Below, piece after piece: positions 1-64,000 of a stretch of 64,000 nt of DNA. Each line of letters begins with the position of its first letter. Positions within the stretch are counted from its first letter, which is position 1. The position numbers and the translations under genes were made by a program. Origin of the DNA: Escherichia coli (GTDB lineage Bacteria > Pseudomonadota > Gammaproteobacteria > Enterobacterales > Enterobacteriaceae). Under the pieces are notes generated by a model. The model ran no database searches. It was given only the letters and a program-made list of their open reading frames with translations, and was not told the DNA's origin. The stretch is taken from the NCBI RefSeq assembly GCF_003019035.1, contig NZ_CP027447.1; one strand, given 5' to 3'.

Positions 1-446
1 GCGCCCATTAACTGCAAATTCAGTAACATCGGTAACCCACTTCTCGTTTGGCCGCGTAGCCTTGAAATCTCTTTGGAGAACATTAGGGGCGGTTTGCCCT
101 ACCTCTCCTCTGTAAGAGCGGTATCGCTTGACCTTAATCGCTGCTTTAAGTGAGAGGGTTCCCATCAGGCGCTGAACAGCTTTATGGTTAATCTGTTTCC
201 CTTCTCGATGAAGAGACAGCGTTACCCTACGGTATCCGTATCGGCCTCTATTCTCATGATAAATCTCACCAATACGCTTTTTAACGTCCGCATACTTGTC
301 AGGCTTGCTGAGCCTTTAGATGGTAATAAAACGTACTGCGCGGTATCTCCGCAGCCCTGAGAAGCTCATCAAGAGGATAAAACTGCCTTAGCTCGTTGAG
401 TACTTTCACTTTTTCGTGGGATGAACTAAGGCTTTCAGCTTTTTTA
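1..446 (-). CDS. insK: IS150 transposase OrfB (InsK), N-terminal part only; expressed as an OrfAB fusion by -1 frameshifting; truncated by window edge
   Basis: Open frame in the -1 frame relative to insJ downstream of the slippery heptamer; no ATG of its own, as expected for IS3-family OrfB. Confidence 0.6.
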
Positions 447-927
447 GATACATAAGCCGCGTTTCAAGAAATCGAACTTGCCTTTCAAGATCCTCAATGC
501 GTCGGTCTTTTGACAGCTCCAATGCTGATGCCGCTTTTTCTGGATCAACTGATATTGCAATGTTTCTTTTGGTGCCAATCTTGAGCGCGCGTAAACCAGC
601 TTCTCCGCGCTCTTCATAGACCTTCAGCCACCTGGCTACAGAACCACTACCAGCAAGCATAAAGTGAGCAGCAGCCTGATTAAGGGACATGTGCTGCTCG
701 ATCACAGCTTTCACGACCTTAATACGCAATTCTGGATCAGCACTAACGCCTTTAGGTTTGGGAATTAAACCTTTTTCTCCATGTTTTTCATAGAGGGCAA
801 CCCATGTCCTGACCTGGGTTCGGGGGACACCAAAACGTGCCGAGATGATCCTGTAACCATCATCAGTTGTGAAGTAGTGATTCACGACTTCAAGGCGCTT
901 TTCAAAAGGGTATTTTGGCTTTGACAT
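406..927 (-). CDS. insJ: IS150 transposase OrfA (InsJ), HTH DNA-binding subunit
   Basis: 173-aa ORF MSKPKYPFEKRLEVVNHYF... recognised as IS150 InsJ. Confidence 0.9.
   Translation of the reverse strand: MSKPKYPFEKRLEVVNHYFTTDDGYRIISARFGVPRTQVRTWVALYEKHGEKGLIPKPKGVSADPELRIKVVKAVIEQHMSLNQAAAHFMLAGSGSVARWLKVYEERGEAGLRALKIGTKRNIAISVDPEKAASALELSKDRRIEDLERQVRFLETRLMYLKKLKALVHPTKK
439..445 (-). other. A-AAA-AAG slippery heptamer, programmed -1 ribosomal frameshift site of IS150 orfA/orfB
   Basis: Plus strand CTTTTTT at 439-445 is AAAAAAG on the coding strand, about 10 codons before the insJ stop. Confidence 0.6.
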
Positions 928-1188
928 ATTAGGGGCTATTCCATTTCATCGTCCAACAAAATGGGTGCAGTACACACTTTGATTTATAGTCAGGTGGGGC
1001 TTTTCTCTGTCTGCCTTTCGGTGAATACCTGAGACAAACAGTCTCAAGCACCCGTGGCTATTCTGGCTTAATAAGTTCGTTTCTTCTCCTTGATATAATC
1101 CTAAAAAAATCTCATAAAATTAATATATGAGACAATCTTTATTCAGCAGAAGATTATTAAAGGTTGCTCTATTATTTAGCGATAAAAA

Positions 1189-1212
1189 AGCCTGCCAGAT
1201 GGCAGGCTTTTT
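1189..1212 (-). terminator. Rho-independent terminator hairpin downstream of glyS (GCCTGCCA-GAT-GGCAGGC flanked by A/T runs; bidirectional)
   Basis: Perfect 7-8 bp GC-rich stem with 3-nt loop and flanking T-run, directly 3' of the glyS stop. Confidence 0.7.
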
Positions 1213-1225
1213 AATAACGGCGTTA

Positions 1226-3295
1226 TTACTGTAACAGCGAAATATCCGCAACTCGCAGGAATAATTCGCGCAGTTTCTCCAGCATGGTAAGACGGTTGAT
1301 TCGCAATTCTTTGTCATCAACCATGACCATCACTTTATCGAAGAAGGCATCAACCGGTTCACGCAGCTCAGCCAGTTCGACCAGCGCATCCTGGTAACGA
1401 CCTTCAGCAAAGTACGGCTCTAGCTTGTCACGTAGCACCACAACCTGCATCGCCAGTTTAATTTCTTCCGGCTCTTTCAGAGTAGAGGCATTCACGCGGT
1501 CGCTCAGCACTTCGTCAGATTTCGCCAGAATGTTAGATACACGCTTGTTCGCCGCCGCCAGTGCTGCAGCTGCATCCAGGGTACGGAAGTGCGATACCGC
1601 TTTCATTCGGGCATCGAAATCAGCCGGACGAGTCGGACGACGCGCCAGTACCGCCTGGATGGTGTCAACGGTGTAACCTTCGTCCTGATACCAGGCGCGG
1701 AAGCGACCGAGCATAAAGTCGATAACATCATCAACCACGTTGGCATTAGTCAGCTTATCGCCATACAGACGCACTGCTTCTTCGGTCAGGGTTTGCAGGT
1801 CAAGATTGAGGTTCTTCTCAACGATAATACGCAGCACGCCAAGTGCGGCACGACGCAGCGCAAACGGGTCTTTGTCGCCTTTCGGATGCTGGCCGATACC
1901 GAAGATACCCGCCAGGGTATCCATCTTGTCAGCAATCGCCAGCGCACAGGCTACCGGGTTAGACGGCAGGTCATCACCGGCAAAGCGCGGCTGATACTGC
2001 TCGTTCAGCGCCACGGCAACATCTTCCGCTTCGCCATCGTGACGCGCGTAGTGCATCCCCATAACGCCCTGGGTGTCGGTGAACTCGAAGACCATGTTGG
2101 TCATCAGGTCGCACTTGGACAGCAGGCCCGCACGGGTAGCGTGGTTAACGTCAGCGCCAATCTGTTCAGCAATCCAGCCAGCCAGCGCCTGGATGCGGTC
2201 AGTCTTGTCACGCAGCGTACCCAGCTGTTGCTGGAACAGCACGGTTTGCAGGCGCGGCAGGTTATCTTCCAGACGTTTTTTACGGTCGGTGTTGAAGAAG
2301 AACTCGGCATCCGCCAAACGTGGACGAACGACTTTCTCGTTACCAGAGATAATTTGCTGCGGATCTTTCGATTCGATGTTGGCAACGAAGATAAAGTTCG
2401 GCAGCAGTTTGCCGTCGTTCGCATACACCGGGAAGTACTTCTGGTCACCTTTCATGGTGTAAACCAGTGCTTCAGACGGCACCGCGAGGAATTTCTCTTC
2501 GAATTTCGCGGTCAGAACGACCGGCCACTCCACCAGCGAAGCCACTTCTTCCAGCAGGCTTTCGCTTAAGTCAGCGTTACCGCCAATCTTACGCGCCGCT
2601 TCTTCGGCATCGGCTTTAATCTTCGCCTTACGTTCTTCGTAATCGGCGATGACTTTCCCGCGCTCACGCAGAATTTCCGGATACTGATCAGCATTGTCGA
2701 TAGTGAATTCCGACTCGCCCATAAAGCGGTGGCCGCGAATCACGCGATCGGACTGAATACCCAGAATGGTAGCCGGAATAACTTTGTCGCCCAGCAGCAG
2801 GGTCACGGTGTGAACCGGACGCACGAAGTGCACGTCGCTTGCGCCCCAGCGCATCAGTTTCGGGATCGGCAGTTTCGCCAGCGAAGTCGCAACCATATTC
2901 GGCAGCAGTGCTTCGGTGCTTTCGCCCTTCACGTGGGCGCGATACAGCAGCCATTCGCCTTTATCGGTAGTCAGACGCTCAGCCTGGTCAACGGTAATAC
3001 CGCAACCACGCGCCCAGCCTTCTGCCGCTTTGCTCGGTTTGCCTTCAGCGTCGAACGCCTGGGCAATCGCCGGGCCGCGTTTTTCGATTTCACGATCCGG
3101 TTGCGCTTCCGCCAGGTTACCTACTTTCAGCGCCAGACGACGCGGAGCAGCAAACCATTGAACGGTGCCGTGTGCGAGGCCAGCGTTATCCAGCTCCGCA
3201 GTAAAGTTCGCAGCAAAGGACTCAGCCAGGCTGCGCAGTGCTTTTGGTGGCAGCTCTTCAGTGCCGATTTCCACCAGAAAAGTTTTCTCAGACAT
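1226..3295 (-). CDS. glyS: Glycine--tRNA ligase beta subunit
   Basis: 689-aa [23 protein letters not shown]...; immediately downstream of glyQ on the same strand. Confidence 0.97.
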
Positions 3296-3304
3296 AGCCG
3301 CCTC

Positions 3305-4216
3305 TTACTTATCTTTGTTGCACATCGGGAAGCCGAGGGCTTCACGGGAAGCGTAGTATGCTTCTGCCACTGCTTTGGTCAGGGTGCGAATGCGCAGAAT
3401 ATAGCGCTGACGCTCGGTGACGGAGATGGCTTTACGCGCATCCAGCAGGTTGAAGCTGTGGGCGGCTTTCAGAATACGCTCGTAGGCTGGCAGCGGCAGC
3501 GGATTTTCCAGCGCCAGCAGCTGCTGCGCTTCTTTCTCGTACTGCTCAAAGCAGGTGAACAGGAAGTCCACATCCGCGTATTCGAAGTTGTAAGTGGACT
3601 GCTCCACTTCGTTCTGATGGAACACGTCGCCATAGGTGGTTTTACCCAGCGGGCCGTCGCTCCAGACCAGGTCGTAAACGCTGTCTACGCCCTGAATGTA
3701 CATTGCCAGACGTTCCAGACCGTAGGTGATCTCGCCGGTAACCGGTTTACACTCCAGACCACCAACCTGCTGGAAGTAAGTGAACTGCGTCACTTCCATG
3801 CCGTTCAGCCACACTTCCCAGCCCAGCCCCCAGGCACCCAGCGTCGGGTTTTCCCAGTTATCTTCCACGAAACGGATGTCGTGGATGGTCGGGTCCATGC
3901 CCAGCTCTTTCAGAGAACCAAGGTACAGCTCCTGAATATTGTCCGGCGATGGCTTAATGACCACCTGGAACTGATAGTAGTGCTGTAAACGGTTGGGGTT
4001 TTCGCCGTAGCGACCATCGGTCGGGCGACGAGAAGGCTGAACATAAGCAGCCGCCATCGGTTCTGGCCCCAGCGCGCGCAGACAGGTCATTGGGTGAGAG
4101 GTTCCCGCGCCGACTTCCATGTCCAATGGTTGAACAATGGTGCAGCCCTGGCGAGCCCAGTAATCCTGTAAGGTCAGGATCAAGCCCTGGAAGGTCCTGG
4201 TATCAAACTTTTGCAT
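3305..4216 (-). CDS. glyQ: Glycine--tRNA ligase alpha subunit
   Basis: 303-aa [28 protein letters not shown]...; 9-bp spacing to glyS. Confidence 0.97.
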
Positions 4217-4310
4217 ATTATTTCGTGCTGGATACGTGTGGATTTAAAGGAAGGGATCAGTATACCCGCTGGATGGAAGATATACAGTACGAAACGGGAA
4301 AAAGCAGGGC

Positions 4311-4619
4311 TTAACGCATGGAAAGATGCAAAAAATGGCCATCTGCGTCAAAAGAACAGACAAACTGCTCTTTACGGAAGGTATAACCGCGCATTTCGTA
4401 GCTTCCCTGGAACTGTTCGAAGGCGGTGACGTCGATTTTTTGCTCGCCGGTGTTATAACGTTTTGCCGCCTGATCCTTGCATAACGCTTCCATATTCAAC
4501 GAACGCAGAGGATCAACCTTTACCCGTTGTGCTTTCTGCACGGGTGGCGGTGTAGAACAACCCACTAGCGCCATAAGCACCATAAGCGCCATTGCCGGAA
4601 AGAAAGAGTTCATCATCAT
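4311..4619 (-). CDS. ysaB: Small lipoprotein YsaB (signal peptide with LVGC lipobox)
   Basis: 102-aa ORF MMMNSFFPAMALMVLMALVGCSTPPP...; position downstream of glyQ. Confidence 0.8.
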   Translation of the reverse strand: MMMNSFFPAMALMVLMALVGCSTPPPVQKAQRVKVDPLRSLNMEALCKDQAAKRYNTGEQKIDVTAFEQFQGSYEMRGYTFRKEQFVCSFDADGHFLHLSMR

Positions 4620-4793
4620 TAAATTACCGTCTGGTTTGCAGGTGAGTCTTATTATTTATATCGGTATAGTGGCTGATATCTTACGAATTTCCTTAAGCCT
4701 CTATAAGCTGTAGTGATAAAACTCAGATTATTCCAGTGCGCCAACCGAATGATTTATCGGTCAGACTTTTTTTAACCAGATACAGAGACACAG

Positions 4794-5789
4794 ATGCAGC
4801 CCAAAATTTACTGGATTGATAACCTGCGAGGGATAGCGTGTTTAATGGTGGTGATGATTCACACCACTACCTGGTATGTGACCAATGCTCATAGTGTTAG
4901 CCCCGTCACATGGGATATCGCCAATGTTCTGAATTCTGCCTCTCGTGTCAGCGTGCCGCTATTTTTCATGATTTCCGGCTATCTCTTTTTTGGCGAACGC
5001 AGCGCCCAGCCGCGCCATTTCTTGCGTATCGGCTTATGTCTGCTTTTTTATAGCGCAATCGCACTGCTCTACATTGCGCTGTTTACCTCCATCAATGTAG
5101 AGATAGCGCTTAAAAACCTGCTGCAAAAGCCTGTTTTTTACCACTTATGGTTTTTCTTCGCGATTGCGGTGATTTATCTGGTTTCACCGCTGATTCAGGT
5201 GAAGAACGTCGGCGGTAAAATGTTGCTGGTGCTAATGGTGGTGATTGGCATCATCGCTAATCCAAATACTGTGCCGCAGAAAATCGACGGTTTTGAATGG
5301 CTGCCAATTAACTTATATATCAATGGCGATACTTTTTACTACATCCTGTATGGCATGTTGGGGCGCGCCATTGGCATGATGGACACACAGCATAAGGCAC
5401 TGTCGTGGGTGAGCGCCACACTGTTTGTTGCGGGGGTATTTATTATCTCTCGCGGGACATTATATGAATTGCAGTGGCGCGGAAATTTTGCCGATACCTG
5501 GTATCTTTACTGTGGGCCGATGGTTTTTATCTGCGCAATCACGCTATTGACTCTGGTTAAAAACACGCTGGATACACACACTGTTCCCGGGCTTGGGCTG
5601 ATATCACGCCATTCTTTAGGTATATACGGTTTCCATGCATTGATTATCCATGCGCTGCGTACCCGGGGGATTGAGCTTAAAAACTGGCCAATACTCGATA
5701 TTATTTGGATCTTTTGCGCGACGTTGGCAGCGAGTTTGTTACTTTCTATGCTGGTACAACGAATCGACAGAAACAGACTAGTGAGTTAA
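4794..5789 (+). CDS. wecH: Acyltransferase-3 family integral membrane O-acetyltransferase (WecH/YiaH)
   Basis: 331-aa multi-pass membrane [23 protein letters not shown]... Confidence 0.85.
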
Positions 5790-5830
5790 ATAAAAGCCCG
5801 GTCACATTGGACTGACCGGGCTTATGTGAA

Positions 5831-6271
5831 TTACTCGCTGTATTCTTCCTGGGTAACCTGTGTTTCTTTTGGTGGGTTTATTCCGGCATCACGAATATTC
5901 TTCTGCACCGCTACTGCACCAAACAAGCTTAAGAAGAAAGCCAGTCCATAAAAACCTTTCTCGCTGAGTAATAACGTCGCATTCCACAGACCTACCATCA
6001 GTAACGCAACAGAGATAATAAAGACAGTCAGGCAGGTCATATAATAAATGGAGGTGGTCGGTATGCCTTCATACTTGTCCCGAACGGTCTTTTGATAAGA
6101 CGCCGCAGAAAACAGTCCTAATACCAGTACGGCAAAATAATATCCTTTTTCATTTAACTGCATCTCTGCATTCCATAGCCCTAACAGATAGGTAACGATA
6201 CCACCAACGAGAGCTATCCATGACACAATACTAAAGGCCGGTGAATAGGTTGATATTTTGTTGTCCATCAC
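5831..6271 (-). CDS. yiaA: Inner membrane protein YiaA (YiaA/YiaB family)
   Basis: 146-aa hydrophobic ORF, paralogous to the adjacent yiaB. Confidence 0.8.
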
Positions 6272-6313
6272 AGTATTCCTTTCATTCCTGAATGTGTAAG
6301 AGGTTTATGTTGC

Positions 6314-6655
6314 TCATGCCGAGCGAAACAAACGCATTTGACCAAACAAGCAGACAAAAAAGGCGATGGGATAAATCACCATTTCATAAGCATTGATAGG
6401 TGCGTTTAAAACACCGATAAACAAGAGACCGATAGTGATTAACGCCAGCAACTGGCAGACGCGGATAAAAAAATCATCCAGTTGCCCGAGTTTTTCTGCG
6501 CGAAGATATGCATAATTGCCAAAAGTTGCTGTCATTAACACGCCAAGAAAATAGCCTTTGCCACTTAACAATGGGCATGATATCCATAGCCCAACCAGAT
6601 AAACCAGCACCCCGACAACAAATAATAGTTTTGCCACAGTCTTTGAGGTTTTCAT
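6314..6655 (-). CDS. yiaB: Inner membrane protein YiaB (YiaA/YiaB family); start placed at internal ATG (MKTSKTVAKLL...)
   Basis: ORF-track frame 6314-6697; known protein begins at the ATG at 6653-6655. Confidence 0.8.
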   Translation of the reverse strand: MKTSKTVAKLLFVVGVLVYLVGLWISCPLLSGKGYFLGVLMTATFGNYAYLRAEKLGQLDDFFIRVCQLLALITIGLLFIGVLNAPINAYEMVIYPIAFFVCLFGQMRLFRSA

Positions 6656-6823
6656 AACGATCTCCATATCTACCAGCGATACATTACGAGTAACCAACGA
6701 AAGACAAAACTGAAAAATGCCATTAACAAATGATTTTCAGAATAAATTCATACTAAATATTAATTAATTACTGAGATATATAGATGTGAATTATCCCCCA
6801 CCCGGTCAGGCAGGGGATAACGT

Positions 6824-8278
6824 TTACGCCATTAATGGCAGAAGTTGCTGATAGAGGCGACGGAACGTTTCTCGTCGTGGCTGATAAGCGGCATAACGCT
6901 GCGCATCTGGTAGATGCGACTGTTCTAACGGTAGTTGTGGCAACAACTCAATGAGCGATTTCTCTGGATTCGCCGCAATCTGCGCCAGCCTTGCTGCGCC
7001 CAGTGCTGGCCCCACATCTCCCCCTGTGCGGTAATCGAGCTGCTGACCGCTGATGTCCGCCAGCATTTGACGCCAGTACTCACTACGCGCCCCGCCACCA
7101 ATCAACGTAACACTTTGCGGTTTAATGCCGCAGGCATGCACGACATCCATGCCATCTGCCAGTGCGTAACCCACGCCTTCCAGCACTGCTCGCGCCAGTT
7201 CATTGGGGCCATGTTGATGAGTCAAACCAAAGAAAACCCCTTTCGCCTGGGGATTATTGTGTGGTGTACGCTCGCCGGAAAGATAAGGCAGAAACCAAAC
7301 TGGCTCGGCACTTTCATCAGCCTGTTGAGCAGCCGCGATTAAAGCTGGAACATTGCTCAGACCGGTTAATTTTGCGGCCCAATCCAGGCAAGAAGCCGCA
7401 CTCAGCATCACAGACATTAAATGCCAACGCTGCGGGAGCGCATGGCAAAAGCTGTGTACGGCGCTTTCTGGCTTGCTTAAGAATCCTTCGCTGACAGCAA
7501 AATAGACCCCCGACGTCCCCAGCGATAACATTGCCTGATTAGCATCAACCATTCCCACACCAATCGCACCAGCTGCATTATCGCCACCGCCTGCGACAAC
7601 AGGCACCGCCGCCATACCCCACGCTTTCGCAACTTCAGGTAGCAAAGCACCAGTAATTTCGCTGCCTTCGTATAATGCGGGCATCTGGTCACGAGATAAG
7701 TGGCAAGCCTGCAGCATGAGATCGCTCCAGTCACGCTTTGCGACATCCAGCCACATAGTGCCAGCTGCGTCAGACATATCGCTGGCAAACTCCCCCGTCA
7801 TACGCAGACGCAAGTAATCTTTCGGTAATAATACTTTATCGATTTGACGGAATATCTCCGGCTCATGCCGCTGAACCCATAGCAATTTAGGCGCAGTAAA
7901 TCCGGGCATCATCAGGTTACCGGTAATCACCCGTGATTGCGGAACTCGCGCTTCCAGCAAAGTGCACTCTTGCGCACAGCGCCCGTCGTTCCACAAAATG
8001 GCAGGGCGTAATACCCGTTGCTGAGCATCCAGTAAGGTTGCACCGTGCATCTGTCCGGCAATACCTAATGCTTTAACGTCTTGCAGAGAATGCTGAACGC
8101 CCAGAGCTTTCATTGCGCGATCAGTTGCCTGCCACCACTGTTCCGGGTCTTGTTCCGACCAGAGTGGATGCGGGCGCGAAACGGTCAGCTTTTCCGTTTG
8201 CGCAGCAACCACCTCACCCTGCTCGTTGAGCAAAATAACTTTTACGCCCGAGGTGCCAAGATCTATCCCGATATACAT
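6824..8278 (-). CDS. xylB: Xylulokinase
   Basis: 484-aa ORF MYIGIDLGTSGVKVILLNEQGEVV...; FGGY kinase; downstream of xylA. Confidence 0.95.
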   Translation of the reverse strand: MYIGIDLGTSGVKVILLNEQGEVVAAQTEKLTVSRPHPLWSEQDPEQWWQATDRAMKALGVQHSLQDVKALGIAGQMHGATLLDAQQRVLRPAILWNDGRCAQECTLLEARVPQSRVITGNLMMPGFTAPKLLWVQRHEPEIFRQIDKVLLPKDYLRLRMTGEFASDMSDAAGTMWLDVAKRDWSDLMLQACHLSRDQMPALYEGSEITGALLPEVAKAWGMAAVPVVAGGGDNAAGAIGVGMVDANQAMLSLGTSGVYFAVSEGFLSKPESAVHSFCHALPQRWHLMSVMLSAASCLDWAAKLTGLSNVPALIAAAQQADESAEPVWFLPYLSGERTPHNNPQAKGVFFGLTHQHGPNELARAVLEGVGYALADGMDVVHACGIKPQSVTLIGGGARSEYWRQMLADISGQQLDYRTGGDVGPALGAARLAQIAANPEKSLIELLPQLPLEQSHLPDAQRYAAYQPRRETFRRLYQQLLPLMA

Positions 8279-8349
8279 ATCGATCGTTCCTTAAAAAAAT
8301 GCCCGGTATCGCTACCGATAACCGGGCCAACGGACTGCACAGTTAGCCG

Positions 8350-9672
8350 TTATTTGTCGAACAGATAATGATTTACCAGATTTTCCAGTTGCTCCTGGCG
8401 ACCACTCTGATGCACCGGAGACAAATTATGTTCCTGAGCATATTTGGCTAAATCTGCCAGTGACATTTGGCCTTTCAGGATTTGCTGGCCTAATTCGCTA
8501 TTCCAGCCGGAATAACGCTGCGCGATGCGTTTATCCAGCTCGCCATCTTCAATCATGCGCGCTGCAATTTTCAGCGCCAACGCCATCGTATCCATCGCGC
8601 CAATATGACCGTAAAACAGATCATATTTATCAGTACTTTGACGACGTACTTTGGCATCGAAGTTCAGACCACCGGTGGTGAAACCGCCTGCTTTGAGAAT
8701 TTCATACATCACCAGCGCATTCTCTTCCACACTGTTCGGGAACTGGTCGGTGTCCCAGCCCAGTTGCGCATCGCCACGGTTGGCGTCGACAGAACCGAAC
8801 AGGCCAAGCGCAATGGCGGTGGCTATTTCATGATGGAAAGAGTGACCTGCCAGCGTCGCGTGGTTAGCTTCAATATTCAGTTTAATCTCTTTTTCCAGAC
8901 CAAACTGTTTCAGGAAGCCATAGACCGTCGCAGCATCGTAATCATATTGATGTTTGGTCGGTTCTTGCGGTTTCGGTTCGATAAGCAACGTGCCCTGGAA
9001 ACCGATTTTATGTTTATGCTCAACCACCATCTGCATAAAGCGGCCCAGCTGTTCACGCTCCTGGCGCAAGTCGGTATTTAACAGCGTTTCGTAACCTTCA
9101 CGACCACCCCACAGGACATAGTTTTCACCGCCCAATTTATGGGTTGCTTCCATCGCTGTAACAACTTGCGTTGCCGCCCAACTGAAGACTTCAGGATCTG
9201 GGTTCGTCGCCGCACCCGCGCCATAGCGAGGGTTTGTAAAGCAGTTAGCAGTTCCCCACAGCAGCTTCACGCCGCTCTCTTCTTGCTTGCCTGCCAGGAC
9301 ATCAACCATTTGCGCAAAATTATTGATGTACTCTTTTAACGACGCGCCCTCAGGGGAAACATCTACATCGTGGAAGCAATAAAATGGCACATGTAACTTG
9401 TGGAAAAACTCAAATGCGACATCTGCTTTACGCTTCGCCAACGCCAGTGCCTCACCAGGCTGCTGCCACGGACGATTAAACGCCCCCACACCAAACATAT
9501 CCGCCCCGTTCCAGCAGAAGGTGTGCCAGTAGCAGGCGGCAAAACGCAAATGCTCTTCCATACGCTTGCCCAACACCAGTTCGTCGGGATTGTAGTGACG
9601 GAATGCTAACGGGTTTGAGGATTTTGAGCCTTCATAACGAACGCGATCGAGCTGGTCAAAATAGGCTTGCAT
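8350..9672 (-). CDS. xylA: Xylose isomerase; start at internal ATG ([15 protein letters not shown]...)
   Basis: ORF 8350-9684; canonical XylA N-terminus begins at the ATG at 9670-9672. Confidence 0.97.
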
Positions 9673-10037
9673 ATTGAACTCCATAATCAGGTAATGCCGC
9701 GGGTGATGGATGATGTCGTAATATTGGGCACTCCCTTTCAGTTGCTCAATTATGTTATTTCACACTGCTATTGAGATAATTCACAAGTGTGCGCTCGCTC
9801 GCAAAATAAAATGGAATGATGAAACTGGGTAATTCCTCGAAGAGAAAAATGCAATAAGTACAATTTCGCAACAAAAGTAAGATCTCTGTCATAAATCAAG
9901 AAATAAACCAAATATCGTAATCGAAAGATAAAAATCTGTAATTGTTTTCCCCTGTTTAGTTGCTAAAAATTGGTTACGTTTATCGCGGTGATTGTTACTT
10001 ATTAAAGCTGTCCTCTAACTACAGAAGGCCCTACACA
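9673..10037. promoter_or_regulatory. Divergent xylAB / xylFGH promoter region (expected XylR and CRP binding sites)
   Basis: 365-bp AT-rich intergenic region between divergently transcribed xylA and xylF; individual sites not resolved here. Confidence 0.55.
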
Positions 10038-11030
10038 ATGAAAATAAAGAACATTCTACTCACCCTTTGCACCTCACTTCTGCTTACCAACGTTGCGGCT
10101 CACGCCAAAGAAGTCAAAATAGGTATGGCGATTGATGATCTCCGTCTTGAACGCTGGCAAAAAGATCGAGATATTTTTGTGAAAAAGGCAGAATCTCTCG
10201 GCGCGAAAGTATTTGTACAGTCTGCAAATGGCAATGAAGAAACACAAATGTCGCAGATTGAAAACATGATTAACCGGGGCGTCGATGTTCTTGTCATTAT
10301 TCCGTATAACGGTCAGGTATTAAGTAACGTTGTAAAAGAAGCCAAACAAGAAGGTATTAAAGTATTAGCTTACGACCGTATGATTAACGATGCGGATATC
10401 GATTTTTATATTTCTTTCGATAACGAAAAAGTCGGTGAACTGCAGGCAAAAGCCCTGGTCGATATTGTTCCGCAAGGTAATTACTTCCTGATGGGCGGCT
10501 CGCCGGTAGATAACAACGCTAAGCTGTTCCGCGCCGGGCAAATGAAAGTATTAAAACCTTATGTTGATTCCGGAAAAATTAAAGTCGTTGGTGACCAATG
10601 GGTTGATGGCTGGTTACCGGAAAACGCATTGAAAATTATGGAAAACGCGCTAACCGCCAATAATAACAAAATTGATGCTGTAGTTGCCTCAAACGATGCC
10701 ACCGCAGGTGGGGCAATTCAGGCATTAAGCGCGCAAGGTTTATCAGGGAAAGTAGCAATTTCCGGCCAGGATGCGGATCTCGCAGGTATTAAACGTATTG
10801 CTGCCGGTACGCAAACTATGACGGTGTATAAACCTATTACATTGTTGGCAAATACTGCCGCAGAAATTGCCGTTGAGTTGGGCAATGGTCAGGAGCCAAA
10901 AGCGGATACCACACTGAATAATGGCCTGAAAGATGTTCCCTCCCGCCTGCTGACACCGATCGATGTGAATAAAAACAACATCAAAGATACGGTAGTTAAA
11001 GACGGATTCCACAAAGAGAGCGAGCTGTAA
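10038..11030 (+). CDS. xylF: D-xylose ABC transporter periplasmic binding protein; start at internal ATG (MKIKNILLTL...)
   Basis: ORF 9960-11030; signal peptide starts at the ATG at 10038. Confidence 0.95.
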   Translation: MKIKNILLTLCTSLLLTNVAAHAKEVKIGMAIDDLRLERWQKDRDIFVKKAESLGAKVFVQSANGNEETQMSQIENMINRGVDVLVIIPYNGQVLSNVVKEAKQEGIKVLAYDRMINDADIDFYISFDNEKVGELQAKALVDIVPQGNYFLMGGSPVDNNAKLFRAGQMKVLKPYVDSGKIKVVGDQWVDGWLPENALKIMENALTANNNKIDAVVASNDATAGGAIQALSAQGLSGKVAISGQDADLAGIKRIAAGTQTMTVYKPITLLANTAAEIAVELGNGQEPKADTTLNNGLKDVPSRLLTPIDVNKNNIKDTVVKDGFHKESEL

Positions 11031-11107
11031 GCGTTACGCCCCGGCGCGGAGCGGGGGCGTGATTTCTCTCCATGCCGCGTGAATGAATTGGCTTAGGTGG
11101 AGTCGTT

Positions 11108-12649
11108 ATGCCTTATCTACTTGAAATGAAAAATATTACCAAAACCTTCGGCAGTGTGAAGGCGATTGATAACGTCAGCTTGCGGTTGAATGCTGGCGAA
11201 ATCGTCTCACTCTGTGGGGAAAATGGGTCAGGTAAATCAACGCTGATGAAAGTGCTGTGTGGTATTTATCCCCATGGTTCCTACGAAGGCGAAATTATTT
11301 TTGCGGGAGAAGAGATTCAGGCGAGTCACATCCGCGATACCGAACGCAAAGGTATCGCCATTATTCACCAGGAATTGGCGCTGGTGAAAGAACTGACCGT
11401 GCTGGAAAATATCTTCCTGGGTAACGAAATAACCCATAATGGCATTATGGATTATGACCTGATGACGCTACGCTGTCAGAAGCTGCTCGCACAGGTCAGT
11501 TTATCCATTTCACCTGATACCCGCGTTGGCGATTTAGGACTTGGGCAACAACAACTGGTTGAAATTGCCAAGGCACTTAATAAACAGGTGCGTTTGTTAA
11601 TTCTCGATGAGCCGACAGCCTCATTAACTGAGCAGGAAACGTCGGTTTTACTGGATATTATTCGCGATCTACAACAGCACGGTATCGCCTGTATTTATAT
11701 TTCGCACAAACTCAACGAAGTCAAAGCGATTTCCGATACGATTTGCGTTATTCGCGACGGTCAGCACATTGGCACGCGTGATGCTGCTGGAATGAGTGAA
11801 GACGATATTATCACCATGATGGTCGGGCGAGAGTTAACCGCGCTTTACCCTAATGAACCACATACCACCGGAGATGAAATATTACGTATTGAACATCTGA
11901 CGGCATGGCATCCGGTTAATCGTCATATTAAACGAGTTAATGATGTCTCGTTTTCCCTGAAACGTGGCGAAATACTGGGTATTGCCGGACTCGTTGGTGC
12001 CGGACGTACCGAGACTATTCAGTGCCTGTTTGGTGTGTGGCCCGGACAATGGGAAGGGAAAATTTATATTGACGGCAAACAGGTAGATATTCGTAACTGT
12101 CAGCAAGCCATCGCCCAGGGGATTGCGATGGTACCCGAAGACAGAAAGCGCGACGGCATCGTTCCGGTAATGGCGGTTGGTAAAAATATTACCCTCGCCG
12201 CACTCAATAAATTTACCGGCGGTATTAGCCAGCTTGATGACGCGGCAGAGCAAAAATGTATTCTGGAATCAATCCAGCAACTAAAAGTTAAAACGTCGTC
12301 CTCCGACCTTGCTATTGGACGTTTGAGCGGCGGCAATCAACAAAAAGCGATCCTCGCTCGCTGTCTGTTACTTAACCCGCGCATTCTCATTCTTGATGAA
12401 CCCACCAGGGGTATCGATATTGGCGCGAAATACGAGATCTACAAATTAATTAACCAACTCGTCCAGCAGGGTATTGCCGTTATTGTCATCTCTTCCGAAT
12501 TACCTGAAGTGCTCGGCCTTAGCGATCGTGTACTGGTGATGCATGAAGGGAAACTAAAAGCCAACCTGATAAATCATAACCTGACTCAGGAGCAGGTGAT
12601 GGAAGCCGCATTGAGGAGCGAACATCATGTCGAAAAGCAATCCGTCTGA
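11108..12649 (+). CDS. xylG: D-xylose ABC transporter ATP-binding protein (tandem ABC domains)
   Basis: 513-aa ORF with two Walker A motifs ([18 protein letters not shown]). Confidence 0.95.
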
Positions 12650-13808
12650 AGTGAAATTAGCCGTACCGACATCCGGTGGCTTTTCCGGGCTGAAATCACT
12701 GAATTTGCAGGTCTTCGTGATGATTGCAGCTATCATCGCAATCATGCTGTTCTTTACCTGGACCACCGATGGTGCCTACTTAAGCGCCCGTAACGTCTCC
12801 AACCTGTTACGCCAAACCGCGATTACCGGCATCCTCGCGGTAGGAATGGTGTTCGTCATAATTTCTGCTGAAATCGACCTTTCCGTCGGCTCAATGATGG
12901 GGCTGTTAGGTGGCGTCGCGGCGATTTGTGACGTCTGGCTAGGCTGGCCTTTGCCACTTACCATCATTGTGACTTTGGTTCTGGGACTGCTTCTCGGTGC
13001 CTGGAACGGATGGTGGGTCGCGTACCGCAAAGTCCCTTCATTTATTGTCACCCTCGCGGGCATGTTGGCATTTCGCGGCATACTCATTGGCATCACCAAC
13101 GGCACGACTGTTTCCCCCACCAGCGCCGCGATGTCACAAATCGGGCAAAGCTATCTACCCGCCAGCACCGGCTTCATCATTGGCGCGCTTGGCTTAATGG
13201 CTTTTGTTGGCTGGCAATGGCGCGGAAGAATGCGCCGTCAGGCTTTGGGTTTGCAGTCTCCGGCTTCTACCGCAGTAGTCGGTCGCCAGGCTTTAACCGC
13301 TATCATCGTATTAGGCGCAATCTGGCTGTTGAATGATTACCGTGGCGTTCCCACTCCTGTTCTGCTGCTGACGTTGCTGTTACTCGGCGGAATGTTTATG
13401 GCAACGCGGACGGCATTTGGACGACGCATTTATGCCATCGGCGGCAATCTGGAAGCAGCACGGCTCTCCGGGATTAACGTTGAACGCACCAAACTTGCCG
13501 TGTTCGCTATTAACGGATTAATGGTCGCCATCGCCGGATTAATCCTCAGTTCTCGACTTGGCGCTGGTTCACCTTCTGCGGGGAATATCGCCGAGCTGGA
13601 CGCAATTGCCGCATGTGTGATTGGCGGCACCAGTCTGGCAGGCGGCGTCGGGAGCGTGGCTGGAGCGGTAATGGGGGCATTCATCATGGCTTCACTGGAT
13701 AACGGCATGAGTATGATGGATGTACCGACCTTCTGGCAGTATATCGTTAAAGGTGCGATTCTGTTGCTGGCAGTATGGATGGACTCCGCAACCAAACGCC
13801 GTTCTTGA
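12627..13808 (+). CDS. xylH: D-xylose ABC transporter permease
   Basis: 393-aa polytopic membrane ORF overlapping the xylG 3' end by 23 nt. Confidence 0.95.
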
Positions 13809-13885
13809 TTTTGATGAAAATTTTCTCAAAGCCGGTAACGTATTACCGGTTTTGAGTTTTTGCATGATTCAGCAGGAAAAGAACC

Positions 13886-15064
13886 ATGTTTACTAAACGT
13901 CACCGCATCACATTACTGTTCAATGCCAATAAAGCCTATGACCGGCAGGTAGTAGAAGGCGTAGGGGAATATTTACAGGCGTCACAATCGGAATGGGATA
14001 TTTTCATTGAAGAAGATTTCCGCGCCCGCATTGATAAAATCAAGGACTGGTTAGGAGATGGCGTCATTGCCGACTTCGACGACAAACAAATCGAGCAAGC
14101 GCTAGCTGATGTCGACGTCCCCATTGTTGGGGTTGGTGGCTCGTATCACCTTGCCGAAAGTTACCCACCCGTTCATTACATTGCCACCGATAACTATGCG
14201 CTGGTTGAAAGCGCATTTTTGCATTTAAAAGAGAAAGGCGTTAACCGCTTTGCTTTTTATGGTCTTCCGGAATCAAGCGGTAAACGTTGGGCCACTGAAC
14301 GCGAATATGCATTTCGTCAGCTTGTCGCCGAAGAAAAGTATCGCGGAGTGGTTTATCAGGGATTAGAAACCGCGCCAGAGAACTGGCAACACGCGCAAAA
14401 TCGGCTGGCAGACTGGCTACAAACGCTGCCACCGCAAACCGGGATTATTGCCGTTACTGACGCCCGGGCGCGGCATATTCTGCAAGTATGTGAACATCTA
14501 CACATTCCCGTACCGGAAAAATTATGCGTGATTGGCATCGATAACGAAGAACTGACCCGCTATCTGTCGCGTGTCGCCCTTTCTTCGGTCGCTCAGGGCG
14601 CGCGGCAAATGGGCTATCAGGCGGCAAAACTGTTGCATCGATTATTAGATAAAGAAGAAATGCCGCTACAGCGGATTTTGGTCCCACCAGTTCGCGTCAT
14701 TGAACGGCGCTCAACAGATTACCGCTCACTGACCGATCCCGCCGTTATTCAGGCCATGCATTACATTCGTAATCACGCCTGTAAAGGGATTAAAGTGGAT
14801 CAGGTACTGGATGCGGTGGGCATATCACGCTCCAATCTTGAGAAGCGTTTTAAAGAAGAGGTGGGTGAAACCATCCATGCCATGATTCATGCCGAGAAGC
14901 TGGAGAAAGCGCGCAGTCTGCTGATTTCAACCACCTTATCGATCAATGAGATATCGCAAATGTGCGGTTATCCATCGCTGCAATATTTCTACTCTGTTTT
15001 TAAAAAAGCATATGACACGACGCCAAAAGAGTATCGCGATGTAAATAGCGAGGTTCTGTTGTAG
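13886..15064 (+). CDS. xylR: Xylose operon transcriptional activator (AraC family)
   Basis: 392-aa ORF MFTKRHRITLLFNANKAYDRQVV... with C-terminal AraC-type HTH. Confidence 0.95.
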   Translation: MFTKRHRITLLFNANKAYDRQVVEGVGEYLQASQSEWDIFIEEDFRARIDKIKDWLGDGVIADFDDKQIEQALADVDVPIVGVGGSYHLAESYPPVHYIATDNYALVESAFLHLKEKGVNRFAFYGLPESSGKRWATEREYAFRQLVAEEKYRGVVYQGLETAPENWQHAQNRLADWLQTLPPQTGIIAVTDARARHILQVCEHLHIPVPEKLCVIGIDNEELTRYLSRVALSSVAQGARQMGYQAAKLLHRLLDKEEMPLQRILVPPVRVIERRSTDYRSLTDPAVIQAMHYIRNHACKGIKVDQVLDAVGISRSNLEKRFKEEVGETIHAMIHAEKLEKARSLLISTTLSINEISQMCGYPSLQYFYSVFKKAYDTTPKEYRDVNSEVLL

Positions 15065-15127
15065 CGATGATGAGAATTATCGGCGTCGCATCAGGTAACT
15101 CAGCACAATCACCTGATGGGAGCAAAA

Positions 15128-15157
15128 GCCTTATCCGACCGACAAGTCGGATAAGGC
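15128..15157. repeat. REP-like palindromic unit (GCCTTATCCGAC-CGACAA-GTCGGATAAGGC) between convergent xylR and bax
   Basis: Perfect 12-bp inverted repeat with 6-nt loop resembling E. coli REP/PU elements. Confidence 0.5.
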
Positions 15158-15171
15158 TCGAGGAAATGCAA

Positions 15172-15996
15172 TTACATATGTGCCGCGATTAACCGTTGGT
15201 TATCCTGGTACATTGCGAACAGGTAGTTGTTATAACTCTTCCCTTTGGTCGAGTAGCCCTTCAGCTTGTGAATCATCGCTGTGGCAGTCACTTCCTGATC
15301 CGCTTTACGCAGCTGTGCACGCGATTTACGGAACGAAGAGTAAGCCGGATGCGTATTCAGGTTAGTAACATAGGCGCTCACCGATTCTTTGACAGAACTA
15401 AACTGTGAGTACCCCTTCACTTTACCCGGCGCATTAGTACAACGTCCTTTCATGCATTTCATGCCGAACAGATTGTTGTTGTTGCGCGCCAGCTTCGACG
15501 TTCCCCAACCGCTTTCTGCTGCAGCCATCGTCGCCACCATACTGGTGGGGATAATGTCTACGCGTTCAAGCAAGGTATTCCACGGGATTTTTCGCGTATT
15601 ACCAGACCACTTCACCTTGTAGCGTTTGGCGATGTCTTTCAGACGCGCACGCTCAGCAGGTGACCATTGGCCCTGATACTGTTTTGAAATCAGCCAGTTA
15701 CGTTCCGCAGTAATGGCTGCATTTTGGCTGGTAATGTAAGGCATTACGGTCCGGAGAAACGCCTTTTTCCTTGGTGTTCCGGAAGGGTATTTTCGCAAAT
15801 CAGGAAGTGAACTACTCTTTGCACTATTGCGAGAATACTCTTGTTTACTGCTTACCTGTTTATTACTAGCTTTAGTTAAGTGGGACTTTTGACTCGCTGT
15901 TGTTGTGTGCGTCTTCGCTAACACCTCACTCGAAAACACCAGAGTGAGTAACATAAGAATCATCGCCCCATATCGTCGTATGGGAGTCAAAATCAT
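15172..15996 (-). CDS. bax: Bax protein (putative glucosaminidase-like)
   Basis: 274-aa ORF MILTPIRRYGAMILMLLTLVFSS...; position next to xylR. Confidence 0.85.
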   Translation of the reverse strand: MILTPIRRYGAMILMLLTLVFSSEVLAKTHTTTASQKSHLTKASNKQVSSKQEYSRNSAKSSSLPDLRKYPSGTPRKKAFLRTVMPYITSQNAAITAERNWLISKQYQGQWSPAERARLKDIAKRYKVKWSGNTRKIPWNTLLERVDIIPTSMVATMAAAESGWGTSKLARNNNNLFGMKCMKGRCTNAPGKVKGYSQFSSVKESVSAYVTNLNTHPAYSSFRKSRAQLRKADQEVTATAMIHKLKGYSTKGKSYNNYLFAMYQDNQRLIAAHM

Positions 15997-16315
15997 CAGG
16001 TCTCCTGGTCGGATTTAATCATTCCAACACCTTATATTTTTCACAAATTTGAGAGTTGAATCCCAAATCATATCAAAAATAGCTGTCAAGAGCACCCCAA
16101 GGAATAGTCCAAATCTGAAACTATGTCACGAGTTAACGATTCAGATTGGCGCTAAATCGCAGAAAATGTGGGGTTTATCGCAAAATTCAGCCGTTTTTTG
16201 CGCGCGATCGCTCACCCTTGCTTCTCATCCTGTGGACTTACCGCTCAGGGATGAGTTTTGTCTGGCTTATCGCTGGCAAACTGTCTGAAATCGCAGCAAT
16301 AAGGACTCATCCGCC

Positions 16316-18346
16316 ATGAAACTCGCCGCCTGTTTTCTGACACTCCTTCCTGGCTTCGCCGTTGCCGCCAGCTGGACTTCTCCGGGGTTTCCCGCCTTTA
16401 GCGAACAGGGGACGGGAACATTTGTCAGCCACGCACAGTTGCCCAAAGGTACGCGTCCACTAACGCTAAATTTTGACCAACAGTGCTGGCAGCCTGCGGA
16501 TGCGATAAAACTCAATCAGATGCTTTCCCTGCAACCTTGTAGCAACACGCCGCCTCAATGGCGATTGTTCAGGGACGGCGAATATACGCTGCAACTAGAC
16601 ACCCGCTCCGGTACACCAACATTGATGATTTCCATCCAGAACGCCGTCGAACCGGTAGCAAGCCTGGTCCGTGAATGCCCGAAATGGGATGGATTACCGC
16701 TCACACTGGATGTCAGCGCCACTTTTCCGGAGGGAGCCGCAGTCCGGGATTATTACAGCCAGCAAATTGCGATAGTGAAGAACGGTCAAATAACGTTACA
16801 ACCCGCTGCCACCAGCAACGGTTTACTCCTGCTGGAACGGGCAGAAACTGACGCCTCTGCCCCTTTCGACTGGCATAACGCCACGGTTTACTTTGTGCTG
16901 ACAGATCGTTTCGAAAACGGCGATCCCAGTAATGACCAGAGTTACGGACGTCATAAAGACGGTATGGCAGAAATTGGCACTTTTCACGGCGGCGATTTAC
17001 GCGGCCTGACCAACAAACTGGATTACCTCCAGCAGCTGGGCGTCAATGCTTTATGGATAAGTGCCCCATTTGAGCAAATTCACGGCTGGGTCGGCGGCGG
17101 TACAAAAGGCGATTTCCCGCATTATGCCTACCACGGTTATTACACACAGGACTGGACGAATCTTGATGCCAATATGGGCCGCGAAGCCGATCTACGGACG
17201 CTGGTTGATAGCGCGCATCAGCGCGGTATTCGTATTCTCTTTGATGTCGTGATGAACCACACTGGCTATGCCACGCTGGCGGATATGCAGGAGTATCAGT
17301 TTGGCGCGTTATATCTTTCTGGTGACGAAGTGAAAAAAACGTTGGGTGAACGCTGGAGCGACTGGAAACCTGCCGCCGGGCAAACCTGGCATAGCTTTAA
17401 CGATTACATTAATTTCAGCGACAAAACAGGCTGGGATAAATGGTGGGGAAAAAACTGGATCAGAACCGATATCGGCGATTACGACAATCCTGGATTCGAC
17501 GATCTCACTATGTCGCTGGCCTTTTTGCCGGATATCAAAACCGAATCAACGACCGCTTCTGGTCTGCCGGTGTTCTATAAAAACAAAACGGATACCCACG
17601 CTAAAGTCATCGACAGCTTTACCCCTCGCGATTACTTAACCCACTGGTTAAGTCAGTGGGTTCACGACTATGGGATTGATGGTTTTCGGGTCGACACCGC
17701 CAAACATGTTGAGTTGCCCGCCTGGCAGCAACTGAAAACCGAAGCCAGCGCCGCACTTCGCGAATGGAAAAAAGCTAACCCCGACAAAACATTAGATGAC
17801 AAACCGTTCTGGATGACCGGTGAAGCCTGGGGCCACGGCGTGATGCAAAGTGACTACTATCGCCACGGCTTCGATGCGATGATCAATTTCGATTATCAGG
17901 AGCAGGCGGCTAAAGCAGTCGATTGTCTGGCGCAGATGGATACGACCTGGCAGCAAATGGCGGAGAAATTGCAGGATTTCAACGTGTTGAGCTACCTCTC
18001 GTCGCATGATACCCGCCTGTTCCGTGAAGGGGGCGACAAAGCAGCAGAGTTATTATTATTAGCGCCAGGCGCGGTTCAAATCTTTTATGGTGATGAATCC
18101 TCGCGTCCGTTCGGCCCCACCGGTTCGGATCCACTGCAAGGCACGCGTTCGGATATGAACTGGCAGGATGTTAGCGGTAAATCTGCCGCCAGCGTCGCGC
18201 ACTGGCAGAAAATCAGCCAGTTCCGCGCCCGCCATCCCGCAATTGGCGCGGGCAAACAAACGACACTTTCGCTGAAGCAGGGCTACGGCTTTGTTCGTGA
18301 GCATGGCGACGATAAAGTGCTGGTCATCTGGGCAGGGCAACAGTAA
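16316..18346 (+). CDS. malS: Periplasmic alpha-amylase
   Basis: 676-aa ORF with signal peptide and GH13 motifs (GFRVDTAKH etc.). Confidence 0.95.
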   Translation: MKLAACFLTLLPGFAVAASWTSPGFPAFSEQGTGTFVSHAQLPKGTRPLTLNFDQQCWQPADAIKLNQMLSLQPCSNTPPQWRLFRDGEYTLQLDTRSGTPTLMISIQNAVEPVASLVRECPKWDGLPLTLDVSATFPEGAAVRDYYSQQIAIVKNGQITLQPAATSNGLLLLERAETDASAPFDWHNATVYFVLTDRFENGDPSNDQSYGRHKDGMAEIGTFHGGDLRGLTNKLDYLQQLGVNALWISAPFEQIHGWVGGGTKGDFPHYAYHGYYTQDWTNLDANMGREADLRTLVDSAHQRGIRILFDVVMNHTGYATLADMQEYQFGALYLSGDEVKKTLGERWSDWKPAAGQTWHSFNDYINFSDKTGWDKWWGKNWIRTDIGDYDNPGFDDLTMSLAFLPDIKTESTTASGLPVFYKNKTDTHAKVIDSFTPRDYLTHWLSQWVHDYGIDGFRVDTAKHVELPAWQQLKTEASAALREWKKANPDKTLDDKPFWMTGEAWGHGVMQSDYYRHGFDAMINFDYQEQAAKAVDCLAQMDTTWQQMAEKLQDFNVLSYLSSHDTRLFREGGDKAAELLLLAPGAVQIFYGDESSRPFGPTGSDPLQGTRSDMNWQDVSGKSAASVAHWQKISQFRARHPAIGAGKQTTLSLKQGYGFVREHGDDKVLVIWAGQQ

Positions 18347-18523
18347 CTTTTCCGGCTTCCCGTTCGTCAGTACCTCGGGAAGCCGCCAACCAGGATAAAA
18401 TGTCAGCTCTAATCAGCGTTGCAGGATAAAGCACCGCCCCCTCTTCAACAGAGCGATTTGCACCCCAGCAAATGTAGCGTTATTGTTACCTTCCTTGCTA
18501 CAGAGTTCGACAGATATCCCGCT

Positions 18524-19777
18524 ATGACATTCTCCCTTTTTGGTGACAAATTTACCCGCCACTCCGGCATTACGCTGCTGATGGAAGATCTGAACGACGG
18601 TTTACGCACGCCTGGCGCGATTATGCTCGGCGGCGGTAATCCAGCGCAGATCCCGGAAATGCAGGACTACTTCCAGACGCTACTGACCGACATGCTGGAA
18701 AGTGGCAAAGCGACTGATGCACTGTGCAATTACGACGGTCCACAGGGGAAAACGGAGCTACTCACACTGCTTGCCGGAATGCTACGCGAGAAGTTGGGTT
18801 GGGATATCGAACCACAGAATATTGCACTAACAAACGGCAGCCAGAGCGCGTTTTTCTACTTATTTAATCTGTTCGCCGGACGCCGTGCCGATGGTCGGAT
18901 CAAAAAAGTGCTGTTTCCGCTGGCACCGGAATACATTGGCTACGCTGACGCCGGACTGGAAGAAGATCTGTTTGTCTCTGCGCGTCCGAATATTGAACTG
19001 CTGCCGGAAGGCCAGTTTAAATACCACGTCGATTTTGAGCATCTGCATATTGGCGAAGAAACCGGGATGATTTGCGTCTCCCGGCCGACGAATCCAACAG
19101 GCAATGTTATTACTGACGAAGAGTTGCTGAAGCTTGACGCGCTGGCGAATCAACACGGCATTCCGCTGGTGATTGATAACGCTTATGGCGTCCCGTTCCC
19201 GGGTATCATCTTCAGCGAAGCGCGCCCGCTGTGGAATCCGAATATTGTACTGTGCATGAGTCTTTCCAAGCTGGGACTACCGGGTTCGCGCTGCGGCATT
19301 ATCATCGCCAATGAAAAAATCATCACCGCAATCACCAACATGAACGGCATTATCAGCCTGGCGCCTGGCGGTATTGGTCCGGCGATAATGTGTGAAATGA
19401 TTAAGCGTAACGATCTGCTGCGCCTGTCTGAAACGGTTATCAAACCGTTTTATTACCAGCGTGTTCAGGAAACTATCGCCATCATTCGCCGCTATTTACC
19501 GGAAGATCGCTGCCTGATTCATAAACCGGAAGGAGCCATTTTCCTCTGGCTATGGTTTAAGGATTTGCCAATTACGACCGAGCAGCTCTACCAGCGCCTG
19601 AAAGCACGGGGCGTGCTGATGGTGCCGGGGCACAACTTCTTCCCAGGGCTGGATAAACCGTGGCCACATACACATCAATGTATGCGCATGAACTACGTGC
19701 CGGAGCCGGATAAAATTGAGGCGGGGGTGAAGATTCTGGCGGAAGAGATAGAAAGAGCCTGGGCTGAAAGCCATTAA
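18524..19777 (+). CDS. avtA: Valine--pyruvate aminotransferase; start at internal ATG (MTFSLFGDKF...)
   Basis: ORF 18419-19777; known 417-aa protein begins at the ATG at 18524. Confidence 0.93.
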   Translation: MTFSLFGDKFTRHSGITLLMEDLNDGLRTPGAIMLGGGNPAQIPEMQDYFQTLLTDMLESGKATDALCNYDGPQGKTELLTLLAGMLREKLGWDIEPQNIALTNGSQSAFFYLFNLFAGRRADGRIKKVLFPLAPEYIGYADAGLEEDLFVSARPNIELLPEGQFKYHVDFEHLHIGEETGMICVSRPTNPTGNVITDEELLKLDALANQHGIPLVIDNAYGVPFPGIIFSEARPLWNPNIVLCMSLSKLGLPGSRCGIIIANEKIITAITNMNGIISLAPGGIGPAIMCEMIKRNDLLRLSETVIKPFYYQRVQETIAIIRRYLPEDRCLIHKPEGAIFLWLWFKDLPITTEQLYQRLKARGVLMVPGHNFFPGLDKPWPHTHQCMRMNYVPEPDKIEAGVKILAEEIERAWAESH

Positions 19778-19815
19778 TACGCTATTCCGGCGTTGAGAAA
19801 CGCCGGAAAAACGTT

Positions 19816-20289
19816 TCAAACAGGCTGCTGCCGTAGCCGATGCCGCTGCACTTTCTCGACATCCATGCACTGCAACGCCTTTGTCGGGCAGGCTTCAACA
19901 CAGGCCGGCCCCGTCGCCCGATGCCAGCACAGATCGCATTTAATCGCCCTCGCCTTTTTGCGCGAAGAAACGACCTCCATCGCACCAAACGGGCAAGCCA
20001 GCATACAGCTTTTACAGCCAATGCAACGTGATTGTTCAACGAAAATATGCCCATGTTCGCGGCTTATCGCGTCAACAGGGCAGACATTCGCGCACGGTGC
20101 ATCTTCACACTGATGACAGGCTACTGCCGTGGTCCAGCTGTGGTCTTTAATGACACGAATACGGGAAATAAACTCGTCTGGTGACAACGCAGCGCAATCC
20201 TGATTCTCCTGATGCGACACTGCGCAAGCCACTTCACAGGTACGGCAACCGATACATTTCGTCGCATCCGCAATAATAAACCGGTTCAT
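19816..20289 (-). CDS. ysaA: 4Fe-4S ferredoxin-type protein YsaA
   Basis: Multiple CxxCxxC clusters (CIGCRTCEVAC, CIGCKSCMLACP); start at the second Met. Confidence 0.85.
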   Translation of the reverse strand: MNRFIIADATKCIGCRTCEVACAVSHQENQDCAALSPDEFISRIRVIKDHSWTTAVACHQCEDAPCANVCPVDAISREHGHIFVEQSRCIGCKSCMLACPFGAMEVVSSRKKARAIKCDLCWHRATGPACVEACPTKALQCMDVEKVQRHRLRQQPV

Positions 20290-20390
20290 GATCACTCCTT
20301 TGCACTAAAACAGCAGAGTGCCAGAGAGCGCGTCTCTACTGCTTTGATCCAACGAAGGAAATGTTAAAGTTTTGGCACTTGTCCAAAGCG

Positions 20391-21239
20391 TTATGTGATC
20401 GCGCCCTGGTCGTCCCTGACAGTAAATCCCAGTTCATTAGAAATAGCCTGCGCGGTTTCACGCAGTGGTTTCAGGAGATTTTTCTCCCCCACCTGTTTCA
20501 GACGTGATGTCGAAAGCGAAATCGACACGGCGTACGGCACCCGCCCATGAATATCAAACACCGGAACAGCAATACAGGAGACGCCGAGTTCGTTTTCTTC
20601 TCTGTCCATCGCCGCTCCGCTTTCACGAATGTGCGCCAGTTCGTCGAACATCGCGGGCAGCTCGGTAATGGTATTGCGGGTTAACGGCTGGATCTCATGC
20701 TGATGGCTTTCCCAGTATGACTTCACGTAGTCCGGGTGACCAAACGCCATGTAGATCTTGCCCATTGCGGAACAGTAGAGCGGCATATGCTGGCCAATAT
20801 AGGCACGGGTTCGCAGCATCCCGGTTGTGGGTTCCAGCTTATAAATCAAAATAGCGTGATCGTCTTCGCGGCTGGAGAAGTTAATAGTTTCACCAGTGGC
20901 GATGTTCAGTGCCTCAAGATGCGGAGCGGCGATATGAATGATATTCAGCGAAGACAGCGCCTTCTGCCCGACGGCAATAAATTTGGTGGTCAGGCGGTAA
21001 CTCCCTGCGGCGGGCGCGGTGGTCACATAGCCGCAGGATTGTAATCCCTGCAATAAGCGATGGACGGTACTCTTATTTAAACCAGCCAGTTCCGAAAGAT
21101 GCGCCAACGGACAACCGTTTGGATAGTTGCTCAAAATCTCAATCAGCATCAACCCGCGAAACAGACTCTGGCTTCCGGCTGGACGCTCTTTTTCCTGCGC
21201 CATCTCGTTCTCTTTTTTTCCCATCACTTCTTTCCCCAT
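20391..21239 (-). CDS. yiaJ: IclR-family transcriptional repressor of the yiaK-sgbE operon
   Basis: 282-aa ORF; divergent from yiaK. Confidence 0.9.
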   Translation of the reverse strand: MGKEVMGKKENEMAQEKERPAGSQSLFRGLMLIEILSNYPNGCPLAHLSELAGLNKSTVHRLLQGLQSCGYVTTAPAAGSYRLTTKFIAVGQKALSSLNIIHIAAPHLEALNIATGETINFSSREDDHAILIYKLEPTTGMLRTRAYIGQHMPLYCSAMGKIYMAFGHPDYVKSYWESHQHEIQPLTRNTITELPAMFDELAHIRESGAAMDREENELGVSCIAVPVFDIHGRVPYAVSISLSTSRLKQVGEKNLLKPLRETAQAISNELGFTVRDDQGAIT

Positions 21240-21325
21240 TTTGTCGCGTCCTGATGGTAGCGCAAAGTGTGCCGTAGTTCACGATCTCGACAGATAATTT
21301 ATAACCACTTGATTTTTAAGTTTTT

Positions 21326-21398
21326 TGAAATTCATCAATCAGATTGCTTTGTTAAAAAGTGATCGATATATTTGAAATCAAGTTTCGTATATTGAAAT
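21326..21398. promoter_or_regulatory. yiaJ/yiaK divergent control region with three direct TTGAAAT repeats (candidate operator/promoter elements)
   Basis: TTGAAAT at 21326, 21372 and 21392 in the AT-rich intergenic region. Confidence 0.35.
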
Positions 21399-21439
21399 TT
21401 TAAGCCAAAAAAGCGATCAAAAAAACAAGGAAGCCAGGG

Positions 21440-22438
21440 ATGAAAGTGACATTTGAGCAGTTAAAAGCAGCCTTTAATCGGGTCTTAATTTCACGCGGCG
21501 TTGACAGCGAAACGGCTGATGCCTGTGCCGAGATGTTCGCCCGCACCACCGAATCCGGCGTTTATTCTCACGGCGTCAACCGTTTCCCTCGTTTCATTCA
21601 ACAACTGGAAAACGGCGATATCATTCCCGATGCCCAACCCAAACGTATAACCAGCCTCGGCGCAATTGAACAGTGGGACGCTCAGCGTTCGATCGGTAAC
21701 CTGACAGCGAAAAAGATGATGGATCGCGCCATTGAACTGGCTGCCGATCACGGTATTGGTCTGGTGGCACTACGTAATGCCAACCACTGGATGCGCGGCG
21801 GCAGCTACGGCTGGCAGGCGGCGGAAAAAGGCTATATTGGCATTTGCTGGACCAACTCCATCGCCGTAATGCCGCCGTGGGGCGCAAAAGAGTGTCGCAT
21901 CGGCACCAACCCGCTGATCGTCGCCATTCCTTCTACCCCAATCACCATGGTCGATATGTCGATGTCGATGTTCTCTTACGGCATGTTAGAAGTTAACCGT
22001 CTGGCAGGCCGTCAGCTCCCGGTCGATGGTGGCTTTGATGATGAGGGCAATTTGACCAAAGAACCTGGCGTTATCGAGAAGAATCGCCGCATTTTGCCGC
22101 TGGGCTACTGGAAAGGTTCTGGCATGTCGATTGTGCTGGATATGATCGCCACTCTCCTTTCCGACGGCGCATCGGTTGCCGAAGTCACCCAGGACAACAG
22201 CGACGAATACGGCGTTTCGCAAATCTTTATCGCCATCGAAGTGGATAAATTGATCGACGGCCCCACCCGCGATGACAAGCTGCAACGCATCATGGATTAC
22301 GTTACTACCGCTGAACGCGCTGACGAAAACCAGGCCATCCGCTTACCCGGCCACGAATTTACTACCCTGCTGGCCGAAAACCGCCGTAACGGCATCACCG
22401 TTGATGACAGCGTGTGGGCAAAAATCCAGGCGTTATAA
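21440..22438 (+). CDS. yiaK: 2,3-diketo-L-gulonate reductase
   Basis: 332-aa [25 protein letters not shown]... Confidence 0.9.
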
Positions 22439-22446
22439 GGAGATAA

Positions 22447-22917
<471 letters not shown>

Positions 22918-23034
22918 TCGAATAATCGTCTACGCCAGAACGCCTGGGTAATGTTATTGCTCTAACTATATTAATAATTTAGGTTGCTGCACATGCAACT
23001 TGAATTATGACAGACATAGCCTCAAGGAATAGCT

Positions 23035-23508
23035 ATGAAAAAAATACTTGAAGCAATACTGGCGATTAATCTCGCCGTACTTTCCTGTATTGTGTTTATA
23101 AACATTATTTTAAGATATGGTTTTCAGACAAGCATTTTATCTGTAGATGAATTGTCACGTTATTTATTTGTCTGGTTAACATTTATTGGCGCGATTGTGG
23201 CTTTTATGGATAACGCCCACGTTCAGGTCACCTTTCTGGTGGAGAAACTCTCCCCCGCATGGCAGCGACGAGTCGCTCTGGTTACCCATTCCTTAATCTT
23301 ATTTATTTGTGGCGCACTGGCCTGGGGCGCAACGCTAAAAACAATTCAGGACTGGAGCGATTATTCACCGATCCTCGGTTTGCCCATCGGCCTGATGTAT
23401 GCCGCTTGTCTGCCCACCAGCCTCGTTATCGCATTCTTTGAACTGCGTCATTTATATCAACTCATCACGCGTAGCAATTCTCTAACGTCGCCACCGCAAG
23501 GAGCTTAA
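23035..23508 (+). CDS. yiaM: TRAP transporter small permease subunit
   Basis: 157-aa four-helix membrane ORF preceding the large permease. Confidence 0.9.
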
Positions 23509-23510
23509 TC

Positions 23511-24788
23511 ATGGCTGTGCTGATTTTTCTGGGCTGTCTGTTGGGTGGTATTGCTATCGGTTTGCCTATTGCCTGGGCACTGTTGTTGTGCGGGGCGGCG
23601 TTAATGTTCTGGCTGGACATGTTTGATGTCCAGATCATGGCACAAACGCTGGTGAACGGAGCCGACAGCTTCTCCCTGCTGGCGATTCCGTTCTTTGTGC
23701 TGGCGGGTGAAATCATGAATGCGGGCGGCTTGTCAAAACGCATTGTTGACCTGCCGATGAAACTGGTGGGGCATAAACCAGGCGGGCTGGGCTACGTCGG
23801 CGTGCTGGCGGCTATGATTATGGCAAGCCTTTCTGGTTCTGCCGTTGCGGATACCGCCGCCGTTGCCGCTCTACTGGTGCCGATGATGCGCAGCGCCAAC
23901 TACCCGGTCAACCGGGCGGCGGGGCTGATTGCCTCTGGCGGCATTATCGCGCCAATTATTCCCCCTTCCATTCCGTTTATTATTTTCGGCGTTTCCAGCG
24001 GATTATCCATCAGTAAGCTGTTTATGGCGGGCATTGCCCCTGGCATGATGATGGGCGCAACGCTGATGCTTACCTGGTGGTGGCAGGCCAGTCGCCTTAA
24101 TTTACCCCGCCAGCAAAAAGCAACGATGCAGGAAATCTGGCACTCTTTTGTCTCCGGTATCTGGGCGCTGTTTCTTCCAGTCATCATTATTGGCGGGTTT
24201 CGCTCCGGTCTGTTTACCCCTACCGAAGCCGGGGCCGTTGCTGCTTTCTATGCGCTGTTTGTCGCCACAGTTATTTACCGTGAAATGACCTTCGCCACAC
24301 TTTGGCATGTACTCATTGGCGCGGCGAAAACCACCTCAGTGGTAATGTTTCTGGTGGCCTCGGCACAAGTTTCTGCCTGGCTGATTACCATTGCTGAATT
24401 GCCGATGATGGTTTCTGATTTACTGCAACCGTTGGTCGATTCACCGCGTCTGCTGTTTATCGTTATTATGGTGGCTATCCTGATTGTCGGCATGGTCATG
24501 GATTTAACGCCGACGGTGTTAATTCTTACTCCGGTATTAATGCCTTTAGTTAAAGAGGCAGGAATCGATCCGATTTATTTCGGTGTCATGTTTATCATTA
24601 ACTGCTCAATCGGCTTAATTACACCGCCTATCGGTAATGTGCTTAACGTTATTTCAGGGGTGGCAAAACTCAAATTCGATGATGCAGTCAGAGGCGTTTT
24701 CCCTTACGTCCTGGTTTTATATTCATTATTAGTCGTATTTGTTTTTATTCCCGATCTCATCATCCTCCCTTTGAAATGGATTAATTAA
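23511..24788 (+). CDS. yiaN: TRAP transporter large permease subunit
   Basis: 425-aa polytopic ORF. Confidence 0.9.
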   Translation: MAVLIFLGCLLGGIAIGLPIAWALLLCGAALMFWLDMFDVQIMAQTLVNGADSFSLLAIPFFVLAGEIMNAGGLSKRIVDLPMKLVGHKPGGLGYVGVLAAMIMASLSGSAVADTAAVAALLVPMMRSANYPVNRAAGLIASGGIIAPIIPPSIPFIIFGVSSGLSISKLFMAGIAPGMMMGATLMLTWWWQASRLNLPRQQKATMQEIWHSFVSGIWALFLPVIIIGGFRSGLFTPTEAGAVAAFYALFVATVIYREMTFATLWHVLIGAAKTTSVVMFLVASAQVSAWLITIAELPMMVSDLLQPLVDSPRLLFIVIMVAILIVGMVMDLTPTVLILTPVLMPLVKEAGIDPIYFGVMFIINCSIGLITPPIGNVLNVISGVAKLKFDDAVRGVFPYVLVLYSLLVVFVFIPDLIILPLKWIN

Positions 24789-24800
24789 AAGGAAAATATT

Positions 24801-25787
24801 ATGAAATTACGCTCTGTAATCTACGCATTATTCATTGCTGGCCTGGCTGCATTTAGTACATCTTCAATGGCGGCGCAATCTTTACGTTTCGGTTATGAAA
24901 CCTCACAAACCGACTCGCAACATATTGCGGCGAAAAAATTCAATGATTTATTGCAGGAGAGAACCAAAGGCGAGCTGAAATTAAAACTGTTCCCGGACAG
25001 CACTCTCGGTAACGCGCAGGCGATGATCAGCGGCGTACGTGGCGGCACCATCGATATGGAAATGTCCGGCTCGAATAACTTTGCCGGGTTATCACCAGTG
25101 ATGAACTTGCTTGATGTCCCTTTCCTGTTCCGCGATACCGCTCACGCGCATAAAACGCTCGACGGCAAAGTCGGTGATGATCTGAAAGCCTCACTTGAAG
25201 GTAAAGGACTGAAAGTACTGGCCTACTGGGAAAACGGCTGGCGCGATGTCACCAACTCGCGCGCACCGGTTAAAACCCCCGCCGACCTGAAAGGGCTGAA
25301 AATCCGCACCAACAATAGTCCGATGAATATCGCAGCATTCAAAGTCTTTGGCGCTAACCCGATCCCGATGCCGTTTGCCGAAGTCTATACCGGGCTGGAA
25401 ACGCGCACTATCGACGCTCAGGAACACCCGATCAACGTCGTCTGGTCAGCAAAATTTTATGAAGTACAGAAGTACCTTTCTCTGACGCACCACGCCTATT
25501 CGCCACTTCTGGTGGTGATCAACAAAGCGAAGTTTGACGGCTTAACCCCGGAGTTCCAGCAAGCGCTAATTTCATCTGCGCAGGAAGCGGGTAACTACCA
25601 GCGCAAACTGGTTGCTGAAGATCAGCAAAAAATCATCGATGGCATGAAAGAAGCGGGCGTGGAAGTCATCACCGATCTCGACCGCAAAGCCTTTAGCGAC
25701 GCGCTGGGTAATCAGGTTCGCAACATGTTTGTTAAAGATGTTCCGCAGGGTGCTGATCTGCTGAAGGCCGTGGATGAGGTGCAATAA
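24801..25787 (+). CDS. yiaO: TRAP transporter periplasmic solute-binding protein
   Basis: 328-aa ORF with signal peptide. Confidence 0.9.
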   Translation: MKLRSVIYALFIAGLAAFSTSSMAAQSLRFGYETSQTDSQHIAAKKFNDLLQERTKGELKLKLFPDSTLGNAQAMISGVRGGTIDMEMSGSNNFAGLSPVMNLLDVPFLFRDTAHAHKTLDGKVGDDLKASLEGKGLKVLAYWENGWRDVTNSRAPVKTPADLKGLKIRTNNSPMNIAAFKVFGANPIPMPFAEVYTGLETRTIDAQEHPINVVWSAKFYEVQKYLSLTHHAYSPLLVVINKAKFDGLTPEFQQALISSAQEAGNYQRKLVAEDQQKIIDGMKEAGVEVITDLDRKAFSDALGNQVRNMFVKDVPQGADLLKAVDEVQ

Positions 25788-25790
25788 ACC

Positions 25791-27287
25791 ATGACGCAAT
25801 ACTGGCTGGGGTTAGATTGTGGCGGTAGCTGGCTGAAAGCCGGGCTGTATGACCGCGAAGGCCGGGAGGCAGGTGTGCAGCGCCTGCCGCTGTGCGCATT
25901 AAGCCCGCAGCCAGGCTGGGCAGAGCGCGATATGGCAGAACTGTGGCAATGCTGCATGGCTGTCATTCGCGCCCTGCTTACCCATTCCGGCGTTAGCGGG
26001 GAACAAATAGTGGGTATCGGTATCTCCGCACAGGGAAAGGGCTTGTTTTTGCTGGATAAAAACGACAAGCCGCTCGGGAATGCTATTTTGTCCTCGGACC
26101 GCCGGGCGATGGAAATCGTTCGTCGCTGGCAGGAAGATGGCATCCCGGAAAAACTCTACCCGCTGACCCGACAAACCTTGTGGACCGGGCATCCGGTGTC
26201 GCTGTTACGCTGGCTGAAAGAGCACGAACCGGAACGCTACGCGCAAATTGGCTGCGTGATGATGACGCACGACTACCTGCGCTGGTGTTTAACCGGCGTC
26301 AAAGGCTGCGAAGAGAGCAATATTTCCGAGTCCAATCTCTACAACATGAGTCTTGGGGAATATGACCCGTGCCTCACCGACTGGCTGGGGATCGCTGAAA
26401 TCAACCACGCCCTGCCGCCTGTTGTCGGATCTGCCGAAATTTGCGGGGAAATCACCGCTCAGACAGCCGCACTGACCGGTCTGAAAGCGGGCACGCCCGT
26501 TGTCGGCGGCCTGTTTGATGTGGTTTCCACAGCACTCTGCGCCGGGATCGAAGACGAATTTACCCTTAATGCGGTGATGGGCACCTGGGCGGTGACCAGC
26601 GGCATAACCCGTGGTTTACGTGACGGTGAAGCGCATCCATATGTCTATGGTCGCTACGTTAACGATGGTCAATTTATCGTTCACGAAGCCAGCCCCACCT
26701 CTTCCGGCAACCTCGAATGGTTTACCGCACAGTGGGGAGAAATCTCGTTTGATGAGATTAACCAGGCCGTTGCCAGCTTGCCGAAGGCCGGGGGCGATCT
26801 CTTTTTCCTGCCGTTCCTGTACGGCAGCAACGCCGGATTGGAGATGACCAGCGGTTTCTACGGGATGCAGGCCATTCATACCCGCGCACACCTGTTGCAG
26901 GCCATTTATGAAGGCGTGGTGTTCAGCCATATGACCCATCTCAACCGGATGCGCGAACGTTTTACTGATGTGCACACCCTGCGCGTCACTGGCGGCCCGG
27001 CGCATTCCGATGTCTGGATGCAAATGCTGGCGGACGTCAGCGGTCTGCGTATCGAGCTGCCGCAGGTGGAAGAAACCGGCTGCTTTGGTGCGGCACTTGC
27101 CACCCGCGTCGGCACCGGAGTTTATCGCGATTTCAGCGAAGCCCAACGTGATTTACAGCACCCGGTACGCACCCTGCTGCCGGATATGACCGCCCATCAG
27201 CTTTACCAACAAAAATACCAACGCTATCAGCATCTCATTGCCGCACTTCAGGGCTTTCACGCCCGCATCAAGGAGCACACATTATGA
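25791..27287 (+). CDS. lyxK: L-xylulose / 3-keto-L-gulonate kinase
   Basis: 498-aa FGGY-family kinase ORF. Confidence 0.9.
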   Translation: MTQYWLGLDCGGSWLKAGLYDREGREAGVQRLPLCALSPQPGWAERDMAELWQCCMAVIRALLTHSGVSGEQIVGIGISAQGKGLFLLDKNDKPLGNAILSSDRRAMEIVRRWQEDGIPEKLYPLTRQTLWTGHPVSLLRWLKEHEPERYAQIGCVMMTHDYLRWCLTGVKGCEESNISESNLYNMSLGEYDPCLTDWLGIAEINHALPPVVGSAEICGEITAQTAALTGLKAGTPVVGGLFDVVSTALCAGIEDEFTLNAVMGTWAVTSGITRGLRDGEAHPYVYGRYVNDGQFIVHEASPTSSGNLEWFTAQWGEISFDEINQAVASLPKAGGDLFFLPFLYGSNAGLEMTSGFYGMQAIHTRAHLLQAIYEGVVFSHMTHLNRMRERFTDVHTLRVTGGPAHSDVWMQMLADVSGLRIELPQVEETGCFGAALATRVGTGVYRDFSEAQRDLQHPVRTLLPDMTAHQLYQQKYQRYQHLIAALQGFHARIKEHTL

Positions 27288-27946
27288 GCCGACCACTTCT
27301 GCAACTGGCCCTCGACCACTCATCACTTGAAGACGCACAGCGCGACGTGATGCTGTTAAAAGACAGCGTCGATATCGTCGAAGCGGGCACCATTCTCTGT
27401 TTAAACGAAGGGCTTGGCGCGGTGAAAGCCTTGCGCGAACAGTGCCCGGATAAAATCATCGTTGCTGACTGGAAGGTCGCCGACGCGGGTGAAACGCTCG
27501 CGCACCAGGCGTTTGGCGCAGGTGCTAACTGGATGACCATCATCTGCGCCGCACCGCTCGCGACGGTAGAAAAAGGTCACGCAATGGCGCAACGCTGCGG
27601 TGGTGAAATTCAGATAGAGCTGTTCGGTAACTGGACGCTGGACGACGCCCGCGACTGGCATCGTATTGGCGTGCGGCAGGCCATTTATCATCGTGGTCGT
27701 GATGCACAGGCCAGCGGGCAACAGTGGGGCGAAGCCGATCTGGCACGCATGAAGGCACTTTCCGATATCGGCCTTGAGCTTTCCATTACCGGCGGGATTA
27801 CCCCTGCTGACCTGCCGCTGTTTAAAGATATCCGTGTGAAAGCGTTGATTGCCGGGCGGGCGCTGGCAGGCGCGGCAAATCCGGTGCAGGTGGCTGGCGA
27901 TTTCCATGCACAAATTGATGCCATCTGGGGAGGTGCGCGTGCGTAA
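27284..27946 (+). CDS. sgbH: 3-keto-L-gulonate-6-phosphate decarboxylase
   Basis: 220-aa [21 protein letters not shown]...; ATGA overlap with lyxK. Confidence 0.9.
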
Positions 27947-28799
27947 TCATCCGTTAGGGATTTATGAAAAAGCGCTGGCGAAAGATCTCTCCTGGCCGGA
28001 GCGGCTGGTGCTGGCAAAAAGCTGTGGCTTTGATTTTGTCGAAATGTCGGTGGATGAAACCGACGAACGGCTCTCACGTCTTGACTGGAGCGCCGCACAA
28101 CGTGCTTCGCTGGTCACTGCGATGATCGAAACGGGTGTTGGGATCCCGTCGATGTGCCTGTCCGCACATCGTCGCTTTCCTTTTGGTAGCCGTGACGAGG
28201 CAGTGCGCGAACGGGCGCGGGAAATCATGAGTAAAGCGATTCGCCTGGCGCGCGATCTCGGCATTCGCACCATTCAACTGGCGGGTTATGACGTCTATTA
28301 CGAAGATCACGACGAAGGCACCCAGCAACGTTTTGCTGAAGGGCTGGCGTGGGCGGTCGAACAGGCGGCGGCATCACAAGTCATGCTGGCGGTGGAGATT
28401 ATGGACACCGCGTTTATGAACTCCATCAGCAAATGGAAAAAGTGGGACGAGATGCTCGCCTCGCCGTGGTTCACCGTCTACCCGGACGTCGGCAACCTCA
28501 GCGCCTGGGGCAATGATGTTCTCGCCGAACTGAAACTGGGCATTGACCGTATCGCCGCGATCCACCTGAAAGATACTCAACCAGTCACCGAGCAAAGCCC
28601 CGGACAGTTCCGTGATGTGCCGTTTGGCGAAGGCTGCGTCGATTTCGTTGGCATCTTCAAAACGCTGCATGAACTGAACTATCGCGGATCATTTCTGATT
28701 GAGATGTGGACCGAAAAAGCCAAAGAGCCGGTGCTGGAGATTATTCAGGCGCGGCGCTGGATTGAAGCGCGTATGCAGGAGGCAGGTTTTATATGTTAG
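27939..28799 (+). CDS. sgbU: L-xylulose-5-phosphate 3-epimerase; GTG start
   Basis: ORF 27849-28799; known protein ([13 protein letters not shown]...) begins at the GTG at 27939, overlapping the sgbH stop. Confidence 0.88.
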
Positions 28800-29488
28800 A
28801 GCAACTGAAAAACGACGTGCTGGCGGCGAATCTGGCGCTTCCCGCTCACCATCTGGTGACGTTCACCTGGGGCAATGTCAGCGCGGTAGACGACACGCGG
28901 CAATGGATGGTAATCAAACCTTCCGGCGTCGAGTACAACGTGATGACCGCCGACGATATGGTAGTGGTTGAGATAGCCACCGGTAAGGTGGTGGAAGGCA
29001 GAAAAAAACCCTCGTCCGACACGCCAACGCATCTGGCGCTTTACCGTCGCTATGCCGAAATTGGCGGTATTGTGCATACCCACTCGCGCCACGCCACCAT
29101 CTGGTCGCAGGCCGGGCTGGATCTCCCCGCCTGGGGCACCACGCACGCTGATTACTTCTATGGTGCCATCCCCTGCACGCGACAGATGACCGCAGAGGAG
29201 ATCAACGGCGAGTATGAATACCAGACCGGCGAAGTGATCATTAAAACCTTCGAAGAACGTGGGTTGAACCCGGCACAAATCCCGGCTGTACTGGTGCATT
29301 CTCACGGCCCGTTCGCCTGGGGAAAAAACGCCGCCGATGCGGTGCATAACGCCGTGGTGCTGGAAGAGTGCGCCTATATGGGCCTGTTCTCGCGCCAGCT
29401 TGCACCGCAGCTCCCTGCGATGCAAAACGAACTGCTGGATAAGCACTACCTGCGTAAACATGGGGCCAATGCCTATTACGGGCAGTAA
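28793..29488 (+). CDS. sgbE: L-ribulose-5-phosphate 4-epimerase
   Basis: 231-aa class II aldolase/epimerase ORF. Confidence 0.9.
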
Positions 29489-29519
29489 TCCCTCACGCCG
29501 GGGCTTCATTGCCCCGGCA

Positions 29520-30335
29520 CTACGAATTGATATGTTCCTTGCTGTAACGTCGCTTCCACGCAGCTGGCGTTAAGCCGGTGTGTTTGCGAAAAATCTGCCG
29601 GAAATAGCCGACGTCATTAAACCCGCACAACGCCGCCACTTCCGTGAGCGATCGCGCTTCGCTAATTAACAGCTTTTCGGCTTCGCGCACCCGCTGGCGG
29701 TGGATTGCTTCTGTTAACGTCAGATGAAACACCCGCCGATAGACGCGCCCAAGATAATCGGCATTGCAGTACAGCTCGCGGGCTAAAAGCGCCGTGGAAA
29801 GCGGGCGGTGATATTGCGTGCGAATCAGTTTCTGCGCTTTCCAGGCAAGGGTGGTGCCTGCACCATCGGCCTGTTCATCAAGACGCGCGTCACGGGTGAG
29901 CTGCTGCAAAATCAGCAGCACAATAAACTCCAGCGCCGGAGTGCGTTGATGCTTTTCCTGTTCGCTTAAGAACTGGCGAAACAAGGCCACCAGCACCTGC
30001 GGATCGGCAACCTTAGTTTGTTGCGGCACGCTAAGATGAGTGAGCCAGCGCGGGTCGCTATCCGGCGCTTTAACCTCAAAATGCAGCCAGTAAAATTTGA
30101 GATCGGCGGGAAAATCCTCTACCCCAACATGCTGTCGGTTCGGCCAGAGTAATAAACTCTCTCCCGCATCGACCAGAAATATCCGCTCTTCTTCCTGAAT
30201 CGCTAATCGACCTTTTTCGACAAAGATAATTTCCCATGACTCCAGCCGCCTTGCCGGATGCCTCCCAACGCCACGGGAAATAAATAATCCACCATTTTGC
30301 ACTTTAATCGGTAACGTCATGGATAATTCGAGCAT
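29520..30335 (-). CDS. AraC-family transcriptional regulator (cupin sensor + C-terminal AraC HTH)
   Basis: 271-aa ORF with C-terminal AraC-type HTH (...LTEVAALCGFNDVGYFRQIFRKHTGLTPAAWKRR); divergent from the transporter gene. Confidence 0.8.
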   Translation of the reverse strand: MLELSMTLPIKVQNGGLFISRGVGRHPARRLESWEIIFVEKGRLAIQEEERIFLVDAGESLLLWPNRQHVGVEDFPADLKFYWLHFEVKAPDSDPRWLTHLSVPQQTKVADPQVLVALFRQFLSEQEKHQRTPALEFIVLLILQQLTRDARLDEQADGAGTTLAWKAQKLIRTQYHRPLSTALLARELYCNADYLGRVYRRVFHLTLTEAIHRQRVREAEKLLISEARSLTEVAALCGFNDVGYFRQIFRKHTGLTPAAWKRRYSKEHINS

Positions 30336-30383
30336 TGATATGTAATTTCCCGCTTATTCATTAATGATTAAACACATTACCTT

Positions 30384-30398
30384 TTGATTATTAATCAA
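30384..30398. promoter_or_regulatory. Perfect palindrome TTGATTATTAATCAA in the AraC / transporter divergent intergenic region (candidate operator)
   Basis: 15-bp perfect inverted repeat flanked by further ATTAAT direct repeats. Confidence 0.35.
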
Positions 30399-30560
30399 AA
30401 ACATTAATTTCACCTGATCCATTTCACACTTTTAAATTCAGGTCGGAATCGTCACCTTTTTTTACTCTTTTCTCGCCTTGTTGATATTCCCGTTCACGGC
30501 AGAATTAATCAGGTCATTGCAATAAAACTAAAAATTGCTCCCTATTCACGAGGAATATCT

Positions 30561-31961
30561 ATGACCTCTACACCGATTACTGCCGCTGATATCGCTAAAG
30601 GTAAAATTGACGATGCGTTATCTGTACGGGAAAAAATAAGCTACGGCCTGGGTGACGCAGGCGGCACCGTAATAACTTGCCTGATCATGAACTTTCTCAC
30701 CTTTTTCTACACCGACGTTTTTGGCTTAACTCCGGCGCTGGTCGGCACGCTGTTTATTGCACTGCGCGTGTTTGATGCCATCTCCGACCCGGTGATGGGC
30801 GTCATTGCCGACCGGACGCAAAGTCGCTGGGGGCGCTTTCGTCCGTGGCAGTTGTGGATTGCCATTCCCATCGGCATTATCGGCATCCTGACGTTCACCG
30901 TGCCAGATGCCAGCATGGGAGTAAAAATCGCCTGGGCGTTCGGTACTTACCTGCTCCTTTCAGTCGGTTATACCGCCATCAACGTACCGTACTGCGCGCT
31001 GATCAACACCATGACCACCCGCCACAATGAAGTGATCTCCTGCCAGTCCTGGCGATTCGTTCTCTGCGGCGTAGCGGGATTTCTGGTTTCGGTTGGCCTG
31101 CCGTGGATGGTGGATCTCTTCGGTCAGGGTAATGCCGCGCGCGGCTATCAACTGGGCGTCGGCGTGCTGTGCGCCATCGCTGTGGTGATGTTCCTGTGCT
31201 GTTTCTTCTGGGTTCGTGAACGGGTGCCACTCTCCACAATGGGGAAATTTACCCTGCGCGAACATCTTGCCGGGCTGCGGAACAACGACCAACTGCTGCT
31301 GATGCTGGTCATGTCTTTCCTGCTGATTAACGTCTTTAATATTCGCGGCGGTGGGTATATGTACTTCATTACCTACGTCTTACAAGGCAGTACGGGCTAC
31401 ACGTCGCTGTTCTTCACTATGGTCACCTTCGCCTCCATTATCGGCTCGGTGATTGTCAGCCCGTTAACGCGGCGTTTCGATACCGTCAAAATTTACTACT
31501 ACACCAACCTGCTCCTCGCCGCGCTGGCGGTGTTGATGTGGTTCCTGCCTTCTGGCCCGGCTTATCAAACGCTGTGGCTGGCGGTGATCCTCGGTAATGG
31601 CGTGATTCTTGGCTTCACATTGCCATTGCACTTCTCATTGATGGCCTTTGCCGATGACTACGGCGAGTGGAAAACCCGCGTACGTTCTTCCGGCATGAAC
31701 TTCGCCTTCAATCTGTTTTTCATCAAACTGGCCTGGGCCTCCAGCGCCGGGATCATCAGCCTGCTGTTTATTTTTGTCGCCTACCAGCCAGGCGTGGAAA
31801 ACCAGACCGCCAGTTCGCTTGGCGGGATCACAGCAATGGAAACATTGCTGCCTGCGCTGTTCCACCTGCTGCTGGCGATGGCGATCCGCTTTTGCAAACT
31901 CAATAACCCTATGATGTCACGCATTGCTAGCGACCTGCGTCAGCGTCATGTACAGCCTTAA
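30561..31961 (+). CDS. GPH-family (glycoside-pentoside-hexuronide) sugar:cation symporter, MFS superfamily
   Basis: 466-aa polytopic ORF with the GPH signature [25 protein letters not shown]. Confidence 0.8.
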
Positions 31962-31971
31962 GGAGCACAAG

Positions 31972-33951
31972 ATGAACATTTCGGAAGTCGATCTGCATAA
32001 ACTGACGGTCAGCGATCCGTTCCTCGGTCAGTACCAACAACTGGTCCGCGACGTGGTGATTCCTTATCAGTGGGATGCCTTGAACGATCGTATCCCAGAA
32101 GCGGAACCCAGCCATGCGATTGAAAACTTTCGCATTGCCGCCGGACTTCAGGAGGGTGAATTTTACGGGATGGTGTTTCAGGACAGCGACGTCGCCAAAT
32201 GGCTGGAAGCGGTAGCCTGGTCGCTGTGCCAGAAGCCGGACGCCGAACTGGAAAAAACCGCCGACGAGGTGATTGAACTGATCGCTTCCGCCCAGTGCGA
32301 AGATGGCTATCTCAATACTTACTTTACGGTAAAAGCGCCCGAAGAACGCTGGAGCAATCTGGCGGAGTGCCATGAACTTTACTGCGCCGGTCATCTGATT
32401 GAAGCCGGAGTCGCCTTCTTCCAGGCCACGGGCAAGCGGCGCTTGCTGGAAGTGGTTTGCCGTCTGACCGATCATATCGACAGCGTATTTGGTCCAGGTG
32501 AAAGTAAGTTACACGGTTATCCTGGTCACCCGGAAATTGAACTGGCACTAATGCGCCTGTATGAAGTGACCGAAGAGCCGCGCTACCTGGCGCTGACGAA
32601 CTATTTTGTCGAACAGCGTGGTGCGCAACCGCACTATTACGACCAGGAATATGAAAAGCGCGGGCAGACCTCGCACTGGCACACCTACGGCCCGGCGTGG
32701 ATGGTGAAAGACAAAGCCTACAGCCAGGCACATTTGCCCATCGCACAGCAGCAAACCGCCATTGGTCACGCGGTACGTTTTGTCTACCTGATGACCGGCG
32801 TCGCGCATCTCGCCCGTTTAAGTCACGATGAAAGCAAGCGTCAGGATTGCTTGCGGCTGTGGAACAATATGGCCCAGCGTCAGTTATATATTACCGGCGG
32901 CATTGGCTCACAAAGCAGCGGCGAAGCGTTCAGCAGCGATTACGATCTGCCGAATGACACGGTTTACGCCGAAAGTTGTGCTTCCATCGGCCTGATGATG
33001 TTCGCCCGACGAATGCTGGAAATGGAAGGCGACAGTCAATATGCCGATGTGATGGAGCGCGCGCTGTACAACACTGTGCTCGGCGGCATGGCACTGGATG
33101 GCAAACATTTCTTCTATGTGAATCCGCTGGAAGTACATCCAAAATCGCTGAAATTCAACCATATCTACGATCACGTTAAGCCGATCCGCCAGCGTTGGTT
33201 TGGCTGCGCTTGTTGTCCGCCAAATATCGCCCGCGTACTGACCTCGATTGGTCATTATCTCTACACGCCGCGTGAAGATGCGTTGTATATCAACATATAC
33301 GCAGGAAACAGCATGGAAGTGCCGGTAGAAAATGGCACGTTGCGCCTGCGGGTTAGCGGGAACTATCCGTGGCAGGAACAGGTGACAATTGCGGTTGAAT
33401 CGCCCCAGCCGGTGCGTCATACGCTGGCTTTACGTCTGCCGGACTGGTGCACACAGCCGCAGATCATATTGAATGGGGAAGAGGTCGAGCAGGATATTCG
33501 TAAAGGGTATTTGCACATTACCCGCGAATGGCAGGAGGGCGACACGCTGAATCTAACTTTGCCAATGCCAGTACGTCGCGTTTACGGTAACCCGCTGGTG
33601 CGTCACGTCGCCGGAAAAGTGGCGATTCAGCGCGGCCCGCTGGTGTATTGCCTGGAACAGGCCGACAACGGCGAGTCACTGCATAACCTGTGGCTGCCCG
33701 CCGATGCGCCATTTACGACATTTGAAGGCAAGGGATTGTTCCGCCATAAGATCTTAATCCAGGCACCGGGTTACCGGTATGAACAGAGCAATCCAGAGCA
33801 GCAACCGCTGTGGCATTACGACAGTGCGCCAGCCAAACGCCAGCCGCAAACTCTGACGTTTATTCCGTGGTTTAGCTGGGCTAACCAGGGTGAAGGCGAA
33901 ATGCGGATCTGGGTGAATGAGGAAAAGCATTGCCATCCGGAGGTTGGATAA
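31972..33951 (+). CDS. Glycoside hydrolase family 127 (DUF1680; beta-L-arabinofuranosidase HypBA1-like); start at the ATG preceded by AGGAG
   Basis: 659-aa protein; E-S-C and C-A-C-C-P-P-N motifs about 77 residues apart match the GH127 Glu/Cys3 zinc-cysteine catalytic centre. Confidence 0.75.
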   Translation: MNISEVDLHKLTVSDPFLGQYQQLVRDVVIPYQWDALNDRIPEAEPSHAIENFRIAAGLQEGEFYGMVFQDSDVAKWLEAVAWSLCQKPDAELEKTADEVIELIASAQCEDGYLNTYFTVKAPEERWSNLAECHELYCAGHLIEAGVAFFQATGKRRLLEVVCRLTDHIDSVFGPGESKLHGYPGHPEIELALMRLYEVTEEPRYLALTNYFVEQRGAQPHYYDQEYEKRGQTSHWHTYGPAWMVKDKAYSQAHLPIAQQQTAIGHAVRFVYLMTGVAHLARLSHDESKRQDCLRLWNNMAQRQLYITGGIGSQSSGEAFSSDYDLPNDTVYAESCASIGLMMFARRMLEMEGDSQYADVMERALYNTVLGGMALDGKHFFYVNPLEVHPKSLKFNHIYDHVKPIRQRWFGCACCPPNIARVLTSIGHYLYTPREDALYINIYAGNSMEVPVENGTLRLRVSGNYPWQEQVTIAVESPQPVRHTLALRLPDWCTQPQIILNGEEVEQDIRKGYLHITREWQEGDTLNLTLPMPVRRVYGNPLVRHVAGKVAIQRGPLVYCLEQADNGESLHNLWLPADAPFTTFEGKGLFRHKILIQAPGYRYEQSNPEQQPLWHYDSAPAKRQPQTLTFIPWFSWANQGEGEMRIWVNEEKHCHPEVG

Positions 33952-34020
33952 GGCGCTCGCGCCGCATCCAACGTAGGGAGCACATTGCCTGATGCGACGC
34001 TTAACGCGTCTTATCAGGCC
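33936..34020. repeat. BIME-like pair of REP palindromic units overlapping the 3' end of the GH127 gene
   Basis: GCCTGATGCGACGCTTAACGCGTCTTATCAGGCC (33987-34020) is a canonical REP; an imperfect inverted copy lies at 33940-33975. Confidence 0.6.
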
Positions 34021-34062
34021 CACGAGTCGGTGCAGTTGCCCGCTAACCATCGAAACGCGAGA

Positions 34063-34473
34063 TTAAACGCCCGGCAATACACGCCGGGCAGCTTCTGCCA
34101 GAAACGCACTTCTGTTGGCGTAGTCTGGGTTATTGCGCACGTAGGTATCAATCTTGTTCAGTAACCTTTTCGGCATCGTAATATTGATACGTTCAGCCCG
34201 ACCTTCGAACTGATTCATATTGATATCCACCAGCAACCATTGCCCGCCAATAAAGTCCTGCGCACGCTGGACCAGATGTGTTTCCACAGAGCCTGGAAGC
34301 GGCAACTCTTCATCCATCTCGCATAAGGTTTCGAAGTGCGCGACCAGTGCACTTCGCGCATCCTGGAAAGCGTTGTCCAGCGTATCACCAGCAAAATAAC
34401 AGCCTGGAACATCAGGGAAAAAACCGCTGGCGCTGCCGTCAGGATCACTGTGGATATAGGCGGGATAAAACAT
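34063..34473 (-). CDS. hicB: HicB-family antitoxin (N-terminal RNase H-like fold, C-terminal ribbon-helix-helix)
   Basis: 136-aa ORF 16 bp downstream of the hicA-like gene; C-terminal RHH-like segment ITMPKRLLNKIDTYV... Confidence 0.75.
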   Translation of the reverse strand: MFYPAYIHSDPDGSASGFFPDVPGCYFAGDTLDNAFQDARSALVAHFETLCEMDEELPLPGSVETHLVQRAQDFIGGQWLLVDINMNQFEGRAERINITMPKRLLNKIDTYVRNNPDYANRSAFLAEAARRVLPGV

Positions 34474-34489
34474 ATTGCCTCCTGAAATT

Positions 34490-34675
34490 TTAAAATGTTA
34501 AACCAGCCTGACGCCCAATTTGCGCCAGCGTACCGGGCTTAATATCTTTTTTAGGGTGCGGAACCGTCACCAGACCCGGATGAACAGGGTGGCGGAACTG
34601 ATGATGACTGCCACGGGTTCGAATATGTTCCCAGCCATGCTGCTTCAGGATGGCGATCACGTCTGCACTTTTCAC
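34490..34675 (-). CDS. hicA: HicA-family mRNA interferase toxin (YcfA-like); apparent GTG start
   Basis: 61-aa ORF with the GSHH motif (IRTRGSHHQFRHP); toxin-first gene order. Confidence 0.75.
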   Translation of the reverse strand: MKSADVIAILKQHGWEHIRTRGSHHQFRHPVHPGLVTVPHPKKDIKPGTLAQIGRQAGLTF

Positions 34676-34950
34676 ATCCCTGCCCTTCCATGATTATACA
34701 CACGATACACACAATTAGTGATAACAATCACGATAGCGCGATTTATATGGGCCGTCAGGGGGATAAAGTTGACTCAGGAATGCCGCTCGGAAGAAGAATA
34801 ACGGTGTGCAGTAACTTGTTGAAAAGATGCGAGGAGACTCGTAATTAAGTTCAATCAATATTCAGTCATTCAAGACGTAGACATTTGAATTGGTAAAACG
34901 CGTAAGCGTCGCATCAGGCAATGAATACCCAATGCGACCAGCTTCTTATA

Positions 34951-36489
34951 TCAGAACAGCCCCAACGGTTTATCCGAGTAGCTCACCAGCAGGCACTTGG
35001 TTTGCTGGTAATGCTCAAGCATCATCTTATGGGTTTCGCGTCCGATGCCCGACTGTTTGTAGCCGCCAAACGCCGCATGTGCCGGGTAAGCGTGATAACA
35101 GTTGGTCCACACGCGCCCGGCCTGAATGCCGCGCCCCATCTTATAGGCCAGATTACCGTTGCGGCTCCAGACACCCGCGCCCAGGCCATATTGCGTGTCG
35201 TTCGCCAGCTCCAGCGCTTCTTCCATAGTTTTGAAGGTGGTCACCGCCAGCACCGGACCAAAAATTTCTTCCTGGAACACGCGCATATTATTCTGACCAA
35301 ACAGAATCGTCGGTTCGAGGTAGTAGCCGTCTTTCAGTTCGCCTTCCAGCAGCTTGCGCCGCCCGCCGGTGAGCACGTCTGCGCCCTCTTTTTTACCAAT
35401 ATCAATGTAGTTGAGGATGGTTTCCAATTGCCCGTGCGAAACCTGCGCCCCCATTTGCGTCACGCTGTCGAGCGGGTTACCGCTACGAATGCTTTCGACA
35501 CGGCGGATGGCGCGTTCCATAAAGCGTTCGTAGATAGACTCCTGCACTAAAGCACGGCTTGGACAGGTGCAAACTTCGCCCTGGTTAAAGGCAAACAGTG
35601 CAAAGCCTTCCAGCGCTTTATCGAAAAAGGCATCTTCTTCATCCATCACATCAGCAAAGAAGATATTTGGCGACTTGCCGCCCAGTTCCAGGGTTACCGG
35701 AATAATATTTTGCGTGGCGTACTGCATAATTTGTTGGCCCACTTCCGTTGATCCGGTAAACGCCACTTTGGCGATGCGTTTCGAGGTCGCCAGATATTCG
35801 CCAATTTCCCCACCAGCGCCGTTAACCACGTTCACCACGCCCGGCGGCAGTAAATCACCGACGATTTCCATTAGCAGCAGTACAGAAAGCGGGGTAAGAC
35901 GTGCGGGTTTCAGCACCACACAGTTGCCCGCCGCCAGCGCGGGAGCCATTTTCCAGCTCGCCATCAGCAGCGGGAAGTTCCACGGAATAATCTGCCCCAC
36001 CACGCCTAACGGTTCGTGGAAGTGATAAGCCACAGTTTCGCTATCCACTTCACTAATACCGCCTTCCTGTGCCCGGATACACGAGGCGAAATAGCGGAAA
36101 TGGTCAATCGCCAGCGGTACATCAGCAGCACTGGTTTCGCGAATGGGTTTGCCGTTATCCCAGGTTTCAGCCGTCGCTAACAGTTCAAGGTTTTGTTCCA
36201 TTCGATCGGCAATCTTAAACAGAATTGCCGCGCGATCCTGCACCGAGGTATGTGCCCATTTATCTTTCACTTTATGCGCGGCATCCAGCGCCAAATCGAT
36301 GTCTCGTTTGCCCGAAGACGCCACTTCGCACAGCAGCTGCCCGGTCACCGGCGTCAGGTTCTGGTAATACTCGCCGTCGGCAGGGGCTACCCACTCGCCG
36401 CCGATAAAGTTGTCATAACGGGCTTTTAACTTAAGAGGAAAACCATACTCGCCGGGCTTAATCTGTGCTGAAGGGGGATTATTGGTCAT
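34951..36489 (-). CDS. aldB: Aldehyde dehydrogenase B; start at internal ATG ([15 protein letters not shown]...)
   Basis: ORF 34951-36579; known 512-aa protein starts at the ATG at 36487-36489. Confidence 0.95.
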
Positions 36490-36596
36490 GATCGTCTCCT
36501 TGCGGTGTGAGGTATAACAAGGGTAGACGTGACTGGCGAAATCTTCGCCAGTCGATAACAGCTTTACGACGGCTATCACGAATTTACGGGCAAGGG

Positions 36597-37892
36597 TTAC
36601 AGCGGATAATGCGCGAAGTACACGGCTTGCTGGTCATTAATTTTCTTCTCTTGCGCAAACCCTTCTTTAACAATTGTCCGTAAATCAGCTCGAGCCGTAT
36701 TATCAGAGACGCCCAGGCTCGCGCTAATTTCAGCAACTGTGTACTCTTTCCCCGGATTGGCGAGCATCACATTCAGGAGCGTTACCTGGCGCGGATTCAG
36801 GCGTTTAAGCACACCAGAGCTAAACAGCACACTATCGAGTTTTGCGCTTCGTTGTGTAATTTCATCGATATGCTGCTGCCAGTTTTGCAGAGCACGTTTA
36901 ATGACACCCGCCTGATATTCAAGGAAATAAGTCAGATCCATACCATCTGATTCAGTGTACTGGTAGCTGGCGGCATATTTGACCGGTGCAGCATGAAGCA
37001 AACGGCTGATGGAAATATATTTAAAGACATCGTAGCCCGATTTCAGCATATACCAGTAAAACAGCGCCCGACTGGTGCGCCCGTTGCCATCCCGAAACGG
37101 ATGTTCATGGGCCAGCATAAAATGCAGAATGCAGGCACGGACCAACGGATGAATATACCCTTCATGGCTGTTTAACCACTGGCAAACTTTTTCCAGCCGT
37201 TCCGGTAACAATGCCGCAGCGGGCGGTTGATGCACTATACTGCCATCATAGTCGGCGATCACAACATCATCTGTTTCACGAAATTCTCCCGGACGATATT
37301 TCGCGTCATTGATTCCACCCATACCAATGGCATGTAACTGGCGAATAAGCGCAGGTGTCAGCGGTTCTGCGAGTAAGTGCGGAATTTCCGCCATCAGCCG
37401 GGCATTTCCCGCAATCATATGCTCGTCTTCAGTGCGTGGCGACCGCCCTGTTTCCAGCATTTTTCTCGCCACCAGCGTTGTAGTATTCGCACCCTCCAGC
37501 TGGGAGCTGGTGATCGGCTCTTCCAGGCGTAACTGGCTTAACTCGGCTCCGGCCCCGCGTAACCGTTCAGTCTGATCTTTCAGCGCCAGCGCGGTAGCAC
37601 GTTTGTCGACAAGCTCGCACGCTTCTGCAATCACCGGGGTAATGTTGAATCCGGCCTGTTCACCCGCTTCATTGCAATAATTAATTCGTTGGATCGCCGC
37701 GTTGCGCGCCAGACGGGTAAGCGTCCACGCCACATCGACGTTTTCTCCTTTTTTGATGCGGTACTGCAACTCATCAAAAGGCAGATAACGTCCTTTTTCA
37801 TCGGTAACCCGGTTAAAGCGCAGGTGGGCCAGGAGTTCCTCACCCGATAAGTGTGATAAAGGAATAAGTCCGGGAGGTGATTTGATAGCCAT
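36597..37892 (-). CDS. Class II Fic-domain protein (putative AMPylase) with N-terminal inhibitory motif and C-terminal helix-turn-helix-like region
   Basis: 431-aa ORF; canonical Fic motif [12 protein letters not shown]; inhibitory-helix motif S-S-Q-L-E-G; C-terminal winged-helix-like segment. Confidence 0.85.
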
Positions 37893-37897
37893 GTGCT

Positions 37898-37975
37898 TAT
37901 CTCAAAAAAGCGCAATATTGAGATAGTGTATAGCAGGAAAGAGAAACTATCTCAAAAAAAGCAAGTTTTGAGATA
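37898..37975. promoter_or_regulatory. Two copies of a palindrome TATCTCAAAAAAG-N-TTGAGATA immediately upstream of the Fic start codon (candidate operator pair)
   Basis: Copy 1 at 37898-37925 (6 bp from the Fic ATG), copy 2 at 37948-37975; half-sites ATCTCAA / TTGAGAT. Confidence 0.45.
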
Positions 37976-38021
37976 GTTGAAAAAGCGGCTGACAACTCGC
38001 CAGCCGTTGTGGGAATGATGA

Positions 38022-39173
38022 TTACATTGCGGCGCGATAAATCGCCACAATTTCTTCGTGAGTTGCCTGGATCGGGTTAGTAAAGCCACAGGCATCTTTC
38101 AGGGCATTAGTCGCCAGTACCGTGAAATCTTCTTCTTTCACGTTCAGATCGCGTAGGCCTGCCGGGATATCCACTTTCTTCGCCAGTTCACGGATGGCGT
38201 TAATGCAGGCTTCAGCCCCTTCCGCGTCATTTTTGCCTGTCACGTTCACGCCCATAGCAGCAGCACAGTCACGCAGACGCGCAGCGGCGACTTTGCTGTT
38301 GAATACCTGAACATGCGGCAGCAGAACAGCATTACATACACCGTGTGGCAGGTTGTAGAAACCGCCCAGCTGGTGCGCCATCGCATGAACATAACCCAGA
38401 GAAGCATTATTGAACGCCATACCGGCGAGGAACTGGGCATAAGCCATTGCTTCACGCGCTTTAGCATTGCTGCCATCTTCAACGGCTAACGGCAGATTTT
38501 CGGCAATCATGGTCACCGCTTTCAGTGCGCAAGCGTCAGTGATCGGCGTGGCGGCAATAGAAACATACGCTTCGATAGCGTGCGTTAAGGCATCCATACC
38601 CGTTGCGGCGGTCAGTGACTTCGGCATACCGATCATCAGAGAGGAGTCATTGACAGAAAGCAACGGAGTTACATGTTTATCAACAATCGCCATTTTGATA
38701 TGACGCGCTTCGTCAGTGATGATGCAGAAACGGGTCATTTCAGAGGCCGTACCCGCCGTGGTATTGATGGCGATCATCGGCAGCTGCGGTTTTGCAGAGC
38801 GGTCAACGCCTTCGTAATCGCGAATATCGCCGCCATTGGCTGCCACCAGCGCAATACCTTTTGCGCAGTCGTGCGGAGAACCACCGCCTAAGGAGATCAC
38901 GCTATCGCAATTATTTTCTTTAAGTAATTTCAAACCTGCGGCGACGTTTTCCGTGGTGGGGTTAGGTTGGGTGCCATCATAAATAACGCTAAAAATATTG
39001 CGTTCTTCCAGTGCTTTTTGCACATCACCCGCCATACCCAATTTCGTTAACATATTGTCGGTGACAATTAAGGTACGGGTAAATCCATAATCTGCCATCA
39101 TATTCATTGCATCATTCAATGAATCAGCACCAATAACATTCACGGAAGGAATAAAAAAGGTTGAAGCTGCCAT
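38022..39173 (-). CDS. yiaY: Iron-containing alcohol dehydrogenase
   Basis: 383-aa [26 protein letters not shown]... Confidence 0.9.
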
Positions 39174-39363
39174 AACACACTCCTGAAAGTGTAAAAAAGG
39201 GCGGGCAGCTTACTGAGGATTTTCATTTGAAAATATGATCAACATTACCGTTTATTAAAATATTTTTAATAAAAAGCACGTTACATTCATCAAATAACGT
39301 GCCTTCTTAACATTAATAAGAAATTTTGTATTAATTCATATTTATTATGAATTAATCATTTCC

Positions 39364-41208
39364 TTATTTTTCCGGAAATAATAATGCGTCGCGCAATAAA
39401 TGATCATTTCCACGACGACGCGTAAAGCCAATGCGGTCAAAATATTCCAGAATCTGAATTGCCAGCTTTCGGCCTACGCCTAAGCGATCGCGGAAATCCG
39501 CCGCGCAGGTTGAACCACACTCCTGATCGAGATCGCGGATCATATTGGCAAATTCGACAATCCGATCGTTACGGTAATAACGATCTTTAACGATCGCGGT
39601 AATTATCCCCTGCTGCGCCGCCTGGCGTAGAGTCAGGCGCATTGCCTGCTCGTCGGTTCCCGTCTCTTTTGCCAGATCACGCACCCACCACGGTTCGTCA
39701 CCAAACAGCGGCTCTGCTTTTTGCCAGATGGCCTGCTGCTCTTCGCTGAAGCCCGCTTTGTGATCCGGCAGATGCAGCCAGCCGTGATGACTGAGGATGT
39801 CGCCGCTTTCGCGCATCTTTTCAATCAGCAACAGTACCAGCGCTTCATCTTCCATTGGCAACGCCATACGTCGCAGACGTTCGCGCCCAGGACCAGGCTC
39901 ATCGCGATGTTGCTCATGATAAGTCGCTAATGTGTCGATAATTTTCCGCTGCCAGCGGGCGGCAACTGGCGCATTCAACAAGCTGTAACCAGCCTGAATA
40001 TAGCCAGGCTGTTGCAGCAGTTCGCGCATCCCTTCGCCGTTGAGCTGCCGTGCCCAGGCGAAATCCGCAAGGTTAACCGCGCCGCGTTCCAGATGAACAG
40101 ATAACGCATCGGCATCGCTCTGCGCCCGTGCAAGAGACGCCAGCCATTGCAGATATTCCGGCTTACGCTTACCGCGACGCGGCGGGTTAAGCATCACCAC
40201 ACGCGCCCCCGCCAGCGTGTTGCGGGCCGAGATATCGCGCAGCACTATGCGATCGTTATCCGCCAGCCACAGCGGCGTGTCGAACACCAGCTCGGCAAGG
40301 TTATCTTCCAGCAGCGAAACGCGTCCCGTAACGTGGCTGGCGGCGTGGTGAATATGCAGCGGCTGCCACTGGGTCAGCGGTGTATGGGTTTGAAGCTCAA
40401 CTATCACCCGCGTAAACGGCTCCGGCGGCGCATCGGCAAGCAACCAGTCGCCACGGTTAATCTGTTCTTTTTCCGCATCACCCGCGATGTTAAGCGCAAT
40501 ACGCTGCCCGGCATGAGCTGCATCTGTTGGCTGATTTTGCGCATGTAGCGCACGCACGCGCATCGGTTTATTTACACCAGTCAGCCAGATTGAATCGCCT
40601 ACCTTCACTTCCCCGCTTAACGCCGTACCGGTGACGACCAGCCCGGCACCTTTTACGGTAAATGCGCGGTCGATCGCGAGGCGGAAACTATGTTGGCTGG
40701 CGTGTTCGCGTTCTGGTAACTGAAGCAGATGCTCGCGCAGGGCATCAATTCCCCGACCTTCGGTTGCTGCGGTGATAAACAGTTTTGCCTCAGCAAAACC
40801 GTATTCCCGCAGCACCTCCTTTACCTGGCGTTCAACCTCATCAACACGCGCTTCGTCCACGCGATCGGCTTTGGTCAGCGCCACTGTCAGCATCGGATTA
40901 CCGGTCAGCTGCAAAATCGCCAGATGCTCACGGGTCTGTGCCATCACGCCGTCATCGCACGCCACCACCAACAGCGCGTGATCGATACCACCAACGCCCG
41001 CCAGCATGTTGGAAAGAAACTTTTCATGACCGGGTACGTCGATAAAACCAGGCACGCGACCATCCGGCTGCGGCCAGTAGGCATAGCCGAGATCGATGGT
41101 CATGCCGCGCTTTTTTTCTTCCGGCAGACGGTCGGCATTTACGCCAGTAATCGCCTGCAATAAGGTTGTTTTGCCGTGGTCAACGTGTCCGGCAGTCGCA
41201 ATAATCAT
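39364..41208 (-). CDS. selB: Selenocysteine-specific translation elongation factor
   Basis: 614-aa ORF with N-terminal GTPase motifs ([11 protein letters not shown]). Confidence 0.95.
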
Positions 41209-42596
41209 TTCAACAACATCTCCAAAAACCGTTGCTCATCTTCAAGGCAGCGTAAATCCAGCCACAATCGTCCGTCATAAATACGACCAATCACCGGCAC
41301 TGGCAATTCACGCCAGCGGGCGGCTAATGACTCAAGGTGGCTACCGCGTCCATCATGGGGTGTAAACGTTAATGCCGCGCTCGGCAGGCGATCAACCGGC
41401 AGCGAACCACTGCCAATCTGCGAAAGACATGGCATAACCTGTACCGCAAACTCCGCGCCGTAATGTGCGGCAAGGGGAGCCTGTAAACGTTGTGCCTGGA
41501 TTTGAATGACCTCTGCGCTGCGGGTAAGCAGGCGCAGGGTCGGTAATTTTTTACTCAGAGCTTCAGGGTGTAAATAAAGACGCAACGTGGCTTCCAGCGC
41601 CGCAAGGGTCATTTTATCCGCGCGTAATGCACGCTTCAGCGGGTGGCTTTGCAGGCGGGCGATCATCTCTTTTTTACCAACGATAATCCCTGCCTGCGGC
41701 CCGCCTAACAACTTGTCGCCGGAGAAACTCACCAGACTGACGCCCGCCGCAATCAACTCCTGCGGCATTGGCTCTTTCGGCAAACCGTACTGGCTAAGAT
41801 CGACCAGCGAGCCACTGCCTAAATCAGTCACCACGGGAATATCCAGTTCTTTGCCAAGCGCCACCAGTTCAGCTTCGTCTATCGCTTTGGTGAACCCCTG
41901 AATGCTGTAGTTACTGGTATGTACTTTCATCAACAGTGCGGTATTTTCATTCACCGCCTGACGATAATCATTCGCGTGCGTGCGGTTGGTGGTCCCTACT
42001 TCGTGTAGGGTGCAGCCTGCCTGACGCATAACATCGGGAATACGAAACGCGCCGCCAATCTCCACCAGTTCGCCGCGAGAAACCACCACCTCTTTCCCGC
42101 TGGCAGTGGCCGCCAACATCAATAACACCGCCGCCGCATTGTTATTAACGATACAGGCATCTTCCGCCCCCGTAATACGGCACAGCAGCTGCGCCAGCGC
42201 ACGATCGCGATGTCCGCGTCCGGCGTCGTCCAGATCGTACTCGAGGGTCACTGGCGAACGCATAGCCTTCGTAACGGCTTCCACCGCGGCTTCCGCCTGT
42301 AAAGCTCGCCCAAGGTTGGTATGCAGCACGGTTCCCGTCAGGTTGATCACCGGACGCAGCGCGCTTTGCGCCTCTTTCGTCAACCGGGCATCAACTTCTT
42401 GCGCCCAGTTTTCACACCATGCGGGCAGCGTCTGGCTGCCACGAATCACTTCTCGCGCTTCGTCGAGCATCTGACGCAACAATTCCACCACGCGGGTGTG
42501 ACCATAAGTATCACGCAAAGAAAGGAAGGAGCTATCGCGCAATAAGCGATCAATAGCCGGAAGTTGACTATAGAGGGAACGCGTTTCGGTTGTCAT
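41205..42596 (-). CDS. selA: L-seryl-tRNA(Sec) selenium transferase
   Basis: 463-aa ORF; 4-nt overlap with selB. Confidence 0.95.
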
Positions 42597-42693
42597 AGGA
42601 AACCTGGCTGATCAAGGCCCTCTCACACGGAGAAGGGCGTTTAACATAACCACGGATTGTAACGTGAGATGGGTCAGGAGGACATATCGCGCA

Positions 42694-43302
42694 TCAAGCC
42701 TTTGGCGGTTCGGTGCGAGCAAAACTTTCGCGGCTAAAGAGGTTTTCGACCAGTTTGACTAAGTGTGGGCGGTCGACACACCAGCCTGGCGCAACGCGGC
42801 GGAAATTGAGATATCCAACGGCACAGGCAATGGCGATAGTCGCCAGATTGACCGTATCGGTTTTGAGCGTGCCATCGACCAGATATCCTTCCAGCACATC
42901 CAGACTGCGGTTGATTTTCTCCCGCTGGCGTAACAATTCATCTTCAGACTGCTGCGCCGCCGGACGCGCCTGTTCACGCACCGATACCAGCCCGGCATCC
43001 ATAATGCCATCCGCCAGCGCCTCAATTTTGCGCACCCGCAACGACTCCAGCGGATCACGCGGCAACATCGCCGGAGCAACATTCATTAATTCAATATATT
43101 CGGCGATGATCGGCGAATCAAACCAGCATTCGCCCTCTTCGGTCACCAGCACCGGCACTTTTCCTAACGGGTTAAATTGCGCCACGCCGTTATCCGCGTT
43201 ATAGGGCAGTTCATTAATAAATTCGAAAGTTATGCCCTTTTCTAACAACAGAATAGAAAGTTTGCGTACAAACGGGCTGGTGTAGCTACCGACGAGTTTC
43301 AT
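42694..43302 (-). CDS. yibF: Glutathione S-transferase family protein
   Basis: 202-aa [31 protein letters not shown]... Confidence 0.9.
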
Positions 43303-43530
43303 GCCGAGTCCTTTGTGCGAGGAAAAATATCAGTATGGCCTGGTGATGGGAAAAAGGGCAGAAAATGTTGATGGTTTGTTACTTCCCAATAAATCACATA
43401 TTTATCATGGTGATATAAATATTTTCCTAATTGTTCTTATCTGACAGATATCTCACTTAAGGCTTTCTTATAAATCTGTAGGGTTTCGCCTGTCAGCAGA
43501 CAAATAACCCGATAAAACAAGGATGAGCAG

Positions 43531-46500
43531 ATGAGCGGAAAACCGGCGGCGCGTCAGGGCGACATGACGCAGTATGGCGGTAGCATTGTTCAGGGTTCTG
43601 CCGGGGTGCGTATTGGTGCCCCCACCGGTGTGGCCTGTTCGGTGTGCCCCGGCGGGGTGACGTCCGGCCATCCGGTCAATCCGCTGCTGGGTGCAAAGGT
43701 CCTTCCCGGCGAAACCGACCTTGCCCTGCCCGCCCCGCTGCCGTTCATTCTCTCCCGCACCTACAGCAGTTACCGGACAAAAACGCCCGCGCCGGTGGGG
43801 AGCCTCGGCCCCGGCTGGAAAATGCCTGCGGATATCCGCTTACAGCTGCGCGATAACACTCTGATACTCAGTGATAACGGCGGCAGAAGCCTGTATTTTG
43901 AGCACCTGTTTCCCGGTGAGGACGGTTACAGCCGCAGCGAGTCACTCTGGCTGGTGCGCGGCGGCGTGGCGAAACTGGATGAAGGTCACCGGCTGGCCGC
44001 ACTCTGGCAGGCGCTGCCGGAAGAGCTTCGCCTGAGTCCGCATCGTTATCTGGCGACGAACAGTCCACAGGGGCCGTGGTGGGTACTCGGCTGGTGTGAG
44101 CGGGTGCCGGAGGCGGAGAAGGCCACTTCCGGCGGGACGGAACCGTCCGCTTTTCCTGATACCCTGCCGGGTTACACCGAATATGGCCGGGACAACGGCA
44201 TCCGTCTGTCTGCCGTGTGGCTGACGCACGACCCGGAATACCCGGAGAATTTACCTGCCGCGCCGCTGGTGCGCTATGGCTGGACGCCACGCGGCGAACT
44301 GGCGGTGGTGTATGACCGCAGCAATACACAGGTGCGCAGCTTTACTTACGATGATAAATACCGGGGCCGGATGGTGGCGCACCGCCGCGCGGGCCGGCCG
44401 GAAATCCGTTACCGTTACGACAGCGACGGGCGGGTGACAGAACAGCTAAACCCGGCAGGCTTAAGCTACACGTATCAGTATGAGAAAGACCGCATCACCA
44501 TCACCGACAGCCTGGACCGCCGTGAAGTGCTGCACACGCAGGGCGAAGGCGGGCTGAAGCGGGTGGTGAAAAAGGAACACGCGGACGGCAGCGTCACGCA
44601 GAGTCAGTTTGACGCGGTGGGCAGGCTTAAGGCACAGACGGATGCCGCAGGCCGGACGACTGAGTACAGCCCGGATGTGGTGACGGGACTCATCACGCGC
44701 ATCACCACGCCGGATGGCAGGGCATCGGCGTTTTACTATAACCACCACAACCAGTTAACGTCAGCCACCTGGCCTGACGGGCTGGAAATACGCCGGGAAT
44801 ATGATGAATCCGGCCGTCTGATTCAGGAAACCGCACACAACGGCGATATCACCCGCTACCGTTATGATAATCCACACAGTGACTTCCCCTGCGCAACGGA
44901 CGATGCCACCGGCAGCCGGAAAACCATGACGTGGAGCCGTTACGGTCAGTTGCTGACCGTCACTGACTGTTCCGGTTATGTAACCCGTTATGACCATGAC
45001 CGCTTCGGGCAGATGACGGCGGTGCACCGCGAGGAAGGCCTGAGCCAGTACCGCGCATACGACAGCCGTGGACAGTTAATTGCGGTGAAAGACACGCAGG
45101 GCCATGAAACGCGGTATGAATACAACGCCGCCGGTGACCTGACCGCCGTCATTGCCCCGGACGGCAGCAGAAACGGGACACAGTACGATGCGTGGGGAAA
45201 GGCCGTCCGTACCACGCAGGGCGGGCTGACCCGCAGTATGGAATACGATGCTGCAGGACGGGTCATCCGCCTGACAAACGAAAATGGCAGCCACACCACC
45301 TTCCGTTACGATGTACTCGACCGGCTGATACAGGAAACCGGCTTTGACGGCCGCGCACAGCGTTATCACCACGACCTGACCGGCAAACTTATCCGCAGCG
45401 AGGATGAGGGGCTGGTCACCCACTGGCACTATGACGAAGCAGACCGCCTCACGCAGCGCACCGTGAATGGCGAAACCGCAGAGCGGTGGCAGTATGACGA
45501 ACGCGGCTGGCTGACAGGCATCAGCCATCTCAGCGAAGGGCACCGGGTGACGGTGCATTACAGGTATGATGAGAAAGGCCGCCTGACCGGTGAGCGCCAG
45601 ACGGTGCATCACCCGCAGACGGAAGCACTGCTCTGGCAGCATGAAACCAGACATGCGTACAACGCGCAGGGGCTGGCGAACCGCTGTATACCGGACAGCC
45701 TGCCCGCCGTGGAATGGCTGACTTATGGCAGTGGTTACCTGGCAGGGATGAAGCTGGGTGACTCGCCCCTGGTGGAGTACACCCGCGACCGCCTGCACCG
45801 GGAAACGCTGCGCAGCTTCGGCCGTTATGAACTCACCACCGCTTATACCCCTGCCGGGCAGTTACAGAGCCAGCACCTGAACAGCCTGCAGTATGACCGC
45901 GATTACACCTGGAACGACAACGGCGAACTCATTCGCATCAGCAGCCCGCGCCAGACCCGGAGTTACAGCTACAGCGACTCCGGCAGGCTGACCGGCGTTC
46001 ACACCACCGCAGCGAACCTGGATATCCGCATCCCGTATGCCACGGACCCGGCAGGTAACCGCCTGCCCGACCCGGAGCTGCACCCGGACAGCACCCTCAG
46101 CATGTGGCCGGATAACCGTATCGCCCGTGACGCGCACTATCTTTACCGGTATGACCGTCACGGCAGGCTGACGGAGAAAACCGACCTCATCCCGGAAGGG
46201 GTTATCCGCACGGATGATGAGCGGACTCACCGGTACCATTACGACAGCCGGCACCGGCTGGTGCACTACACGCGGACACAATATGCAGAGCCGCTGGTCG
46301 AAAGTCGCTATCTTTACGACCCGCTGGGCCGCAGGGTGGCAAAACGGGTATGGCGACGTGAACGGGACCTGACGGGCTGGATGTCGCTGTCACGGAAACC
46401 GGAAGTGACCTGGTACGGCTGGGACGGCGACCGGCTGACCACGATACAGAACGACAGAACCCGCATCCAGACGATTTATCAGCCGGGGAGCTTCACGCCA

Positions 46501-47571
46501 CTCATCAGGGTCGAAACCGCCACCGGTGAGCTGGCGAAAACGCAGCGCCGCAGCCTGGCGGATGCGCTTCAGCAGTCCGGCGGCGAAGACGGTGGTGATG
46601 TGGTGTTCCCGCCGGTGCTGGTGCAGATGCTCGACCGGCTGGAAAGTGAAATCCTGGCTGACCGGGTGAGTGAGGAAAGCCGCCGCTGGCTGGCATCGTG
46701 CGACCTGACGGTGGCGCAGATGCAAAACCAGATGGAACCGGTGTACACGCCGGCGCGAAAAATTCACCTGTACCACTGCGACCATCGCGGCCTGCCGCTG
46801 GCGCTTGTCAGCACGGAAGGGGCAACAGCGTGGTACGCAGAATACGATGAATGGGGCAACCTGCTGAATGAAGAGAACCCGCACCAGCTGCAGCAGCTCA
46901 TCCGCCTGCCGGGTCAGCAGTATGATGAGGAGTCCGGCCTGTATTACAACCGCCACCGCTATTATGACCCGCTGCAGGGGCGGTATATCACTCAGGATCC
47001 GATTGGGCTGAAGGGGGGATGGAACCTGTATGGATATCAATTGAATCCGATATCAGACATCGACCCCCTGGGTTTATCTATGTGGGAGGATGCAAAATCG
47101 GGGGCATGTACTAATGGTCTTTGCGGCACACTATCCGCTATGATAGGTCCAGATAAGTTTGATTCTATAGATAGCACCGCATATGACGCCTTAAATAAAA
47201 TAAATAGCCAATCTATTTGCGAAGATAAAGAGTTCGCTGGTTTAATATGTAAGGATAATAGTGGCAGATATTTCTCAACAGCACCTAACCGAGGGGAAAG
47301 AAAAGGATCATATCCATTCAATAGCCCTTGCCCTAATGGTACTGAGAAAGTATCAGCTTATCATACTCATGGTGCAGATAGTCATGGAGAATATTGGGAC
47401 GAAATATTTTCAGGCAAAGATGAGAAAATAGTTAAAAGTAAAGATAACAATATCAAGTCATTTTATTTGGGCACGCCCAGTGGTAATTTTAAAGCAATAG
47501 ATAACCACGGGAAGGAAATAACAAACGGAAAAGGATTACCTAATGTCTGCAGAGTTCATGGTAATATGTAA
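43531..47571 (+). CDS. rhsA: Rhs-family polymorphic toxin (RhsA-type core with YD repeats, PxxxxDPxGL boundary at residues 1173-1182, and a 164-aa variable C-terminal tip)
   Basis: 1346-aa ORF; conserved N-terminus [17 protein letters not shown]...; YD-repeat core; DPLGL at nt 47062-47076 followed by an abrupt drop in GC content. Confidence 0.93.
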
Positions 47572-47926
47572 AAAAATATTGTTTAGGAACTGTGTCATTG
47601 TATCTTTGTTTGTTTTTACATACAACACATGGGCGCAGTGTAATAATAATATTAAAATAATGCGCAAGTATGAAAGTGAGGGTAAATATACCGTTAGAAA
47701 TTTGGTTAAAAATAAAGCTATAGCATTGGAATTAGCTGAGATATATGTTAAGAATCGTTATGGGCAGGATGCCGCAGAAGAAGAAAAACCATATAAAATC
47801 ACTGAGTTAACAACAAGTTGGGTTGTTGAAGGCACCATTCACTCAGACCAAATTGCTGGTGGGGTTTTTATTATAGAAATAGGCAAAAATGATGGGGGAA
47901 TTCTGAATTTTGGCCACGGAAAATAA
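47543..47926 (+). CDS. Putative immunity protein for the RhsA C-terminal tip (small AT-rich ORF with N-terminal hydrophobic segment)
   Basis: 127-aa ORF overlapping the rhsA 3' end by 29 nt; role inferred from position. Confidence 0.5.
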
Positions 47927-48030
47927 GTATGTAAGGATAATCAAACATCGTGTGCGCTGATGGCAGAGTAGGTGGAGGACTCCAGACAGTCAAACGATAA
48001 AAAAAGATAGCCTTTATGGAGGTTCCTGCA

Positions 48031-48873
48031 ATGTCAAATACATACCAGAAAAGAAAGGCAAGTAAAGAGTATGGTTTATATAATCAATGTAAGAAACTAA
48101 ATGATGATGAATTATTTCGCTTACTTGATGATCACAATTCCTTGAAAAGGATTTCATCTGCCAGAGTATTACAGTTAAGAGGTGGGCAAGACGCTGTTAG
48201 ATTGGTAATTGAGTTCTGCTCTGATAAAAATTATATCCGTAGAGATATCGGAGCATTTATACTCGGGCAAATAAAAATTTTCAAAAAATGCGAAGATAAT
48301 GTGTTTAATATTTTGAACAATATGGCATTGAATGATAAGAGCGCTTGCGTTCGAGCTACGGCAATCGAGTCAACGGCTCAGCGATGCAAGAAAAACCCAA
48401 TTTATTCACCTAAAATAGTAGAACAATCTCAAATTACTGCTTTTGATAAATCGACTAATGTCAGACGTGCTACAGCATTTGCTATTTCTGTTATCAATGA
48501 TAAAGCAACAATTCCACTATTGATTAATCTGTTAAAAGATCCAAATGGAGATGTCAGAAACTGGGCCGCATTTGCAATAAATATCAATAAATATGATAAT
48601 AGTGATATTAGGGATTGTTTTGTGGAGATGCTTCAGGATAAAAATGAGGAAGTCCGTATTGAAGCAATAATCGGACTTTCCTACAGAAAAGATAAAAGGG
48701 TTTTATCTGTTTTATGCGATGAGTTAAAAAAAAATACTGTTTATGATGATATCATTGAAGCTGCGGGTGAATTAGGTGATAAAACGCTACTTCCTGTTTT
48801 AGATACTATGTTGTACAAGTTTGATGACAATGAAATTATAACTTCCGCTATTGATAAGCTGAAGCGTTCATAG
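48031..48873 (+). CDS. yibA: HEAT-repeat protein YibA; start at internal ATG (MSNTYQKRK...)
   Basis: ORF 48016-48873; known 280-aa protein begins at 48031. Confidence 0.85.
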   Translation: MSNTYQKRKASKEYGLYNQCKKLNDDELFRLLDDHNSLKRISSARVLQLRGGQDAVRLVIEFCSDKNYIRRDIGAFILGQIKIFKKCEDNVFNILNNMALNDKSACVRATAIESTAQRCKKNPIYSPKIVEQSQITAFDKSTNVRRATAFAISVINDKATIPLLINLLKDPNGDVRNWAAFAININKYDNSDIRDCFVEMLQDKNEEVRIEAIIGLSYRKDKRVLSVLCDELKKNTVYDDIIEAAGELGDKTLLPVLDTMLYKFDDNEIITSAIDKLKRS

Positions 48874-48883
48874 CGTGAGTTGC

Positions 48884-49040
48884 CTATGCACAGTGGGGTA
48901 TTCCCGCCGGCACGGTGCAGATGCTCGATCGGCTGGAAAGTGAAATCCTGGCTGACCGGGTGAGTGAGGAAAGCCGCCGCTGGCTGGCATCGTGCGGCCT
49001 GACGGTGGCGCAGATGAAAAAACAGATGGAACCGGTGTAC
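48884..49040 (+). pseudogene. 5' portion of an orphan Rhs core fragment, separated from its continuation by an IS insertion
   Basis: About 150 bp nearly identical to rhsA 46600-46750, ending at the IS left junction. Confidence 0.6.
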
Positions 49041-50332
49041 CAGGGAAAGATCACGTAACGCTGCTTTTTTGTACTAAACAATTCGCATTTTATGTTTAAA
49101 AATTGAGATATTCCTCATTACCTGAAGCTGTTTTTTATTGCTTATACATGATCAAATACTCCTTACATAATTAAGGAGAACAAAATGGTACTTAAAAAAT
49201 TGATGGAACATATTTCTATTATCCCCGATTACAGACAAGCCTGGAAAGTGGAACATAAATTATCGGATATTCTACTGTTGACTATTTGCGCCGTTATTTC
49301 GGGTGCAGAAGGTTGGGAAGATATAGAGGATTTTGGGGAAACACATCTCGATTTTTTGAAGCAATATGGTGATTTTGAAAATGGTATTCCTGTTCACGAT
49401 ACCATTGCCAGAGTTGTATCCTGTATCAGTCCTGCAAAATTTCACGAGTGCTTTATTAACTGGATGCGTGACTGCCATTCTTCAGATGATAAAGGCGTCA
49501 TTGCAATTGATGGAAAAACGCTCCGGCACTCTTATGACAAGAGTCGCCGCAGGGGAGCGATTCATGTCATTAGTGCGTTCTCAACAATGCACAGTCTGGT
49601 CATCGGACAGATCAAGACGGATGAGAAATCCAATGAGATTACAGCTATCCCGGAACTTCTTAACATGCTGGATATTAAAGGAAAAATCATCACAACTGAT
49701 GCGATGGGTTGCCAGAAAGATATTGCAGAGAAGATACAAAAACAGGGAGGTGATTATTTATTCGCTGTAAAAGGAAACCAGGGGCGGCTAAATAAAGCCT
49801 TCGAGGAAAAATTTCCGCTGAAAGAATTAAATAATCCAGAGCATGACAGTTACGCAATTAGTGAAAAGAGTCACGGCAGAGAAGAAATCCGTCTTCACAT
49901 TGTCTGCGATGTCCCTGATGAACTTATTGATTTCACGTTTGAATGGAAAGGTCTGAAGAAATTATGCGTGGCAGTCTCCTTTCGGTCAATAATAGCAGAA
50001 CAAAAGAAAGAGCCCGAAATGACGGTCAGATATTATATCAGTTCTGCTGATTTAACCGCAGAGAAGTTCGCCACAGCAATCCGAAACCACTGGCACGTGG
50101 AGAATAAGCTGCACTGGCGTCTGGACGTGGTAATGAATGAAGACGACTGCAAAATAAGAAGAGGAAATGCAGCAGAATTATTTTCAGGGATACGGCACAT
50201 CGCTATTAATATTTTGACGAATGATAAGGTATTCAAGGCAGGGTTAAGACGTAAGATGCGAAAAGCAGCCATGGACAGAAAGTATCTGGCGTCAGTCCTT
50301 GCGGGGAGCGGGCTTTCGTAATCTTTCCCTGC
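49041..50332 (+). mobile_element. ISAs1-family insertion sequence (Rhs-associated H-repeat), apparently intact, with 15-bp terminal inverted repeats and a 9-bp direct target duplication CCGGTGTAC
   Basis: Terminal repeats CAGGGAAAGATCACG (49041-49055) and CGTAATCTTTCCCTG (50317-50331); flanking CCGGTGTAC at 49032-49040 and 50333-50341. Confidence 0.8.
49185..50321 (+). CDS. ISAs1-family (H-repeat-associated) transposase
   Basis: 378-aa [29 protein letters not shown]... recognised as an H-rpt / ISAs1 transposase. Confidence 0.9.
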
Positions 50333-50335
50333 CCG

Positions 50336-51109
50336 GTGTACACGCCGGCGCGAAAAATCCACCTGTACCACTGCGACCATCGCGGCCTGCCGCTGGTGCT
50401 TATCAGCACGGAAGGGGCAACAGCGTGGTACGCAGAATATGATGAATGGGGCAACCTGCTGAATGAAGAGAACCCGCACCAGCTGCAGCAGCTCATCCGC
50501 CTGCCGGGTCAGCAGTATGATGAGGAGTCCGGCCTGTATTACAACCGCCACCGCTATTATGACCCGCTGCAGGGGCGGTATATCACTCAGGATCCAATTG
50601 GGCTGAAGGGGGGATGGAATTTTTATCAGTATCCGTTGAATCCGATAACTGATATTGACCCGTTGGGATTAGCGACCTGTTTATACAGCATAACTTTAGG
50701 TATGCTTTCATGCGTTTCAGATACGCCAAGTGATGATAATTCTTATGGTGTGCTTACTATTTCAGTCGCCTCTGATAATAATGGTAATAATATGCAATGT
50801 AAAAATAATCCTGGTTGTACACACTTACAAAATAGAGGCCCAATACCTCAAGGGGTATGGAGCTGGAATGTTAATGGTCCTGGAGCAACCAATAGAAAAC
50901 CTAATGGTATACGTTTAGTACCGTCAGCAAATACAGAAACGTATAATCGTGATGGATTTTTAACACATAGTTGTTTAAACGCTTTTGGTCCATCTTTAGG
51001 ACCTCGATTCTGTTCCGAGGGTTGTATAACTGGTTCATCTAATGACATGCAAAAATTAAATGAGCTAATATTTTCAGAGCCAGATAGCACATTAACAGTG
51101 ACGGACTAG
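50336..51109 (+). CDS. Orphan Rhs C-terminal fragment (yibJ-like): last ~110 aa of the Rhs core through DPLGL plus a 145-aa alternative toxin tip with an L,D-transpeptidase-like Cys motif; GTG start in the ORF track
   Basis: N-terminal 110 aa nearly identical to RhsA residues ~1070-1180; tip contains H...SEGCITG. Confidence 0.8.
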
Positions 51110-51113
51110 AAAT

Positions 51114-51635
51114 ATGGCAAGGTTATTAACAATTGTGCTTTTTTTCTCTATTTCTGCGAATGCAGTTACTGTAAACCAATTTCAGAGAGAGTTGGATTTG
51201 GCAGACAAGGCAATATTATGGGCACTAATATCAGCCAGTACCCAAGAGGGACGAAAAGCGTGTTCACTTAGCTATTTTTCATGTAAAGCCGCAGAGGCTG
51301 AACTCGGACTGGCATATATGGCTGCTAATGATAACAAGGCATTTCTCACATCCTTATCTAGAATAATGATGTACAAAATAGATGCTGGACTTTCCGAATC
51401 CTATACATGCTATTTATTAAGCAAGGGAAAGATCATAAGACCATATCTGAAGAATCTAAATCCACACCAACTTGTCGCTGATTGCATTGAAACTGTAAAT
51501 AAAATAAAAGATAAAAATAAAAAAATCATTGATATAGATTCAGTTAATATTTGCAATGATAATAAAAATATAAATTGGAGAGTTAATAGTACTATTGTAG
51601 CCATTGATGATTCTATAAAATGCATCGATGAATAA
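51114..51635 (+). CDS. Putative immunity protein for the orphan Rhs tip, with cleavable signal peptide (predicted periplasmic)
   Basis: 173-aa AT-rich ORF 4 bp downstream of the orphan tip; N-terminus MARLLTIVLFFSISANA-VT. Confidence 0.5.
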   Translation: MARLLTIVLFFSISANAVTVNQFQRELDLADKAILWALISASTQEGRKACSLSYFSCKAAEAELGLAYMAANDNKAFLTSLSRIMMYKIDAGLSESYTCYLLSKGKIIRPYLKNLNPHQLVADCIETVNKIKDKNKKIIDIDSVNICNDNKNINWRVNSTIVAIDDSIKCIDE

Positions 51636-51797
51636 TAACTTAATTATATTTAAAAATATATTAATAACTCACTCTCCAGGAGTTTTTTTAACTTAGTGTT
51701 ATAATGAATACGATAATTAAAAGTGAAGAGAAAAATAGTTGTATACATATATTCCATGAACCTACATTGTGATCTATAAATTATATATTTTTAAATG

Positions 51798-52030
51798 TGA
51801 CTGTCATCCTTCAGATAATAAAGCCATCATCGCAATAGATGGAAAAGCACTCCTGCTCTTTTTTGATTAGAGCCGTGGCAGAGGAACAACTCATATCATC
51901 ATTGCGATCTCGACAATGTATAGTCTGATCCTTCGGCAGATCAAGACGGATAAAAATCCAATGAGTTCACACTCATCCCGAACTTCTTAACATAATGGAT
52001 ATTAACGAAAAATCATCACAGCCGATGAAA
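51798..52030 (+). pseudogene. Degenerate internal remnant of an ISAs1/H-repeat transposase gene
   Basis: About 230 bp with ~75-80% identity to 49480-49700 of the intact transposase gene, with frame disruptions. Confidence 0.65.
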
Positions 52031-52091
52031 TAATATGCAAAAATAATTAGTCCTTGCAGGGAGCAAAGTTCCATAATCTCCCCCGCCCCCC

Positions 52092-53228
52092 TCAATGATC
52101 CAAATAAAGATAATGCATCCAGCTGGTCATTCTTAGCAGCACTTTCCGCATCACCGAAACATGGCTGAAATGGTCGGAGTAAACTGCCACCTGGGCGTAG
52201 ATGCCGTCGGGTAAAGCATCGATATCATCGTTAGGGTCCAGTTCAATGGTTCCCAGCACACCGTCCGTGCCGGGCACGACCGTTAATGATTGCAATACCC
52301 CTTGCGCCTGATACGAACCGCCTGGCACGACAGGTAAAATACTAGTCAGTTTGCCGTGGAACACCTGCCCAGGTAGCGCGTTAAACACCACTTCCGCATC
52401 ATCGCCGGGTTTCAGACGTAACAGCGAGTTCTGCCGAAATTGGGCGACAATTTGCCGTTTTTGCTCGGGGATGAAAACCATCACCGGACGTAGCGGCAAG
52501 GCAGCTGCGTATGTACCTGGGCGGATCAGTACCTGAGTGACGTAGCCATTGCTCGGTGCGCGAATGACAGTCTGCTCAAGGTTATATTTTGCTTCAGTAA
52601 GTTGCGCTCTTAAGCTCACAATCTGCGACTGCTCGCCGTTAACCATACTGTCGAGCTGGCTCTGGATCTGCGCCTGCTCCGCCACCGAGCCTTTCACCAG
52701 CGCGTCCTGCGCGAGGAAGTTTTGCCGCGCATCGTCGATGTCACGTTCCGAGAACGGATTCACTGCCGCCTGGCTGCCTATCAGGTAACGTTGATAATTT
52801 TTAAACAGACGGTCGCGCTCCGCTGAAACCTGGGTGGTGTTGGCCTGCGCTTCAGTGAGCTGCGCGCGCAGCGTCTTTATATTATGCGTCGCCGTCATCA
52901 GGTCAGCCTGAAGTCTGTCAACTCGCGCCTGGTAACGAACCGGGTCGAGCTTAAAAAGCACCTCGCCCTTCTGAATAAGCTGATTATTTTTGTCGGTGAC
53001 TTCAGTAACAATTCCCGTCACCTGTGGCGTGATGGGGATCGCTATCACTGCCTTTTGCGCGGTAAAAGTGTAAGGGTGGTTGTAGTTCATCAACAAAATC
53101 AAACCACTCACCAGAAACACGCCTCCCAGCGCCGCCGTCGCCAGCGTCCACTGATTTACCGGAATGCGGAAGATTTTAAAGACCGCCCACGCCAGCGCCA
53201 CGTAAGTTAAAACAATCAATAGATCCAT
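52092..53228 (-). CDS. yibH: HlyD-family membrane fusion protein
   Basis: 378-aa ORF with N-terminal TM segment and coiled-coil region. Confidence 0.9.
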
Positions 53229-53230
53229 AT

Positions 53231-53593
53231 TTAGATCTCCGGGAACGTGGAATAGTCAGTCTTTTTCTCGGCGGCGAGTTGATGCTCCAGCCGGGAAATT
53301 CGGTCAGAAAGTGCGGCGATTTCCGGGTCAGTCGCTTTCTCCTGCGACGCAACATGTGACTGCATGCCCCAGCCGCGCTCCGGTTGGTAGAGCGTCGCCC
53401 AAATCCACAGGAACGGCCAAATTACATGGAGGGTAAAAAGGCTCACCCAGCCCGCAGTATGGATCGCATCGGCATGGGGATGATTACGCTTTTTGGCAAT
53501 CAGATAAGGGATGTCATGTATCGCGATGATTCCATAAAAAATCACCAGAAAGACGAAGATCAGCACTCCCAACGCGAAGTAGTTTAGAAACAT
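53231..53593 (-). CDS. yibI: DUF3302 inner membrane protein; start at internal ATG ([11 protein letters not shown]...)
   Basis: ORF 53231-53695; known 120-aa protein starts at 53593. Confidence 0.85.
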
Positions 53594-53769
53594 ATCTGCC
53601 TCGGATTCACGTTTATCAGTGTTGTTTTTGGCTGGCAGCCAGATGGGAGTCGGGCTGATATTTTGACAATAATCCGGGTTGGCGATTCTCGCCATAACAC
53701 CGAAGAATAATTTTTAGAGGTGATGAGTTGCTTAGTTACATAACGATTTTATGACGAAGGCATAACATG

Positions 53770-53985
53770 CTGCAGATCACATCAGGTGAACGCCGTAAGA
53801 AAATATCTTGTGATTCAGATCACAAAGATTCAACAAACTAACAAAACAAAAATGTGACATTACTCACATTTAAATGCCATTTTTAGCGAAAATCGCCGCC
53901 TTGTTGCTTTTTTACACAAGAGTTTTGTGATGCACATCACGTCAATTACCTCTCTACCCCCTATATTTATGTGATTCATATCACA
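53770..53985 (+). promoter_or_regulatory. mtlA promoter/operator region with a cluster of CRP-type palindromes
   Basis: TGTGATTCAGATCACA (53808-53823), TGTGACATTACTCACA (53852-53867), TGTGATGCACATCAC (53925-53939), TGTGATTCATATCACA (53969-53984). Confidence 0.65.
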
Positions 53986-54128
53986 CAAAAAGCCGTCGAC
54001 TGGACAGTTAACCGATTCAGTGCCAGATTTCGCAGTATCTACAAGGTCCGGCTACCTCTGCCGCCACATTAACAAAAAACCTCGGGCTTCCAGCCTGCGC
54101 GACAGCAAACATAAGAAGGGGTGTTTTT

Positions 54129-56042
54129 ATGTCATCCGATATTAAGATCAAAGTGCAAAGCTTTGGTCGTTTCCTCAGCAACATGGTGATGCCAAATATC
54201 GGCGCGTTTATCGCGTGGGGTATCATCACCGCGTTATTTATTCCAACTGGGTGGTTACCGAACGAAACGCTGGCGAAGCTGGTCGGGCCGATGATCACTT
54301 ATCTCCTGCCGCTGCTGATCGGTTATACCGGTGGTAAGCTGGTAGGCGGCGAACGTGGCGGCGTAGTCGGTGCCATTACCACCATGGGCGTTATCGTCGG
54401 CGCAGACATGCCGATGTTCCTCGGCTCTATGATTGCAGGTCCGCTGGGCGGCTGGTGCATTAAGCACTTCGACCGCTGGGTAGACGGTAAGATCAAATCC
54501 GGTTTTGAAATGCTGGTGAATAACTTCTCCGCAGGCATCATCGGGATGATCCTCGCTATTCTGGCATTCCTCGGCATTGGCCCGATTGTTGAAGCCCTGT
54601 CTAAAATGCTGGCGGCGGGCGTTAACTTCATGGTTGTCCATGACATGCTGCCGCTGGCGTCTATCTTTGTTGAACCGGCGAAAATCCTGTTCCTCAACAA
54701 CGCTATTAACCACGGTATCTTCTCGCCGCTGGGTATTCAGCAGTCCCATGAACTGGGTAAATCCATCTTCTTCCTGATTGAAGCTAACCCAGGTCCAGGT
54801 ATGGGCGTGCTGCTGGCGTACATGTTCTTTGGTCGTGGTAGCGCTAAACAGTCTGCGGGCGGTGCGGCAATCATCCACTTCCTGGGGGGTATCCACGAAA
54901 TCTACTTCCCGTATGTGCTGATGAATCCGCGTCTGATTCTGGCCGTTATCCTCGGCGGTATGACTGGCGTATTCACGCTGACTATCCTGGGCGGTGGGCT
55001 GGTTTCTCCGGCATCTCCGGGTTCTATCCTTGCTGTACTGGCGATGACGCCAAAAGGTGCTTACTTCGCTAACATCGCGGGTGTGTGTGCGGCGATGGCA
55101 GTCTCCTTCGTTGTCTCTGCTATTTTGCTGAAAACCAGCAAAGTGAAAGAAGAAGATGATATTGAAGCTGCTGCGCGTCGCGTTCAGGAAATGAAAGCTG
55201 AGTCTAAAGGCGCGTCTCCGCTGTCTGCGGGCGATGTAACTAACGACCTGAGCCACGTACGTAAAATCATCGTTGCCTGTGATGCCGGTATGGGTTCCAG
55301 TGCGATGGGCGCAGGCGTGCTGCGTAAGAAAATTCAGGATGCAGGTCTGTCGCAGATTTCGGTCACTAACAGCGCGATCAACAACCTGCCGCCAGATGTG
55401 GACCTCGTCATCACTCACCGTGACCTGACCGAACGCGCTATGCGCCAGGTTCCACAGGCACAGCATATTTCGCTGACCAACTTCCTCGACAGCGGCCTGT
55501 ACACCAGCCTGACCGAACGTCTCGTTGCTGCCCAGCGCCATACTGAAAACGAAGTGAAAGTGAAAGACAGTCTGAAAGACAGCTTTGACGATTCCAGTGC
55601 TAACCTGTTCAAGCTAGGCGCGGAGAACATCTTCCTCGGTCGCAAAGCGGCAACCAAAGAAGAAGCGATTCGTTTTGCTGGCGAGCAGCTGGTGAAAGGC
55701 GGTTACGTTGAGCCGGAATACGTTCAGGCGATGTTGGATCGTGAAAAACTGACCCCGACTTATCTGGGTGAGTCTATCGCGGTGCCACACGGTACGGTTG
55801 AAGCAAAAGATCGTGTACTGAAAACGGGCGTGGTGTTCTGCCAGTACCCGGAAGGCGTGCGCTTCGGTGAAGAAGAAGATGACATTGCCCGTCTGGTGAT
55901 TGGTATTGCTGCCCGTAACAACGAGCACATTCAGGTTATCACCAGCCTGACCAATGCGCTGGATGATGAGTCCGTCATCGAGCGTCTGGCACACACCACC
56001 AGCGTGGATGAAGTACTGGAACTGCTGGCTGGTCGTAAGTAA
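54129..56042 (+). CDS. mtlA: PTS mannitol-specific EIICBA component
   Basis: 637-aa [34 protein letters not shown]... Confidence 0.97.
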
Positions 56043-56045
56043 TAC

Positions 56046-56115
56046 AATCCCTCCCTCTCCACATGGAGAGGGTTTGGGTGAGGGAAAAGCCTCACCCCAG
56101 CCCTCTCGGGTAAAA
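56046..56115 (+). repeat. Intergenic tandem hairpin element between mtlA and mtlD
   Basis: CCCTCTCC-ACAT-GGAGAGGG followed by GGGTGAGG-GAAAAGC-CTCACCC. Confidence 0.55.
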
Positions 56116-56136
56116 ACATTGATGAAGGTTAATACT

Positions 56137-64000: not shown

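Follow-up and report, generated by a model that had tools for sequence, protein, structure and literature searches.

An IS150 copy in the hokA/sokA leader of Escherichia coli, its orientation opposite to that in K-12, and a possible origin of the K-12 arrangement

The stretch of E. coli DNA analysed here (the window, 64 kb in full) opens inside a copy of IS150, an element of the IS3 family, which lies on the minus strand at the hokA-glyS locus and interrupts the type I toxin-antitoxin module hokA/sokA (Table 1). Alignment to the 1443-bp IS150 of K-12 places window base 1 at IS position 976 and window base 974 at IS position 1, with the rest of the element falling outside the window. E. coli SCU-301 (NZ_CP051751.1), isolated from a rectal swab of a healthy student in California, matches the window with 100% identity, and the part of the element missing from the window was read from the SCU-301 record (L002). 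The complete element is 1441 bp long and differs from the K-12 IS150 by 10 substitutions and one 2-bp deletion over 1443 positions; IS150 occurs at one location only on the SCU-301 chromosome. Elsewhere in the window, at 33942-34020 (+), lies a match to naRNA4, a REP-derived nucleoid-associated ncRNA (Rfam RF02564; score 71.6 bits, threshold 59).

Table 1. Features at the start of the window, with the basis of each assignment
Feature	Coordinates	Strand	Basis and remarks
IS150	1..974	-	Alignment to K-12 IS150; remaining 465 bp upstream of the window
insK (orfB), 5' part	1..409, start at 409	-	Alignment; frame broken by 2-bp deletion
insJ (orfA)	406..927	-	173-aa intact ORF; translation comparison; Pfam HTH_28/HTH_29
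Programmed -1 frameshift heptamer A AAA AAG	439..445	-	Read from sequence; IS positions 530-536
IRL, left terminal inverted repeat	941..974	-	Identical to K-12 IRL; tip TGTACTGCACCC at 974..963
Target-site duplication, right copy CACTT	975..979		Comparison with empty sites
hokA mRNA 5' leader / sokA 3' remnant	975..1053	-	Rfam RF01794 (sok); severed from mokA-hokA by the IS
glyS	1226..3295	-	689-aa ORF and RefSeq annotation; orientation reference

By every sequence criterion tested this element is IS150, yet it is defective. It is nearly identical to the ~1443-bp reference and has the imperfect terminal inverted repeats of the form 5'-TG...CA-3', of which the IRL tip is the sole IS150 end within the window, and the IRR, TGTACTGACCCC, begins at L002:5534. 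The two reading frames, in 0 and -1 register, are joined by the slippery heptamer, and a -1 slip at this heptamer reconstructed the 456-aa fusion of K-12. InsJ differs from its K-12 counterpart only by A168V and contains a helix-turn-helix (Pfam HTH_28, 4e-23). The lesion lies in insK, where 2 bp are deleted between window positions 312 and 313 (IS positions 663-664), ~33 codons into the gene. On translation, the InsJK fusion ends at 209 aa as against 456 in K-12 and InsK alone ends at 36 aa, while the DDE (rve) core of OrfB is still scored by Pfam (4e-29) in the frame downstream of the deletion and is out of frame with the part before it. An intact transposase, as in an autonomous element, was not found in this copy, which belongs to IS150 by descent, and RefSeq annotates the element in SCU-301 as a frameshifted pseudogene. 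The 2-bp deletion, which is private to this copy, truncates InsJK, so that the copy cannot move by itself; judged from its sequence, it is an ordinary IS150 that has already been inactivated. No such deletion is present in IAI39, LF4-1, YDC107, Z0117EC0005 and ST540, all of which have the element in the orientation of the window with an intact programmed-frameshift transposase. Both this lesion and the nature of the target had been overlooked in the initial annotation.

The target is the leader of hokA/sokA, which IS150 enters ~80 nt downstream of the start of the hokA mRNA, at a position that we term site P. The part of the locus left on the glyS side was recognized by the Rfam model for sok (RF01794) with 82.7 bits against a threshold of 59. 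This hit spans 898-1053 (-), but only model positions 1 to ~83 fall on the leader itself; the remainder, model positions ~84 to 157 on 898-974, reaches 77 nt into IS150 and was rejected as a forced alignment to unrelated IS sequence, over which an automated annotation would wrongly extend 'sok'. The hokA gene is annotated 74 bp past the far IS end in the source genome, and the locus retains both the sok leader and a downstream hok ORF, split by the IS. Empty sites read GGGGCCTCACTTTGATTT (fuller context, GGGGCCTCACTTTGATTTATAG). Since CACTT stands on both sides of the element when compared with these empty sites (left copy at L002:5529-5533, outside the window), we interpret the window allele as a simple insertion that duplicated 5 bp of its target; the same appearance might also have arisen from a 3-bp duplication with later slippage of the terminal CA. 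The IRR of the window copy points toward the hairpin of the hok leader and the IRL toward glyS. In this position IS150 should cut the hokA promoter and 5' leader off mokA/hokA and split sokA, with silencing of the module as the likely consequence. Silencing of hokA by IS150 has been described for K-12, and the case of hokA/IS150 is said to have been treated by Pedersen and Gerdes in 1999. Scanning for promoters and terminators gave no usable prediction in either the hokA leader or the flank of the window. A small annotated ORF (ysaE or hypothetical protein, 19-23 aa) runs antisense over the 3' end of hokA (L001:3401-3472) in all inspected genomes.

The initial annotation had recognized IS150 by its insJ, frameshift heptamer and terminal repeat, all of which were confirmed by our alignment and ORFs, and had proposed that the element is oriented opposite to that of K-12. 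The MG1655 annotation bears this out: IS150 (insJ b3557, insK b3558) lies at 3720633-3722075 on the plus strand and glyS on the minus strand, which means that insJ and insK read toward glyS in MG1655 and away from it in the window, where the insJ and IRL side of the element faces the 3' end of glyS. The other end of the element and its copy of the target duplication, sought upstream of the window, were found at the positions in SCU-301 given above. The suggestion that this might be a lineage with multiple IS150 copies did not hold, as the source chromosome has a single IS150. Two further suggestions survive in part. Independent insertion is in keeping with a hot spot that has been hit repeatedly, with at least four junction types; inversion comes closest to the difference between the window and K-12, but it is the K-12 form that appears to be derived, and the change is no simple inversion. 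The two copies are alike in their 99.2% identity, their presence at the hokA-glyS locus, their glyS-side phosphodiester bond and their two ORFs with A AAA AAG. The MG1655 copy is unlike that of the window in its opposite orientation, its lack of a duplication, a left end at a second position (site M, described below) and the absence of 38 bp, whereas the window copy has its 5-bp duplication, keeps the 38 bp and carries the deletion in insK.

We examined the distribution of these arrangements in a set of 5,426 complete E. coli genomes (Table 2). The named, serotyped examples of type (iii) among the matches listed belong to ST131. One of these strains, 81009, has an IS1 (768 bp, with the 8-bp duplication TGAAATTA) within the 3' end of its IS150 (L010:3863-4630); this nested IS1 is missing from most other genomes of the same junction type, and IS200C or IS1A is nested at the hokA locus in other genomes. 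The idea that type (iii) is tolerated only when insK is disrupted by IS1, owing to toxic sense read-in from the sokA promoter, was discarded, as all of the listed genomes considered (30/30) have an uninterrupted IS150 3' end. A further allele, in E. coli 200112 (NZ_CM128591.1), has no IS150 and is missing 46 bp of the hokA-glyS spacer (TTTCCA/ACTTTG), and resembles what would remain if IS150 had been excised imprecisely from a K-12-type allele, between the AAC repeats flanking it there.

Table 2. Arrangements of the hokA-glyS locus among 5,426 complete E. coli genomes
Arrangement	Junctions	Genomes	Remarks
Empty site		2,831
Window orientation		896-901
K-12 orientation		1,634-1,644
Type (i)	CACTT[IRR<-IRL]CACTTTG	231 exact matches	Window's own
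Type (ii)	CACTT[IRR<-IRL]CTTTG	631 exact matches	Window orientation, 3-bp duplication
Type (iii)	CACTT[IRL->IRR]CTTTG	95	K-12 orientation, 3-bp duplication, no deletion
Type (iv)	CGAGTA[IRL->IRR]AACTTTG	1,456 exact matches	K-12's own
Type (v)	CGAGTA[IRL->IRR]CACTTTG	76 exact matches	Includes SMS-3-5

Comparison of the junctions suggests that the copy in K-12, rather than that in the window, is the rearranged version and that the window type represents a clean primary insertion. The bond on the glyS side is identical in both (IRL/CACTTTG in the window, IRR/AACTTTG in K-12). On the other side, the K-12 junction (CGAGTA/IRL) lies 38 bp nearer to hokA and has no duplication, and K-12 is without the 38 bp AGAGG...GGGGCCT between the left end of the IS and site P; the left junctions of the window type and the K-12 type are 43 bp apart. 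On sequence grounds the window type cannot be derived from the K-12 type, as its duplication and flanks are intact. The first base flanking the K-12 element is A, where all four inspected empty alleles have C, and a consensus IRR followed by C was found in one genome only, HS-02, which belongs to a phylogroup-F-like group. The locus does not behave as an invertible switch of the fimS or hin type: the left junctions differ by 43 bp, the duplication is lost, the only recombinase at the element is the IS transposase, and both junctions are kept only in one pair of ST131 strains.

Site P (GCCTCA CTT/) and site M (GTA/AGAGGC, the left junction of K-12) lie 38-43 bp apart and flank the base of a single predicted hairpin (AGAGGC...GCCTC) in hokA, in hokC and in a plasmid hok locus, with modest z-scores of -1.1 for hokA and -1.5 for the plasmid locus. 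The K-12 element spans the two, its IRL lying at site M and its IRR at site P. IS150 has entered site P, a hot spot, in both orientations, with duplications of either CTT or CACTT. That site M is itself a genuine IS150 target is indicated by simple insertions at homologous positions in two plasmid hok loci. GTA is duplicated in the first, on an F-type plasmid of E. coli, and CTA in the second, on an IncFIB plasmid of Klebsiella; the IRR stands beside AGAGGC in each. The IRR points toward the hairpin in types (i) and (ii) as well as in the site-M insertions. The K. pneumoniae plasmid OW968389.1 contains a 1443-bp element with IS150 ends in a hok-like leader (L022:427-1869), with 84% identity to the query over the 143 nt matched (IRR end and flank). 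As this insertion lies at the homologue of site M, the target preference of IS150 appears to reach beyond the chromosomal hok loci of E. coli. An apparent resemblance of the target to the ends of IS150 (TCCAAC...AGTA near site M), noticed by eye, was dismissed, as its spacing does not suit an inverted repeat.

Experimental evolution of E. coli B has provided further insertions of this kind. An IS150 insertion at REL606 position 16,972 in hokC recurs in several independent lines (PMC5419217, PMC11708052) and aligns to the columns of site P, and a second laboratory hot spot (16,989/90 in hokC and 1,462,266 in hokB) falls 17 columns further into the leader. Among 54 duplications made by IS150 in the LTEE, 44 had a length of 3 bp, 6 of 4 bp and 2 of 5 bp (PMC11708052, Table S1), and 14/68 events were adjacent deletions without duplication (PMC11708052).

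Within single lineages, the same IS sequence occurs in both architectures. The IS150 of IAI39 (type (i)) is identical at 1443/1443 positions to those of SMS-3-5 and MRY15-131 (type (v)), including 18 lineage-specific SNPs; we take IAI39 and SMS-3-5 to be members of phylogroup F, and IAI39 has a single IS150 in its genome. ST540 combines type (i) junctions with an IS that is 100% identical to that of K-12, and its right flank has 7 mismatches to K-12 and 71 to the window over 2,300 bp. Two strains of ST131, 18044 with type (ii) and 81009 with type (iii), have flanks that differ at 1/2,559 positions; they share a CTT duplication and a private SNP (778A), and their IS150 copies lie in opposite orientations. 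HS-02 has the K-12 architecture with only 6/18 of the SNPs of IAI39, which suggests that its arrangement may have yet another origin. The IS150 SNPs of IAI39, HS-02 and SCU-301 do not fit any one tree: at positions 45, 107, 227 and 356, in the left half, IAI39 agrees with HS-02, and at 721 and 1430, in the right half, with SCU-301. This pattern indicates recombination between chromosomal IS150 alleles, which blurs the count of independent events.

The history that we favour, with chances that we judge to be slightly better than even, is that a copy hopped from the resident element to the mirror site M and that the resulting inverted pair then collapsed into the K-12 form. A resident type (i) copy would make a circle by the copy-out/paste-in pathway, and this circle would integrate at site M, 43 bp from the resident's own IRR and in the opposite orientation. 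The two copies would then constitute a 1.4-kb inverted repeat, separated by ~46 bp, which should be unstable and could collapse through a deletion from one of the identical 7-nt tips (CAGTACA) to the other, leaving one flipped element. The predicted product is exactly type (v). Type (iv) would correspond to this product with one base changed (A for C), for which an extra substitution or a different register of resolution would be needed. Such a conversion would have occurred more than once in E. coli. The inverted pair itself (IS150 at site M, the 38 bp still present) was found in 0 of the 5,426 genomes, the only match being a plasmid hok locus, an absence that would be expected if the pair is unstable. 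A more inclusive proposal, to which we give a little less than an even chance, is that IS150 reads the base of the hok-leader hairpin in an orientation-specific manner, IRR inward, at two mirror sites; that the resident copy repeatedly hops 43 bp and the pair collapses with loss of the 38 bp; that the textbook IS150 of K-12 is a derivative of the arrangement seen in the window; and that phylogroups A and F underwent this conversion independently of each other, the latter at least once.

The hot-spot nature of the locus could also mean that the two architectures are unrelated insertions by different IS150 copies, with K-12's having entered site M (or P) and subsequently lost the 38 bp and its duplication through an adjacent deletion. 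This explanation draws on the presence of at least four junction types, the existence of simple site-M insertions on plasmids, the frequency of IS150 adjacent deletions in the LTEE and the repeated use of the same nucleotide positions in independent populations. For the K-12 lineage taken alone, a fresh insertion at site M with an adjacent deletion to P would give the same product with no need of a resident copy. Unrelated insertions are harder to reconcile with phylogroup F, where one and the same diverged IS (18 private SNPs, 1443/1443) is found in both architectures and where the site-P resident must have served as donor, there being no other IS150 in IAI39; the identical left junction has, moreover, arisen in at least two backgrounds. 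We regard unrelated insertions as doubtful, though well within consideration.

A true inversion in place, in which recombination or transposase acts between the terminal inverted repeats and leaves the flanks unchanged, would explain the ST131 pair directly, as 18044 and 81009 have the same CTT duplication, the same 778A and flanks only 1/2559 bp apart around elements of opposite orientation. We know of no reaction of the IS3 family that flips an element in place. Such a flip cannot account for the difference between the window and K-12, where the left junction is displaced by 43 bp and no duplication is left; the tips of the inverted repeats are identical over only 7 nt. Even in ST131, re-insertion into an emptied or empty site could have produced the pair, as IS150 is also present on ST131 plasmids (PMC10591226), and inversion in place seems improbable as a general explanation. 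Misassembly around a repeat could in principle generate spurious orientation differences, and we give it next to no credence: no supporting evidence for it was found, IS150 is single-copy in the source chromosome, and each architecture recurs in between 76 and 1,456 independent assemblies, among which are the Sanger-finished genomes of IAI39, SMS-3-5 and MG1655. Of these readings, the hop to site M followed by collapse of the inverted pair remains the one that we prefer.

Several known systems resemble parts of this history. The IS150 insertions in hok/sok and ldr loci during experimental evolution of E. coli B involve the same element, the same class of target and duplications of 3-5 bp (PMC5419217, PMC11708052), but are laboratory events in other hok paralogues for which switching of orientation was not reported. 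IS1397 and ISKpn1 (PMC1525189) also have IS3-family transposases and insert in fixed orientation at a short palindromic or hairpin target; they differ in entering the loop of the REP palindrome, whereas the IS150 targets appear to flank the base of the hok-leader hairpin. The intramolecular products of IS26, IS30 and IS2/IS911 (adjacent deletions and duplicative inversions) likewise show a lost duplication, a flank removed as far as a nearby target and a new junction where the transposase prefers to insert; they yield two inverted copies, in contrast to the single flipped element here, for which the collapse step is our conjecture.

The IS150 element, the hokA/sokA locus and the textbook insertion in K-12 are already known. 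The window copy itself is of little import, being a known, annotated IS in a known target, with a junction shared by 231 genomes and an orientation shared by ~900. What is new is the recurrent switching between architectures, a modest observation that makes the origin of the K-12 arrangement a testable point; the literature searched contained reports of the experimental-evolution hot spots, and neither the orientation polymorphism nor the two-site geometry was found in it. That the single IS150 of K-12 is not a simple insertion should be of use to IS researchers and to users of the K-12 reference. With two mirror-image IS150 targets in one hokA/sokA leader and identical IS copies in both architectures within lineages, the locus is a place in nature where short-range re-transposition and the collapse of inverted IS pairs can be put to the test, and these results help to explain why chromosomal hok loci are so frequently inactivated by IS150.

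Follow-up and report, generated by a model that had tools for sequence, protein, structure and literature searches.

Short overlaps between co-directional genes have been sorted into classes, namely −4 (NTGA), −1 (TAATG or TGATG) and −8 (NTGNNTGA) (Huber et al. 2019 and 2023; Brown & Wade 2025). For other Escherichia coli pairs at the spacings treated below, experiments have demonstrated termination-reinitiation coupling (PMC10666635, PMC12548453). Such coupling is best between −4 and +3, decays with longer overlap and is absent at about −25; measurements have found it to be the norm in E. coli where pairs are spaced at −4 or −1. Of all co-directional gene pairs in E. coli, 24% are spaced between −8 and +6.

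Two described operons can be set beside the locus studied here. The his operon of K-12 has consecutive overlaps at hisD/C (−4), C/B (−1), B/H (−1), H/A (−1), A/F (−19) and F/I (−7); with six in a row in this operon, overlap chains are not rare. Like the sgb products, the his products are successive enzymes of a pathway, for the most part not complex subunits, and a −7 junction occurs in both operons. The L-ascorbate (ula) operon of E. coli encodes the paralogous enzyme trio UlaD, UlaE and UlaF (46%, 58% and 61% identity) in the same order with tight junctions, and ulaE/ulaF overlap by 1 nt. In contrast, ulaD and ulaE are 9 nt apart with a free-standing GGAG between them, the trio has neither a −8 nor a −7 overlap, and UlaD lacks the four-residue tail that makes sgbH and sgbU overlap.

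The locus lies in a 64,000-nt stretch of E. coli DNA (contig NZ_CP027447.1), referred to below as the window. Its gene content, gene order and divergent repressor gene (yiaJ/plaR) are those of the yiaK-S operon of E. coli. In the PGAP annotation of E. coli SCU-301, a strain 100% identical to the window over 25000-30000, and in that of K-12 MG1655, the nine genes of the operon (yiaKLMNO-lyxK-sgbHUE) follow yiaJ, with gene limits identical to those read here (Table 1). In the literature, the genes from yiaK to sgbE are regarded as one operon repressed by YiaJ/PlaR, all of them going up in a yiaJ deletion (PMC6237786, PMC6958661).

Table 1. Genes, overlaps and Shine-Dalgarno (SD) sites in the window; SD strength is the duplex energy with the 3′ end of 16S rRNA
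Feature	Position	Strand	Details
lyxK (L-xylulokinase, FGGY family)	25791..27287	+	ATG...TGA, 498 aa; ORF, translation and FGGY kinase profile matches
sgbH	27284..27946	+	ATG...TAA, 220 aa; NCBIfam PRK13305, 444.6 bits, residues 1-220 of 220
sgbU (L-ribulose-5-phosphate 3-epimerase)	27939..28799	+	GTG...TAG, 286 aa; TIGR00542, 519 bits; PRK13210, residues 1-285 of 286
sgbE (L-ribulose-5-phosphate 4-epimerase)	28793..29488	+	ATG...TAA, 231 aa; PRK12347, 508 bits, residues 1-231 of 231
lyxK/sgbH overlap, ATGA, −4	27284..27287	+	sgbH ATG 27284-27286; lyxK TGA 27285-27287; direct reading
sgbH/sgbU overlap, GTGCGTAA, −8	27939..27946	+	sgbU GTG 27939-27941; sgbH TAA 27944-27946; direct reading
sgbU/sgbE overlap, ATGTTAG, −7	28793..28799	+	sgbE ATG 28793-28795; sgbU TAG 28797-28799; direct reading
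SD of sgbH, AAGGAG	27270..27275	+	within the last lyxK codons (Lys-Glu), 8 nt before ATG; −7.7 kcal/mol
SD of sgbU, GGGGAGG	27927..27933	+	conserved Trp-Gly(-Gly) codons of the SgbH C-terminus, 5 nt before GTG; −12.6 kcal/mol
SD of sgbE, AGGAGG	28777..28782	+	within sgbU codons Gln-Glu-Ala, 10 nt before ATG; −10.3 kcal/mol
xylG (11108-12649)/xylH (12627-13808) overlap, 23 nt	12627..12649	+	xylH ATG at 12627; xylG stop ends at 12649
SD of xylH, GAGGAG	12613-12618	+	−8.5 kcal/mol, best of six in-frame candidates
selA (41205-42596)/selB (39364-41208) overlap, ATGA, −4	41205..41208	−	direct reading

The preliminary description had reported a chain of overlaps through lyxK-sgbH-sgbU-sgbE, of 4, 8 and 7 nt, and two further overlaps, xylG/xylH and selA/selB. 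All coordinates and lengths in the chain proved correct on direct reading, on translation and against both annotations, and both of the further lengths are correct on direct reading. Because the NCBIfam profiles cover SgbH, SgbU and SgbE over the residues given in Table 1, the ends of these proteins are full length; the overlapping pairs consist of full-length members of curated families, encoded on the same strand and conserved in 80 species. The published K-12 gene-spacing table (Huber et al. 2023) lists all five overlaps with these values, so that they were already known and tabulated for K-12. All five overlaps are genuine and accurately placed; they represent an ordinary, common and already catalogued form of operon packing that conceals nothing new.

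Set against the known classes, lyxK/sgbH and selA/selB both have the textbook −4 ATGA form and fall within the efficient coupling range, while sgbH/sgbU (−8), of the third most common class, and sgbU/sgbE (−7) lie just outside the optimum. The −7 spacing shares its reading phase with −4 and −1, although it is not an enriched class, and here it is preserved through a rare second codon (Leu) in sgbE. Unlike the his operon, a constitutively important biosynthetic operon with six such junctions, the sgb chain has three and belongs to a normally silent catabolic operon. Among the 21 closely spaced co-directional pairs in the window, six overlap; in a simple binomial model that takes each junction to overlap at a rate of 0.2-0.35, at least three overlaps in a row among the operon's eight junctions have a probability of 0.04-0.18. 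Each overlap is real and has been kept in evolution; the chain itself is statistically unremarkable.

Within E. coli, nine divergent sequences (93-100% identical), with variation at 13% of sites, all share one junction geometry. Across Enterobacterales the order lyxK-sgbH-sgbU-sgbE is kept in 80 of 80 loci, with junction spacings from −16 to +14 nt, mostly −8 to +4. At lyxK/sgbH the −4 ATGA is present in 70 of the 80 loci; the A that completes the TGA is kept though sgbH codon 2 shifts among Ser, Asn, Thr and Lys, and a GGAG-type SD motif for sgbH is retained in nearly all 80 species, even where the sequence of the LyxK tail differs. The sgbH/sgbU spacing takes many values: +2 (23 loci), −8 (21), −1 (15), +1 (14), −4 (5) and +4 (1), with one doubtful call in Hafnia. 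The automatic sgbU start in this Hafnia locus (GTG, +14, SD −0.7) is probably wrong, as starting 18 nt further upstream, at an in-frame ATG, would produce an ATGA junction, and it was left ambiguous. The motif TGGGGAG, the SD of sgbU, is found in most species, with TGGAGA or TGGAGG in a few such as Serratia and Pectobacterium. At sgbU/sgbE the spacing is −7 (ATG-YTA-R) in 70 of 78 loci, −4 in seven and −16 in one, which makes an overlap in all 78 with no gaps; the sgbE SD in most other genera is GAAGGAGG, at a spacing of 6-7 nt. Conservation of the overlaps, a check put forward in the preliminary description, was thus found for tight spacing in 80 species, and for exact lengths only in part, with sgbH/sgbU varying. 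At all three sgb junctions the SD of the downstream start is embedded in the upstream gene and conserved across species; the conserved trait is close spacing with an embedded ribosome-binding site, rather than any given overlap length.

The chain had also been taken to imply tight translational coupling. This stands in part: the geometry is in or near the coupling range at −4, and probably so at −7 and −8, and the spacing is conserved, whereas the genes have strong SDs of their own, the sgbH/sgbU junction is labile and xylG/xylH is at −23. From these comparisons, termination-reinitiation coupling at the three sgb junctions and at selA/selB is plausible, and independent initiation there is equally possible; each sgb gene could initiate de novo because it has its own strong SD without unusual structure. 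Without a yiaJ deletion, laboratory K-12 does not express the sgb operon, which makes routine ribosome-profiling data uninformative for it, and a literature search found no coupling results from reporter fusions or ribosome profiling for this operon.

Very probably, these are genuine, correctly annotated short overlaps that work as ordinary operon junctions, with a share of initiation that we infer to be due to reinitiation. In this scheme, lyxK, sgbH, sgbU and sgbE would be read from a single mRNA, with each downstream start 5-10 nt past an SD in the last codons of the preceding gene and at most 8 nt from its stop. A ribosome ending the upstream gene would terminate on the next start site, be held there by the SD and be able to reinitiate; free 30S subunits could also bind directly at this exposed SD. 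Production of the four consecutive pathway enzymes would then be roughly co-ordinated.

It is less likely, though still to be reckoned with, that the overlaps arose neutrally from the packing of genes and the drift of stop codons, each gene initiating at its own SD with little contribution from upstream translation. The strong SD at every start and the unremarkable local structure fit such an origin, as do the ula paralogues with their +9 and −1 spacings and the wandering of sgbH/sgbU through +2, +1, −1, −4 and −8 in cassettes that stay intact; indeed, the drift of this junction from +2 to −8, together with the +9 of ulaD-ulaE, indicates that overlap as such is not required there. The four enzymes, moreover, are not subunits of a complex, being marked ‘CMPLX not’ in the published K-12 table (Huber et al. 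2023), and a loss or shift of stop codons would be expected to produce the rare codon and the tail extension described below. What neutral drift does not readily accommodate is a spacing that never exceeds +14 nt in 80 species, an unbroken record of overlap at sgbU/sgbE, the persistence of the A of TGA in the ATGA junction despite changes in sgbH codon 2, and the coupling normally measured between E. coli genes spaced at −4 or −1.

The overlap lengths themselves are probably a historical outcome of where the stop codons lie. SgbH has a tail of some four residues past the conserved Trp-Gly in the Escherichia/Klebsiella/Citrobacter group and in a few other genera, and there it ends in the CGT-AAY codons of sgbU; the stop of sgbU comes from a rare Leu codon, TTA or CTA, as the second codon of sgbE. 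The TTA at this position is the sole TTA/CTA/TCA codon in sgbE, and YTA accounts for 10% of Leu codons in the remainder of sgbE across species. The sgb junctions offer a clean comparative example of how overlap lengths arise via shifts in stop-codon position and of how an existing overlap limits codon choice in the partner gene. Recoding sgbE codon 2 or sgbU codons 2-3 shifts the stop of the preceding gene, a point relevant to operon re-engineering and to genome-wide rare-codon recoding.

Of the three junctions, only sgbU/sgbE overlaps in every species examined (78/78), and its paralogue ulaE/ulaF overlaps too. L-ribulose-5-phosphate is the compound held responsible for the arabinose sensitivity of araD mutants. 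There is a slim chance that the sgbU/sgbE overlap reflects selection for keeping output of the 4-epimerase locked to 3-epimerase output, which would avoid a build-up of L-ribulose-5-phosphate; if so, coupling at this junction would be a safeguard against a toxic intermediate, not a means of setting complex stoichiometry.

Of the two models accepted for translational coupling, the one by RNA unfolding would need the downstream ribosome-binding sites to be locked in mRNA structure until the upstream gene is translated, and is highly improbable here. When the region from −50 to +40 was folded and compared with dinucleotide shuffles, no unusually stable structure was seen at the sgbH, sgbU or sgbE starts (z of +0.86, +0.43 and +0.03, respectively, within a range of −0.95 to +1.85 over the starts folded), and the mean unpaired probability from SD to start was ∼0.45-0.57 at the three sgb junctions, similar to the 0.31-0.65 at other starts of the operon and at xyl starts. 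A division of the cassette by internal promoters or terminators was considered and set aside: promoter-like sites inside the operon show no excess (8 versus 9.9 ± 3.6 expected), and terminator-like hairpins, 17 versus 12.3 ± 3.1 expected from shuffles, are in marginal excess and all weak, with stems of 5-8 bp and 3-4 G-C pairs. Reading by eye, we saw no obvious slippery heptamer for a programmed frameshift or fusion at the three junctions.

The preliminary description would have given way if downstream start codons with better ribosome-binding sites were in use; at the sequence level, a scan of all in-frame ATG, GTG and TTG codons gave none at the junctions. Against a background SD energy with a mean of −2.1 kcal/mol (7% of positions at or below −6 and 1.8% at or below −8), the annotated sgbH, sgbU and sgbE starts have the strongest SDs among nearby in-frame starts, the next downstream starts reaching −1.0, −6.2 and −2.1 kcal/mol, respectively. 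The GTG of sgbU has the strongest SD of nine in-frame candidates and is invariant in the nine E. coli sequences; GTG at this position is almost confined to Escherichia, the homologous codon in other genera being ATG except in one Enterobacteriaceae isolate. At their N-termini, SgbH aligns with UlaD from residue 1, SgbU with UlaE to within 2 residues and SgbE with UlaF. That the overlaps are annotation artefacts, with true starts downstream and no overlap between the genes, has next to no likelihood, for although start calls disagree for 15-25% of prokaryotic genes generally (PMC9581028) and sgbU has, besides its GTG start, a second in-frame GTG 6 nt upstream, the downstream starts have weaker SDs and would drop N-terminal residues that align with UlaD/E/F and with the full-length profiles, the start position is conserved in 80 species, and the upstream GTG (27933) is lost in four of the nine E. 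coli sequences. A GTG at 25875, 84 nt inside lyxK, has a better SD than the annotated start; a start there would cost the protein its conserved N-terminal FGGY motif and would leave the overlaps unaffected. The import of these results goes little beyond good annotation, in that gene starts, including the GTG of sgbU, are confirmed in a poorly studied, normally silent catabolic operon.

Outside this operon, xylG/xylH had been said to show the same coupling as the sgb chain. Its overlap is longer than the efficient coupling range, and −23 is a spacing with almost no coupling in a systematic study; coupling at this junction is therefore doubtful. For SelA-SelB, −4 is the typical spacing across 254 genomes (published table, Huber et al. 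2023). A further overlap of 1 nt, missed in the preliminary description, joins mtlD and mtlR (TAATG at 57283-57287).

On this stretch of the Escherichia coli chromosome, the four genes from lyxK to sgbE, whose operon has xyl genes on one side and selAB on the other, are joined by overlaps of 4, 8 and 7 nt (spacings of -4, -8 and -7; positive values are gaps). All coordinates in the preliminary description were borne out by direct reading and translation, and the same gene limits are found in the PGAP annotation of strain SCU-301 (NZ_CP051751.1) and the curated annotation of K-12 MG1655. SCU-301 is 100% identical over 25000-30000, and across 45 kb just 7 mismatches and 19 small gaps separate it from the window. 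The upstream junctions of the operon are also tight (yiaK-L +11, yiaL-M +117, yiaM-N +2, yiaN-O +12, yiaO-lyxK +3). Tight junctions missing from the earlier list are mtlD/mtlR, yibI-yibH (+2), yiaM-yiaN and yiaO-lyxK.

Features of the window, with start-region pairing energies in kcal/mol (lyxK-sgbE limits from direct reading and translation)
Feature	Position	Strand	Codons, shared bases or size	Annotated start	Next downstream candidate
lyxK	25791-27287		ATG...TGA		
sgbH	27284-27946		ATG...TAA	-7.7	-1.0
sgbU	27939-28799		GTG...TAG	-12.6	-6.2
sgbE	28793-29488		ATG...TAA	-10.3	-2.1
xylH				-8.5	-0.1
lyxK/sgbH overlap	27284-27287		ATGA		
sgbH/sgbU overlap	27939-27946		GTGCGTAA		
sgbU/sgbE overlap	28793-28799		ATGTTAG		
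xylG/xylH overlap	12627-12649		23 nt		
selA/selB overlap	41205-41208	minus	ATGA		
mtlD/mtlR, 1-nt overlap	57283-57287		TAATG		
yiaM-yiaN junction	23508-23511		+2		
yiaO-lyxK junction	25787-25791		+3		
Antisense ORF	28796-29509	minus	237 aa		
AraC-family regulator	29520-30335	minus			
MFS transporter	30561-31961				
Glycoside hydrolase family 127 (GH127)	31972-33951				
Deletion end points, K-12	29624-33644				
HicA/HicB pair	34063-34675	minus			
Fic-family gene	36597-37892	minus			
RHS core gene	43531-47571		1,346 aa		

The overlaps are not annotation artefacts. All in-frame ATG, GTG and TTG codons at each junction were scored for pairing between the 3′ end of 16S rRNA and positions -20 to -3. 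Better downstream starts, which the preliminary description had named as counter-evidence, were not found for sgbH, sgbU, sgbE or xylH, the next candidates all having weaker energies; at random window positions the mean is -2.1, and -8 is attained by just 1.8%. The N-termini of SgbH, SgbU and SgbE align, to within two residues, with those of the paralogues UlaD, UlaE and UlaF, and NCBIfam profiles match end to end (1-220 of 220, 1-285 of 286 and 1-231 of 231 residues, respectively). An extra in-frame GTG at 27933, which precedes the sgbU start by 6 nt, is GGC in four of nine E. coli sequences, while the GTG at 27939 and the preceding GGAGG do not vary among the nine.

The chain is not unusual; it is ordinary and already catalogued. 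In K-12, 707 of 2,987 co-directional pairs (24%) are spaced at -8 to +6, most frequently at -4, -1 and -8, and the same published table lists lyxK/sgbH (-4), sgbH/sgbU (-8), sgbU/sgbE (-7), xylG/xylH (-23) and selA/selB (-4), with the sgb enzymes marked as non-subunits of a complex (Huber et al. 2023). Overlaps occur in 6 of the window's 21 close co-directional pairs (mtlD/mtlR included), and at a per-junction rate of 0.2-0.35 a run of at least three among eight junctions has a probability of 0.04-0.18. The his operon has a longer chain of six consecutive overlaps (-4, -1, -1, -1, -19, -7). The paralogous junctions of the L-ascorbate (ula) operon are +9 and -1, in contrast to -8 and -7 in sgb.

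Within E. coli the sgbH-sgbU segment is present in 4,856 of 5,426 complete genomes (570 had no match) at an unusually high diversity for the species, 93-97% identity, with 1,692 genomes at 90-95% and a single one at ≥99%. We compared the window with K-12 and seven genomes across the identity range, and the -4/-8/-7 geometry is present in all of them despite 13% variable sites. The whole lyxK-sgbE cassette shows unusual diversity and decay within the species. Two of the seven sampled strains have a lyxK annotated as frameshifted, and truncated or disrupted copies of lyxK occur in E. albertii (locus L014) and Lelliottia (L052). Genome H42 has the first 22% of the query only, adjoining a MipA/OmpV gene.

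One SgbU scan of representative genomes gave 80 loci (SgbU identity 76-98%), from Escherichia to Serratia, Pectobacterium, Pantoea, Erwinia, Xenorhabdus, Hafnia and Tolumonas. The order lyxK-sgbH-sgbU holds in 80/80, and sgbE follows in all 78 where it was recovered. With stops and starts anchored by tblastn, lyxK/sgbH is ATGA in 70 of 80 loci (otherwise -1 or +3, three each by choice of nearest start; +11 to +14, three; lyxK disrupted, two), and the A completing TGA is retained while sgbH codon 2 varies (Ser, Asn, Thr, Lys). The sgbH/sgbU spacing is labile: +2 (n = 23), -8 (21), -1 (15), +1 (14), -4 (5), +4 (1) and one doubtful Hafnia call. Only the Escherichia group combines a GTG start with the -8 overlap; isolate L079 has GTG at -1, and the homologous codon is ATG in all remaining genera. 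For sgbU/sgbE we found ATG-YTA-R (-7) in 70 of 78 loci, NTGA (-4) in seven, -16 in one and gaps in none. What is conserved across the 80 loci is therefore very close spacing with a Shine-Dalgarno (SD) motif inside the final codons of the preceding gene, and not a set overlap length. Klebsiella indica TOUT106 carries two copies of the four-gene cassette on separate contigs (L033 and L068; SgbU identity to the query 93% and 83%, sgbH/sgbU -8 and -1). A homologue of yiaO (TRAP transporter binding protein) was detected next to lyxK, upstream, only in the Escherichia group, Phytobacter (L020), Affinibrenneria (L042) and Pseudocitrobacter (L092), so conservation reaches further for the four catabolic genes than for their association with the yiaMNO transporter.

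UlaD ends in ...LWG, and SgbH of Enterobacter, Serratia and others stops 1-3 codons past the same Trp-Gly. In a group including Escherichia, Klebsiella, Raoultella and Citrobacter SgbH has a tail of a few added residues (GARA in the window), with a TAA stop built from sgbU codons 2-3 (CGT-AAY); the Trp-Gly codons (TGG-GGA-G) also serve as the sgbU SD site. To the sgbU stop, sgbE codon 2 contributes its last two bases and codon 3 its first. Codon 2, TTA, is the sole TTA, CTA or TCA among the gene's 231 codons, and over the 78 loci TTA and CTA occupy this position in 90%, versus 10% of Leu codons elsewhere in sgbE; in one genome it is TCA, and there SgbU extends to the -16 overlap. Such patterns are the marks that would be expected of a stop-codon shift followed by dual-coding constraint. 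The overlap at sgbU/sgbE in 78/78 species, with ulaE/ulaF likewise overlapping, is the sole mildly interesting remainder. Selection tying 4-epimerase synthesis to 3-epimerase synthesis could account for it, and has a low probability, since dual-coding constraint alone would keep the overlap too. The antisense ORF mirrors the entire sgbE, codon-aligned, and ends exactly at the TTA of codon 2, which makes it a codon-usage shadow ORF and no gene.

Published work treats the operon as one YiaJ/PlaR-repressed unit in which every gene rises once yiaJ is deleted (PMC6237786; PMC6958661). A pattern scan found no excess of promoter-like sites within it (8 vs 9.9 ± 3.6 in shuffled sequence) and a marginal excess of terminator-like sites (17 vs 12.3 ± 3.1). 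Tight coupling along the chain, as initially proposed, is a reasonable default reading. Reporters of other E. coli pairs showed efficient reinitiation at native short overlaps, gone toward ∼40 nt distance (PMC10666635), and according to a 2025 review coupling is best at -4 to +3 and drops with longer overlap; a systematic study, as cited there, found none at -25 (PMC12548453). Judged by these published ranges, good candidates for termination-reinitiation are lyxK/sgbH and selA/selB, with sgbH/sgbU and sgbU/sgbE as reasonable ones. The xylG/xylH and selA/selB overlaps, said to show the same, are indeed 23 and 4 nt long, but coupling was overstated for xylG/xylH, a poor candidate near the uncoupled range that more likely uses its own GAGGAG site. 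De novo 30S loading at the strong, exposed SD sites is equally possible, and coupling is only partly supported, because sequence cannot divide initiation between the two. The SD-to-start regions have an unpaired probability of 0.45-0.57 at the three sgb junctions. Coupling via RNA unfolding is not indicated by the folding model, as the -50 to +40 regions of the starts lack unusually stable structure (z of +0.86, +0.43 and +0.03 at the three sgb junctions).

Downstream (3′) of sgbE lie the AraC-family regulator, MFS transporter and GH127 genes. K-12 lacks ∼4.0 kb of this 29520-33951 region, and its pseudogenes ysaC and ysaD, aligning to the deletion edges, are remnants of the regulator and GH127 genes. 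A HicA/HicB toxin-antitoxin pair separates the GH127 gene from aldB, at the place of yiaT-yiaU-yiaV-yiaW in K-12, and a Fic-family gene stands between aldB and yiaY; their placement suggests that insertions or replacements near aldB are specific to the strain. In the window the RHS core gene is a single intact ORF, and in SCU-301 it is annotated as frameshifted, which, given the 19 small gaps, looks like an assembly indel error in one of the two sequences.

Follow-up and report, generated by a model that had tools for sequence, protein, structure and literature searches.

The analysed window, a 64,000-nt stretch of an Escherichia coli genome (contig NZ_CP027447.1), carries an intact three-gene sugar-scavenging unit that consists of an AraC/XylS-family regulator, a GPH-type importer and a cysteine-zinc glycosidase of family GH127. 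The family membership of these proteins is firmly established, all three matches lying far beyond chance, and the locus is ancestral in the Enterobacteriaceae. We propose that it probably functions as a self-contained module for the scavenging of small beta-L-arabinofuranosides. A sequence-only reading had delimited the three open reading frames and grouped them as a regulator/transporter/hydrolase unit. These reading frames are present as delimited, with identical RefSeq annotation in a 100%-identical genome, E. coli SCU-301, where they are labelled AraC family regulator, MFS transporter and glycoside hydrolase family 127 protein. The unit is also upheld, with the regulator gene divergent and the transporter-hydrolase operon translationally close-packed. 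The locus comprises the following features.

29497..29518, no strand: GC-rich hairpin GCCGGGGC-TTCATT-GCCCCGGC between the convergent sgbE and regulator genes (from sequence)
29520..30335, minus strand: AraC/XylS-family regulator gene, 271 aa, divergent from the operon (ORF; RefSeq WP_000891824.1)
30336..30560, no strand: divergent control region, 225 bp, AT-rich (alignment of 72 orthologous intergenic regions)
30561..31961, plus strand: GPH:cation symporter gene, 466 aa (ORF; TIGR00792; Pfam MFS_2)
31972..33951, plus strand: GH127 cysteine glycosidase gene, 659 aa, predicted cytoplasmic beta-L-arabinofuranosidase (PF07944, PF20736, PF20737)
33942..34020, no strand: REP pair (BIME) at the 3' end of the operon (sequence; Rfam naRNA4 RF02564)

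The hydrolase gene starts at ATG 31972, 10 nt past the transporter stop codon and preceded by AAGGAG, its longest open reading frame beginning at TTG 31924; a GAGGA ribosome-binding site lies upstream of the transporter ATG. The hairpin on the sgbE side is likely a bidirectional terminator.

In GH127 enzymes, an (alpha/alpha)6 catalytic domain is followed by a beta-sandwich domain in the middle and a further domain at the C-terminus; all three were found in the E. coli protein by Pfam (PF07944 at residues 12-427, E 1e-111; PF20736 at 438-532; PF20737 at 534-649). It aligns over its full length to PDB entries 4qjy, Geobacillus Ara127N (E 2e-234, ~54% identity), and 3wkw, Bifidobacterium HypBA1 (E 4e-151, ~45% identity), and its length agrees with that of HypBA1 as first read (659 aa vs 658 aa in 3wre_A). 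HypBA1 has a Zn(Cys)3-Glu centre; its nucleophile is Cys417 and its acid/base residue Glu322 (PMC8106489). All of these metal ligands are retained as E334, C336, C414 and C415 (HypBA1 E338, C340, C417 and C418), and the alignment places the nucleophile at C414 and the acid/base at E318, whereas C412 aligns to HypBA1 C415. The E-x-C and C-C-P-P-N motifs noticed earlier thus take the form E-S-C (E334/C336) and G-C-A-C-C-P-P-N (C412/C414/C415), and the GH127 call also stands on alignment with characterised members, relative to which the catalytic cysteine is kept. None of the 81 orthologues deviates at E318, E334, C336, C412, C414 or C415, or at the positions equivalent to HypBA1 H142, H194, H270 and Y386, which we take to line the -1 subsite.

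Beta-L-arabinofuranosidase activity (EC 3.2.1.185) is predicted for the protein because the HypBA1/Ara127N group is the one nearest to it. The model for the aceric-acid hydrolase (NCBIfam NF049879, a BT1003-type GH127) reached 455.1 bits against a cut-off of 950 and matched in two stretches, of which the better one is confined to residues 252-649. Relative to HypBA1, the E. coli enzyme lacks a 12-residue loop (HypBA1 residues 39-50). No signal-peptide-like sequence was found at the GH127 N-terminus (MNISEVDLHKLTVSDPF). The searchable literature yielded no enzymology for this protein or for any enterobacterial orthologue.

The transporter scores 333.8 bits with the TIGR00792 'gph' model (curated cut-off 231.35), in agreement with the GPH assignment made at first sight, matches Pfam MFS_2 (PF13347, E 2e-73) and aligns over its full length to MelB structures (E 8e-39), with ~11-12 hydrophobic segments. 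The acidic pair D-x-x-x-D-P of helix II is kept as D72-A-I-S-D76-P (D55-A-I-N-D59-P in MelB, whose N58 corresponds to S75). In MelB, the D55/D59 pair serves cation coupling, and the E. coli transporter is likewise predicted to use a cation. In contrast, the MelB sugar-site residues D19, D124 and W128 are replaced by T36, N141 and C145. YagG is the best NCBIfam match, yet with 355.7 bits against a cut-off of 610; MelB (211.5 vs 456), the glucuronide transporter (190.7 vs 528) and PRK11462 (322.7 vs 836) were rejected on the same basis. Since it falls under the cut-offs of all named GPH equivalogs, the protein represents a distinct GPH subfamily.

The regulator possesses the N-terminal cupin ligand-binding domain and the C-terminal double HTH of the AraC/XylS family (Pfam AraC_binding at residues 26-132, E 6e-8; HTH_18 at 184-263, E 4e-19; HTH_AraC, E 5e-8). 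It is an orthologue of neither AraC, whose NCBIfam equivalog spans residues 38-268 but scores 60.1 bits against a cut-off of 208, nor MelR (38.6 vs 253 bits), and a search of solved structures gave no match to its N-terminal domain. Across ~68 species, its identity is 60-93% and its divergent position is constant.

Within the control region, most of which is covered by a composition window of GC 0.44 (30000-30499), a ~95-bp core (30416-30510) is almost invariant across enterobacterial genera in the alignment of 72 orthologous intergenic regions. Four candidate elements were identified.

30387..30392, minus strand: candidate -10 hexamer AATAAT of the regulator promoter, inside the conserved TGATTATTAA block 30385-30394
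30413..30428, no strand: candidate CRP site CCTGATCCATTTCACA, with 2 mismatches to TGTGA-N6-TCACA
30440..30469, no strand: candidate AraC-family activator site AGGTCGGAATCGTCACC-TTTTTTTACTCTT, near-invariant columns in 72 loci, abutting the -35 region
30478..30505, plus strand: candidate weak sigma-70 promoter of the transporter-hydrolase operon (TTGTTG, 16 nt, CAGAAT)

In E. coli, a palindrome, TTTTGATTA-T-TAATCAAAA, could be read as an operator; the palindromy is absent in other genera, and therefore the -10 reading is preferred. Judged by mismatch count alone, the CRP-like site is at chance level, with 37 matches in the window against 25.7 expected; however, conservation in its GATC and TCACA columns reaches 90% or more in the 72 loci and its spacing is helically sensible, the centre lying ~91.5 bp upstream of the putative operon start and ~41.5 bp upstream of the putative regulator start. 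The candidate activator block sits at about -43 to -72, a location typical of AraC-family class II activation (araBAD, melAB). Both CTTGTTG and GCA(G/A)AAT are conserved at constant spacing in the 72 loci. No sigma-70 promoter was detected in the control region by a strict consensus scan, as expected where a promoter is activator-dependent. The direction of regulation and the CRP dependence of the operon are predictions from this architecture.

The trio is syntenic in ~68 Enterobacteriaceae species and evolves under strong purifying selection, with dN/dS of 0.02-0.11 against Escherichia whittamii and Citrobacter (0.02-0.05 for the GH127 gene, 0.05-0.11 for the regulator gene) and internal stops in none of the 81 orthologues. 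The GPH and GH127 genes also occur together in a second, paralogous module with a LacI-type regulator. This pairing, kept in ~68 species and under a different regulator in the paralogous module, argues that the transporter and the hydrolase form the functional core.

Among 5426 complete E. coli genomes, ~2312 (~43%) have an intact trio, O157:H7-type strains included, whereas 2461 (~45%) bear a deletion scar and ~12% show other states of the locus. The scar is a double deletion, and the genomes that bear it include K-12 MG1655, which lost 4021 bp (window 29624-33644) and ~210 bp further on. What is left is annotated as two pseudogenes: ysaC (b4648) corresponds to the final 102 nt of the AraC-family gene, ysaD (b4649) to 190 nt from within the GH127 gene. 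Flanked by sgbE and yiaT, both occupy the chromosomal site of the trio and are remnants of this very locus. Nothing functional of the trio remains in K-12, and because this strain keeps only the scar, the locus has gone unstudied.

The scavenging of beta-L-arabinofuranosides, which we regard as the probable role of the module, builds on its gene content, protein families, catalytic-residue conservation, synteny, purifying selection and conserved promoter architecture; the substrate itself is deduced from sequence. Hydroxyproline-rich glycoproteins, pectic arabinan or arabinogalactan of plants would be the source from which other gut or plant-associated microbes set free such glycosides, with the disaccharide Araf-beta1,2-Araf as the leading candidate. 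The glycosides would pass the outer membrane, be taken up by the GPH cation symporter and be hydrolysed in the cytoplasm by a HypBA1-type retaining cysteine-nucleophile mechanism, with C414 as nucleophile, E318 as acid/base and zinc held by E334, C336, C414 and C415. The L-arabinose product would enter the araBAD pathway. The AraC-family protein may sense the glycoside or a product via the cupin domain and, probably with CRP, activate the weak promoter that precedes the transporter gene. We know of no E. coli enzyme that releases beta-arabino-oligosaccharides, and hence the model requires cross-feeding. A precedent exists in B. longum, where beta-Ara2 is released extracellularly, imported and hydrolysed by a cytoplasmic GH127 (PMC7263609). 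In favour of the model are the lack of a signal peptide on the GH127 protein combined with its operon coupling to a GPH importer, as well as the full-length alignment of the enzyme to HypBA1 and Ara127N, the two PDB entries deposited as beta-L-arabinofuranosidases. Counting against it are the need for cross-feeding, the several specificities within GH127, the HypBA1 loop that the enzyme lacks, the chance-level match of the CRP-like site by itself and the negative outcome of the consensus scan for a sigma-70 promoter; moreover, the name of Ara127N was reportedly given by homology rather than detailed kinetics.

The same architecture and chemistry might serve another natural substrate, with beta-arabinobiose not being the physiological inducer; candidates include a beta1,3-linked or aglycone-bearing L-arabinofuranoside, an alpha-D-galactofuranoside-like sugar or an undescribed plant, microbial or host glycoside. 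GH127 already holds at least three distinct specificities, beta-L-arabinofuranosidase, aceric-acid hydrolase and 3,6-anhydro-D-galactosidase (PMC5698469), identity to HypBA1 is just ~45% with one loop missing, and the transporter departs from MelB at the sugar-site positions and from every named GPH equivalog. Moreover, in one study the gene co-segregates with epithelial invasiveness of IBD isolates, for which a plant-glycan role offers no obvious explanation; this association is a correlation among few isolates and may reflect no more than their phylogeny. Given that all HypBA1 catalytic and metal-binding residues checked are invariant in the 81 orthologues and that the aceric-acid hydrolase model failed, we consider a different substrate rather unlikely, and retain small beta-L-arabinofuranosides as the preferred one.

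The position of the trio directly downstream of sgbE (L-ribulose-5-phosphate 4-epimerase), 31 bp apart, in a neighbourhood that recurs in roughly one-third of the examined species, would fit a functional extension of the yiaK-lyxK-sgbHUE operon (L-xylulose, 2,3-diketo-L-gulonate), into which pentose would be fed instead of araBAD. However, sgbE and the regulator gene converge on a strong hairpin that lies between them, many species carry the trio without sgbE upstream, and YiaJ serves as a separate regulator of the yia operon. The O157-like strain 155 lacks yiaK-sgbE and has an intact trio, whereas K-12 retains yiaK-sgbE and has the trio deleted; these independent losses largely refute the extension, which we judge very improbable. 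They also answer the concern of the sequence-only reading about a different known pathway, the adjacent yiaK-sgbE operon being dispensable for keeping the trio. Least probable of all is a decaying, functionless remnant heading for loss as in K-12. The frequency of scarred and otherwise altered loci among complete genomes would suit such decay, but the three reading frames are intact in this genome and in ~2312 complete genomes, and the low dN/dS, the lack of internal stops and a promoter core conserved across genera speak against it.

Compared with known systems, the putative scavenging module shares with HypBA1 (BLLJ_0211, Bifidobacterium longum) the three-domain GH127 architecture, the length, the catalytic and zinc residues and, by prediction, an enzyme that works in the cytoplasm on a small glycoside once this has been imported; it differs in the identity level and the absent N-terminal loop. 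Import in B. longum relies on an ABC transporter with a beta-Ara2-binding protein rather than a single GPH symporter, its extracellular GH121/GH43 partners are not encoded near the E. coli trio, and the regulator of the E. coli locus is AraC-type. The nearest solved structure is Ara127N (araN, Geobacillus stearothermophilus T6, 4qjy/4qk0), a GH127 beta-L-arabinofuranosidase according to its PDB deposition, which like the E. coli enzyme lacks the HypBA1 loop. Its gene is presumably the last in a large arabinan-utilisation operon of this Gram-positive thermophile, whereas the E. coli gene belongs to a minimal three-gene module. The E. coli melR-melAB system also combines a divergent AraC-family regulator with an operon of one cytoplasmic glycosidase and one GPH symporter, and the activator-dependent weak promoter with CRP input is probably another common feature. 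It differs from the trio by a reversed gene order (the trio has the transporter first), by an unrelated GH4 hydrolase in place of GH127, by MelB sugar-binding residues that are not conserved in the trio transporter, and by a regulator from which that of the trio is far removed in score. The K-12 pairs of GPH transporter and glycosidase, yagGH and yicJI, resemble the proposed function in the import and cytoplasmic hydrolysis of a small plant-derived glycoside, but their partner enzymes belong to other GH families and the trio transporter falls below the YagG cut-off.

A catabolic module has thus escaped study in the best-studied bacterium, while being intact in nearly half of its complete genomes and in most Enterobacteriaceae genera. 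If the predicted activity is right, it would open a cross-feeding route from plant hydroxyproline-rich glycoproteins and pectins via primary degraders to enterobacteria, define a strain-variable nutrient niche with a bearing on colonisation of the gut and fresh produce, and help to interpret pangenome associations such as AIEC invasiveness. More tentatively, and with considerable doubt, we suggest that the module, rather than being a plain HypBA1 copy, opens up for E. coli and related bacteria a glycoside unrecognised as an enterobacterial nutrient. The presence (~43% of E. coli) or absence (~57%) of the module would then have a measurable effect on colonisation of the gut or of plants, and might lie behind the reported link to invasive IBD isolates. 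Candidates for the glycoside are beta-arabino-oligosaccharides obtained by cross-feeding when bifidobacteria or Bacteroides degrade dietary extensins and pectins, or else another furanoside entirely. The locus would also offer a Gram-negative, genetically tractable model of the cysteine-zinc glycosidase mechanism.

At the 3' end of the operon, the REP pair scores 71.6 bits with Rfam naRNA4 (RF02564; gathering score 59.5), and its first REP overlaps the GH127 stop codon. An exact 35-bp copy occurs elsewhere in another genome.

The AraC-family regulator, GPH symporter and GH127 hydrolase genes of the sequence-only reading correspond exactly to open reading frames in the window, and the stretch that contains them (29400-34100) is 100% identical to E. 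coli strain SCU-301:

29520-30335, minus strand, AraC-family regulator gene (ORF of 271 aa)
30561-31961, plus strand, GPH transporter gene (ORF of 466 aa)
31972-33951, plus strand, GH127 hydrolase gene (659 aa from ATG)

The longest open reading frame of the hydrolase begins with a TTG codon at 31924, whereas the ATG at 31972 is the real start codon. It is located 10 nt past the transporter TAA, has AAGGAG ahead of it and is identical to the RefSeq start. The resulting protein of 659 aa is, as had been noted, about as long as HypBA1, the GH127 beta-L-arabinofuranosidase of Bifidobacterium longum (658 aa). In RefSeq the gene is already annotated as 'glycoside hydrolase family 127 protein', and no biochemical or genetic study of the locus in E. 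coli or any enterobacterium was found in the literature searched. Rather than representing a new type of system, the locus belongs to known families, of which it is a so far uncharacterised member. Its proposed role in glycoside utilisation is supported by family membership, catalytic residues and synteny.

All three Pfam domains of the hydrolase are GH127 domains, namely PF07944 (E 1e-111), PF20736 and PF20737. The protein aligns over its full length with Ara127N from Geobacillus stearothermophilus (4qjy; E 2e-234, ~54% identity) and with HypBA1 (3wkw; E 4e-151, ~45% identity), both of which were deposited as beta-L-arabinofuranosidases. HypBA1 is a retaining cysteine glycosidase with Zn2+ bound in a (Cys)3-Glu site, the nucleophile Cys417 and the acid/base Glu322 (PMC8106489). 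Counting along the HMMER alignment, the catalytic and metal-binding residues E322, E338, C340, C415, C417 and C418 of HypBA1 correspond to E318, E334, C336, C412, C414 and C415 of the hydrolase, and H142, H194, H270 and Y386 of HypBA1 are also kept. The latter four residues presumably line the -1 subsite. Across 81 orthologues, none of the ten residues varies. Thus, the E-x-C ... C-C-P-P-N motif had been read correctly, and the catalytic Cys is present, not lost, on alignment with HypBA1. No signal peptide was found at the N-terminus of the hydrolase, which is therefore predicted to be cytoplasmic.

The assignment of the transporter to the GPH family holds as well, since its score of 333.8 bits against TIGR00792 (GPH:cation symporter) exceeds the curated cut-off of 231. 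The protein scores below the cut-offs of all named GPH transporters. It belongs to Pfam MFS_2 and aligns end to end with the MelB structures. Its D72 and D76 preserve the helix-II D-x-x-x-D-P pair, but the positions of the MelB sugar contacts are altered. The regulator combines an AraC-type cupin with an HTH_18 domain, and equivalog scoring rules out orthology with AraC, MelR, RhaS/R and other named members.

The model with the best support is that of a minimal module which imports and cleaves small beta-L-arabinofuranosides. The glycosides would be freed by other microbes, because no releasing enzyme is encoded here by E. coli, then taken up by the GPH importer under control of the AraC-type regulator and cleaved by the cytoplasmic GH127 enzyme. 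A functional analogue is found in B. longum, where an extracellular GH121 enzyme frees Araf-beta1,2-Araf from hydroxyproline-rich glycoproteins. After uptake through a transporter, this disaccharide is hydrolysed by HypBA1 in the cytoplasm to yield two molecules of L-arabinose (PMC7263609). In its layout the locus resembles the melibiose regulon melR-melAB of E. coli, which likewise combines a regulator of the AraC family with a GPH symporter and a glycosidase located in the cytoplasm.

We assign high confidence to a cytoplasmic GH127 glycosidase fed by a GPH importer under an AraC-type regulator. The nature of the substrate is less firmly set. The main rival explanation is that the same architecture serves a different furanoside, and the GH127 family already spans three specificities (PMC5698469). 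One of the other activities, that of the Bacteroides aceric-acid hydrolase, was rejected, as the E. coli protein scores 455 bits vs the curated NCBIfam equivalog cut-off of 950. We regard a beta-L-arabinofuranoside as the probable substrate, with moderate confidence, and hold the narrower assignment to beta1,2-arabinobiose with lower confidence.

A strict scan of 29400-34600 found no sigma-70 consensus promoter, and phylogenetic footprinting of 72 aligned orthologous intergenic regions was used in place of the consensus scan. The divergent region between the regulator and transporter genes (30336-30560) has a near-invariant core of ~95 bp with the pattern GATC-N4-TCACA-TTT ... AGGTCGGAAT(C/T)GTC ... 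TTTTT(A/T)TACT ... CTTGTTG - 16 nt - (G)CA(G/A)AAT. Within this core, TTGTTG (30478-30483) and CAGAAT (30500-30505) may form a weak, activator-dependent promoter, and the conserved block abutting its -35 element (30440-30469) is a candidate site for the AraC-family activator. A putative CRP site, CCTGATCCATTTCACA (30413-30428), is centred ~91.5 bp upstream of the inferred operon start and ~41.5 bp upstream of the leftward regulator start; its match to the CRP consensus by pattern alone is at chance level and not significant, and it was kept as a candidate only because it is conserved. The conserved TGATTATTAA block may serve as the -10 element of the leftward regulator promoter. Two candidate operators were rejected: the 19-bp palindrome TTTTGATTA-T-TAATCAAAA is E. 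coli-specific with only its core TGATTATTAA conserved, which fits a -10 element of the regulator gene better than an operator, and a 23-nt direct repeat is not conserved as such. No Rfam riboswitch or sRNA family matched the control region. At the 3' end of the operon, a REP pair (BIME) occupies 33942-34020 (Rfam naRNA4, RF02564; plus strand, 71.6 bits, above the gathering score), its first copy overlapping the GH127 stop codon. The final hydrolase residues (…HPEVG) are partly repeat-encoded and differ among species. A GC hairpin is located between the regulator gene and the convergent sgbE.

A search with one genome per species yielded 265 relatives. The best 80 of these, which were examined, are overwhelmingly Enterobacteriaceae with 76-96% identity, including Citrobacter, the Klebsiella oxytoca group, Raoultella, Enterobacter, Kluyvera, Pantoea, Leclercia, Buttiauxella and Salmonella diarizonae. 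Among the best 80, ~68 species possess the identical layout of divergent regulator, transporter and hydrolase, mostly close to aldB and in about one third directly after sgbE. Pairwise dN/dS values, from three species pairs only (Escherichia whittamii and two Citrobacter species), are 0.02-0.11 for all three genes.

Enterobacteriaceae bacterium MGYG-HGUT-00110 possesses, besides the standard trio (locus L030), a second GPH and GH127 gene pair with 70% identity and a LacI-type regulator, located between ubiX and purF (locus L082, 4219-8956). This pairing with a different regulator indicates that the transporter and hydrolase are the functional core and that the regulator is exchangeable. The LacI-type paralogous module was found in 0 complete E. 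coli genomes. Outside the family, Bradyrhizobium spp. (Alphaproteobacteria; loci L073-L077 and L080) have a GH127 protein 72% identical to that of E. coli, without GPH or AraC partners. This degree of identity exceeds what is usual between taxa so far apart, suggesting horizontal transfer. The Bradyrhizobium context was uninformative as a clue to the substrate, the neighbours being a histidine kinase, an S9-peptidase-like protein (encoded immediately upstream of GH127 in L075) and unknowns.

Among 5426 complete E. coli genomes, the intact locus was found in 2312, and a second count with a divergent query gave 2314 genomes. The pair is single-copy in each of the latter, so that E. coli carries no additional GH127 paralogue. 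One shared deletion scar is present in 2461 of the 5426 genomes, where the regulator gene, reduced to its final 102 nt, is fused to 190 nt from the interior of the GH127 gene and the stretch corresponding to window 29624-33644 is lost. The scar also has an additional deletion of ~210 bp flanked by the 9-bp direct repeat CCAGCCGCA. Relative to window 29624-33644, it is positioned in two of the compared loci as follows:

L085, 4814-5110, deletion scar
L002, 6121-6414, deletion scar

The annotation of MG1655 lists the scar fragments as two pseudogenes, ysaC (b4648) and ysaD (b4649), for which our search found no literature. The GH127 remnant is ~90% identical to intact alleles, vs 97-98% between intact alleles, suggesting that the deletion is old. 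An O157:H7 genome (H29) has an annotated GH127 gene at the same position. Strain 155 (NZ_CP018237; locus L084, 4871-5011) has lost the entire yiaK-sgbE operon through a deletion, after which a fragment of yiaJ is fused beside the AraC-family gene, and its trio is intact. The trio and the yia/sgb operon were thus lost independently of each other, which argues against a shared pathway, and a link of the trio to the yiaK-sgbE pathway was rejected on this ground.

The locus is of interest as a strain-variable ancestral enterobacterial nutrient module absent from K-12, as a source of directly testable predictions and as a tractable host system for cysteine-glycosidase chemistry. A pangenome study of IBD isolates lists a 'GH127 family protein' among the accessory genes co-segregating with Caco-2 invasiveness (PMC11879602; commentary in PMC11954838), its function being inferred there from HypBA1 only. 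This is almost certainly the GH127 gene of the present locus, because no other GH127 locus exists in E. coli.

Downstream of the trio, strain SCU-172 possesses yiaTUVW, whereas the window has hicBA in its place. This HicA/HicB toxin-antitoxin pair lies within 34034-34900, where K-12-type and SCU-172-type strains have yiaT-yiaU-yiaV-yiaW:

34063-34473, minus strand, hicB
34490-34675, minus strand, hicA

In several other genera the GH127 gene is likewise followed by a hicB homologue, and the hicBA arrangement may therefore be the older one. Between aldB and yiaY, where MG1655 has no gene, the window contains a Fic-family gene of 431 aa (36597-37892, minus strand). Finally, four matches to the CRP consensus (TGTGA-N6-TCACA), three perfect and one with a single mismatch, were identified within 180 bp at 53809-53985, suggesting a putative promoter under strong CRP control.

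Follow-up and report, generated by a model that had tools for sequence, protein, structure and literature searches.

The 225-bp region (positions 30336-30560, 32% GC) that separates a divergently transcribed AraC/XylS-family regulator gene from a glycoside transporter operon in Escherichia coli appears, on balance, to be a control region of the araC-araBAD type, serving an accessory operon that is uncharacterised. The mechanistic steps of this assignment are those which we infer from conservation, spacing and sequence matches in the window, the 64,000-nucleotide stretch of DNA that was analysed, and in orthologous regions. The strongest conservation was located in an indel-free module consisting of a CRP-like site, a 44-bp block and the sequence TTGTTG-16 bp-CAGAAT, all of which lie outside a palindrome that had attracted attention first. 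The analysis yields a base-resolved map with two promoters, one CRP site and two regulator half-sites, all of them predicted, and the eye-catching palindrome is not the conserved unit.

Genes of the locus and conservation of the intergenic region

The window is E. coli chromosome; a search with 2.7 kb around the locus gave 100% identity to strain SCU-301. The regulator gene (29520-30335, minus strand) encodes a protein of 271 amino acids with matches to the Pfam families HTH_18, HTH_AraC and AraC_binding. It thus combines an N-terminal cupin-type AraC_binding domain (ligand/dimerisation) with a C-terminal double helix-turn-helix. The top NCBIfam match was AraC, with a score far below the family cut-off, and the identity to K-12 AraC was 23% in a full-length alignment; no characterised relative closer than AraC was found. 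In the identical strain SCU-301 the gene is annotated as an AraC family regulator. The operon on the plus strand starts with a gene for a GPH-family (MFS_2) glycoside:cation symporter (30561-31961), which matched TIGR00792 (gph) above the cut-off, followed by a gene for a glycoside hydrolase of family GH127, the beta-L-arabinofuranosidase family (31972-33951), recognised by all three GH127 Pfam domains and by the SCU-301 annotation. The Pfam and NCBIfam matches and the opposite strands confirmed that the flanking genes are an AraC-family regulator and a transporter in divergent orientation, as stated in the original prediction. Judging from the GH127 gene, the inducer is possibly a beta-L-arabinofuranoside or L-arabinose.

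Both ends of the intergenic region contain translation signals. The ribosome-binding site GAGGA of the transporter gene (30550-30554, plus strand) occupies conserved columns 6 nt 5' of the ATG at 30561. On the minus strand, the leader element AAGCGGGAAATTACATA (30339-30355) is situated immediately upstream of the ATG of the regulator gene; columns 30337-30355 were conserved to about 0.6-0.9, and the element is probably the ribosome-binding region of this gene.

The locus is positioned after the yiaK-sgbE operon. E. coli K-12 MG1655 has a clean deletion of the part corresponding to window positions 29624-33644, leaving ysaC and ysaD as remnants. Of 5426 complete E. coli genomes, about 2320 (about 43%) carried the complete locus, among them O157:H7 and BL21(DE3) derivatives; the operon also occurs in many Enterobacterales. 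Literature searches on the regulator and the operon returned no relevant paper, and the absence of the operon from K-12 has kept it out of the standard regulatory databases. The regulator and the GPH symporter/GH127 operon are an uncharacterised accessory locus.

Starting from an alignment of 18 orthologous regulators, 80 loci from other Enterobacterales were fetched, with one genome per species. The regulator was divergent from the GPH-GH127 genes in nearly all of the 80, and the identities to the window proteins ranged from 58 to 93% for the regulator and from 80 to 97% for the symporter. From these loci 77 intergenic regions representing about 25 genera were extracted, which gave, with the window included, 73 sequences non-redundant at 95%. 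Polymorphism within E. coli was uninformative as a test of constraint, as 2060 of 2321 genomes were at least 99% identical over the locus stretch.

Conservation across the 73 sequences was sharply uneven along the intergenic region. The conserved elements were TTGATTATTAA, GATC-N4-TCACA-TTT, the block at 30440-30483 and GCAGAATWAAT. The spacing from GATC to GTCGGAAT was 26 bp in 77/77 loci, that from GTCGGAAT to CTTGTTG was 35 bp in 78/78, and that from CTTGTTG to GCAGAAT was 22 bp in 77/77, despite the variable sequence of the 16-bp spacer. The distance from GCAGAAT to the ATG ranged from 57 to 220 bp. A promoter with bound activators, followed by a free 5' untranslated region, would be expected to show such a pattern: a fixed geometry up to a -10-like hexamer and then a stretch of variable length. 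Among the orthologous regulators the DNA-binding domain was more conserved (80%) than the N-terminal domain (66%), which fits invariant target sites.

Predicted regulator sites, CRP-like site and promoters

The block AGGTCGGAATCGTCACCTTTTTTTACTCTTTTCTCGCCTTGTTG (30440-30483, plus strand) was nearly invariant over 44 bp. Most columns were identical in 65-73 of the 73 sequences and not a single indel occurred in about 25 genera; the consensus across the orthologues was AGGTCGGAATCGTCAYCTTTTTaTACTyTTyynTysCCTTGTTG. It was present in one copy per genome, only at the regulator/GPH-GH127 locus. No second copy of the block or of the half-sites was detected in the 225-bp region, and a regulon with a second genomic copy was rejected, since the block occurred at one place per genome in the E. 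coli genomes. This block is probably the best candidate for the activation sites of the regulator. Two regulator monomers would bind directly repeated half-sites of about 17 bp, at about 30442-58 and 30463-79. The predicted promoter-distal half-site (30442-30458, plus strand; the araI1 equivalent) was placed by geometry only; it starts at +18 from TCACA and includes GTCGGAAT, which was conserved in 72-73 of 73 sequences. The predicted promoter-proximal half-site (30463-30479, plus strand; the araI2 equivalent) starts at +39 from TCACA, abuts or overlaps the -35 and would in this way touch the -35 of the operon. The 21-bp-phased motifs CAYCTT and YSCCTT were among the top self-matches of the profile, but their resemblance was weak (about 9/21) and pyrimidine-rich and could be compositional.

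Cross-regulation of the locus by AraC itself was also considered. The leader element at 30339-55 deviates by 2 mismatches from the AraC half-site format TAGC-N7-TCCATA and is the only good match in the 225-bp region. Such matches were not enriched in the window (370 found versus 404 expected), and cross-regulation was rejected.

The operon promoter is predicted to overlap the end of the block. The -35-like hexamer TTGTTG (30478-30483, plus strand) was conserved in 67-73 of 73 sequences and was located 16 bp before CAGAAT in 77/77 loci. In the -10-like hexamer CAGAAT (30500-30505, plus strand; CA[G/A]AAT among the orthologues), A30501 was found in 71/73 and T30505 in 72/73 sequences, while the third position was variable; the hexamer forms part of GCA[G/A]AAT[T/A]AAT, conserved at 30499-30509. 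In a rough scan with a sigma-70 matrix built on approximate textbook frequencies, the CAGAAT promoter ranked first among the conserved plus-strand predictions. TTGTTG-16-CAGAAT agrees with 7 of 12 consensus positions, which is below the threshold of the consensus scanner, and this scanner detected no strong promoter on either strand of the region, a result consistent with activator dependence. The operon would accordingly have a weak, activator-dependent promoter consisting of TTGTTG, a 16-bp spacer and CAGAAT, with a transcription start near 30512-14. Two other candidates were discarded. With TATACT (30461-66) as the -10, the equivalent of position -11 (30462) would be a T in E. coli and varies in 12/73 sequences while its neighbours are invariant, and the CRP-like site would be at about -52. 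The combination TTCACC-18-TAAATT was disfavoured as operon promoter since its hexamers were poorly conserved.

Upstream of the block a CRP-like 22-bp site (30410-30431) was recognised, with the core CCTGA-N6-TCACA at 30413-30428 and the centre at 30420.5. Compared with the core TGTGA-N6-TCACA the spacing is correct and there are 2 mismatches; matches of this quality are common by chance (37 found versus 26 expected in 64 kb). Over the 22-bp consensus, 14 positions matched here and 11-16 in the orthologues, compared with 12 in the established CRP site of araBAD. The columns GATC (30416-19), TCACA (30424-28) and TTT (30430-32) were identical in 69-73 of 73 sequences, GATC and TCACA even in 72-73. 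The two halves differed: the right half was invariant in 73/73, whereas in the left half only G7 and A8 (and T9 and C10) were conserved. The left half matched at 2/5 positions in 59/77 loci, and T4-G5-T6 was missing in most species. The CRP consensus is matched at every conserved position (G7 A8 T9 C10, T15-A19, T21 T22), and conservation ends where the 22-mer does. The invariant GATC is also a Dam site. It is predicted that cAMP-CRP binds the site centred at 30420.5 and aids activation of the operon as at araBAD.

The second promoter is predicted on the minus strand. The asymmetric core TTGATTATTAA (30384-30394), which reads TTAATAATCAA on the minus strand and comprises the left half and the centre of the palindrome, was present in 65/77 loci. 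TTAATAATCAA contains AATAAT (30392 to 30387), which matches TATAAT at 5/6 positions. The most conserved columns of the core were T30391, the equivalent of -11A (73/73), and A30387, the equivalent of -7T (72/73). The upstream edge of AATAAT and the centre of the CRP-like site are separated by 28.5 bp, so that CRP would be near -40.5/-41.5, a class II position. Both TTGATTATTAA and GATC were found in 65 loci, and in 64 of these they were at a fixed distance of 30-31 bp. No conserved -35 for the regulator promoter was detected at the expected place. The regulator gene probably has a CRP-dependent promoter whose -10, AATAAT, is supplied by the conserved half of the palindrome. A single CRP site would then serve both promoters; the leftward transcript of the regulator gene is predicted to start near 30380, with this site about 40-41 bp upstream.

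In addition to its predicted role as a -10, TTGATTATTAA may act in autoregulation, as an operator comparable to araO1 or to site R of melR, as its conservation runs 3 bp beyond the -10 hexamer, which the -10 alone does not explain. That it is mainly such an autoregulatory half-site, rather than or besides a -10, is a possible but doubtful reading. The conserved stretch of 11 bp is longer than a -10 hexamer and corresponds to one helical turn with two major grooves, it is placed at the predicted regulator promoter as araO1 and site R are, and it keeps a constant distance from the rest of the module. Nevertheless, TTGATTATTAA did not convincingly resemble the half-sites proposed in the block (the best inverted match scored 4.36, compared with 6.2 for the top pair), and it was missing in 12 loci that retain the invariant block and a similar DNA-binding domain. 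In these 12 divergent loci without the 11-mer, the best -10-like hexamers were 46.5-48.5 bp from the centre of the CRP-like site. That the regulator -10 is displaced in them by exactly two turns of the helix was rejected, because the change from 28.5 bp to these distances is not clean, and they do not give a clean class I position in the sequences compared.

For the CRP-like site, too, another assignment was weighed. GATC-N4-TCACA (30416-28) could be an upstream site of the AraC-family regulator instead of a CRP site, in which case the regulator would have three or four sites, as in the melAB region; this is unlikely. The top self-match of the profile did pair TCACATTTTTATCAT (30424) with TCATCTTTTTATACT (30452), GATCnnnnTC likewise resembles GGTCGGAATC, and GATC..TCACAYTTTT resembles GGTCGGAATCGTCAYCTTTTT 25-28 bp downstream. 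Moreover, GATC is invariant whereas the CRP-critical T4-G5-T6 is not. The offset of 25-28 bp, however, is not the 21 bp of the half-sites, and the resemblance requires a 3-bp gap. A CRP site would account for all conserved positions and for the end of conservation at the 22-mer edge, and the CRP site of ara lies at exactly this distance from its -10.

The palindrome, the ATTAAT copies and less probable readings

The palindrome reported at 30384-30398 is exactly there, as TTGATTATTAATCAA, with 7-bp arms about a central T. It can be extended to TTTTGATTA-T-TAATCAAAA (30382-30400), with perfect 9-bp arms around T30391. In 5000 dinucleotide-preserving shuffles of the 225-bp region, arms of at least 7 bp occurred in 5.3% and arms of at least 9 bp in 0.5%. 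The several direct repeats of ATTAAT that had been reported along with it are four copies (30360, 30390, 30403, 30504), for which the label 'direct' is meaningless, since ATTAAT is its own reverse complement. The shuffled region contained 0.35 copies of this word on average, and none of the 5000 shuffles reached four. Any non-trivial hexamer at four copies, which allows for the free choice of the word, was obtained in 4.4% of the shuffles. The palindrome and the ATTAAT repeats are thus modestly beyond chance for a region with 32% GC.

In the orthologous regions the two arms of the palindrome behaved differently. The left arm was retained in 65/77 loci, but arms of at least 6 bp were kept in only 11/77, and conservation of both arms, as for a symmetric operator, was not observed. 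In the right arm T30395 was found in 36/73 and C30396 in 16/73 sequences. The full palindrome was kept in E. whittamii and C. amalonaticus and recurred in some Enterobacter, Yokenella and Kosakonia. Across the aligned loci, the symmetry is lineage-specific.

Three of the four ATTAAT copies were not conserved among the orthologues. The first (30360-30365) was present in 0/77 loci and is already different in E. whittamii. The second, starting at 30390, was kept in 28/77, and the third (30403-30408) in 1/77, with columns 30402-30412 conserved to only about 0.3-0.5. The fourth (30504-30509), which overlaps the conserved GCAGAATWAAT of the -10 region, was exact in 17/77 loci; its position 30506 was T in 37, A in 27 and G in 9 of the 73 sequences. 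The two predicted -10 regions overlap the copies at 30390 and 30504, and the right arm of the palindrome and the copies at 30360 and 30403 are, by this comparison, lineage-specific AT-rich sequence.

In the original proposal the palindrome and the ATTAAT copies were candidate sites for the adjacent AraC-family regulator, and conservation in orthologous regions was named as a check. The part that withstood this check is the asymmetric 11-mer formed by the left half and the centre of the palindrome; the symmetry and the ATTAAT copies did not. The original interpretation is thus supported in part: the region is a divergent one between an AraC-type regulator and a transporter, the palindrome does mark a probably functional element, and its conserved half may still serve as an autoregulatory half-site. 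That the palindrome and the ATTAAT copies as such bind the regulator is very unlikely. In favour of this reading, both features exceed chance, the left half is conserved, and 11/17 positions are shared in E. coli between TACCTTTTGATTATTAA (30378-94) and CATCTTTTTATACTTTT of the block, which have the same orientation and are 75 bp apart. This has to be set against the retention of the symmetry in 11/77 loci and of the ATTAAT copies in 0, 28, 1 and 17 of 77, and against the far more conserved block at 30440-83, in the position equivalent to ara, where the likeliest regulator sites are found about 50 bases from the palindrome. AraC-family monomers bind asymmetric sites (PMC2377442), and a palindrome is therefore not expected for the adjacent regulator. 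A 23-nt direct repeat (30357-79 and 30384-406) is present in E. coli as well, but its first copy was unconserved among the orthologues. A local duplication of 27 bp as the origin of this repeat was rejected, both for this reason and because E. coli has no insertion: the distance from the regulator start to the motif was 48-50 bp in 65 of 66 motif-bearing loci.

The palindrome could belong to a different protein. Highly improbable is a composite arrangement in which the indel-free module of about 95 bp would hold the operators of an unstudied sensor of plant beta-L-arabinofuranosides, wired to CRP like araBAD, and the palindrome of the E. coli/Citrobacter lineage would be a separate, lineage-specific operator over the regulator promoter for a second dimeric regulator, for example of the CRP/FNR family with a 5-bp spacer. 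Hardly credible, too, is the palindrome taken by itself as the operator of another dimeric factor, such as one of the CRP/FNR family, in the Escherichia/Citrobacter lineage. The FNR consensus is TTGAT-N4-ATCAA. The palindrome shares the arms TTGAT and ATCAA, perfect arms of 9 bp are rare by chance, and the full palindrome is maintained or recurs in the species named above. However, the sequence TTGAT-TATTA-ATCAA has a spacer of N5 and not N4, one base too long for FNR, and the right arm (ATCAA) was unconserved in 66/77 loci, so that an FNR site was rejected; an AT-only palindrome is also the least surprising kind in a region with 32% GC. For the consensus sequences of IHF, Fur and ArgR, compared by eye, no acceptable match was seen.

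Least probable of all is that the invariant block functions as RNA (a 5' UTR, a leader or a small RNA) instead of as protein-binding DNA: near-invariance across 44 bp is unusually strong for transcription factor sites and the promoter-like TTCACC-18-TAAATT of E. coli (-10 at 30433), which had the best plus-strand score, would transcribe the block, but the hexamers of this promoter are those found to be poorly conserved, Rfam gave 0 matches at E<=1 for the block, its fold energy was no better than that of shuffled sequences (z = -0.13), no open reading frame was seen in it on reading the sequence, and the zero-indel spacing continues through the variable 16-bp spacer to the -10-like element, which fits DNA geometry and not RNA.

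Comparison with known control regions

The half-sites of AraC-family proteins are asymmetric, about 17-18 bp long, and are recognised in a fixed orientation by two helix-turn-helix motifs (PMC2377442, PMC11983282). At araBAD the AraC half-sites are direct repeats 4 bp apart which overlap the -35, CRP binds upstream, and araO1 is located in the regulator promoter (PMC11983282). The K-12 araC-araBAD region was read, and distances were measured from the TCACA half of its CRP site. The distal half-site starts at +18 in both cases (araI1 in K-12, GTCGGAAT here) and the proximal half-site at +39 (araI2 in K-12, TACT here). The -35 is at +52 in K-12 (CTGACG) and at +54 here (TTGTTG), and the -10 is at +76 in both (TACTGT in K-12, CAGAAT here). 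Further likenesses are a divergent AraC-type regulator with a cupin domain and a double helix-turn-helix, a perfect TCACA half of a CRP-type site that faces the operon, and a -35-like hexamer at the end of the predicted proximal site. The CRP-type site lies directly upstream of the predicted half-sites, on the same helical face as in ara; the 76 bp from TCACA to the -10 in both regions are a geometric test.

The differences were equally clear. Ungapped identity to the araBAD region over the compared stretch was 27/101, which is background. The retention of the araBAD geometry with unrelated recognition sequences fits a distant AraC homologue with a specificity of its own, as far as the aligned sequences indicate. 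The intergenic region is 225 bp long here and 339 bp in K-12, and no araO2-like distal site was identified, either in the 225-bp region or, for copies of the block, in the E. coli genomes; the leader element at 30339-55, although it has a format like that of an AraC half-site, was not significant. Unlike Pc, the regulator promoter here appears to use the CRP site at about -40/-41, and in place of arabinose catabolic enzymes the target genes encode a symporter and a GH127 glycosidase. An ara-type control region is of a well-known kind and overturns no current understanding. If the assignment is true, the locus would be a natural example of the araBAD geometry being kept at single-base precision with every recognition sequence changed. 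It would be useful for studying the evolution of AraC-family promoters and might provide an orthogonal inducible system.

The melR-melAB system resembles the locus in its gene content, with an AraC-family regulator divergent from an operon for a glycosidase and a GPH-family symporter (PMC2377442). The melR promoter is wholly CRP-dependent, with CRP bound over the -35, and autoregulation takes place at site R, over the start point (PMC2377442); site R overlaps the transcription start of the regulator gene, which is the position of TTGATTATTAA here. MelR itself, however, matched the regulator only through the helix-turn-helix region, with an E value of 7e-10 and far below the family cut-off. At melAB, MelR has four or five sites of 18 bp and CRP binds between these, whereas here the ara layout with two half-sites fits. 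The rhaSR-rhaBAD system also has an AraC-family activator with two half-sites that overlap the -35, and a co-activator site for CRP upstream (PMC11983282). The RhaS half-sites are inverted and 16 bp apart, whereas those predicted here have a direct 21-bp phasing as for AraC.

Distribution of the locus and its surroundings

Roughly 43% of the complete E. coli genomes carry the intact locus, among them O157:H7 and derivatives of BL21(DE3). K-12 MG1655 carries a clean deletion of about 4.0 kb corresponding to window positions 29624-33644 (5314-5610 in L082, the retrieved MG1655 region), by which most of the regulator gene, the entire intergenic region, the symporter gene and most of the GH127 gene were lost. 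What remains of the locus in this strain are the pseudogenes ysaC and ysaD. Immediately downstream of the GH127 gene, the window contains a hicB/hicA type II toxin-antitoxin pair (34063-34675), and at this position K-12 has yiaT-yiaW instead. Farther along the window, four CRP-consensus sites, each with no more than one mismatch to TGTGA-N6-TCACA, were found within 180 bp (53809-53985) just upstream of mtlA. Several CRP sites have been described for the mannitol promoter.

Conserved and divergent elements of the control region

The CRP-like site (30410-30431) contains the Dam methylation site GATC (30416-30419), which was invariant in 72 to 73 of the 73 non-redundant orthologous regions. The CRP-critical bases directly upstream of it were not conserved across these regions. 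Dam-dependent control or an additional protein contact is possible at this invariant GATC. A second conserved element, AAGCGGGAAATTACATA (30339-30355, minus strand), is located directly upstream of the start codon of the regulator gene. Its format is that of an AraC half-site, with two mismatches to TAGC-N7-TCCATA, and the distance from its start to the predicted distal half-site (30442-30458) is 103 bp. It is probably simply the ribosome-binding region.

In nine divergent loci from Buttiauxella, Cedecea, Atlantibacter and one "C. freundii" (L045, L061, L066, L067, L069-L072 and L079), TTGATTATT was replaced by another conserved motif, AGTGTAGA, at a fixed distance of 47 bp from the GATC. The regulator promoter of these nine loci seems to be built differently.

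Leader and operon integrity in orthologous loci

In many orthologous regions the part of the predicted 5' UTR between the predicted -10 element and the ribosome-binding site contains a GC-rich hairpin, for example CCCGC-N5-6-GCGGG (L043, L044, L051-L059 and others, from Klebsiella, Raoultella, the Citrobacter freundii complex, Pantoea and Kosakonia). The sequence of this hairpin varied by genus, and it was absent from E. coli. At the same position, about 140 bp of REP-like sequence are inserted in the locus of Buttiauxella izardii (L066). In Buttiauxella massiliensis (L072) the match to the symporter ended at residue 136, running into the GH127 gene, and the match to GH127 began only at residue 32, which suggests that the operon was inactivated by an internal deletion.

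Words common to the control region and K-12 araC-araBAD

Four separate words of 9 to 11 bases, CCCGCTTATT (window position 30349), TTGATTATT (30384), TCACACTTT (30424) and TCACGGCAGAA (30494), occurred in the same orientation in the intergenic region and in the K-12 araC-araBAD region (L083). At least three such words were obtained in 0.6% of mononucleotide shuffles, and no common words in opposite orientation were found between the two regions. Of these words, TCACGGCAGAA is out of order relative to araC-araBAD and largely specific to E. coli. TCACACTTT is the half-site of the CRP-like site in the window and of the CRP site in K-12 araC-araBAD.

Follow-up and report, generated by a model that had tools for sequence, protein, structure and literature searches.

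The 3′-end of a gene for a GH127 β-L-arabinofuranosidase, found in a 64,000-nt stretch of Escherichia coli DNA (hereafter the window), runs into a palindromic sequence that an initial sequence-only reading took for a REP/BIME element. This raises the question of what kind of repeat is present, how much of the gene it supplies, and whether it plays any role at this site.

The repeat is a Y/Z2 REP pair

Positions 33939–34023 of the window hold a single BIME-2-type member of the E. coli REP family, in which a Y unit and a Z2 unit of inverse orientation face each other head to head across a 13-nt linker (Table 1; Y/Z2 nomenclature of Gilson, Bachellier and Hofnung, summarised in Ton-Hoang et al. 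2012, PMC3333891). The segment 33939–33973 reads GGAG-GTTGGATAAGGCG-CTCG-CGCCGCATCCAAC and is a Y-type REP; the segment 33987–34023 reads GCCTGATGCGACGC-TTAAC-GCGTCTTATCAGGC-CCAC and is a Z2-type REP. Each unit matched the consensus of its type, the Z2 hairpin showing 0 mismatches to the Z2 consensus pattern; the comparison was also made with the Y and Z2 units adjoining aldB in K-12. Both are imperfect palindromes with a stem-loop, of a size within the 30–40 nt of REPs. The Y hairpin is composed of an outer stem of 7 bp (GTTGGAT/ATCCAAC), an AA/GC internal mismatch, an inner stem of 4 bp and a CTCG loop. Two pairs of the outer stem depart from the consensus through compensatory changes (four substitutions, CCGG/CCGG to TTGG/CCAA). 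The predicted folds leave bases unpaired within both stems (AA/GC in Y, C/T in Z2), and noncomplementary stem bases have been described as a requirement for E. coli REPs (PMC3333891). The tetranucleotide GTAG expected 5′ of the stem foot, or CTAC on the complement, was missing from both units, which carry GGAG and CCAC instead. Since allelic copies have the canonical GTAG or CTAC, this allele is a point-mutated REP copy and not a non-member of the family.

Table 1. Coordinates of the GH127 gene end, the REP elements and the neighbouring genes in the window
Feature	Position	Strand	Details
GH127 β-L-arabinofuranosidase gene, 659 aa	31972..33951	+	PGAP CDS in identical record, and ORF
GGAG, mutated GTAG tetranucleotide of Y REP	33939..33942	+	T to G at 33940; allele comparison
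Y-type REP hairpin	33943..33973	+	31 nt
GH127 stop codon TAA	33949..33951	+	Within GGATAAGG, 5′ arm of Y REP
Short head-to-head linker GTAGGGAGCACAT	33974..33986	.	13 nt; Rfam alignment
Z2-type REP hairpin, consensus sequence	33987..34020	+	34 nt; starts 36 nt past the stop codon
CCAC, degenerate CTAC tail of Z2 REP	34020..34023	+	T to C at 34021
Breakpoint, 17 nt past Z2 REP	34037..34038	.	Alignments
hicB	34063..34473	-	Convergent with GH127; hicB stop 42 nt from Z2 REP
hicA	34490..34675	-	Convergent with GH127
Degenerate Z2 REP	34877..34919	+	31 nt downstream of aldB stop; GTAG-first

The Rfam model RF02564 (naRNA4) matched positions 33942–34020 on the + strand with 71.6 bits (gathering score, 59.5 bits; E = 1.1e-10 for the whole window). 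The match covered the full length of the model (positions 1–77), with near-identity to both consensus halves, and was the only one above threshold in the entire 64 kb. The sequence-only reading had named a scan with REP models as the check on which its claim could fail, and the element passed. Its description of the sequence holds, and its limits for the element, 33936–34020, were correct within a few bases.

RF02564 models the 77-nt Y-linker-Z2 unit of REP325 (PMC4550694), which brings up the alternative of a functional naRNA4-like gene for a trans-acting, nucleoid-associated RNA. The score above the gathering score and the published dependence of naRNA4 activity on two hairpins, not on sequence (PMC4550694), are both in line with such a gene. 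However, the model describes a plain Y-linker-Z2 unit, so any BIME unit of this kind would score. On the sense strand both loci show the same 77–79-nt arrangement, a Y hairpin followed by a linker and a Z2 hairpin (Qian et al. 2015, PMC4550694), but the present one lies between GH127 and hicB and not between yjdM and yjdN, has one unit compared with six, and has a linker of similar length and unrelated sequence. A discrete HU-binding RNA that takes part in nucleoid condensation belongs to REP325; at the present locus such an RNA would be hypothetical. The single unit, moreover, forms part of the 3′-end of an mRNA, and most E. coli can dispense with it. The chance that an naRNA4-like gene is present is thus considered minimal.

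Within the REP family, a Y and a Z2 unit with a short linker define BIME-2, BIME-1 having a long (L) linker that bears an IHF site; linkers between REPs vary (PMC3333891). The alternating orientation and the short (S) linker place the element in BIME-2. These elements typically form tandem arrays, whereas a single Y+Z2 pair is present here; an alternative definition allowing 'two to twelve' units is satisfied by a single pair (PMC1187871). The element shares with other E. coli BIME-2 the unit sequences, the imperfect palindromes whose stems are mismatched at two bases or one, the inverse orientation, the short variable linker, the high chromosomal copy number, the inter-strain polymorphism in unit number, and a site between convergent genes, where a transcription unit has its 3′-end. 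In addition to its single pair, it differs in having both GTAG and CTAC mutated, in the TTGG/CCAA outer Y stem (CCGG/CCGG in others), and in overlapping a coding sequence by about 10 nt, REPs being defined as (mostly) extragenic.

Of 5426 complete E. coli genomes, 5425 carried the 90-bp element, each with 14 to more than 40 copies among the matches listed. At least 204,888 of these places were chromosomal and 138 were on plasmids (about 99.9% chromosomal, among the matches listed); plasmids make up an estimated 3% or so of the bases in that genome collection. The earlier statement that REPs are chromosomal features is borne out by these numbers. In a spread sample of listed chromosomal copies at other loci, none of the 21 had an annotated feature beneath the match. 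The element at 33939–34023 is confirmed to be a genuine but ordinary copy of a common chromosomal repeat, a typical representative of a kind already known. The RefSeq feature table of K-12 has no REP annotated for this region, though a Y+Z2 BIME adjoins aldB in that strain. Elsewhere in the window, REP-like pattern matches at 20207–20272 fell in coding sequence with no palindrome and were set aside as due to chance; the segment 15084–15155 is a REP-derived remnant below Rfam detection.

The repeat supplies the last codons and the stop of GH127

The GH127 open reading frame and the PGAP CDS agree on an end at 33951, which places the TAA stop codon within the 5′ half of the Y stem. Repeat and coding sequence overlap by some 10–13 nt, positions 33939–33951 being within the GH127 CDS; the greater part of the element is intergenic. 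Because the GH127 frame runs past the conserved fold into the Y unit, the repeat contributes both the TAA stop and the three codons before it (E-V-G). The conserved fold stops at residue 650 (…WVNE, about nt 33921), and residues 651–659 (EKHCHPEVG) are an Escherichia-specific extra tail that reaches into the repeat. The Pfam GH127 catalytic, middle and C domains were all found, the last ending at residue 649. PDB entry 4QJY (648 aa) aligned to GH127 residues 11–650, ending at its own residue 647, and in orthologues from other genera (n = 43) the protein ended 1–6 residues past the conserved W(V/I)xE motif.

The tail region occurred at exactly one place per genome, with no other genomic copies. 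The idea that the tail sequence AAGCATTGCCATCC might be an older, degenerate REP was dropped, the likeness to the 3′ arm of Y being weak. The sequence-only reading was silent on the REP supplying the last codons and the stop, on the allele-dependent stop and on the translation drop reported for REPs near stop codons.

The gene end differs among strains

The GH127 stop was embedded in a REP in every strain allele compared. In the window and in BL21 it is the TAA of GGATAA; in O157, 23CRST013, Ec73552, 14EC020, CEC01311, BEC1, the U12A type and Escherichia sp. E1V33 it is a TAG within the GTAG motif of the REP. Two further alleles stop at a TAG or a TGA, the TGA lying inside the Z2 stem. The C-terminal tails read EKHCHPEVG, EKHCHP, ETSAIRR and ETSA, according to the allele. 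Twelve Y+Z2 loci were read individually, six with TAA and six with TAG; this share refers to those 12 loci, BLAST summaries giving no such count. GGAG was seen in only six of the loci read, and the canonical CTAC tail of the Z2 REP was present in strains 1517k and 14EC020.

The gene end was found in 2315 genomes, with Y+Z2 in about 1394 of them and Y+Y+linker+Z2 in 567; the Y REP was lost from 354, which leaves 1961 Y-bearing genomes. In the 567 (U12A-type) genomes the second unit is a Y, not a Z2, and an extra 35-nt AT-rich linker is present. Although 567 complete genomes have this U12A-type allele, PGAP labelled its GH127 gene as 'frameshifted' in each of the three records examined; the sole indel over the 1852 nt compared was a 1-nt deletion in the non-conserved tail.

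These alleles suggest the following history. The canonical GTAG of the REP very probably gave GH127 its original in-frame TAG stop, and a T-to-G change at 33940 in this lineage very probably abolished GTAG and stop together. Translation would then have ended 9 nt later, at the TAA within GGATAAGG. A T-to-C change at 34021 very probably degraded the CTAC of the Z2 unit as well. A role for the GTAG tetranucleotide in REP-transposase recognition has been described (PMC3333891). Judging from the published in-vitro requirements of the REP-associated transposase, set against GGAG and CCAC, neither unit here should remain a good substrate. An inverted REP doublet, as found here, is the proposed mobilisable unit of REPIN/RAYT (TnpA-REP) systems, and the unit loss, unit swap and linker change at this site resemble proposed products of TnpA-REP recombination (PMC3333891); with both recognition tetranucleotides mutated, however, the present copy is predicted to be inert.

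The element is poorly constrained: Y is lost in 354 of 2315 genomes, the second unit is swapped in 567, and some alleles have weaker Y stems. Such loss, swapping and stem weakening give no sign of strong selection on it. It is possible, at less than even odds, that this real REP pair is a selfish or neutral repeat in decay, not selected for any role here, and that the stop overlap is accidental, the reading frame simply running into adjoining sequence. This would fit the mutation of both transposase-recognition motifs, the changes in unit content, the stem-weakening substitutions of several alleles, and the position of the tail residues outside the conserved fold. However, the hairpins would still form in the mRNA, with physical consequences; the compensatory TTGG/CCAA change kept the Y stem; and a hairpin started ≤15 nt from the stop at 38 of 45 orthologous loci of other species, as scored with a crude detector and no control set.

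Locus context and age of the element

The BIME sits between the convergent GH127 gene and hicBA operon. At the breakpoint given in Table 1, hicBA-type genomes, such as that of the window, diverge from yiaTUVW-type genomes (BL21, O157); a hicB remnant in K-12 matches 34038–34146. The degenerate Z2 REP downstream of aldB is disrupted by a 7-nt insertion (TTTGAAT) and, together with the BIME, brackets the hicBA cassette. Between GH127 and aldB lies a segment that varies among genomes (hicBA, yiaTUVW or nothing), and the BIME marks one of its edges. BIMEs are associated with strain-specific 'loops', and the variable segment fits this pattern.

Of the 5426 E. coli genomes, 2315 had the GH127 gene end at one and the same sgbE-aldB site, and most of the remaining ones had a 190-bp remnant (ysaD of K-12). 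Synteny of the MFS and GH127 genes, with aldB, hicBA or yiaTU downstream, extends beyond Escherichia to Citrobacter, Kluyvera, Klebsiella, Enterobacter, Salmonella diarizonae, Leclercia and others. The evidence supports the long residence of the locus in enterobacterial chromosomes, deduced earlier from the presence of REPs, and most of it does not depend on the REP. The Y unit itself was found in three downstream contexts (hicBA, yiaTUVW and cassette-free). A half-REP, the 5′ arm of Y, was detected in E. whittamii and Escherichia sp. E1V33; since these two non-coli Escherichia species carry it as a homologous sequence, the element is probably old, and a Y unit very likely stood at this position before E. 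coli diversified. The half-REP could alternatively represent an empty, pre-insertion site, which implies a less parsimonious alignment. A literature search on ysaC, ysaD, yiaT and GH127 yielded nothing relevant.

Folding and possible roles of the element

RNA folding of 33930–34030 gave −45.6 kcal/mol, compared with −32.2 ± 3.1 for shuffled sequences (z = −4.3; 0 of 200 shuffles as good). The Y hairpin alone gave −17.6 kcal/mol (z = −3.2 against shuffles) and the Z2 hairpin alone −21.3 kcal/mol (z = −6.45). The Y stem was weaker in other alleles (O157, −13.8 kcal/mol; U12A, −11.9 kcal/mol). Two GC-rich hairpins where the final gene of the MFS-GH127 operon ends could be thought to act as its Rho-independent terminator. 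However, neither hairpin is followed by a U-tract, and the terminator scan of 33700–35000 had no match on the + strand; this explanation, to which only a very slight probability is given, was rejected.

Newbury, Higgins and colleagues reportedly described REPs in 1987 as 3′ stabilisers of mRNA, in malE-malF and other operons. The present element has in common with them a stable hairpin with no U-tract at the 3′-end, a putative exonuclease barrier, so that stabilisation of the transcript end, consistent with known REP biology, could occur here too. In the MFS-GH127 transcript the element would fold into two such hairpins. The proximal Y hairpin holds the stop codon, and a terminating ribosome would have to melt it; the distal Z2 hairpin would lie outside the footprint of that ribosome. 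Compared with other stabilisers, only the Z2 hairpin would thus remain folded during translation, where it may block 3′-to-5′ exonucleases and protect the upstream message.

When a REP lies less than 16 nt from a stop codon, it is reported to stall ribosomes and lower protein yield, with tmRNA tagging (Liang, Rudd and Deutscher 2015, Mol Cell 58:431, as described in PMC12306157). The GH127 hairpin likewise lies at the stop, and well within this distance: the stem foot (33943) precedes the stop codon. Compared with REPs lying 1–15 nt past a stop, the distance here is negative, the stop being 6 nt inside the stem. The effect to be expected would be ribosome stalling at termination with a lower protein yield, and since such an effect is reported for REPs near stop codons, the element is predicted to dampen GH127 synthesis. 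That the REP is part of the termination signal of the gene, with the stop-in-hairpin setting GH127 output, would go further and seems improbable. If true, the allelic series (TAG within GTAG at the foot of the stem, TAA 6 nt into it, TGA in the Z2 stem, Y deleted) would be a set of expression variants, and GTAG would serve both as transposase recognition signal and as in-frame stop, coupling the mobility of the repeat to the C-terminus of the enzyme.

Work by Espeli and Boccard in 1997 is said to have connected BIME-2 with gyrase. Gyrase could plausibly act on the DNA of a Y/Z2 BIME that separates two convergent transcription units, and the element might exist mainly as such a site, relieving positive supercoiling between GH127 and hicBA (or aldB); as a variant, cruciform DNA may be the target of nucleoid proteins. 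The Y+Z2 composition with a short linker, which defines BIME-2, and the position between convergent genes in every context seen agree with this, as does the published cleavage of BIME-2 by gyrase, as cited in PMC12306157. However, the gyrase studies used multi-unit BIME-2 and a single unit is present at this putative site; a DNA-level role is also compatible with RNA-level ones, and does not exclude them. As the main explanation it is considered rather unlikely. The best explanation as a whole, held with good though not full confidence, is a BIME-2-type unit with an ancestral GTAG/TAG history and roles at the RNA level, all functional steps being extrapolated from other REPs.

Significance

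For basic biology the finding carries little weight, REP/BIME elements being among the best-known bacterial repeats and this copy a typical one. Its sole unusual feature is that GH127 reads into the repeat, taking its final codons and a strain-variable stop from a REP. REP-embedded stops make the C-terminus vary among strains while leaving the enzyme fold untouched, and they can mislead annotation, as in the U12A-type genes labelled 'frameshifted'. With four natural configurations among sequenced strains, some of them standard ones (BL21, O157 EDL933), the locus offers a natural test bed for the reported ≤15-nt rule relating REP-to-stop distance to translation.

REP units of minimal BIME-2 form at the end of the GH127 gene

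Two REP hairpins lie at the end of the GH127 beta-L-arabinofuranosidase gene. The first unit (33939-33973) reads GGAG-GTTGGATAAGGCG-CTCG-CGCCGCATCCAAC and is of the Y type; its sole stem departures from the consensus, CCGG to TTGG and CCGG to CCAA, are paired with each other, so that the Y stem stays intact. The second (33987-34023; GCCTGATGCGACGC-TTAAC-GCGTCTTATCAGGC-CCAC) is a Z2 unit, with no mismatches to the Z2 consensus. Positions 1-77 of the Rfam covariance model RF02564 (naRNA4) aligned to 33942-34020 (+ strand) at 71.6 bits, above the gathering score of 59.5 (E = 1.1e-10 in the 64-kb window as a whole), and no second match in the window passed that threshold. Since this family represents the REP325 unit of 77 nt, 'Y motif - linker - Z2 motif' (PMC4550694), the match tests identity as a Y/Z2 BIME and is no evidence for an sRNA gene. 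The 101-nt stretch 33930-34030 folded at -45.6 kcal/mol, versus -32.2 +/- 3.1 kcal/mol for shuffled sequences (z = -4.3; none of 200 as good). Folded singly, the Y and Z2 hairpins reached -17.6 and -21.3 kcal/mol, respectively, and each had an internal mismatch, as is typical of E. coli REPs (PMC3333891).

A 90-bp stretch of the element was found at 14 to >40 places per genome in 5425 of 5426 complete E. coli genomes. Among the matches listed, 204,888 places were chromosomal and 138 were on plasmids; with plasmids making up an estimated ~3% of the bases in the genome collection, this represents a plasmid depletion of roughly 40-fold or more. The sequence, the Rfam match above the gathering score, the folding and the genome-wide copies confirm the REP/BIME element noticed in the sequence-only reading, and the scan with REP models did find a match to the REP consensus. 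Judged by its sequence, the element belongs to the E. coli REP family, in minimal BIME-2 form (Y+Z2, short linker), a kind long known and of which this copy is typical. It differs from a BIME-2 array in being a single pair, not a tandem series, and from REP325/naRNA4 in its locus. Further departures are its overlap of 10-13 nt with a coding sequence and, in this allele, mutated GTAG/CTAC tetranucleotides, which are canonical in allelic copies.

The window is E. coli chromosome, with 100% identity to strain SCU-301 over the stretch tested. In a REP-derived remnant at 15084-15155, half a Z2 arm (CGTCGCATCAGGT) precedes a perfect 12-bp palindrome made of two Y tail-side arms (GCCTTATCCGAC CGACAA GTCGGATAAGGC); the remnant had no Rfam match. 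Near the window start, the model of the sok antitoxin RNA (RF01794; gathering score 59) matched 898-1053 (- strand) at 82.7 bits, which points to a hok/sok-type toxin-antitoxin locus on the chromosome. Within the last hicB codons, and crossing the hicB stop, lies a terminator-like hairpin (34068-34090, - strand; 9 pairs, 7 of them GC, then TTTAATCTCG), which was not beyond chance in the scan control (1 found vs 1.5 expected).

Gene order and REP features around the GH127 gene in the window
Feature	Position	Strand	Remark
yiaK-sgbE operon (yiaN, yiaO, lyxK, ulaD, sgbU, araD)			start of the gene order around the element
AraC-family regulator	29520-30335	-	
MFS_2 sugar transporter	30561-31961	+	
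GH127 beta-L-arabinofuranosidase	31972-33951	+	
Y+Z2 element	33939-34023		between GH127 and hicB
hicB	34063-34473	-	
hicA	34490-34675	-	
degenerate Z2 REP	34877-34919		31 nt downstream of the aldB stop
aldB	34951-36489	-	

The GH127 stop codon is supplied by the repeat

The ORF and the PGAP CDS of GH127 both end at 33951, so that the stop codon falls within the Y stem. With last codons ...CCG GAG GTT GGA TAA, the gene takes its final residues E-V-G and its stop from the Y unit, namely from the GTAG-side flank and the 5' arm (GGATAAGG). The Pfam GH127 C-terminal domain ends at residue 649, and the Geobacillus GH127 structure 4QJY (648 aa), aligned to residues 11-650, ends at its own residue 647 (...WVNE). 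The proteins of 43 orthologues of other genera, all drawn from species-representative genomes, extend 1-6 residues past the conserved W(V/I)xE motif (for example NEQ*, NER*, NEEK*, NEAEA* and NEEKSAEM*). The longest tails are those of Escherichia: EKHCHPEVG* in the window, ENRRHPQVG* in E. whittamii and ENRRHP* in Escherichia sp. E1V33. By these alignments, the conserved enzyme ends upstream of the Y-encoded tail.

A hairpin of at least -9 kcal/mol strength starting no more than 15 nt from the stop (median 6 nt) was seen at 38 of 45 GH127 loci of other genera, as counted with a crude detector and without a control set. In most genera a REP-like or other hairpin of their own lies very near the GH127 stop, the REP types and orientations differing between genera.

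Allelic forms of the gene end

Comparison of the flanks across strains, suggested in the sequence-only reading, covered 17 E. coli and two other Escherichia loci, and the stop codon lay within REP-derived sequence in every allele. Allele (a), that of SCU-301, BL21, D2, 1517k, MMC-J-0020 and FDAARGOS_497, ends as in the window. In allele (b) (O157:H7, 23CRST013, Ec73552, 14EC020, CEC01311 and BEC1) the end is ...CCG TAG, the TAG belonging to the REP's GTAG tetranucleotide in its canonical form. Allele (c), the U12A type, has a 1-nt deletion at 33923 that yields ...ETSAIRR*, with the TAG in GGTAGGATAAGG; its second unit is Y, not Z2, after which come an AT-rich linker of 35 nt, a Z2 unit and then aldB directly, with no cassette. 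Allele (d), the HSP60 type, is 56 nt shorter, the Y unit and linker being absent; its tail is ...ETSA*, and the TGA falls in the Z2-like unit that remains, within its 5' arm (GCATGATGCG). Natural alleles thus use three different stop codons, all repeat-supplied, including a GTAG motif that doubles as TAG, which is mildly new.

The GH127 3' end was present in 2315 of the 5426 genomes; most of the others hold just a 190-bp internal remnant, the K-12 pseudogene ysaD. A Y unit stood at the stop in 1961 genomes, 567 of type (c) and ~1394 with Y+Z2, the latter figure agreeing with the 1393 genomes that matched the 90-bp element at >=90% identity. Type (d) accounted for 354 genomes, in which the match stops at position 33925. 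The 12 Y+Z2 loci read were evenly divided between TAA (6) and TAG (6).

GTAG is shared by alleles (b), (c) and Escherichia sp. E1V33, and the simplest reading makes it ancestral; the GGAG of the window (T to G at 33940) would then be derived, the change having removed a stop and added three residues to the protein. The CTAC of the Z2 unit is canonical in 1517k and 14EC020 and is CCAC in the window. The REP-associated transposase TnpA-REP requires GTAG and a stem mismatch in vitro (PMC3333891); with both tetranucleotides lost, the window copy is probably immobile. E. whittamii and E1V33 retain GTAGGATCGATAAAGCGC and GGTAGGGTAAAGCGC, best read as the Y-unit 5' arm with the loop and 3' arm deleted. 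To regard them as an 'empty site' is less parsimonious; as deleted Y units, they suggest the Y unit to have been here before E. coli split from both lineages.

The U12A-type allele also affects annotation. PGAP labelled GH127 'frameshifted' in all three U12A-type records fetched, and 567 genomes carry the allele. The tail deletion at 33923 was the sole indel in the 1852 nt compared, which began after the gene's first 128 nt, and it falls in the non-conserved part (tail ...WVNEETSAIRR*). The gene thus probably encodes an intact enzyme mis-flagged as a pseudogene, an annotation side-effect that is mildly new.

Possible roles of the element

No U-tract after the hairpins and no predicted terminator were found on the + strand (33700-35000). 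The Z2 hairpin starts 36 nt past the GH127 stop; out of the terminating ribosome's reach, it would persist and could block 3'-to-5' exonucleases, the classical REP role and the one suggested in the sequence-only reading. The proximal Y hairpin would need to be unwound before the ribosome gets to the stop. According to PMC12306157, Liang, Rudd and Deutscher (2015) reported REPs <16 nt from the stop to down-regulate translation via ribosome stalling; that source gives 260 of 496 REPs in this class for Liang et al. and 446 of 4072 by its own count. As DNA, the element is a candidate gyrase site, being a Y/Z2 BIME flanked by convergent genes. We hold it possible, if somewhat doubtful, that the element has no selected function at this locus, as might be expected from the loss of the Y unit in 15% of carriers, the weaker stems of some alleles (-13.8 and -11.9 kcal/mol) and the swapped second unit in 567 genomes. 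This weak conservation suggests any role here not to be strongly selected.

Cassette exchange and age of the locus

The GH127-aldB interval holds hicBA (~489 genomes), yiaTUVW (BL21, O157, K-12) or nothing (the 567 U12A-type genomes). The BIME is a landmark in this locus: genomes of the hicBA and yiaTUVW types stay collinear across it and part at 34037/34038, the yiaTUVW block joining 17 nt past the Z2 REP. K-12, a yiaTUVW carrier, still has part of hicB between yiaW and aldB, a remnant that matches 34038-34146. The aldB-side REP block of K-12 is a full Y+Z2 BIME, unlisted in the RefSeq feature table for this region; in the window a 7-nt insertion (TTTGAAT) interrupts the aldB-side Z2 REP, which is intact in K-12 and U12A. 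The BIME and the aldB-side block thus bracket the hicBA cassette with REPs, and the cassette-free U12A type joins both blocks. The locus fits the reported association of BIMEs with strain-specific 'loops' (PMC1187871) and the variation of REP unit number between strains (PMC3333891).

In K-12, a ~4-kb deletion (29624-33644 vs NC_000913.3 3750813-3751109) took the MFS transporter together with the greater part of both the AraC-family regulator and GH127, leaving the pseudogenes ysaC and ysaD as its two stumps. The regulator remnant is ysaC; ysaD corresponds to window 33645-33834 (90.5% identity), and the same 190-bp remnant occurs in ~2450 complete genomes. Between aldB and yiaY, the window strain has a Fic-family protein gene (36597-37892, - strand) that is missing from the 165-nt intergenic gap of K-12, and is thus another strain-specific insertion. 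An Enterobacteriaceae-type MFS-GH127-hicB locus, its GH127 75% identical to the E. coli protein, was found in CACSKA010000004.1, labelled Chryseobacterium sp. 18061; it is a near twin of a Citrobacter record from the same project, and the assembly is probably mislabelled or contaminated.

In other genera, MFS-GH127 directly precedes aldB, hicBA and aldB, yiaT-yiaU (with or without aldB), or hicB(A) and yiaT-yiaU. Both the gene neighbourhood and the variation in it are thus old within Enterobacteriaceae. The long chromosomal residence proposed from the REP element is thus supported, and more strongly by the conservation and variability of the locus than by the REP alone.

Follow-up and report, generated by a model that had tools for sequence, protein, structure and literature searches.

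A Class 4-type hicAB toxin-antitoxin pair as an old resident of the aldB region of Escherichia coli, with signs of recent exchange between lineages

The window (the whole stretch of 64,000 nucleotides of Escherichia coli DNA that was analysed) carries at positions 34063 to 34675 a pair of genes that is very probably a working chromosomal type II toxin-antitoxin operon, a 'classical' hicAB with a ribbon-helix-helix (RHH) HicB (Class 4), long resident at its site and recently exchanged. Over the part that was searched, the sequence is 100% identical to the chromosome of E. coli strain SCU-301. In the proposed course of events, hicAB would have been deleted in most E. coli lineages and exchanged recently, as a cassette of about 0.7 kb, among members of the genus Escherichia. 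The features of the locus itself are the following.

34490-34675, minus strand: hicA, encoding a 61-aa HicA-family toxin with a GTG start codon; Gly22 and His24 are present
34474-34489, minus strand: hicA-hicB spacer of 16 nt, read from the sequence
34063-34473, minus strand: hicB, 136 aa with an ATG start codon; N-terminal partial RNase-H-like HicB domain and C-terminal RHH
34068-34090, minus strand: GC-rich hairpin followed by TTTAAT, spanning the last hicB codons; a weak terminator-like site

The first-pass annotation had pointed to a 61-aa ORF with a GSHH motif and a GTG start, lying 16 nt from a 136-aa HicB-like ORF, and both the ORF (RGSHHQF in the translation) and the gap were found as described. 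The two genes lie on one strand with hicA upstream and no terminator between them, which is the arrangement of a bicistronic operon. The gap is 14-16 nt in most orthologues, and the hicA-hicB order with a similar gap was seen in nearly all orthologues in which the hicA frame was correctly called. For the comparison of upstream DNA given below, orthologous hicA sequences were taken from tblastn coordinates. A strong Shine-Dalgarno sequence (AGGAGG) was read at 34483-34478, 4 nt ahead of the hicB ATG. One terminator-like hairpin was found against a mean of 1.2 in shuffled sequence, which is not significant alone. The Rfam scan returned nothing inside or antisense to hicAB, its sole match being a REP-derived naRNA4 in the flank. 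RefSeq/PGAP places two coding sequences at exactly these coordinates and names them HicA family toxin (WP_000833473.1) and HicB family antitoxin (WP_000499742.1); identical sequences occur under these names on at least 1,000 public contigs. The pair is already annotated and is a routine member of a well-described toxin-antitoxin class with solved homologues.

HicA matched the Pfam family HicA_toxin (PF07927) with 82.7 bits (cut-off 27, E 1.9e-23) over profile positions 2-58 of 58, and HicB matched HicB_lk_antitox (PF15919) with 123.6 bits (cut-off 27, E 6.6e-36), the whole profile being covered in both cases. These scores stand far above the gathering scores and agree with the families that had been proposed for both genes; since they are far beyond chance level, the ORF pair is not a chance occurrence. 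The NCBIfam scan gave no model match for either protein. By sequence, the closest solved structure to HicA was that of Burkholderia pseudomallei (4c26/6g26, E ~1e-16). The AF2 model of HicA (pLDDT 94.4) has the order alpha-beta-beta-beta-alpha (H3-12, E16-21, E24-28, E35-38, H47-57), and its top seven Foldseek matches in the PDB were all HicA, the best being 6g26_F (TM 0.89, rmsd 1.0 A). A small ORF without similarity to the HicA fold would have spoken against the original reading; this is not what was seen, because the best Foldseek matches were HicA structures alone, and the predicted model places HicA in the dsRBD-like alpha-beta-beta-beta-alpha fold. Among the 19 aligned HicA homologues, Gly22 never varies and His24 is kept in 18; His24 aligns to the mutated H24A position of 4c26. 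Gly22 and His24 are the residues needed for toxicity or RNase activity (PMC11594946). By analogy, the HicA described here would be a small ribosome-independent RNase of dsRBD fold that uses His24 together with Gly22, and free HicA would be expected to arrest growth.

HicB residues 1-133 align to B. pseudomallei HicB (6g1n/6g26, 4e-25) and residues 1-132 to Yersinia pestis HicB3 (4p78, 5e-21), the RHH included in both cases: residues 93-133 fall on the RHH of 6g1n and 4p78. In the AF2 model of HicB (pLDDT 89), the order beta-beta-beta-alpha-alpha-beta is followed by two helices (102-114 and 121-135), which come after an 'AERINIT' ribbon segment. The ribbon strand is unformed in the monomer model, as is to be expected because such a strand pairs only in the dimer. 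Foldseek matched the model to full-length HicB structures of the RHH type (6g26_A, 3e-11, 134 columns), and the N-domain to 6g1c and 4p78_A with target-normalised TM (TMt) values of 0.78-0.86 and rmsd of 1.8-2.4 A. By these alignments and the predicted model, HicB has a partial RNase-H-like N-domain and, as the first-pass annotation had stated, an RHH at its C-terminus. The ribbon residues A93, R95, N97, I98, and T99 are invariant across the aligned HicB homologues, and one truncated member of the HicB cluster carries the name 'CopG family'. Homology suggests that HicB neutralises HicA and binds DNA: the N-terminal domain would bind HicA and mask its active site, and the C-terminal RHH would bring about dimerisation or tetramerisation and repression of the operon.

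On sequence and predicted structure, the pair fits a HicAB type II toxin-antitoxin of Class 4, that is, with a C-terminal RHH on HicB. Class 4 hicAB with an RHH HicB is one of the two 'classical' classes (Gerdes 2024, PMC10865869). B. pseudomallei HicAB (4c26, 6g1n, and 6g26) likewise has hicA ahead of hicB; its HicA is 52-54% identical to the HicA described here (E 1e-16, TM 0.89) with Gly22 and His24 at equal positions, and its HicB is about 35% identical over the full length with the same two-domain architecture. It differs in genus and genomic context, and it has been assayed for toxicity, persistence, and HicA-driven release of HicB from DNA, whereas the pair in the window is known from its sequence and from models. 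Y. pestis HicA3-HicB3 (4p78, 4p7d) also has the RHH on HicB (aligned over residues 1-132, 5e-21); its HicA3 has weak similarity to the HicA of the window (1e-4), its hicA-hicB spacer measures 174 bp against 16 nt, and its operators are 15-bp inverted repeats, in contrast to the direct TGTGTAT repeat that is conserved upstream of the present pair. In Y. pestis, hicA3B3 has a single promoter upstream of hicA, with its main operator lying across the -10 box (PMC11594946).

The K-12 pair (hicA b4532 and hicB b1438; structure 6hpb) shares the superfamily, the gene order, and the overall logic with the pair in the window. K-12 HicA (NC_000913.3) has no significant similarity to the HicA of the window (E 0.011), and K-12 HicB is similar only across the N-terminal 66 aa (32% identity), the match to 6hpb also being confined to residues 1-66. 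This limit is consistent with the helix-turn-helix that K-12 HicB has at its C-terminus in place of an RHH. The loci differ as well, K-12 hicAB lying at 32 min and the present pair in the aldB region. A K-12-type HicAB (Class 3, HTH HicB) was rejected on the HicA and HicB comparisons, and the earlier remark that the two pairs differ held when the sequences were compared. A biofilm study of hicAB in ExPEC PPECC42 was reportedly made by Hou et al. in 2023.

The genes beside hicB form the following cluster.

29520-33951, plus strand: AraC-family regulator, MFS transporter, and GH127 (beta-L-arabinofuranosidase-like) genes, all intact

Along the window, sgbE, the AraC-family regulator, the MFS transporter, and GH127 (plus strand) are followed by hicB, hicA, aldB, a Fic gene, and yiaY (minus strand). 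The order AraC-MFS-GH127-hicB-hicA-aldB is common to the window, Escherichia albertii (species assignment taken from the source names of the records), and Yokenella, the latter with a yiaY-aldB-hicA-hicB-GH127 order identical to that of the window. More widely, hicAB stands beside GH127 in convergent orientation in Yokenella, Enterobacter, Lelliottia, Citrobacter, Pseudocitrobacter, Trabulsiella, Pluralibacter, and Phytobacter, and aldB is also nearby in most of these genera. Orthologues outside E. coli are 74-85% identical for HicB and 66-81% identical for HicA. Because its gene order is common to other genera and to E. albertii, the window has the ancestral layout and K-12 a derived one. In Enterobacteriaceae, hicAB has long occupied the aldB-GH127 interval and is no island-edge newcomer. 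The suggestion that it sits at the junction of an accessory island was for this reason not upheld, given the synteny in E. albertii and Yokenella, the hicAB-GH127 linkage in at least 8 other enterobacterial genera, and the derived state of K-12; the word 'accessory' stands in the sense of a presence/absence polymorphism.

Several genes around the pair vary in presence or position. A 431-aa Fic-family gene (window 36597-37892, minus strand) lies between aldB and yiaY; it is present in the window, O157, and E. albertii, and absent from K-12 and some other E. coli. Between hicA and aldB, some E. coli and E. albertii genomes have a solitary gene of 359 aa with an HSDR_N domain, annotated as 'type I restriction endonuclease', and one genome has an IS there instead (positions of these insertions: L004 8165-9244, L008 4882-5961, L039 6245-7324, and L038 5291-6564). 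Insertions thus recur between hicA and aldB. In Pseudocitrobacter a yiaW-yiaT block separates aldB from hicA, and in Escherichia it separates hicB from GH127, so either the block or hicAB has changed sides; Enterobacter and Lelliottia have a yiaT-like gene alone between aldB and hicA.

Gain and loss within E. coli were counted in 5,426 complete genomes. Intact hicAB at the aldB site was found in 505 of them, the AraC-MFS-GH127 cluster in 2,313, yiaTUVW in about 3,725, and K-12-type hicAB in 4,254. As 91% of the complete genomes have no intact copy, the pair is dispensable, and from the 2,313 genomes with the cluster against 505 with intact hicAB it follows that hicAB does not travel with the GH127 cluster. 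The interval from GH127 to aldB takes one of four forms: (A) that of the window, GH127-hicBA-aldB; (B) that of O157 and strain 1105, GH127-yiaTUVW-hicB stub-aldB; (C) that of K-12, which is like (B) minus most of AraC-MFS-GH127; and (D) GH127 directly followed by aldB with one BIME between them. The stub corresponds to the following segment of the window.

34035-34146, minus strand: stub-homologous segment, comprising hicB codons 110-136 and 28 nt downstream, which survives in K-12, O157, and others

K-12 has 83% identity to this segment over 113 nt, and a 49-nt core (34098-34146) is present at 98-100% in about 3,397 genomes that have no intact hicAB. The breakpoint of the stub is identical in K-12, O157, strain 1105, and Escherichia sp. 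MOD1, and a 12-nt internal deletion is common to the first three and is not found in MOD1; in E. whittamii the breakpoint lies two codons further upstream. Since they keep this 3' stub of hicB, K-12 and about 3,400 other E. coli are deletion derivatives. In K-12, the stub consists of the last 27 hicB codons (locus L002, 8001-8101) in the gap between yiaW and aldB (NC_000913.3, 3754429-3754972), where the reference annotation has nothing; it does list ysaC (AraC remnant) and ysaD (GH127 remnant). K-12 also carries the inserted yiaTUVW block. The intact AraC, MFS, and GH127 genes of the window are the functional counterparts of the K-12 fragments ysaC and ysaD.

These data bear on a different account, in which hicAB arrived recently, as an addiction or abortive-infection module, at the edge of an accessory island (AraC-MFS-GH127) and stabilises that edge. 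The structural variability of the sgbE-aldB interval, with its four arrangements, would suit such a module, as would the HSDR_N 'type I restriction endonuclease' gene or IS next to hicA in some genomes, the anti-phage roles proposed from HicA contexts (PMC10865869), and the recent exchange of the cassette between lineages that is described below. The account is nevertheless judged unlikely: the same layout is found in E. albertii and Yokenella, and hicAB is linked to GH127 in many genera with divergences that match the flanks; the GH127 cluster is kept without hicAB, as the counts given above show; and the hicB stub of K-12-type genomes marks a loss and not an original absence. The searches for signs of mobility also speak against it. 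Full-length matches in the plasmid collection occurred only in 4.9-Mb records, which are evidently chromosomes, and HicB homologues in the phage collection were distant (at most 43% identical). Neighbourhood annotation gave no integrase, and neither an att site nor a copy on a mobile element was found. No PADLOC-DB 2.0 family matched HicA or HicB at E <= 0.01, a result that does not of itself exclude a defence role. A module carried by a mobile element was rejected as a candidate in view of the missing plasmid copies, close phage copies, and integrase and of the REP elements that bound the cassette.

The divergence of the pair was compared with that of its neighbours, using E. albertii loci L038/L039 and E. 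coli loci L003/L004/L008. Between the window and E. albertii, dS was 0.34 for GH127, 0.36 for aldB, and 0.034 for hicB, and hicA was identical at 186/186 nt; for the cassette overall dS was about 0.02, against 0.35 in the flanks. This amounts to 3 synonymous differences in 135 hicAB sites where about 38 would be expected from the flanks (P ~2e-15). Within E. coli, the synonymous divergence of the cassette was 3- to 15-fold below that of GH127 and aldB (P 6e-7 to 1e-3), and none of the E. coli and E. albertii alleles compared differed at any of the 186 nt of hicA. The tract of low divergence extends over about 34060-34750, that is, the cassette alone (~0.7 kb), and divergence is about 10 per 100 nt immediately inside GH127. 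Constraint on synonymous sites does not account for this, because hicB of Escherichia sp. E1V33 has a dS of 0.355, on a par with the flanks; hicAB of this strain is 92-93% identical to that of the window, and its flanks are 92.6% identical to K-12. The confinement of low dS to the cassette points to an exchange limited to it, and the simplest reading of the sequences is that the ~0.7-kb cassette was recently exchanged, or swept, among Escherichia lineages at a site that is itself ancient. Present in some genomes and absent from others, the pair also bears signs of having passed recently between lineages. The cassette is flanked as follows.

33942-34020, plus strand: REP/BIME element on the GH127 side with two hairpins; Rfam naRNA4 / REP325-type, 71.6 bits, above the gathering score
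34891-34930, strand not assigned: REP element on the aldB side of the cassette

The two REP elements are inverted around the cassette, and genomes with an empty site have one BIME with about 50 nt between its REPs (L007 5925-6047) and an IHF-like central motif. It is conceivable, though doubtful, that hicAB is a selfish or defence cassette that moved recently between E. coli and E. albertii into a fixed BIME-embedded site, perhaps by a REP-primed process; if so, such movement would be a route by which toxin-antitoxin pairs spread without a mobile element.

The DNA upstream of hicA contains three features of interest for expression.

34693-34698, minus strand: perfect TATAAT -10 box, 17 nt upstream of the hicA GTG, with no recognisable -35
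34696-34711, minus strand: TGTGTAT-CG-TGTGTAT tandem repeat overlapping the -10 box, a candidate HicB operator
34718-34739, minus strand: conserved upstream feature, of which the GCGCTAnnGTGAT box occupies 34739-34727 (consensus tGCGcTA..GTGAT)

Of 17 enterobacterial orthologues, 14 keep the TATAAT; at its thresholds, the consensus promoter scan gave no full sigma-70 promoter, and no canonical -35 was seen. Within otherwise unconserved non-coding DNA of the 17 orthologues, GTGTGTAT-NN-TGTGTATAAT is nearly invariant across genera (the TGTGTAT repeats of the window lie at 34711-34705 and 34702-34696). Conserved as well are the GTG with which hicA starts, a GAAGGA-like Shine-Dalgarno sequence, and the GCGCTAnnGTGAT box. 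The distant homologues of Massilia, Janthinobacterium, and Avibacterium carry GTGTGTATAAT (ACACAC) upstream, which in Massilia belongs to a GTGTGTAT-A-ATACACAC palindrome. Throughout the set of sequences that was compared for the upstream motifs, R95, N97, and T99 of the RHH ribbon do not vary. Because the TGTGTAT repeats are conserved over the -10 box and the ribbon residues are invariant, the repeats are taken as a candidate HicB operator; an operator over the -10 box would parallel the main operator of Y. pestis (PMC11594946), and HicB would probably repress its operon at this place. The GCGCTAnnGTGAT box extends in E. coli to GTGA-N6-TCAC (34731-34718), which resembles a CRP site. It may, speculatively, be a CRP-type site, or else a weak second promoter with a TAnnGT -10 and a cTGAC 17 nt upstream of it.

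With 17 nt from the end of the -10 box to the GTG, the transcript leader would be only about 10 nt long. The closeness of the -10 box to the hicA start recalls the geometry of the K-12 promoter P2. In K-12, the P2 transcript lacks the hicA ribosome-binding site (PMC7167474). The short leader and GTG of hicA, set against the ATG and AGGAGG of hicB, should bias synthesis towards the antitoxin; in the proposed mechanism the toxin would be kept scarce relative to the antitoxin by the conserved GTG and very short leader on one side and by the ATG and perfect AGGAGG of hicB on the other.

The 64-kb window has one TGTGTAT-NN-TGTGTAT motif, the one at the hicA promoter; the motif was found at least once in 32 of 100 shuffles, so its occurrence is not significant by this measure. 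The idea of a HicB regulon was dropped, as no further copy of the motif was found in the 64-kb window. The position of this one copy, at the promoter of hicA itself, also weighs against domestication of the pair, in which HicB would mainly regulate the transcription, or HicA the transcripts, of GH127 (arabinofuranosidase) or aldB. Domestication would explain the long-term synteny of hicAB, and for a toxin-antitoxin module the link to GH127 is unusually stable from genus to genus; hicAB is, however, convergent with GH127 and not co-transcribed with it, and about 1,800 genomes keep GH127 without hicAB, which together make this a most improbable explanation.

A toxin-antitoxin operon that still functions is what the substitution pattern suggests. 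Wherever dS was unsaturated, dN/dS of hicAB was 0.07-0.12 (dS is saturated between genera), and the pair is under purifying selection across genera. Lesions in relatives fall mostly on the toxin. Enterobacter chuandaensis has H24P in HicA and a mutated -10 box; two Enterobacter assemblies (L011 and L019) have hicA missing or partial with hicB intact; and in Escherichia sp. E1V33 hicA is frameshifted and hicB intact, in a draft assembly in which the frameshift could be a sequencing error. Lelliottia nimipressuralis, for its part, has a broken hicB. Decay of the toxin first is the pattern expected were HicA truly toxic, and would be an indirect indication that it is. The toxin-inactivating lesions in several orthologues of other genera, together with the loss of the pair by most E. 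coli, could instead be read as the mark of an inactive relic, a decaying pseudo-toxin-antitoxin kept by chance and devoid of toxin activity. There is very little likelihood of this for the pair in the window: both ORFs are intact with G22 and H24 conserved, dN/dS is about 0.1 across genera, HicA is identical in all E. coli and E. albertii alleles compared, and the promoter, start codon, and Shine-Dalgarno sequence are conserved.

For the preferred reading, that of a functional and long-resident hicAB operon, the comparison first of all corrects the direction of the indel: K-12 is a deletion derivative with an unannotated hicB stub between yiaW and aldB. A toxin-antitoxin pair in conserved synteny across enterobacterial genera is unusual for modules that are usually treated as mobile, and the drop in synonymous divergence limited to the cassette could exemplify the persistence of a toxin-antitoxin pair through loss and re-acquisition.
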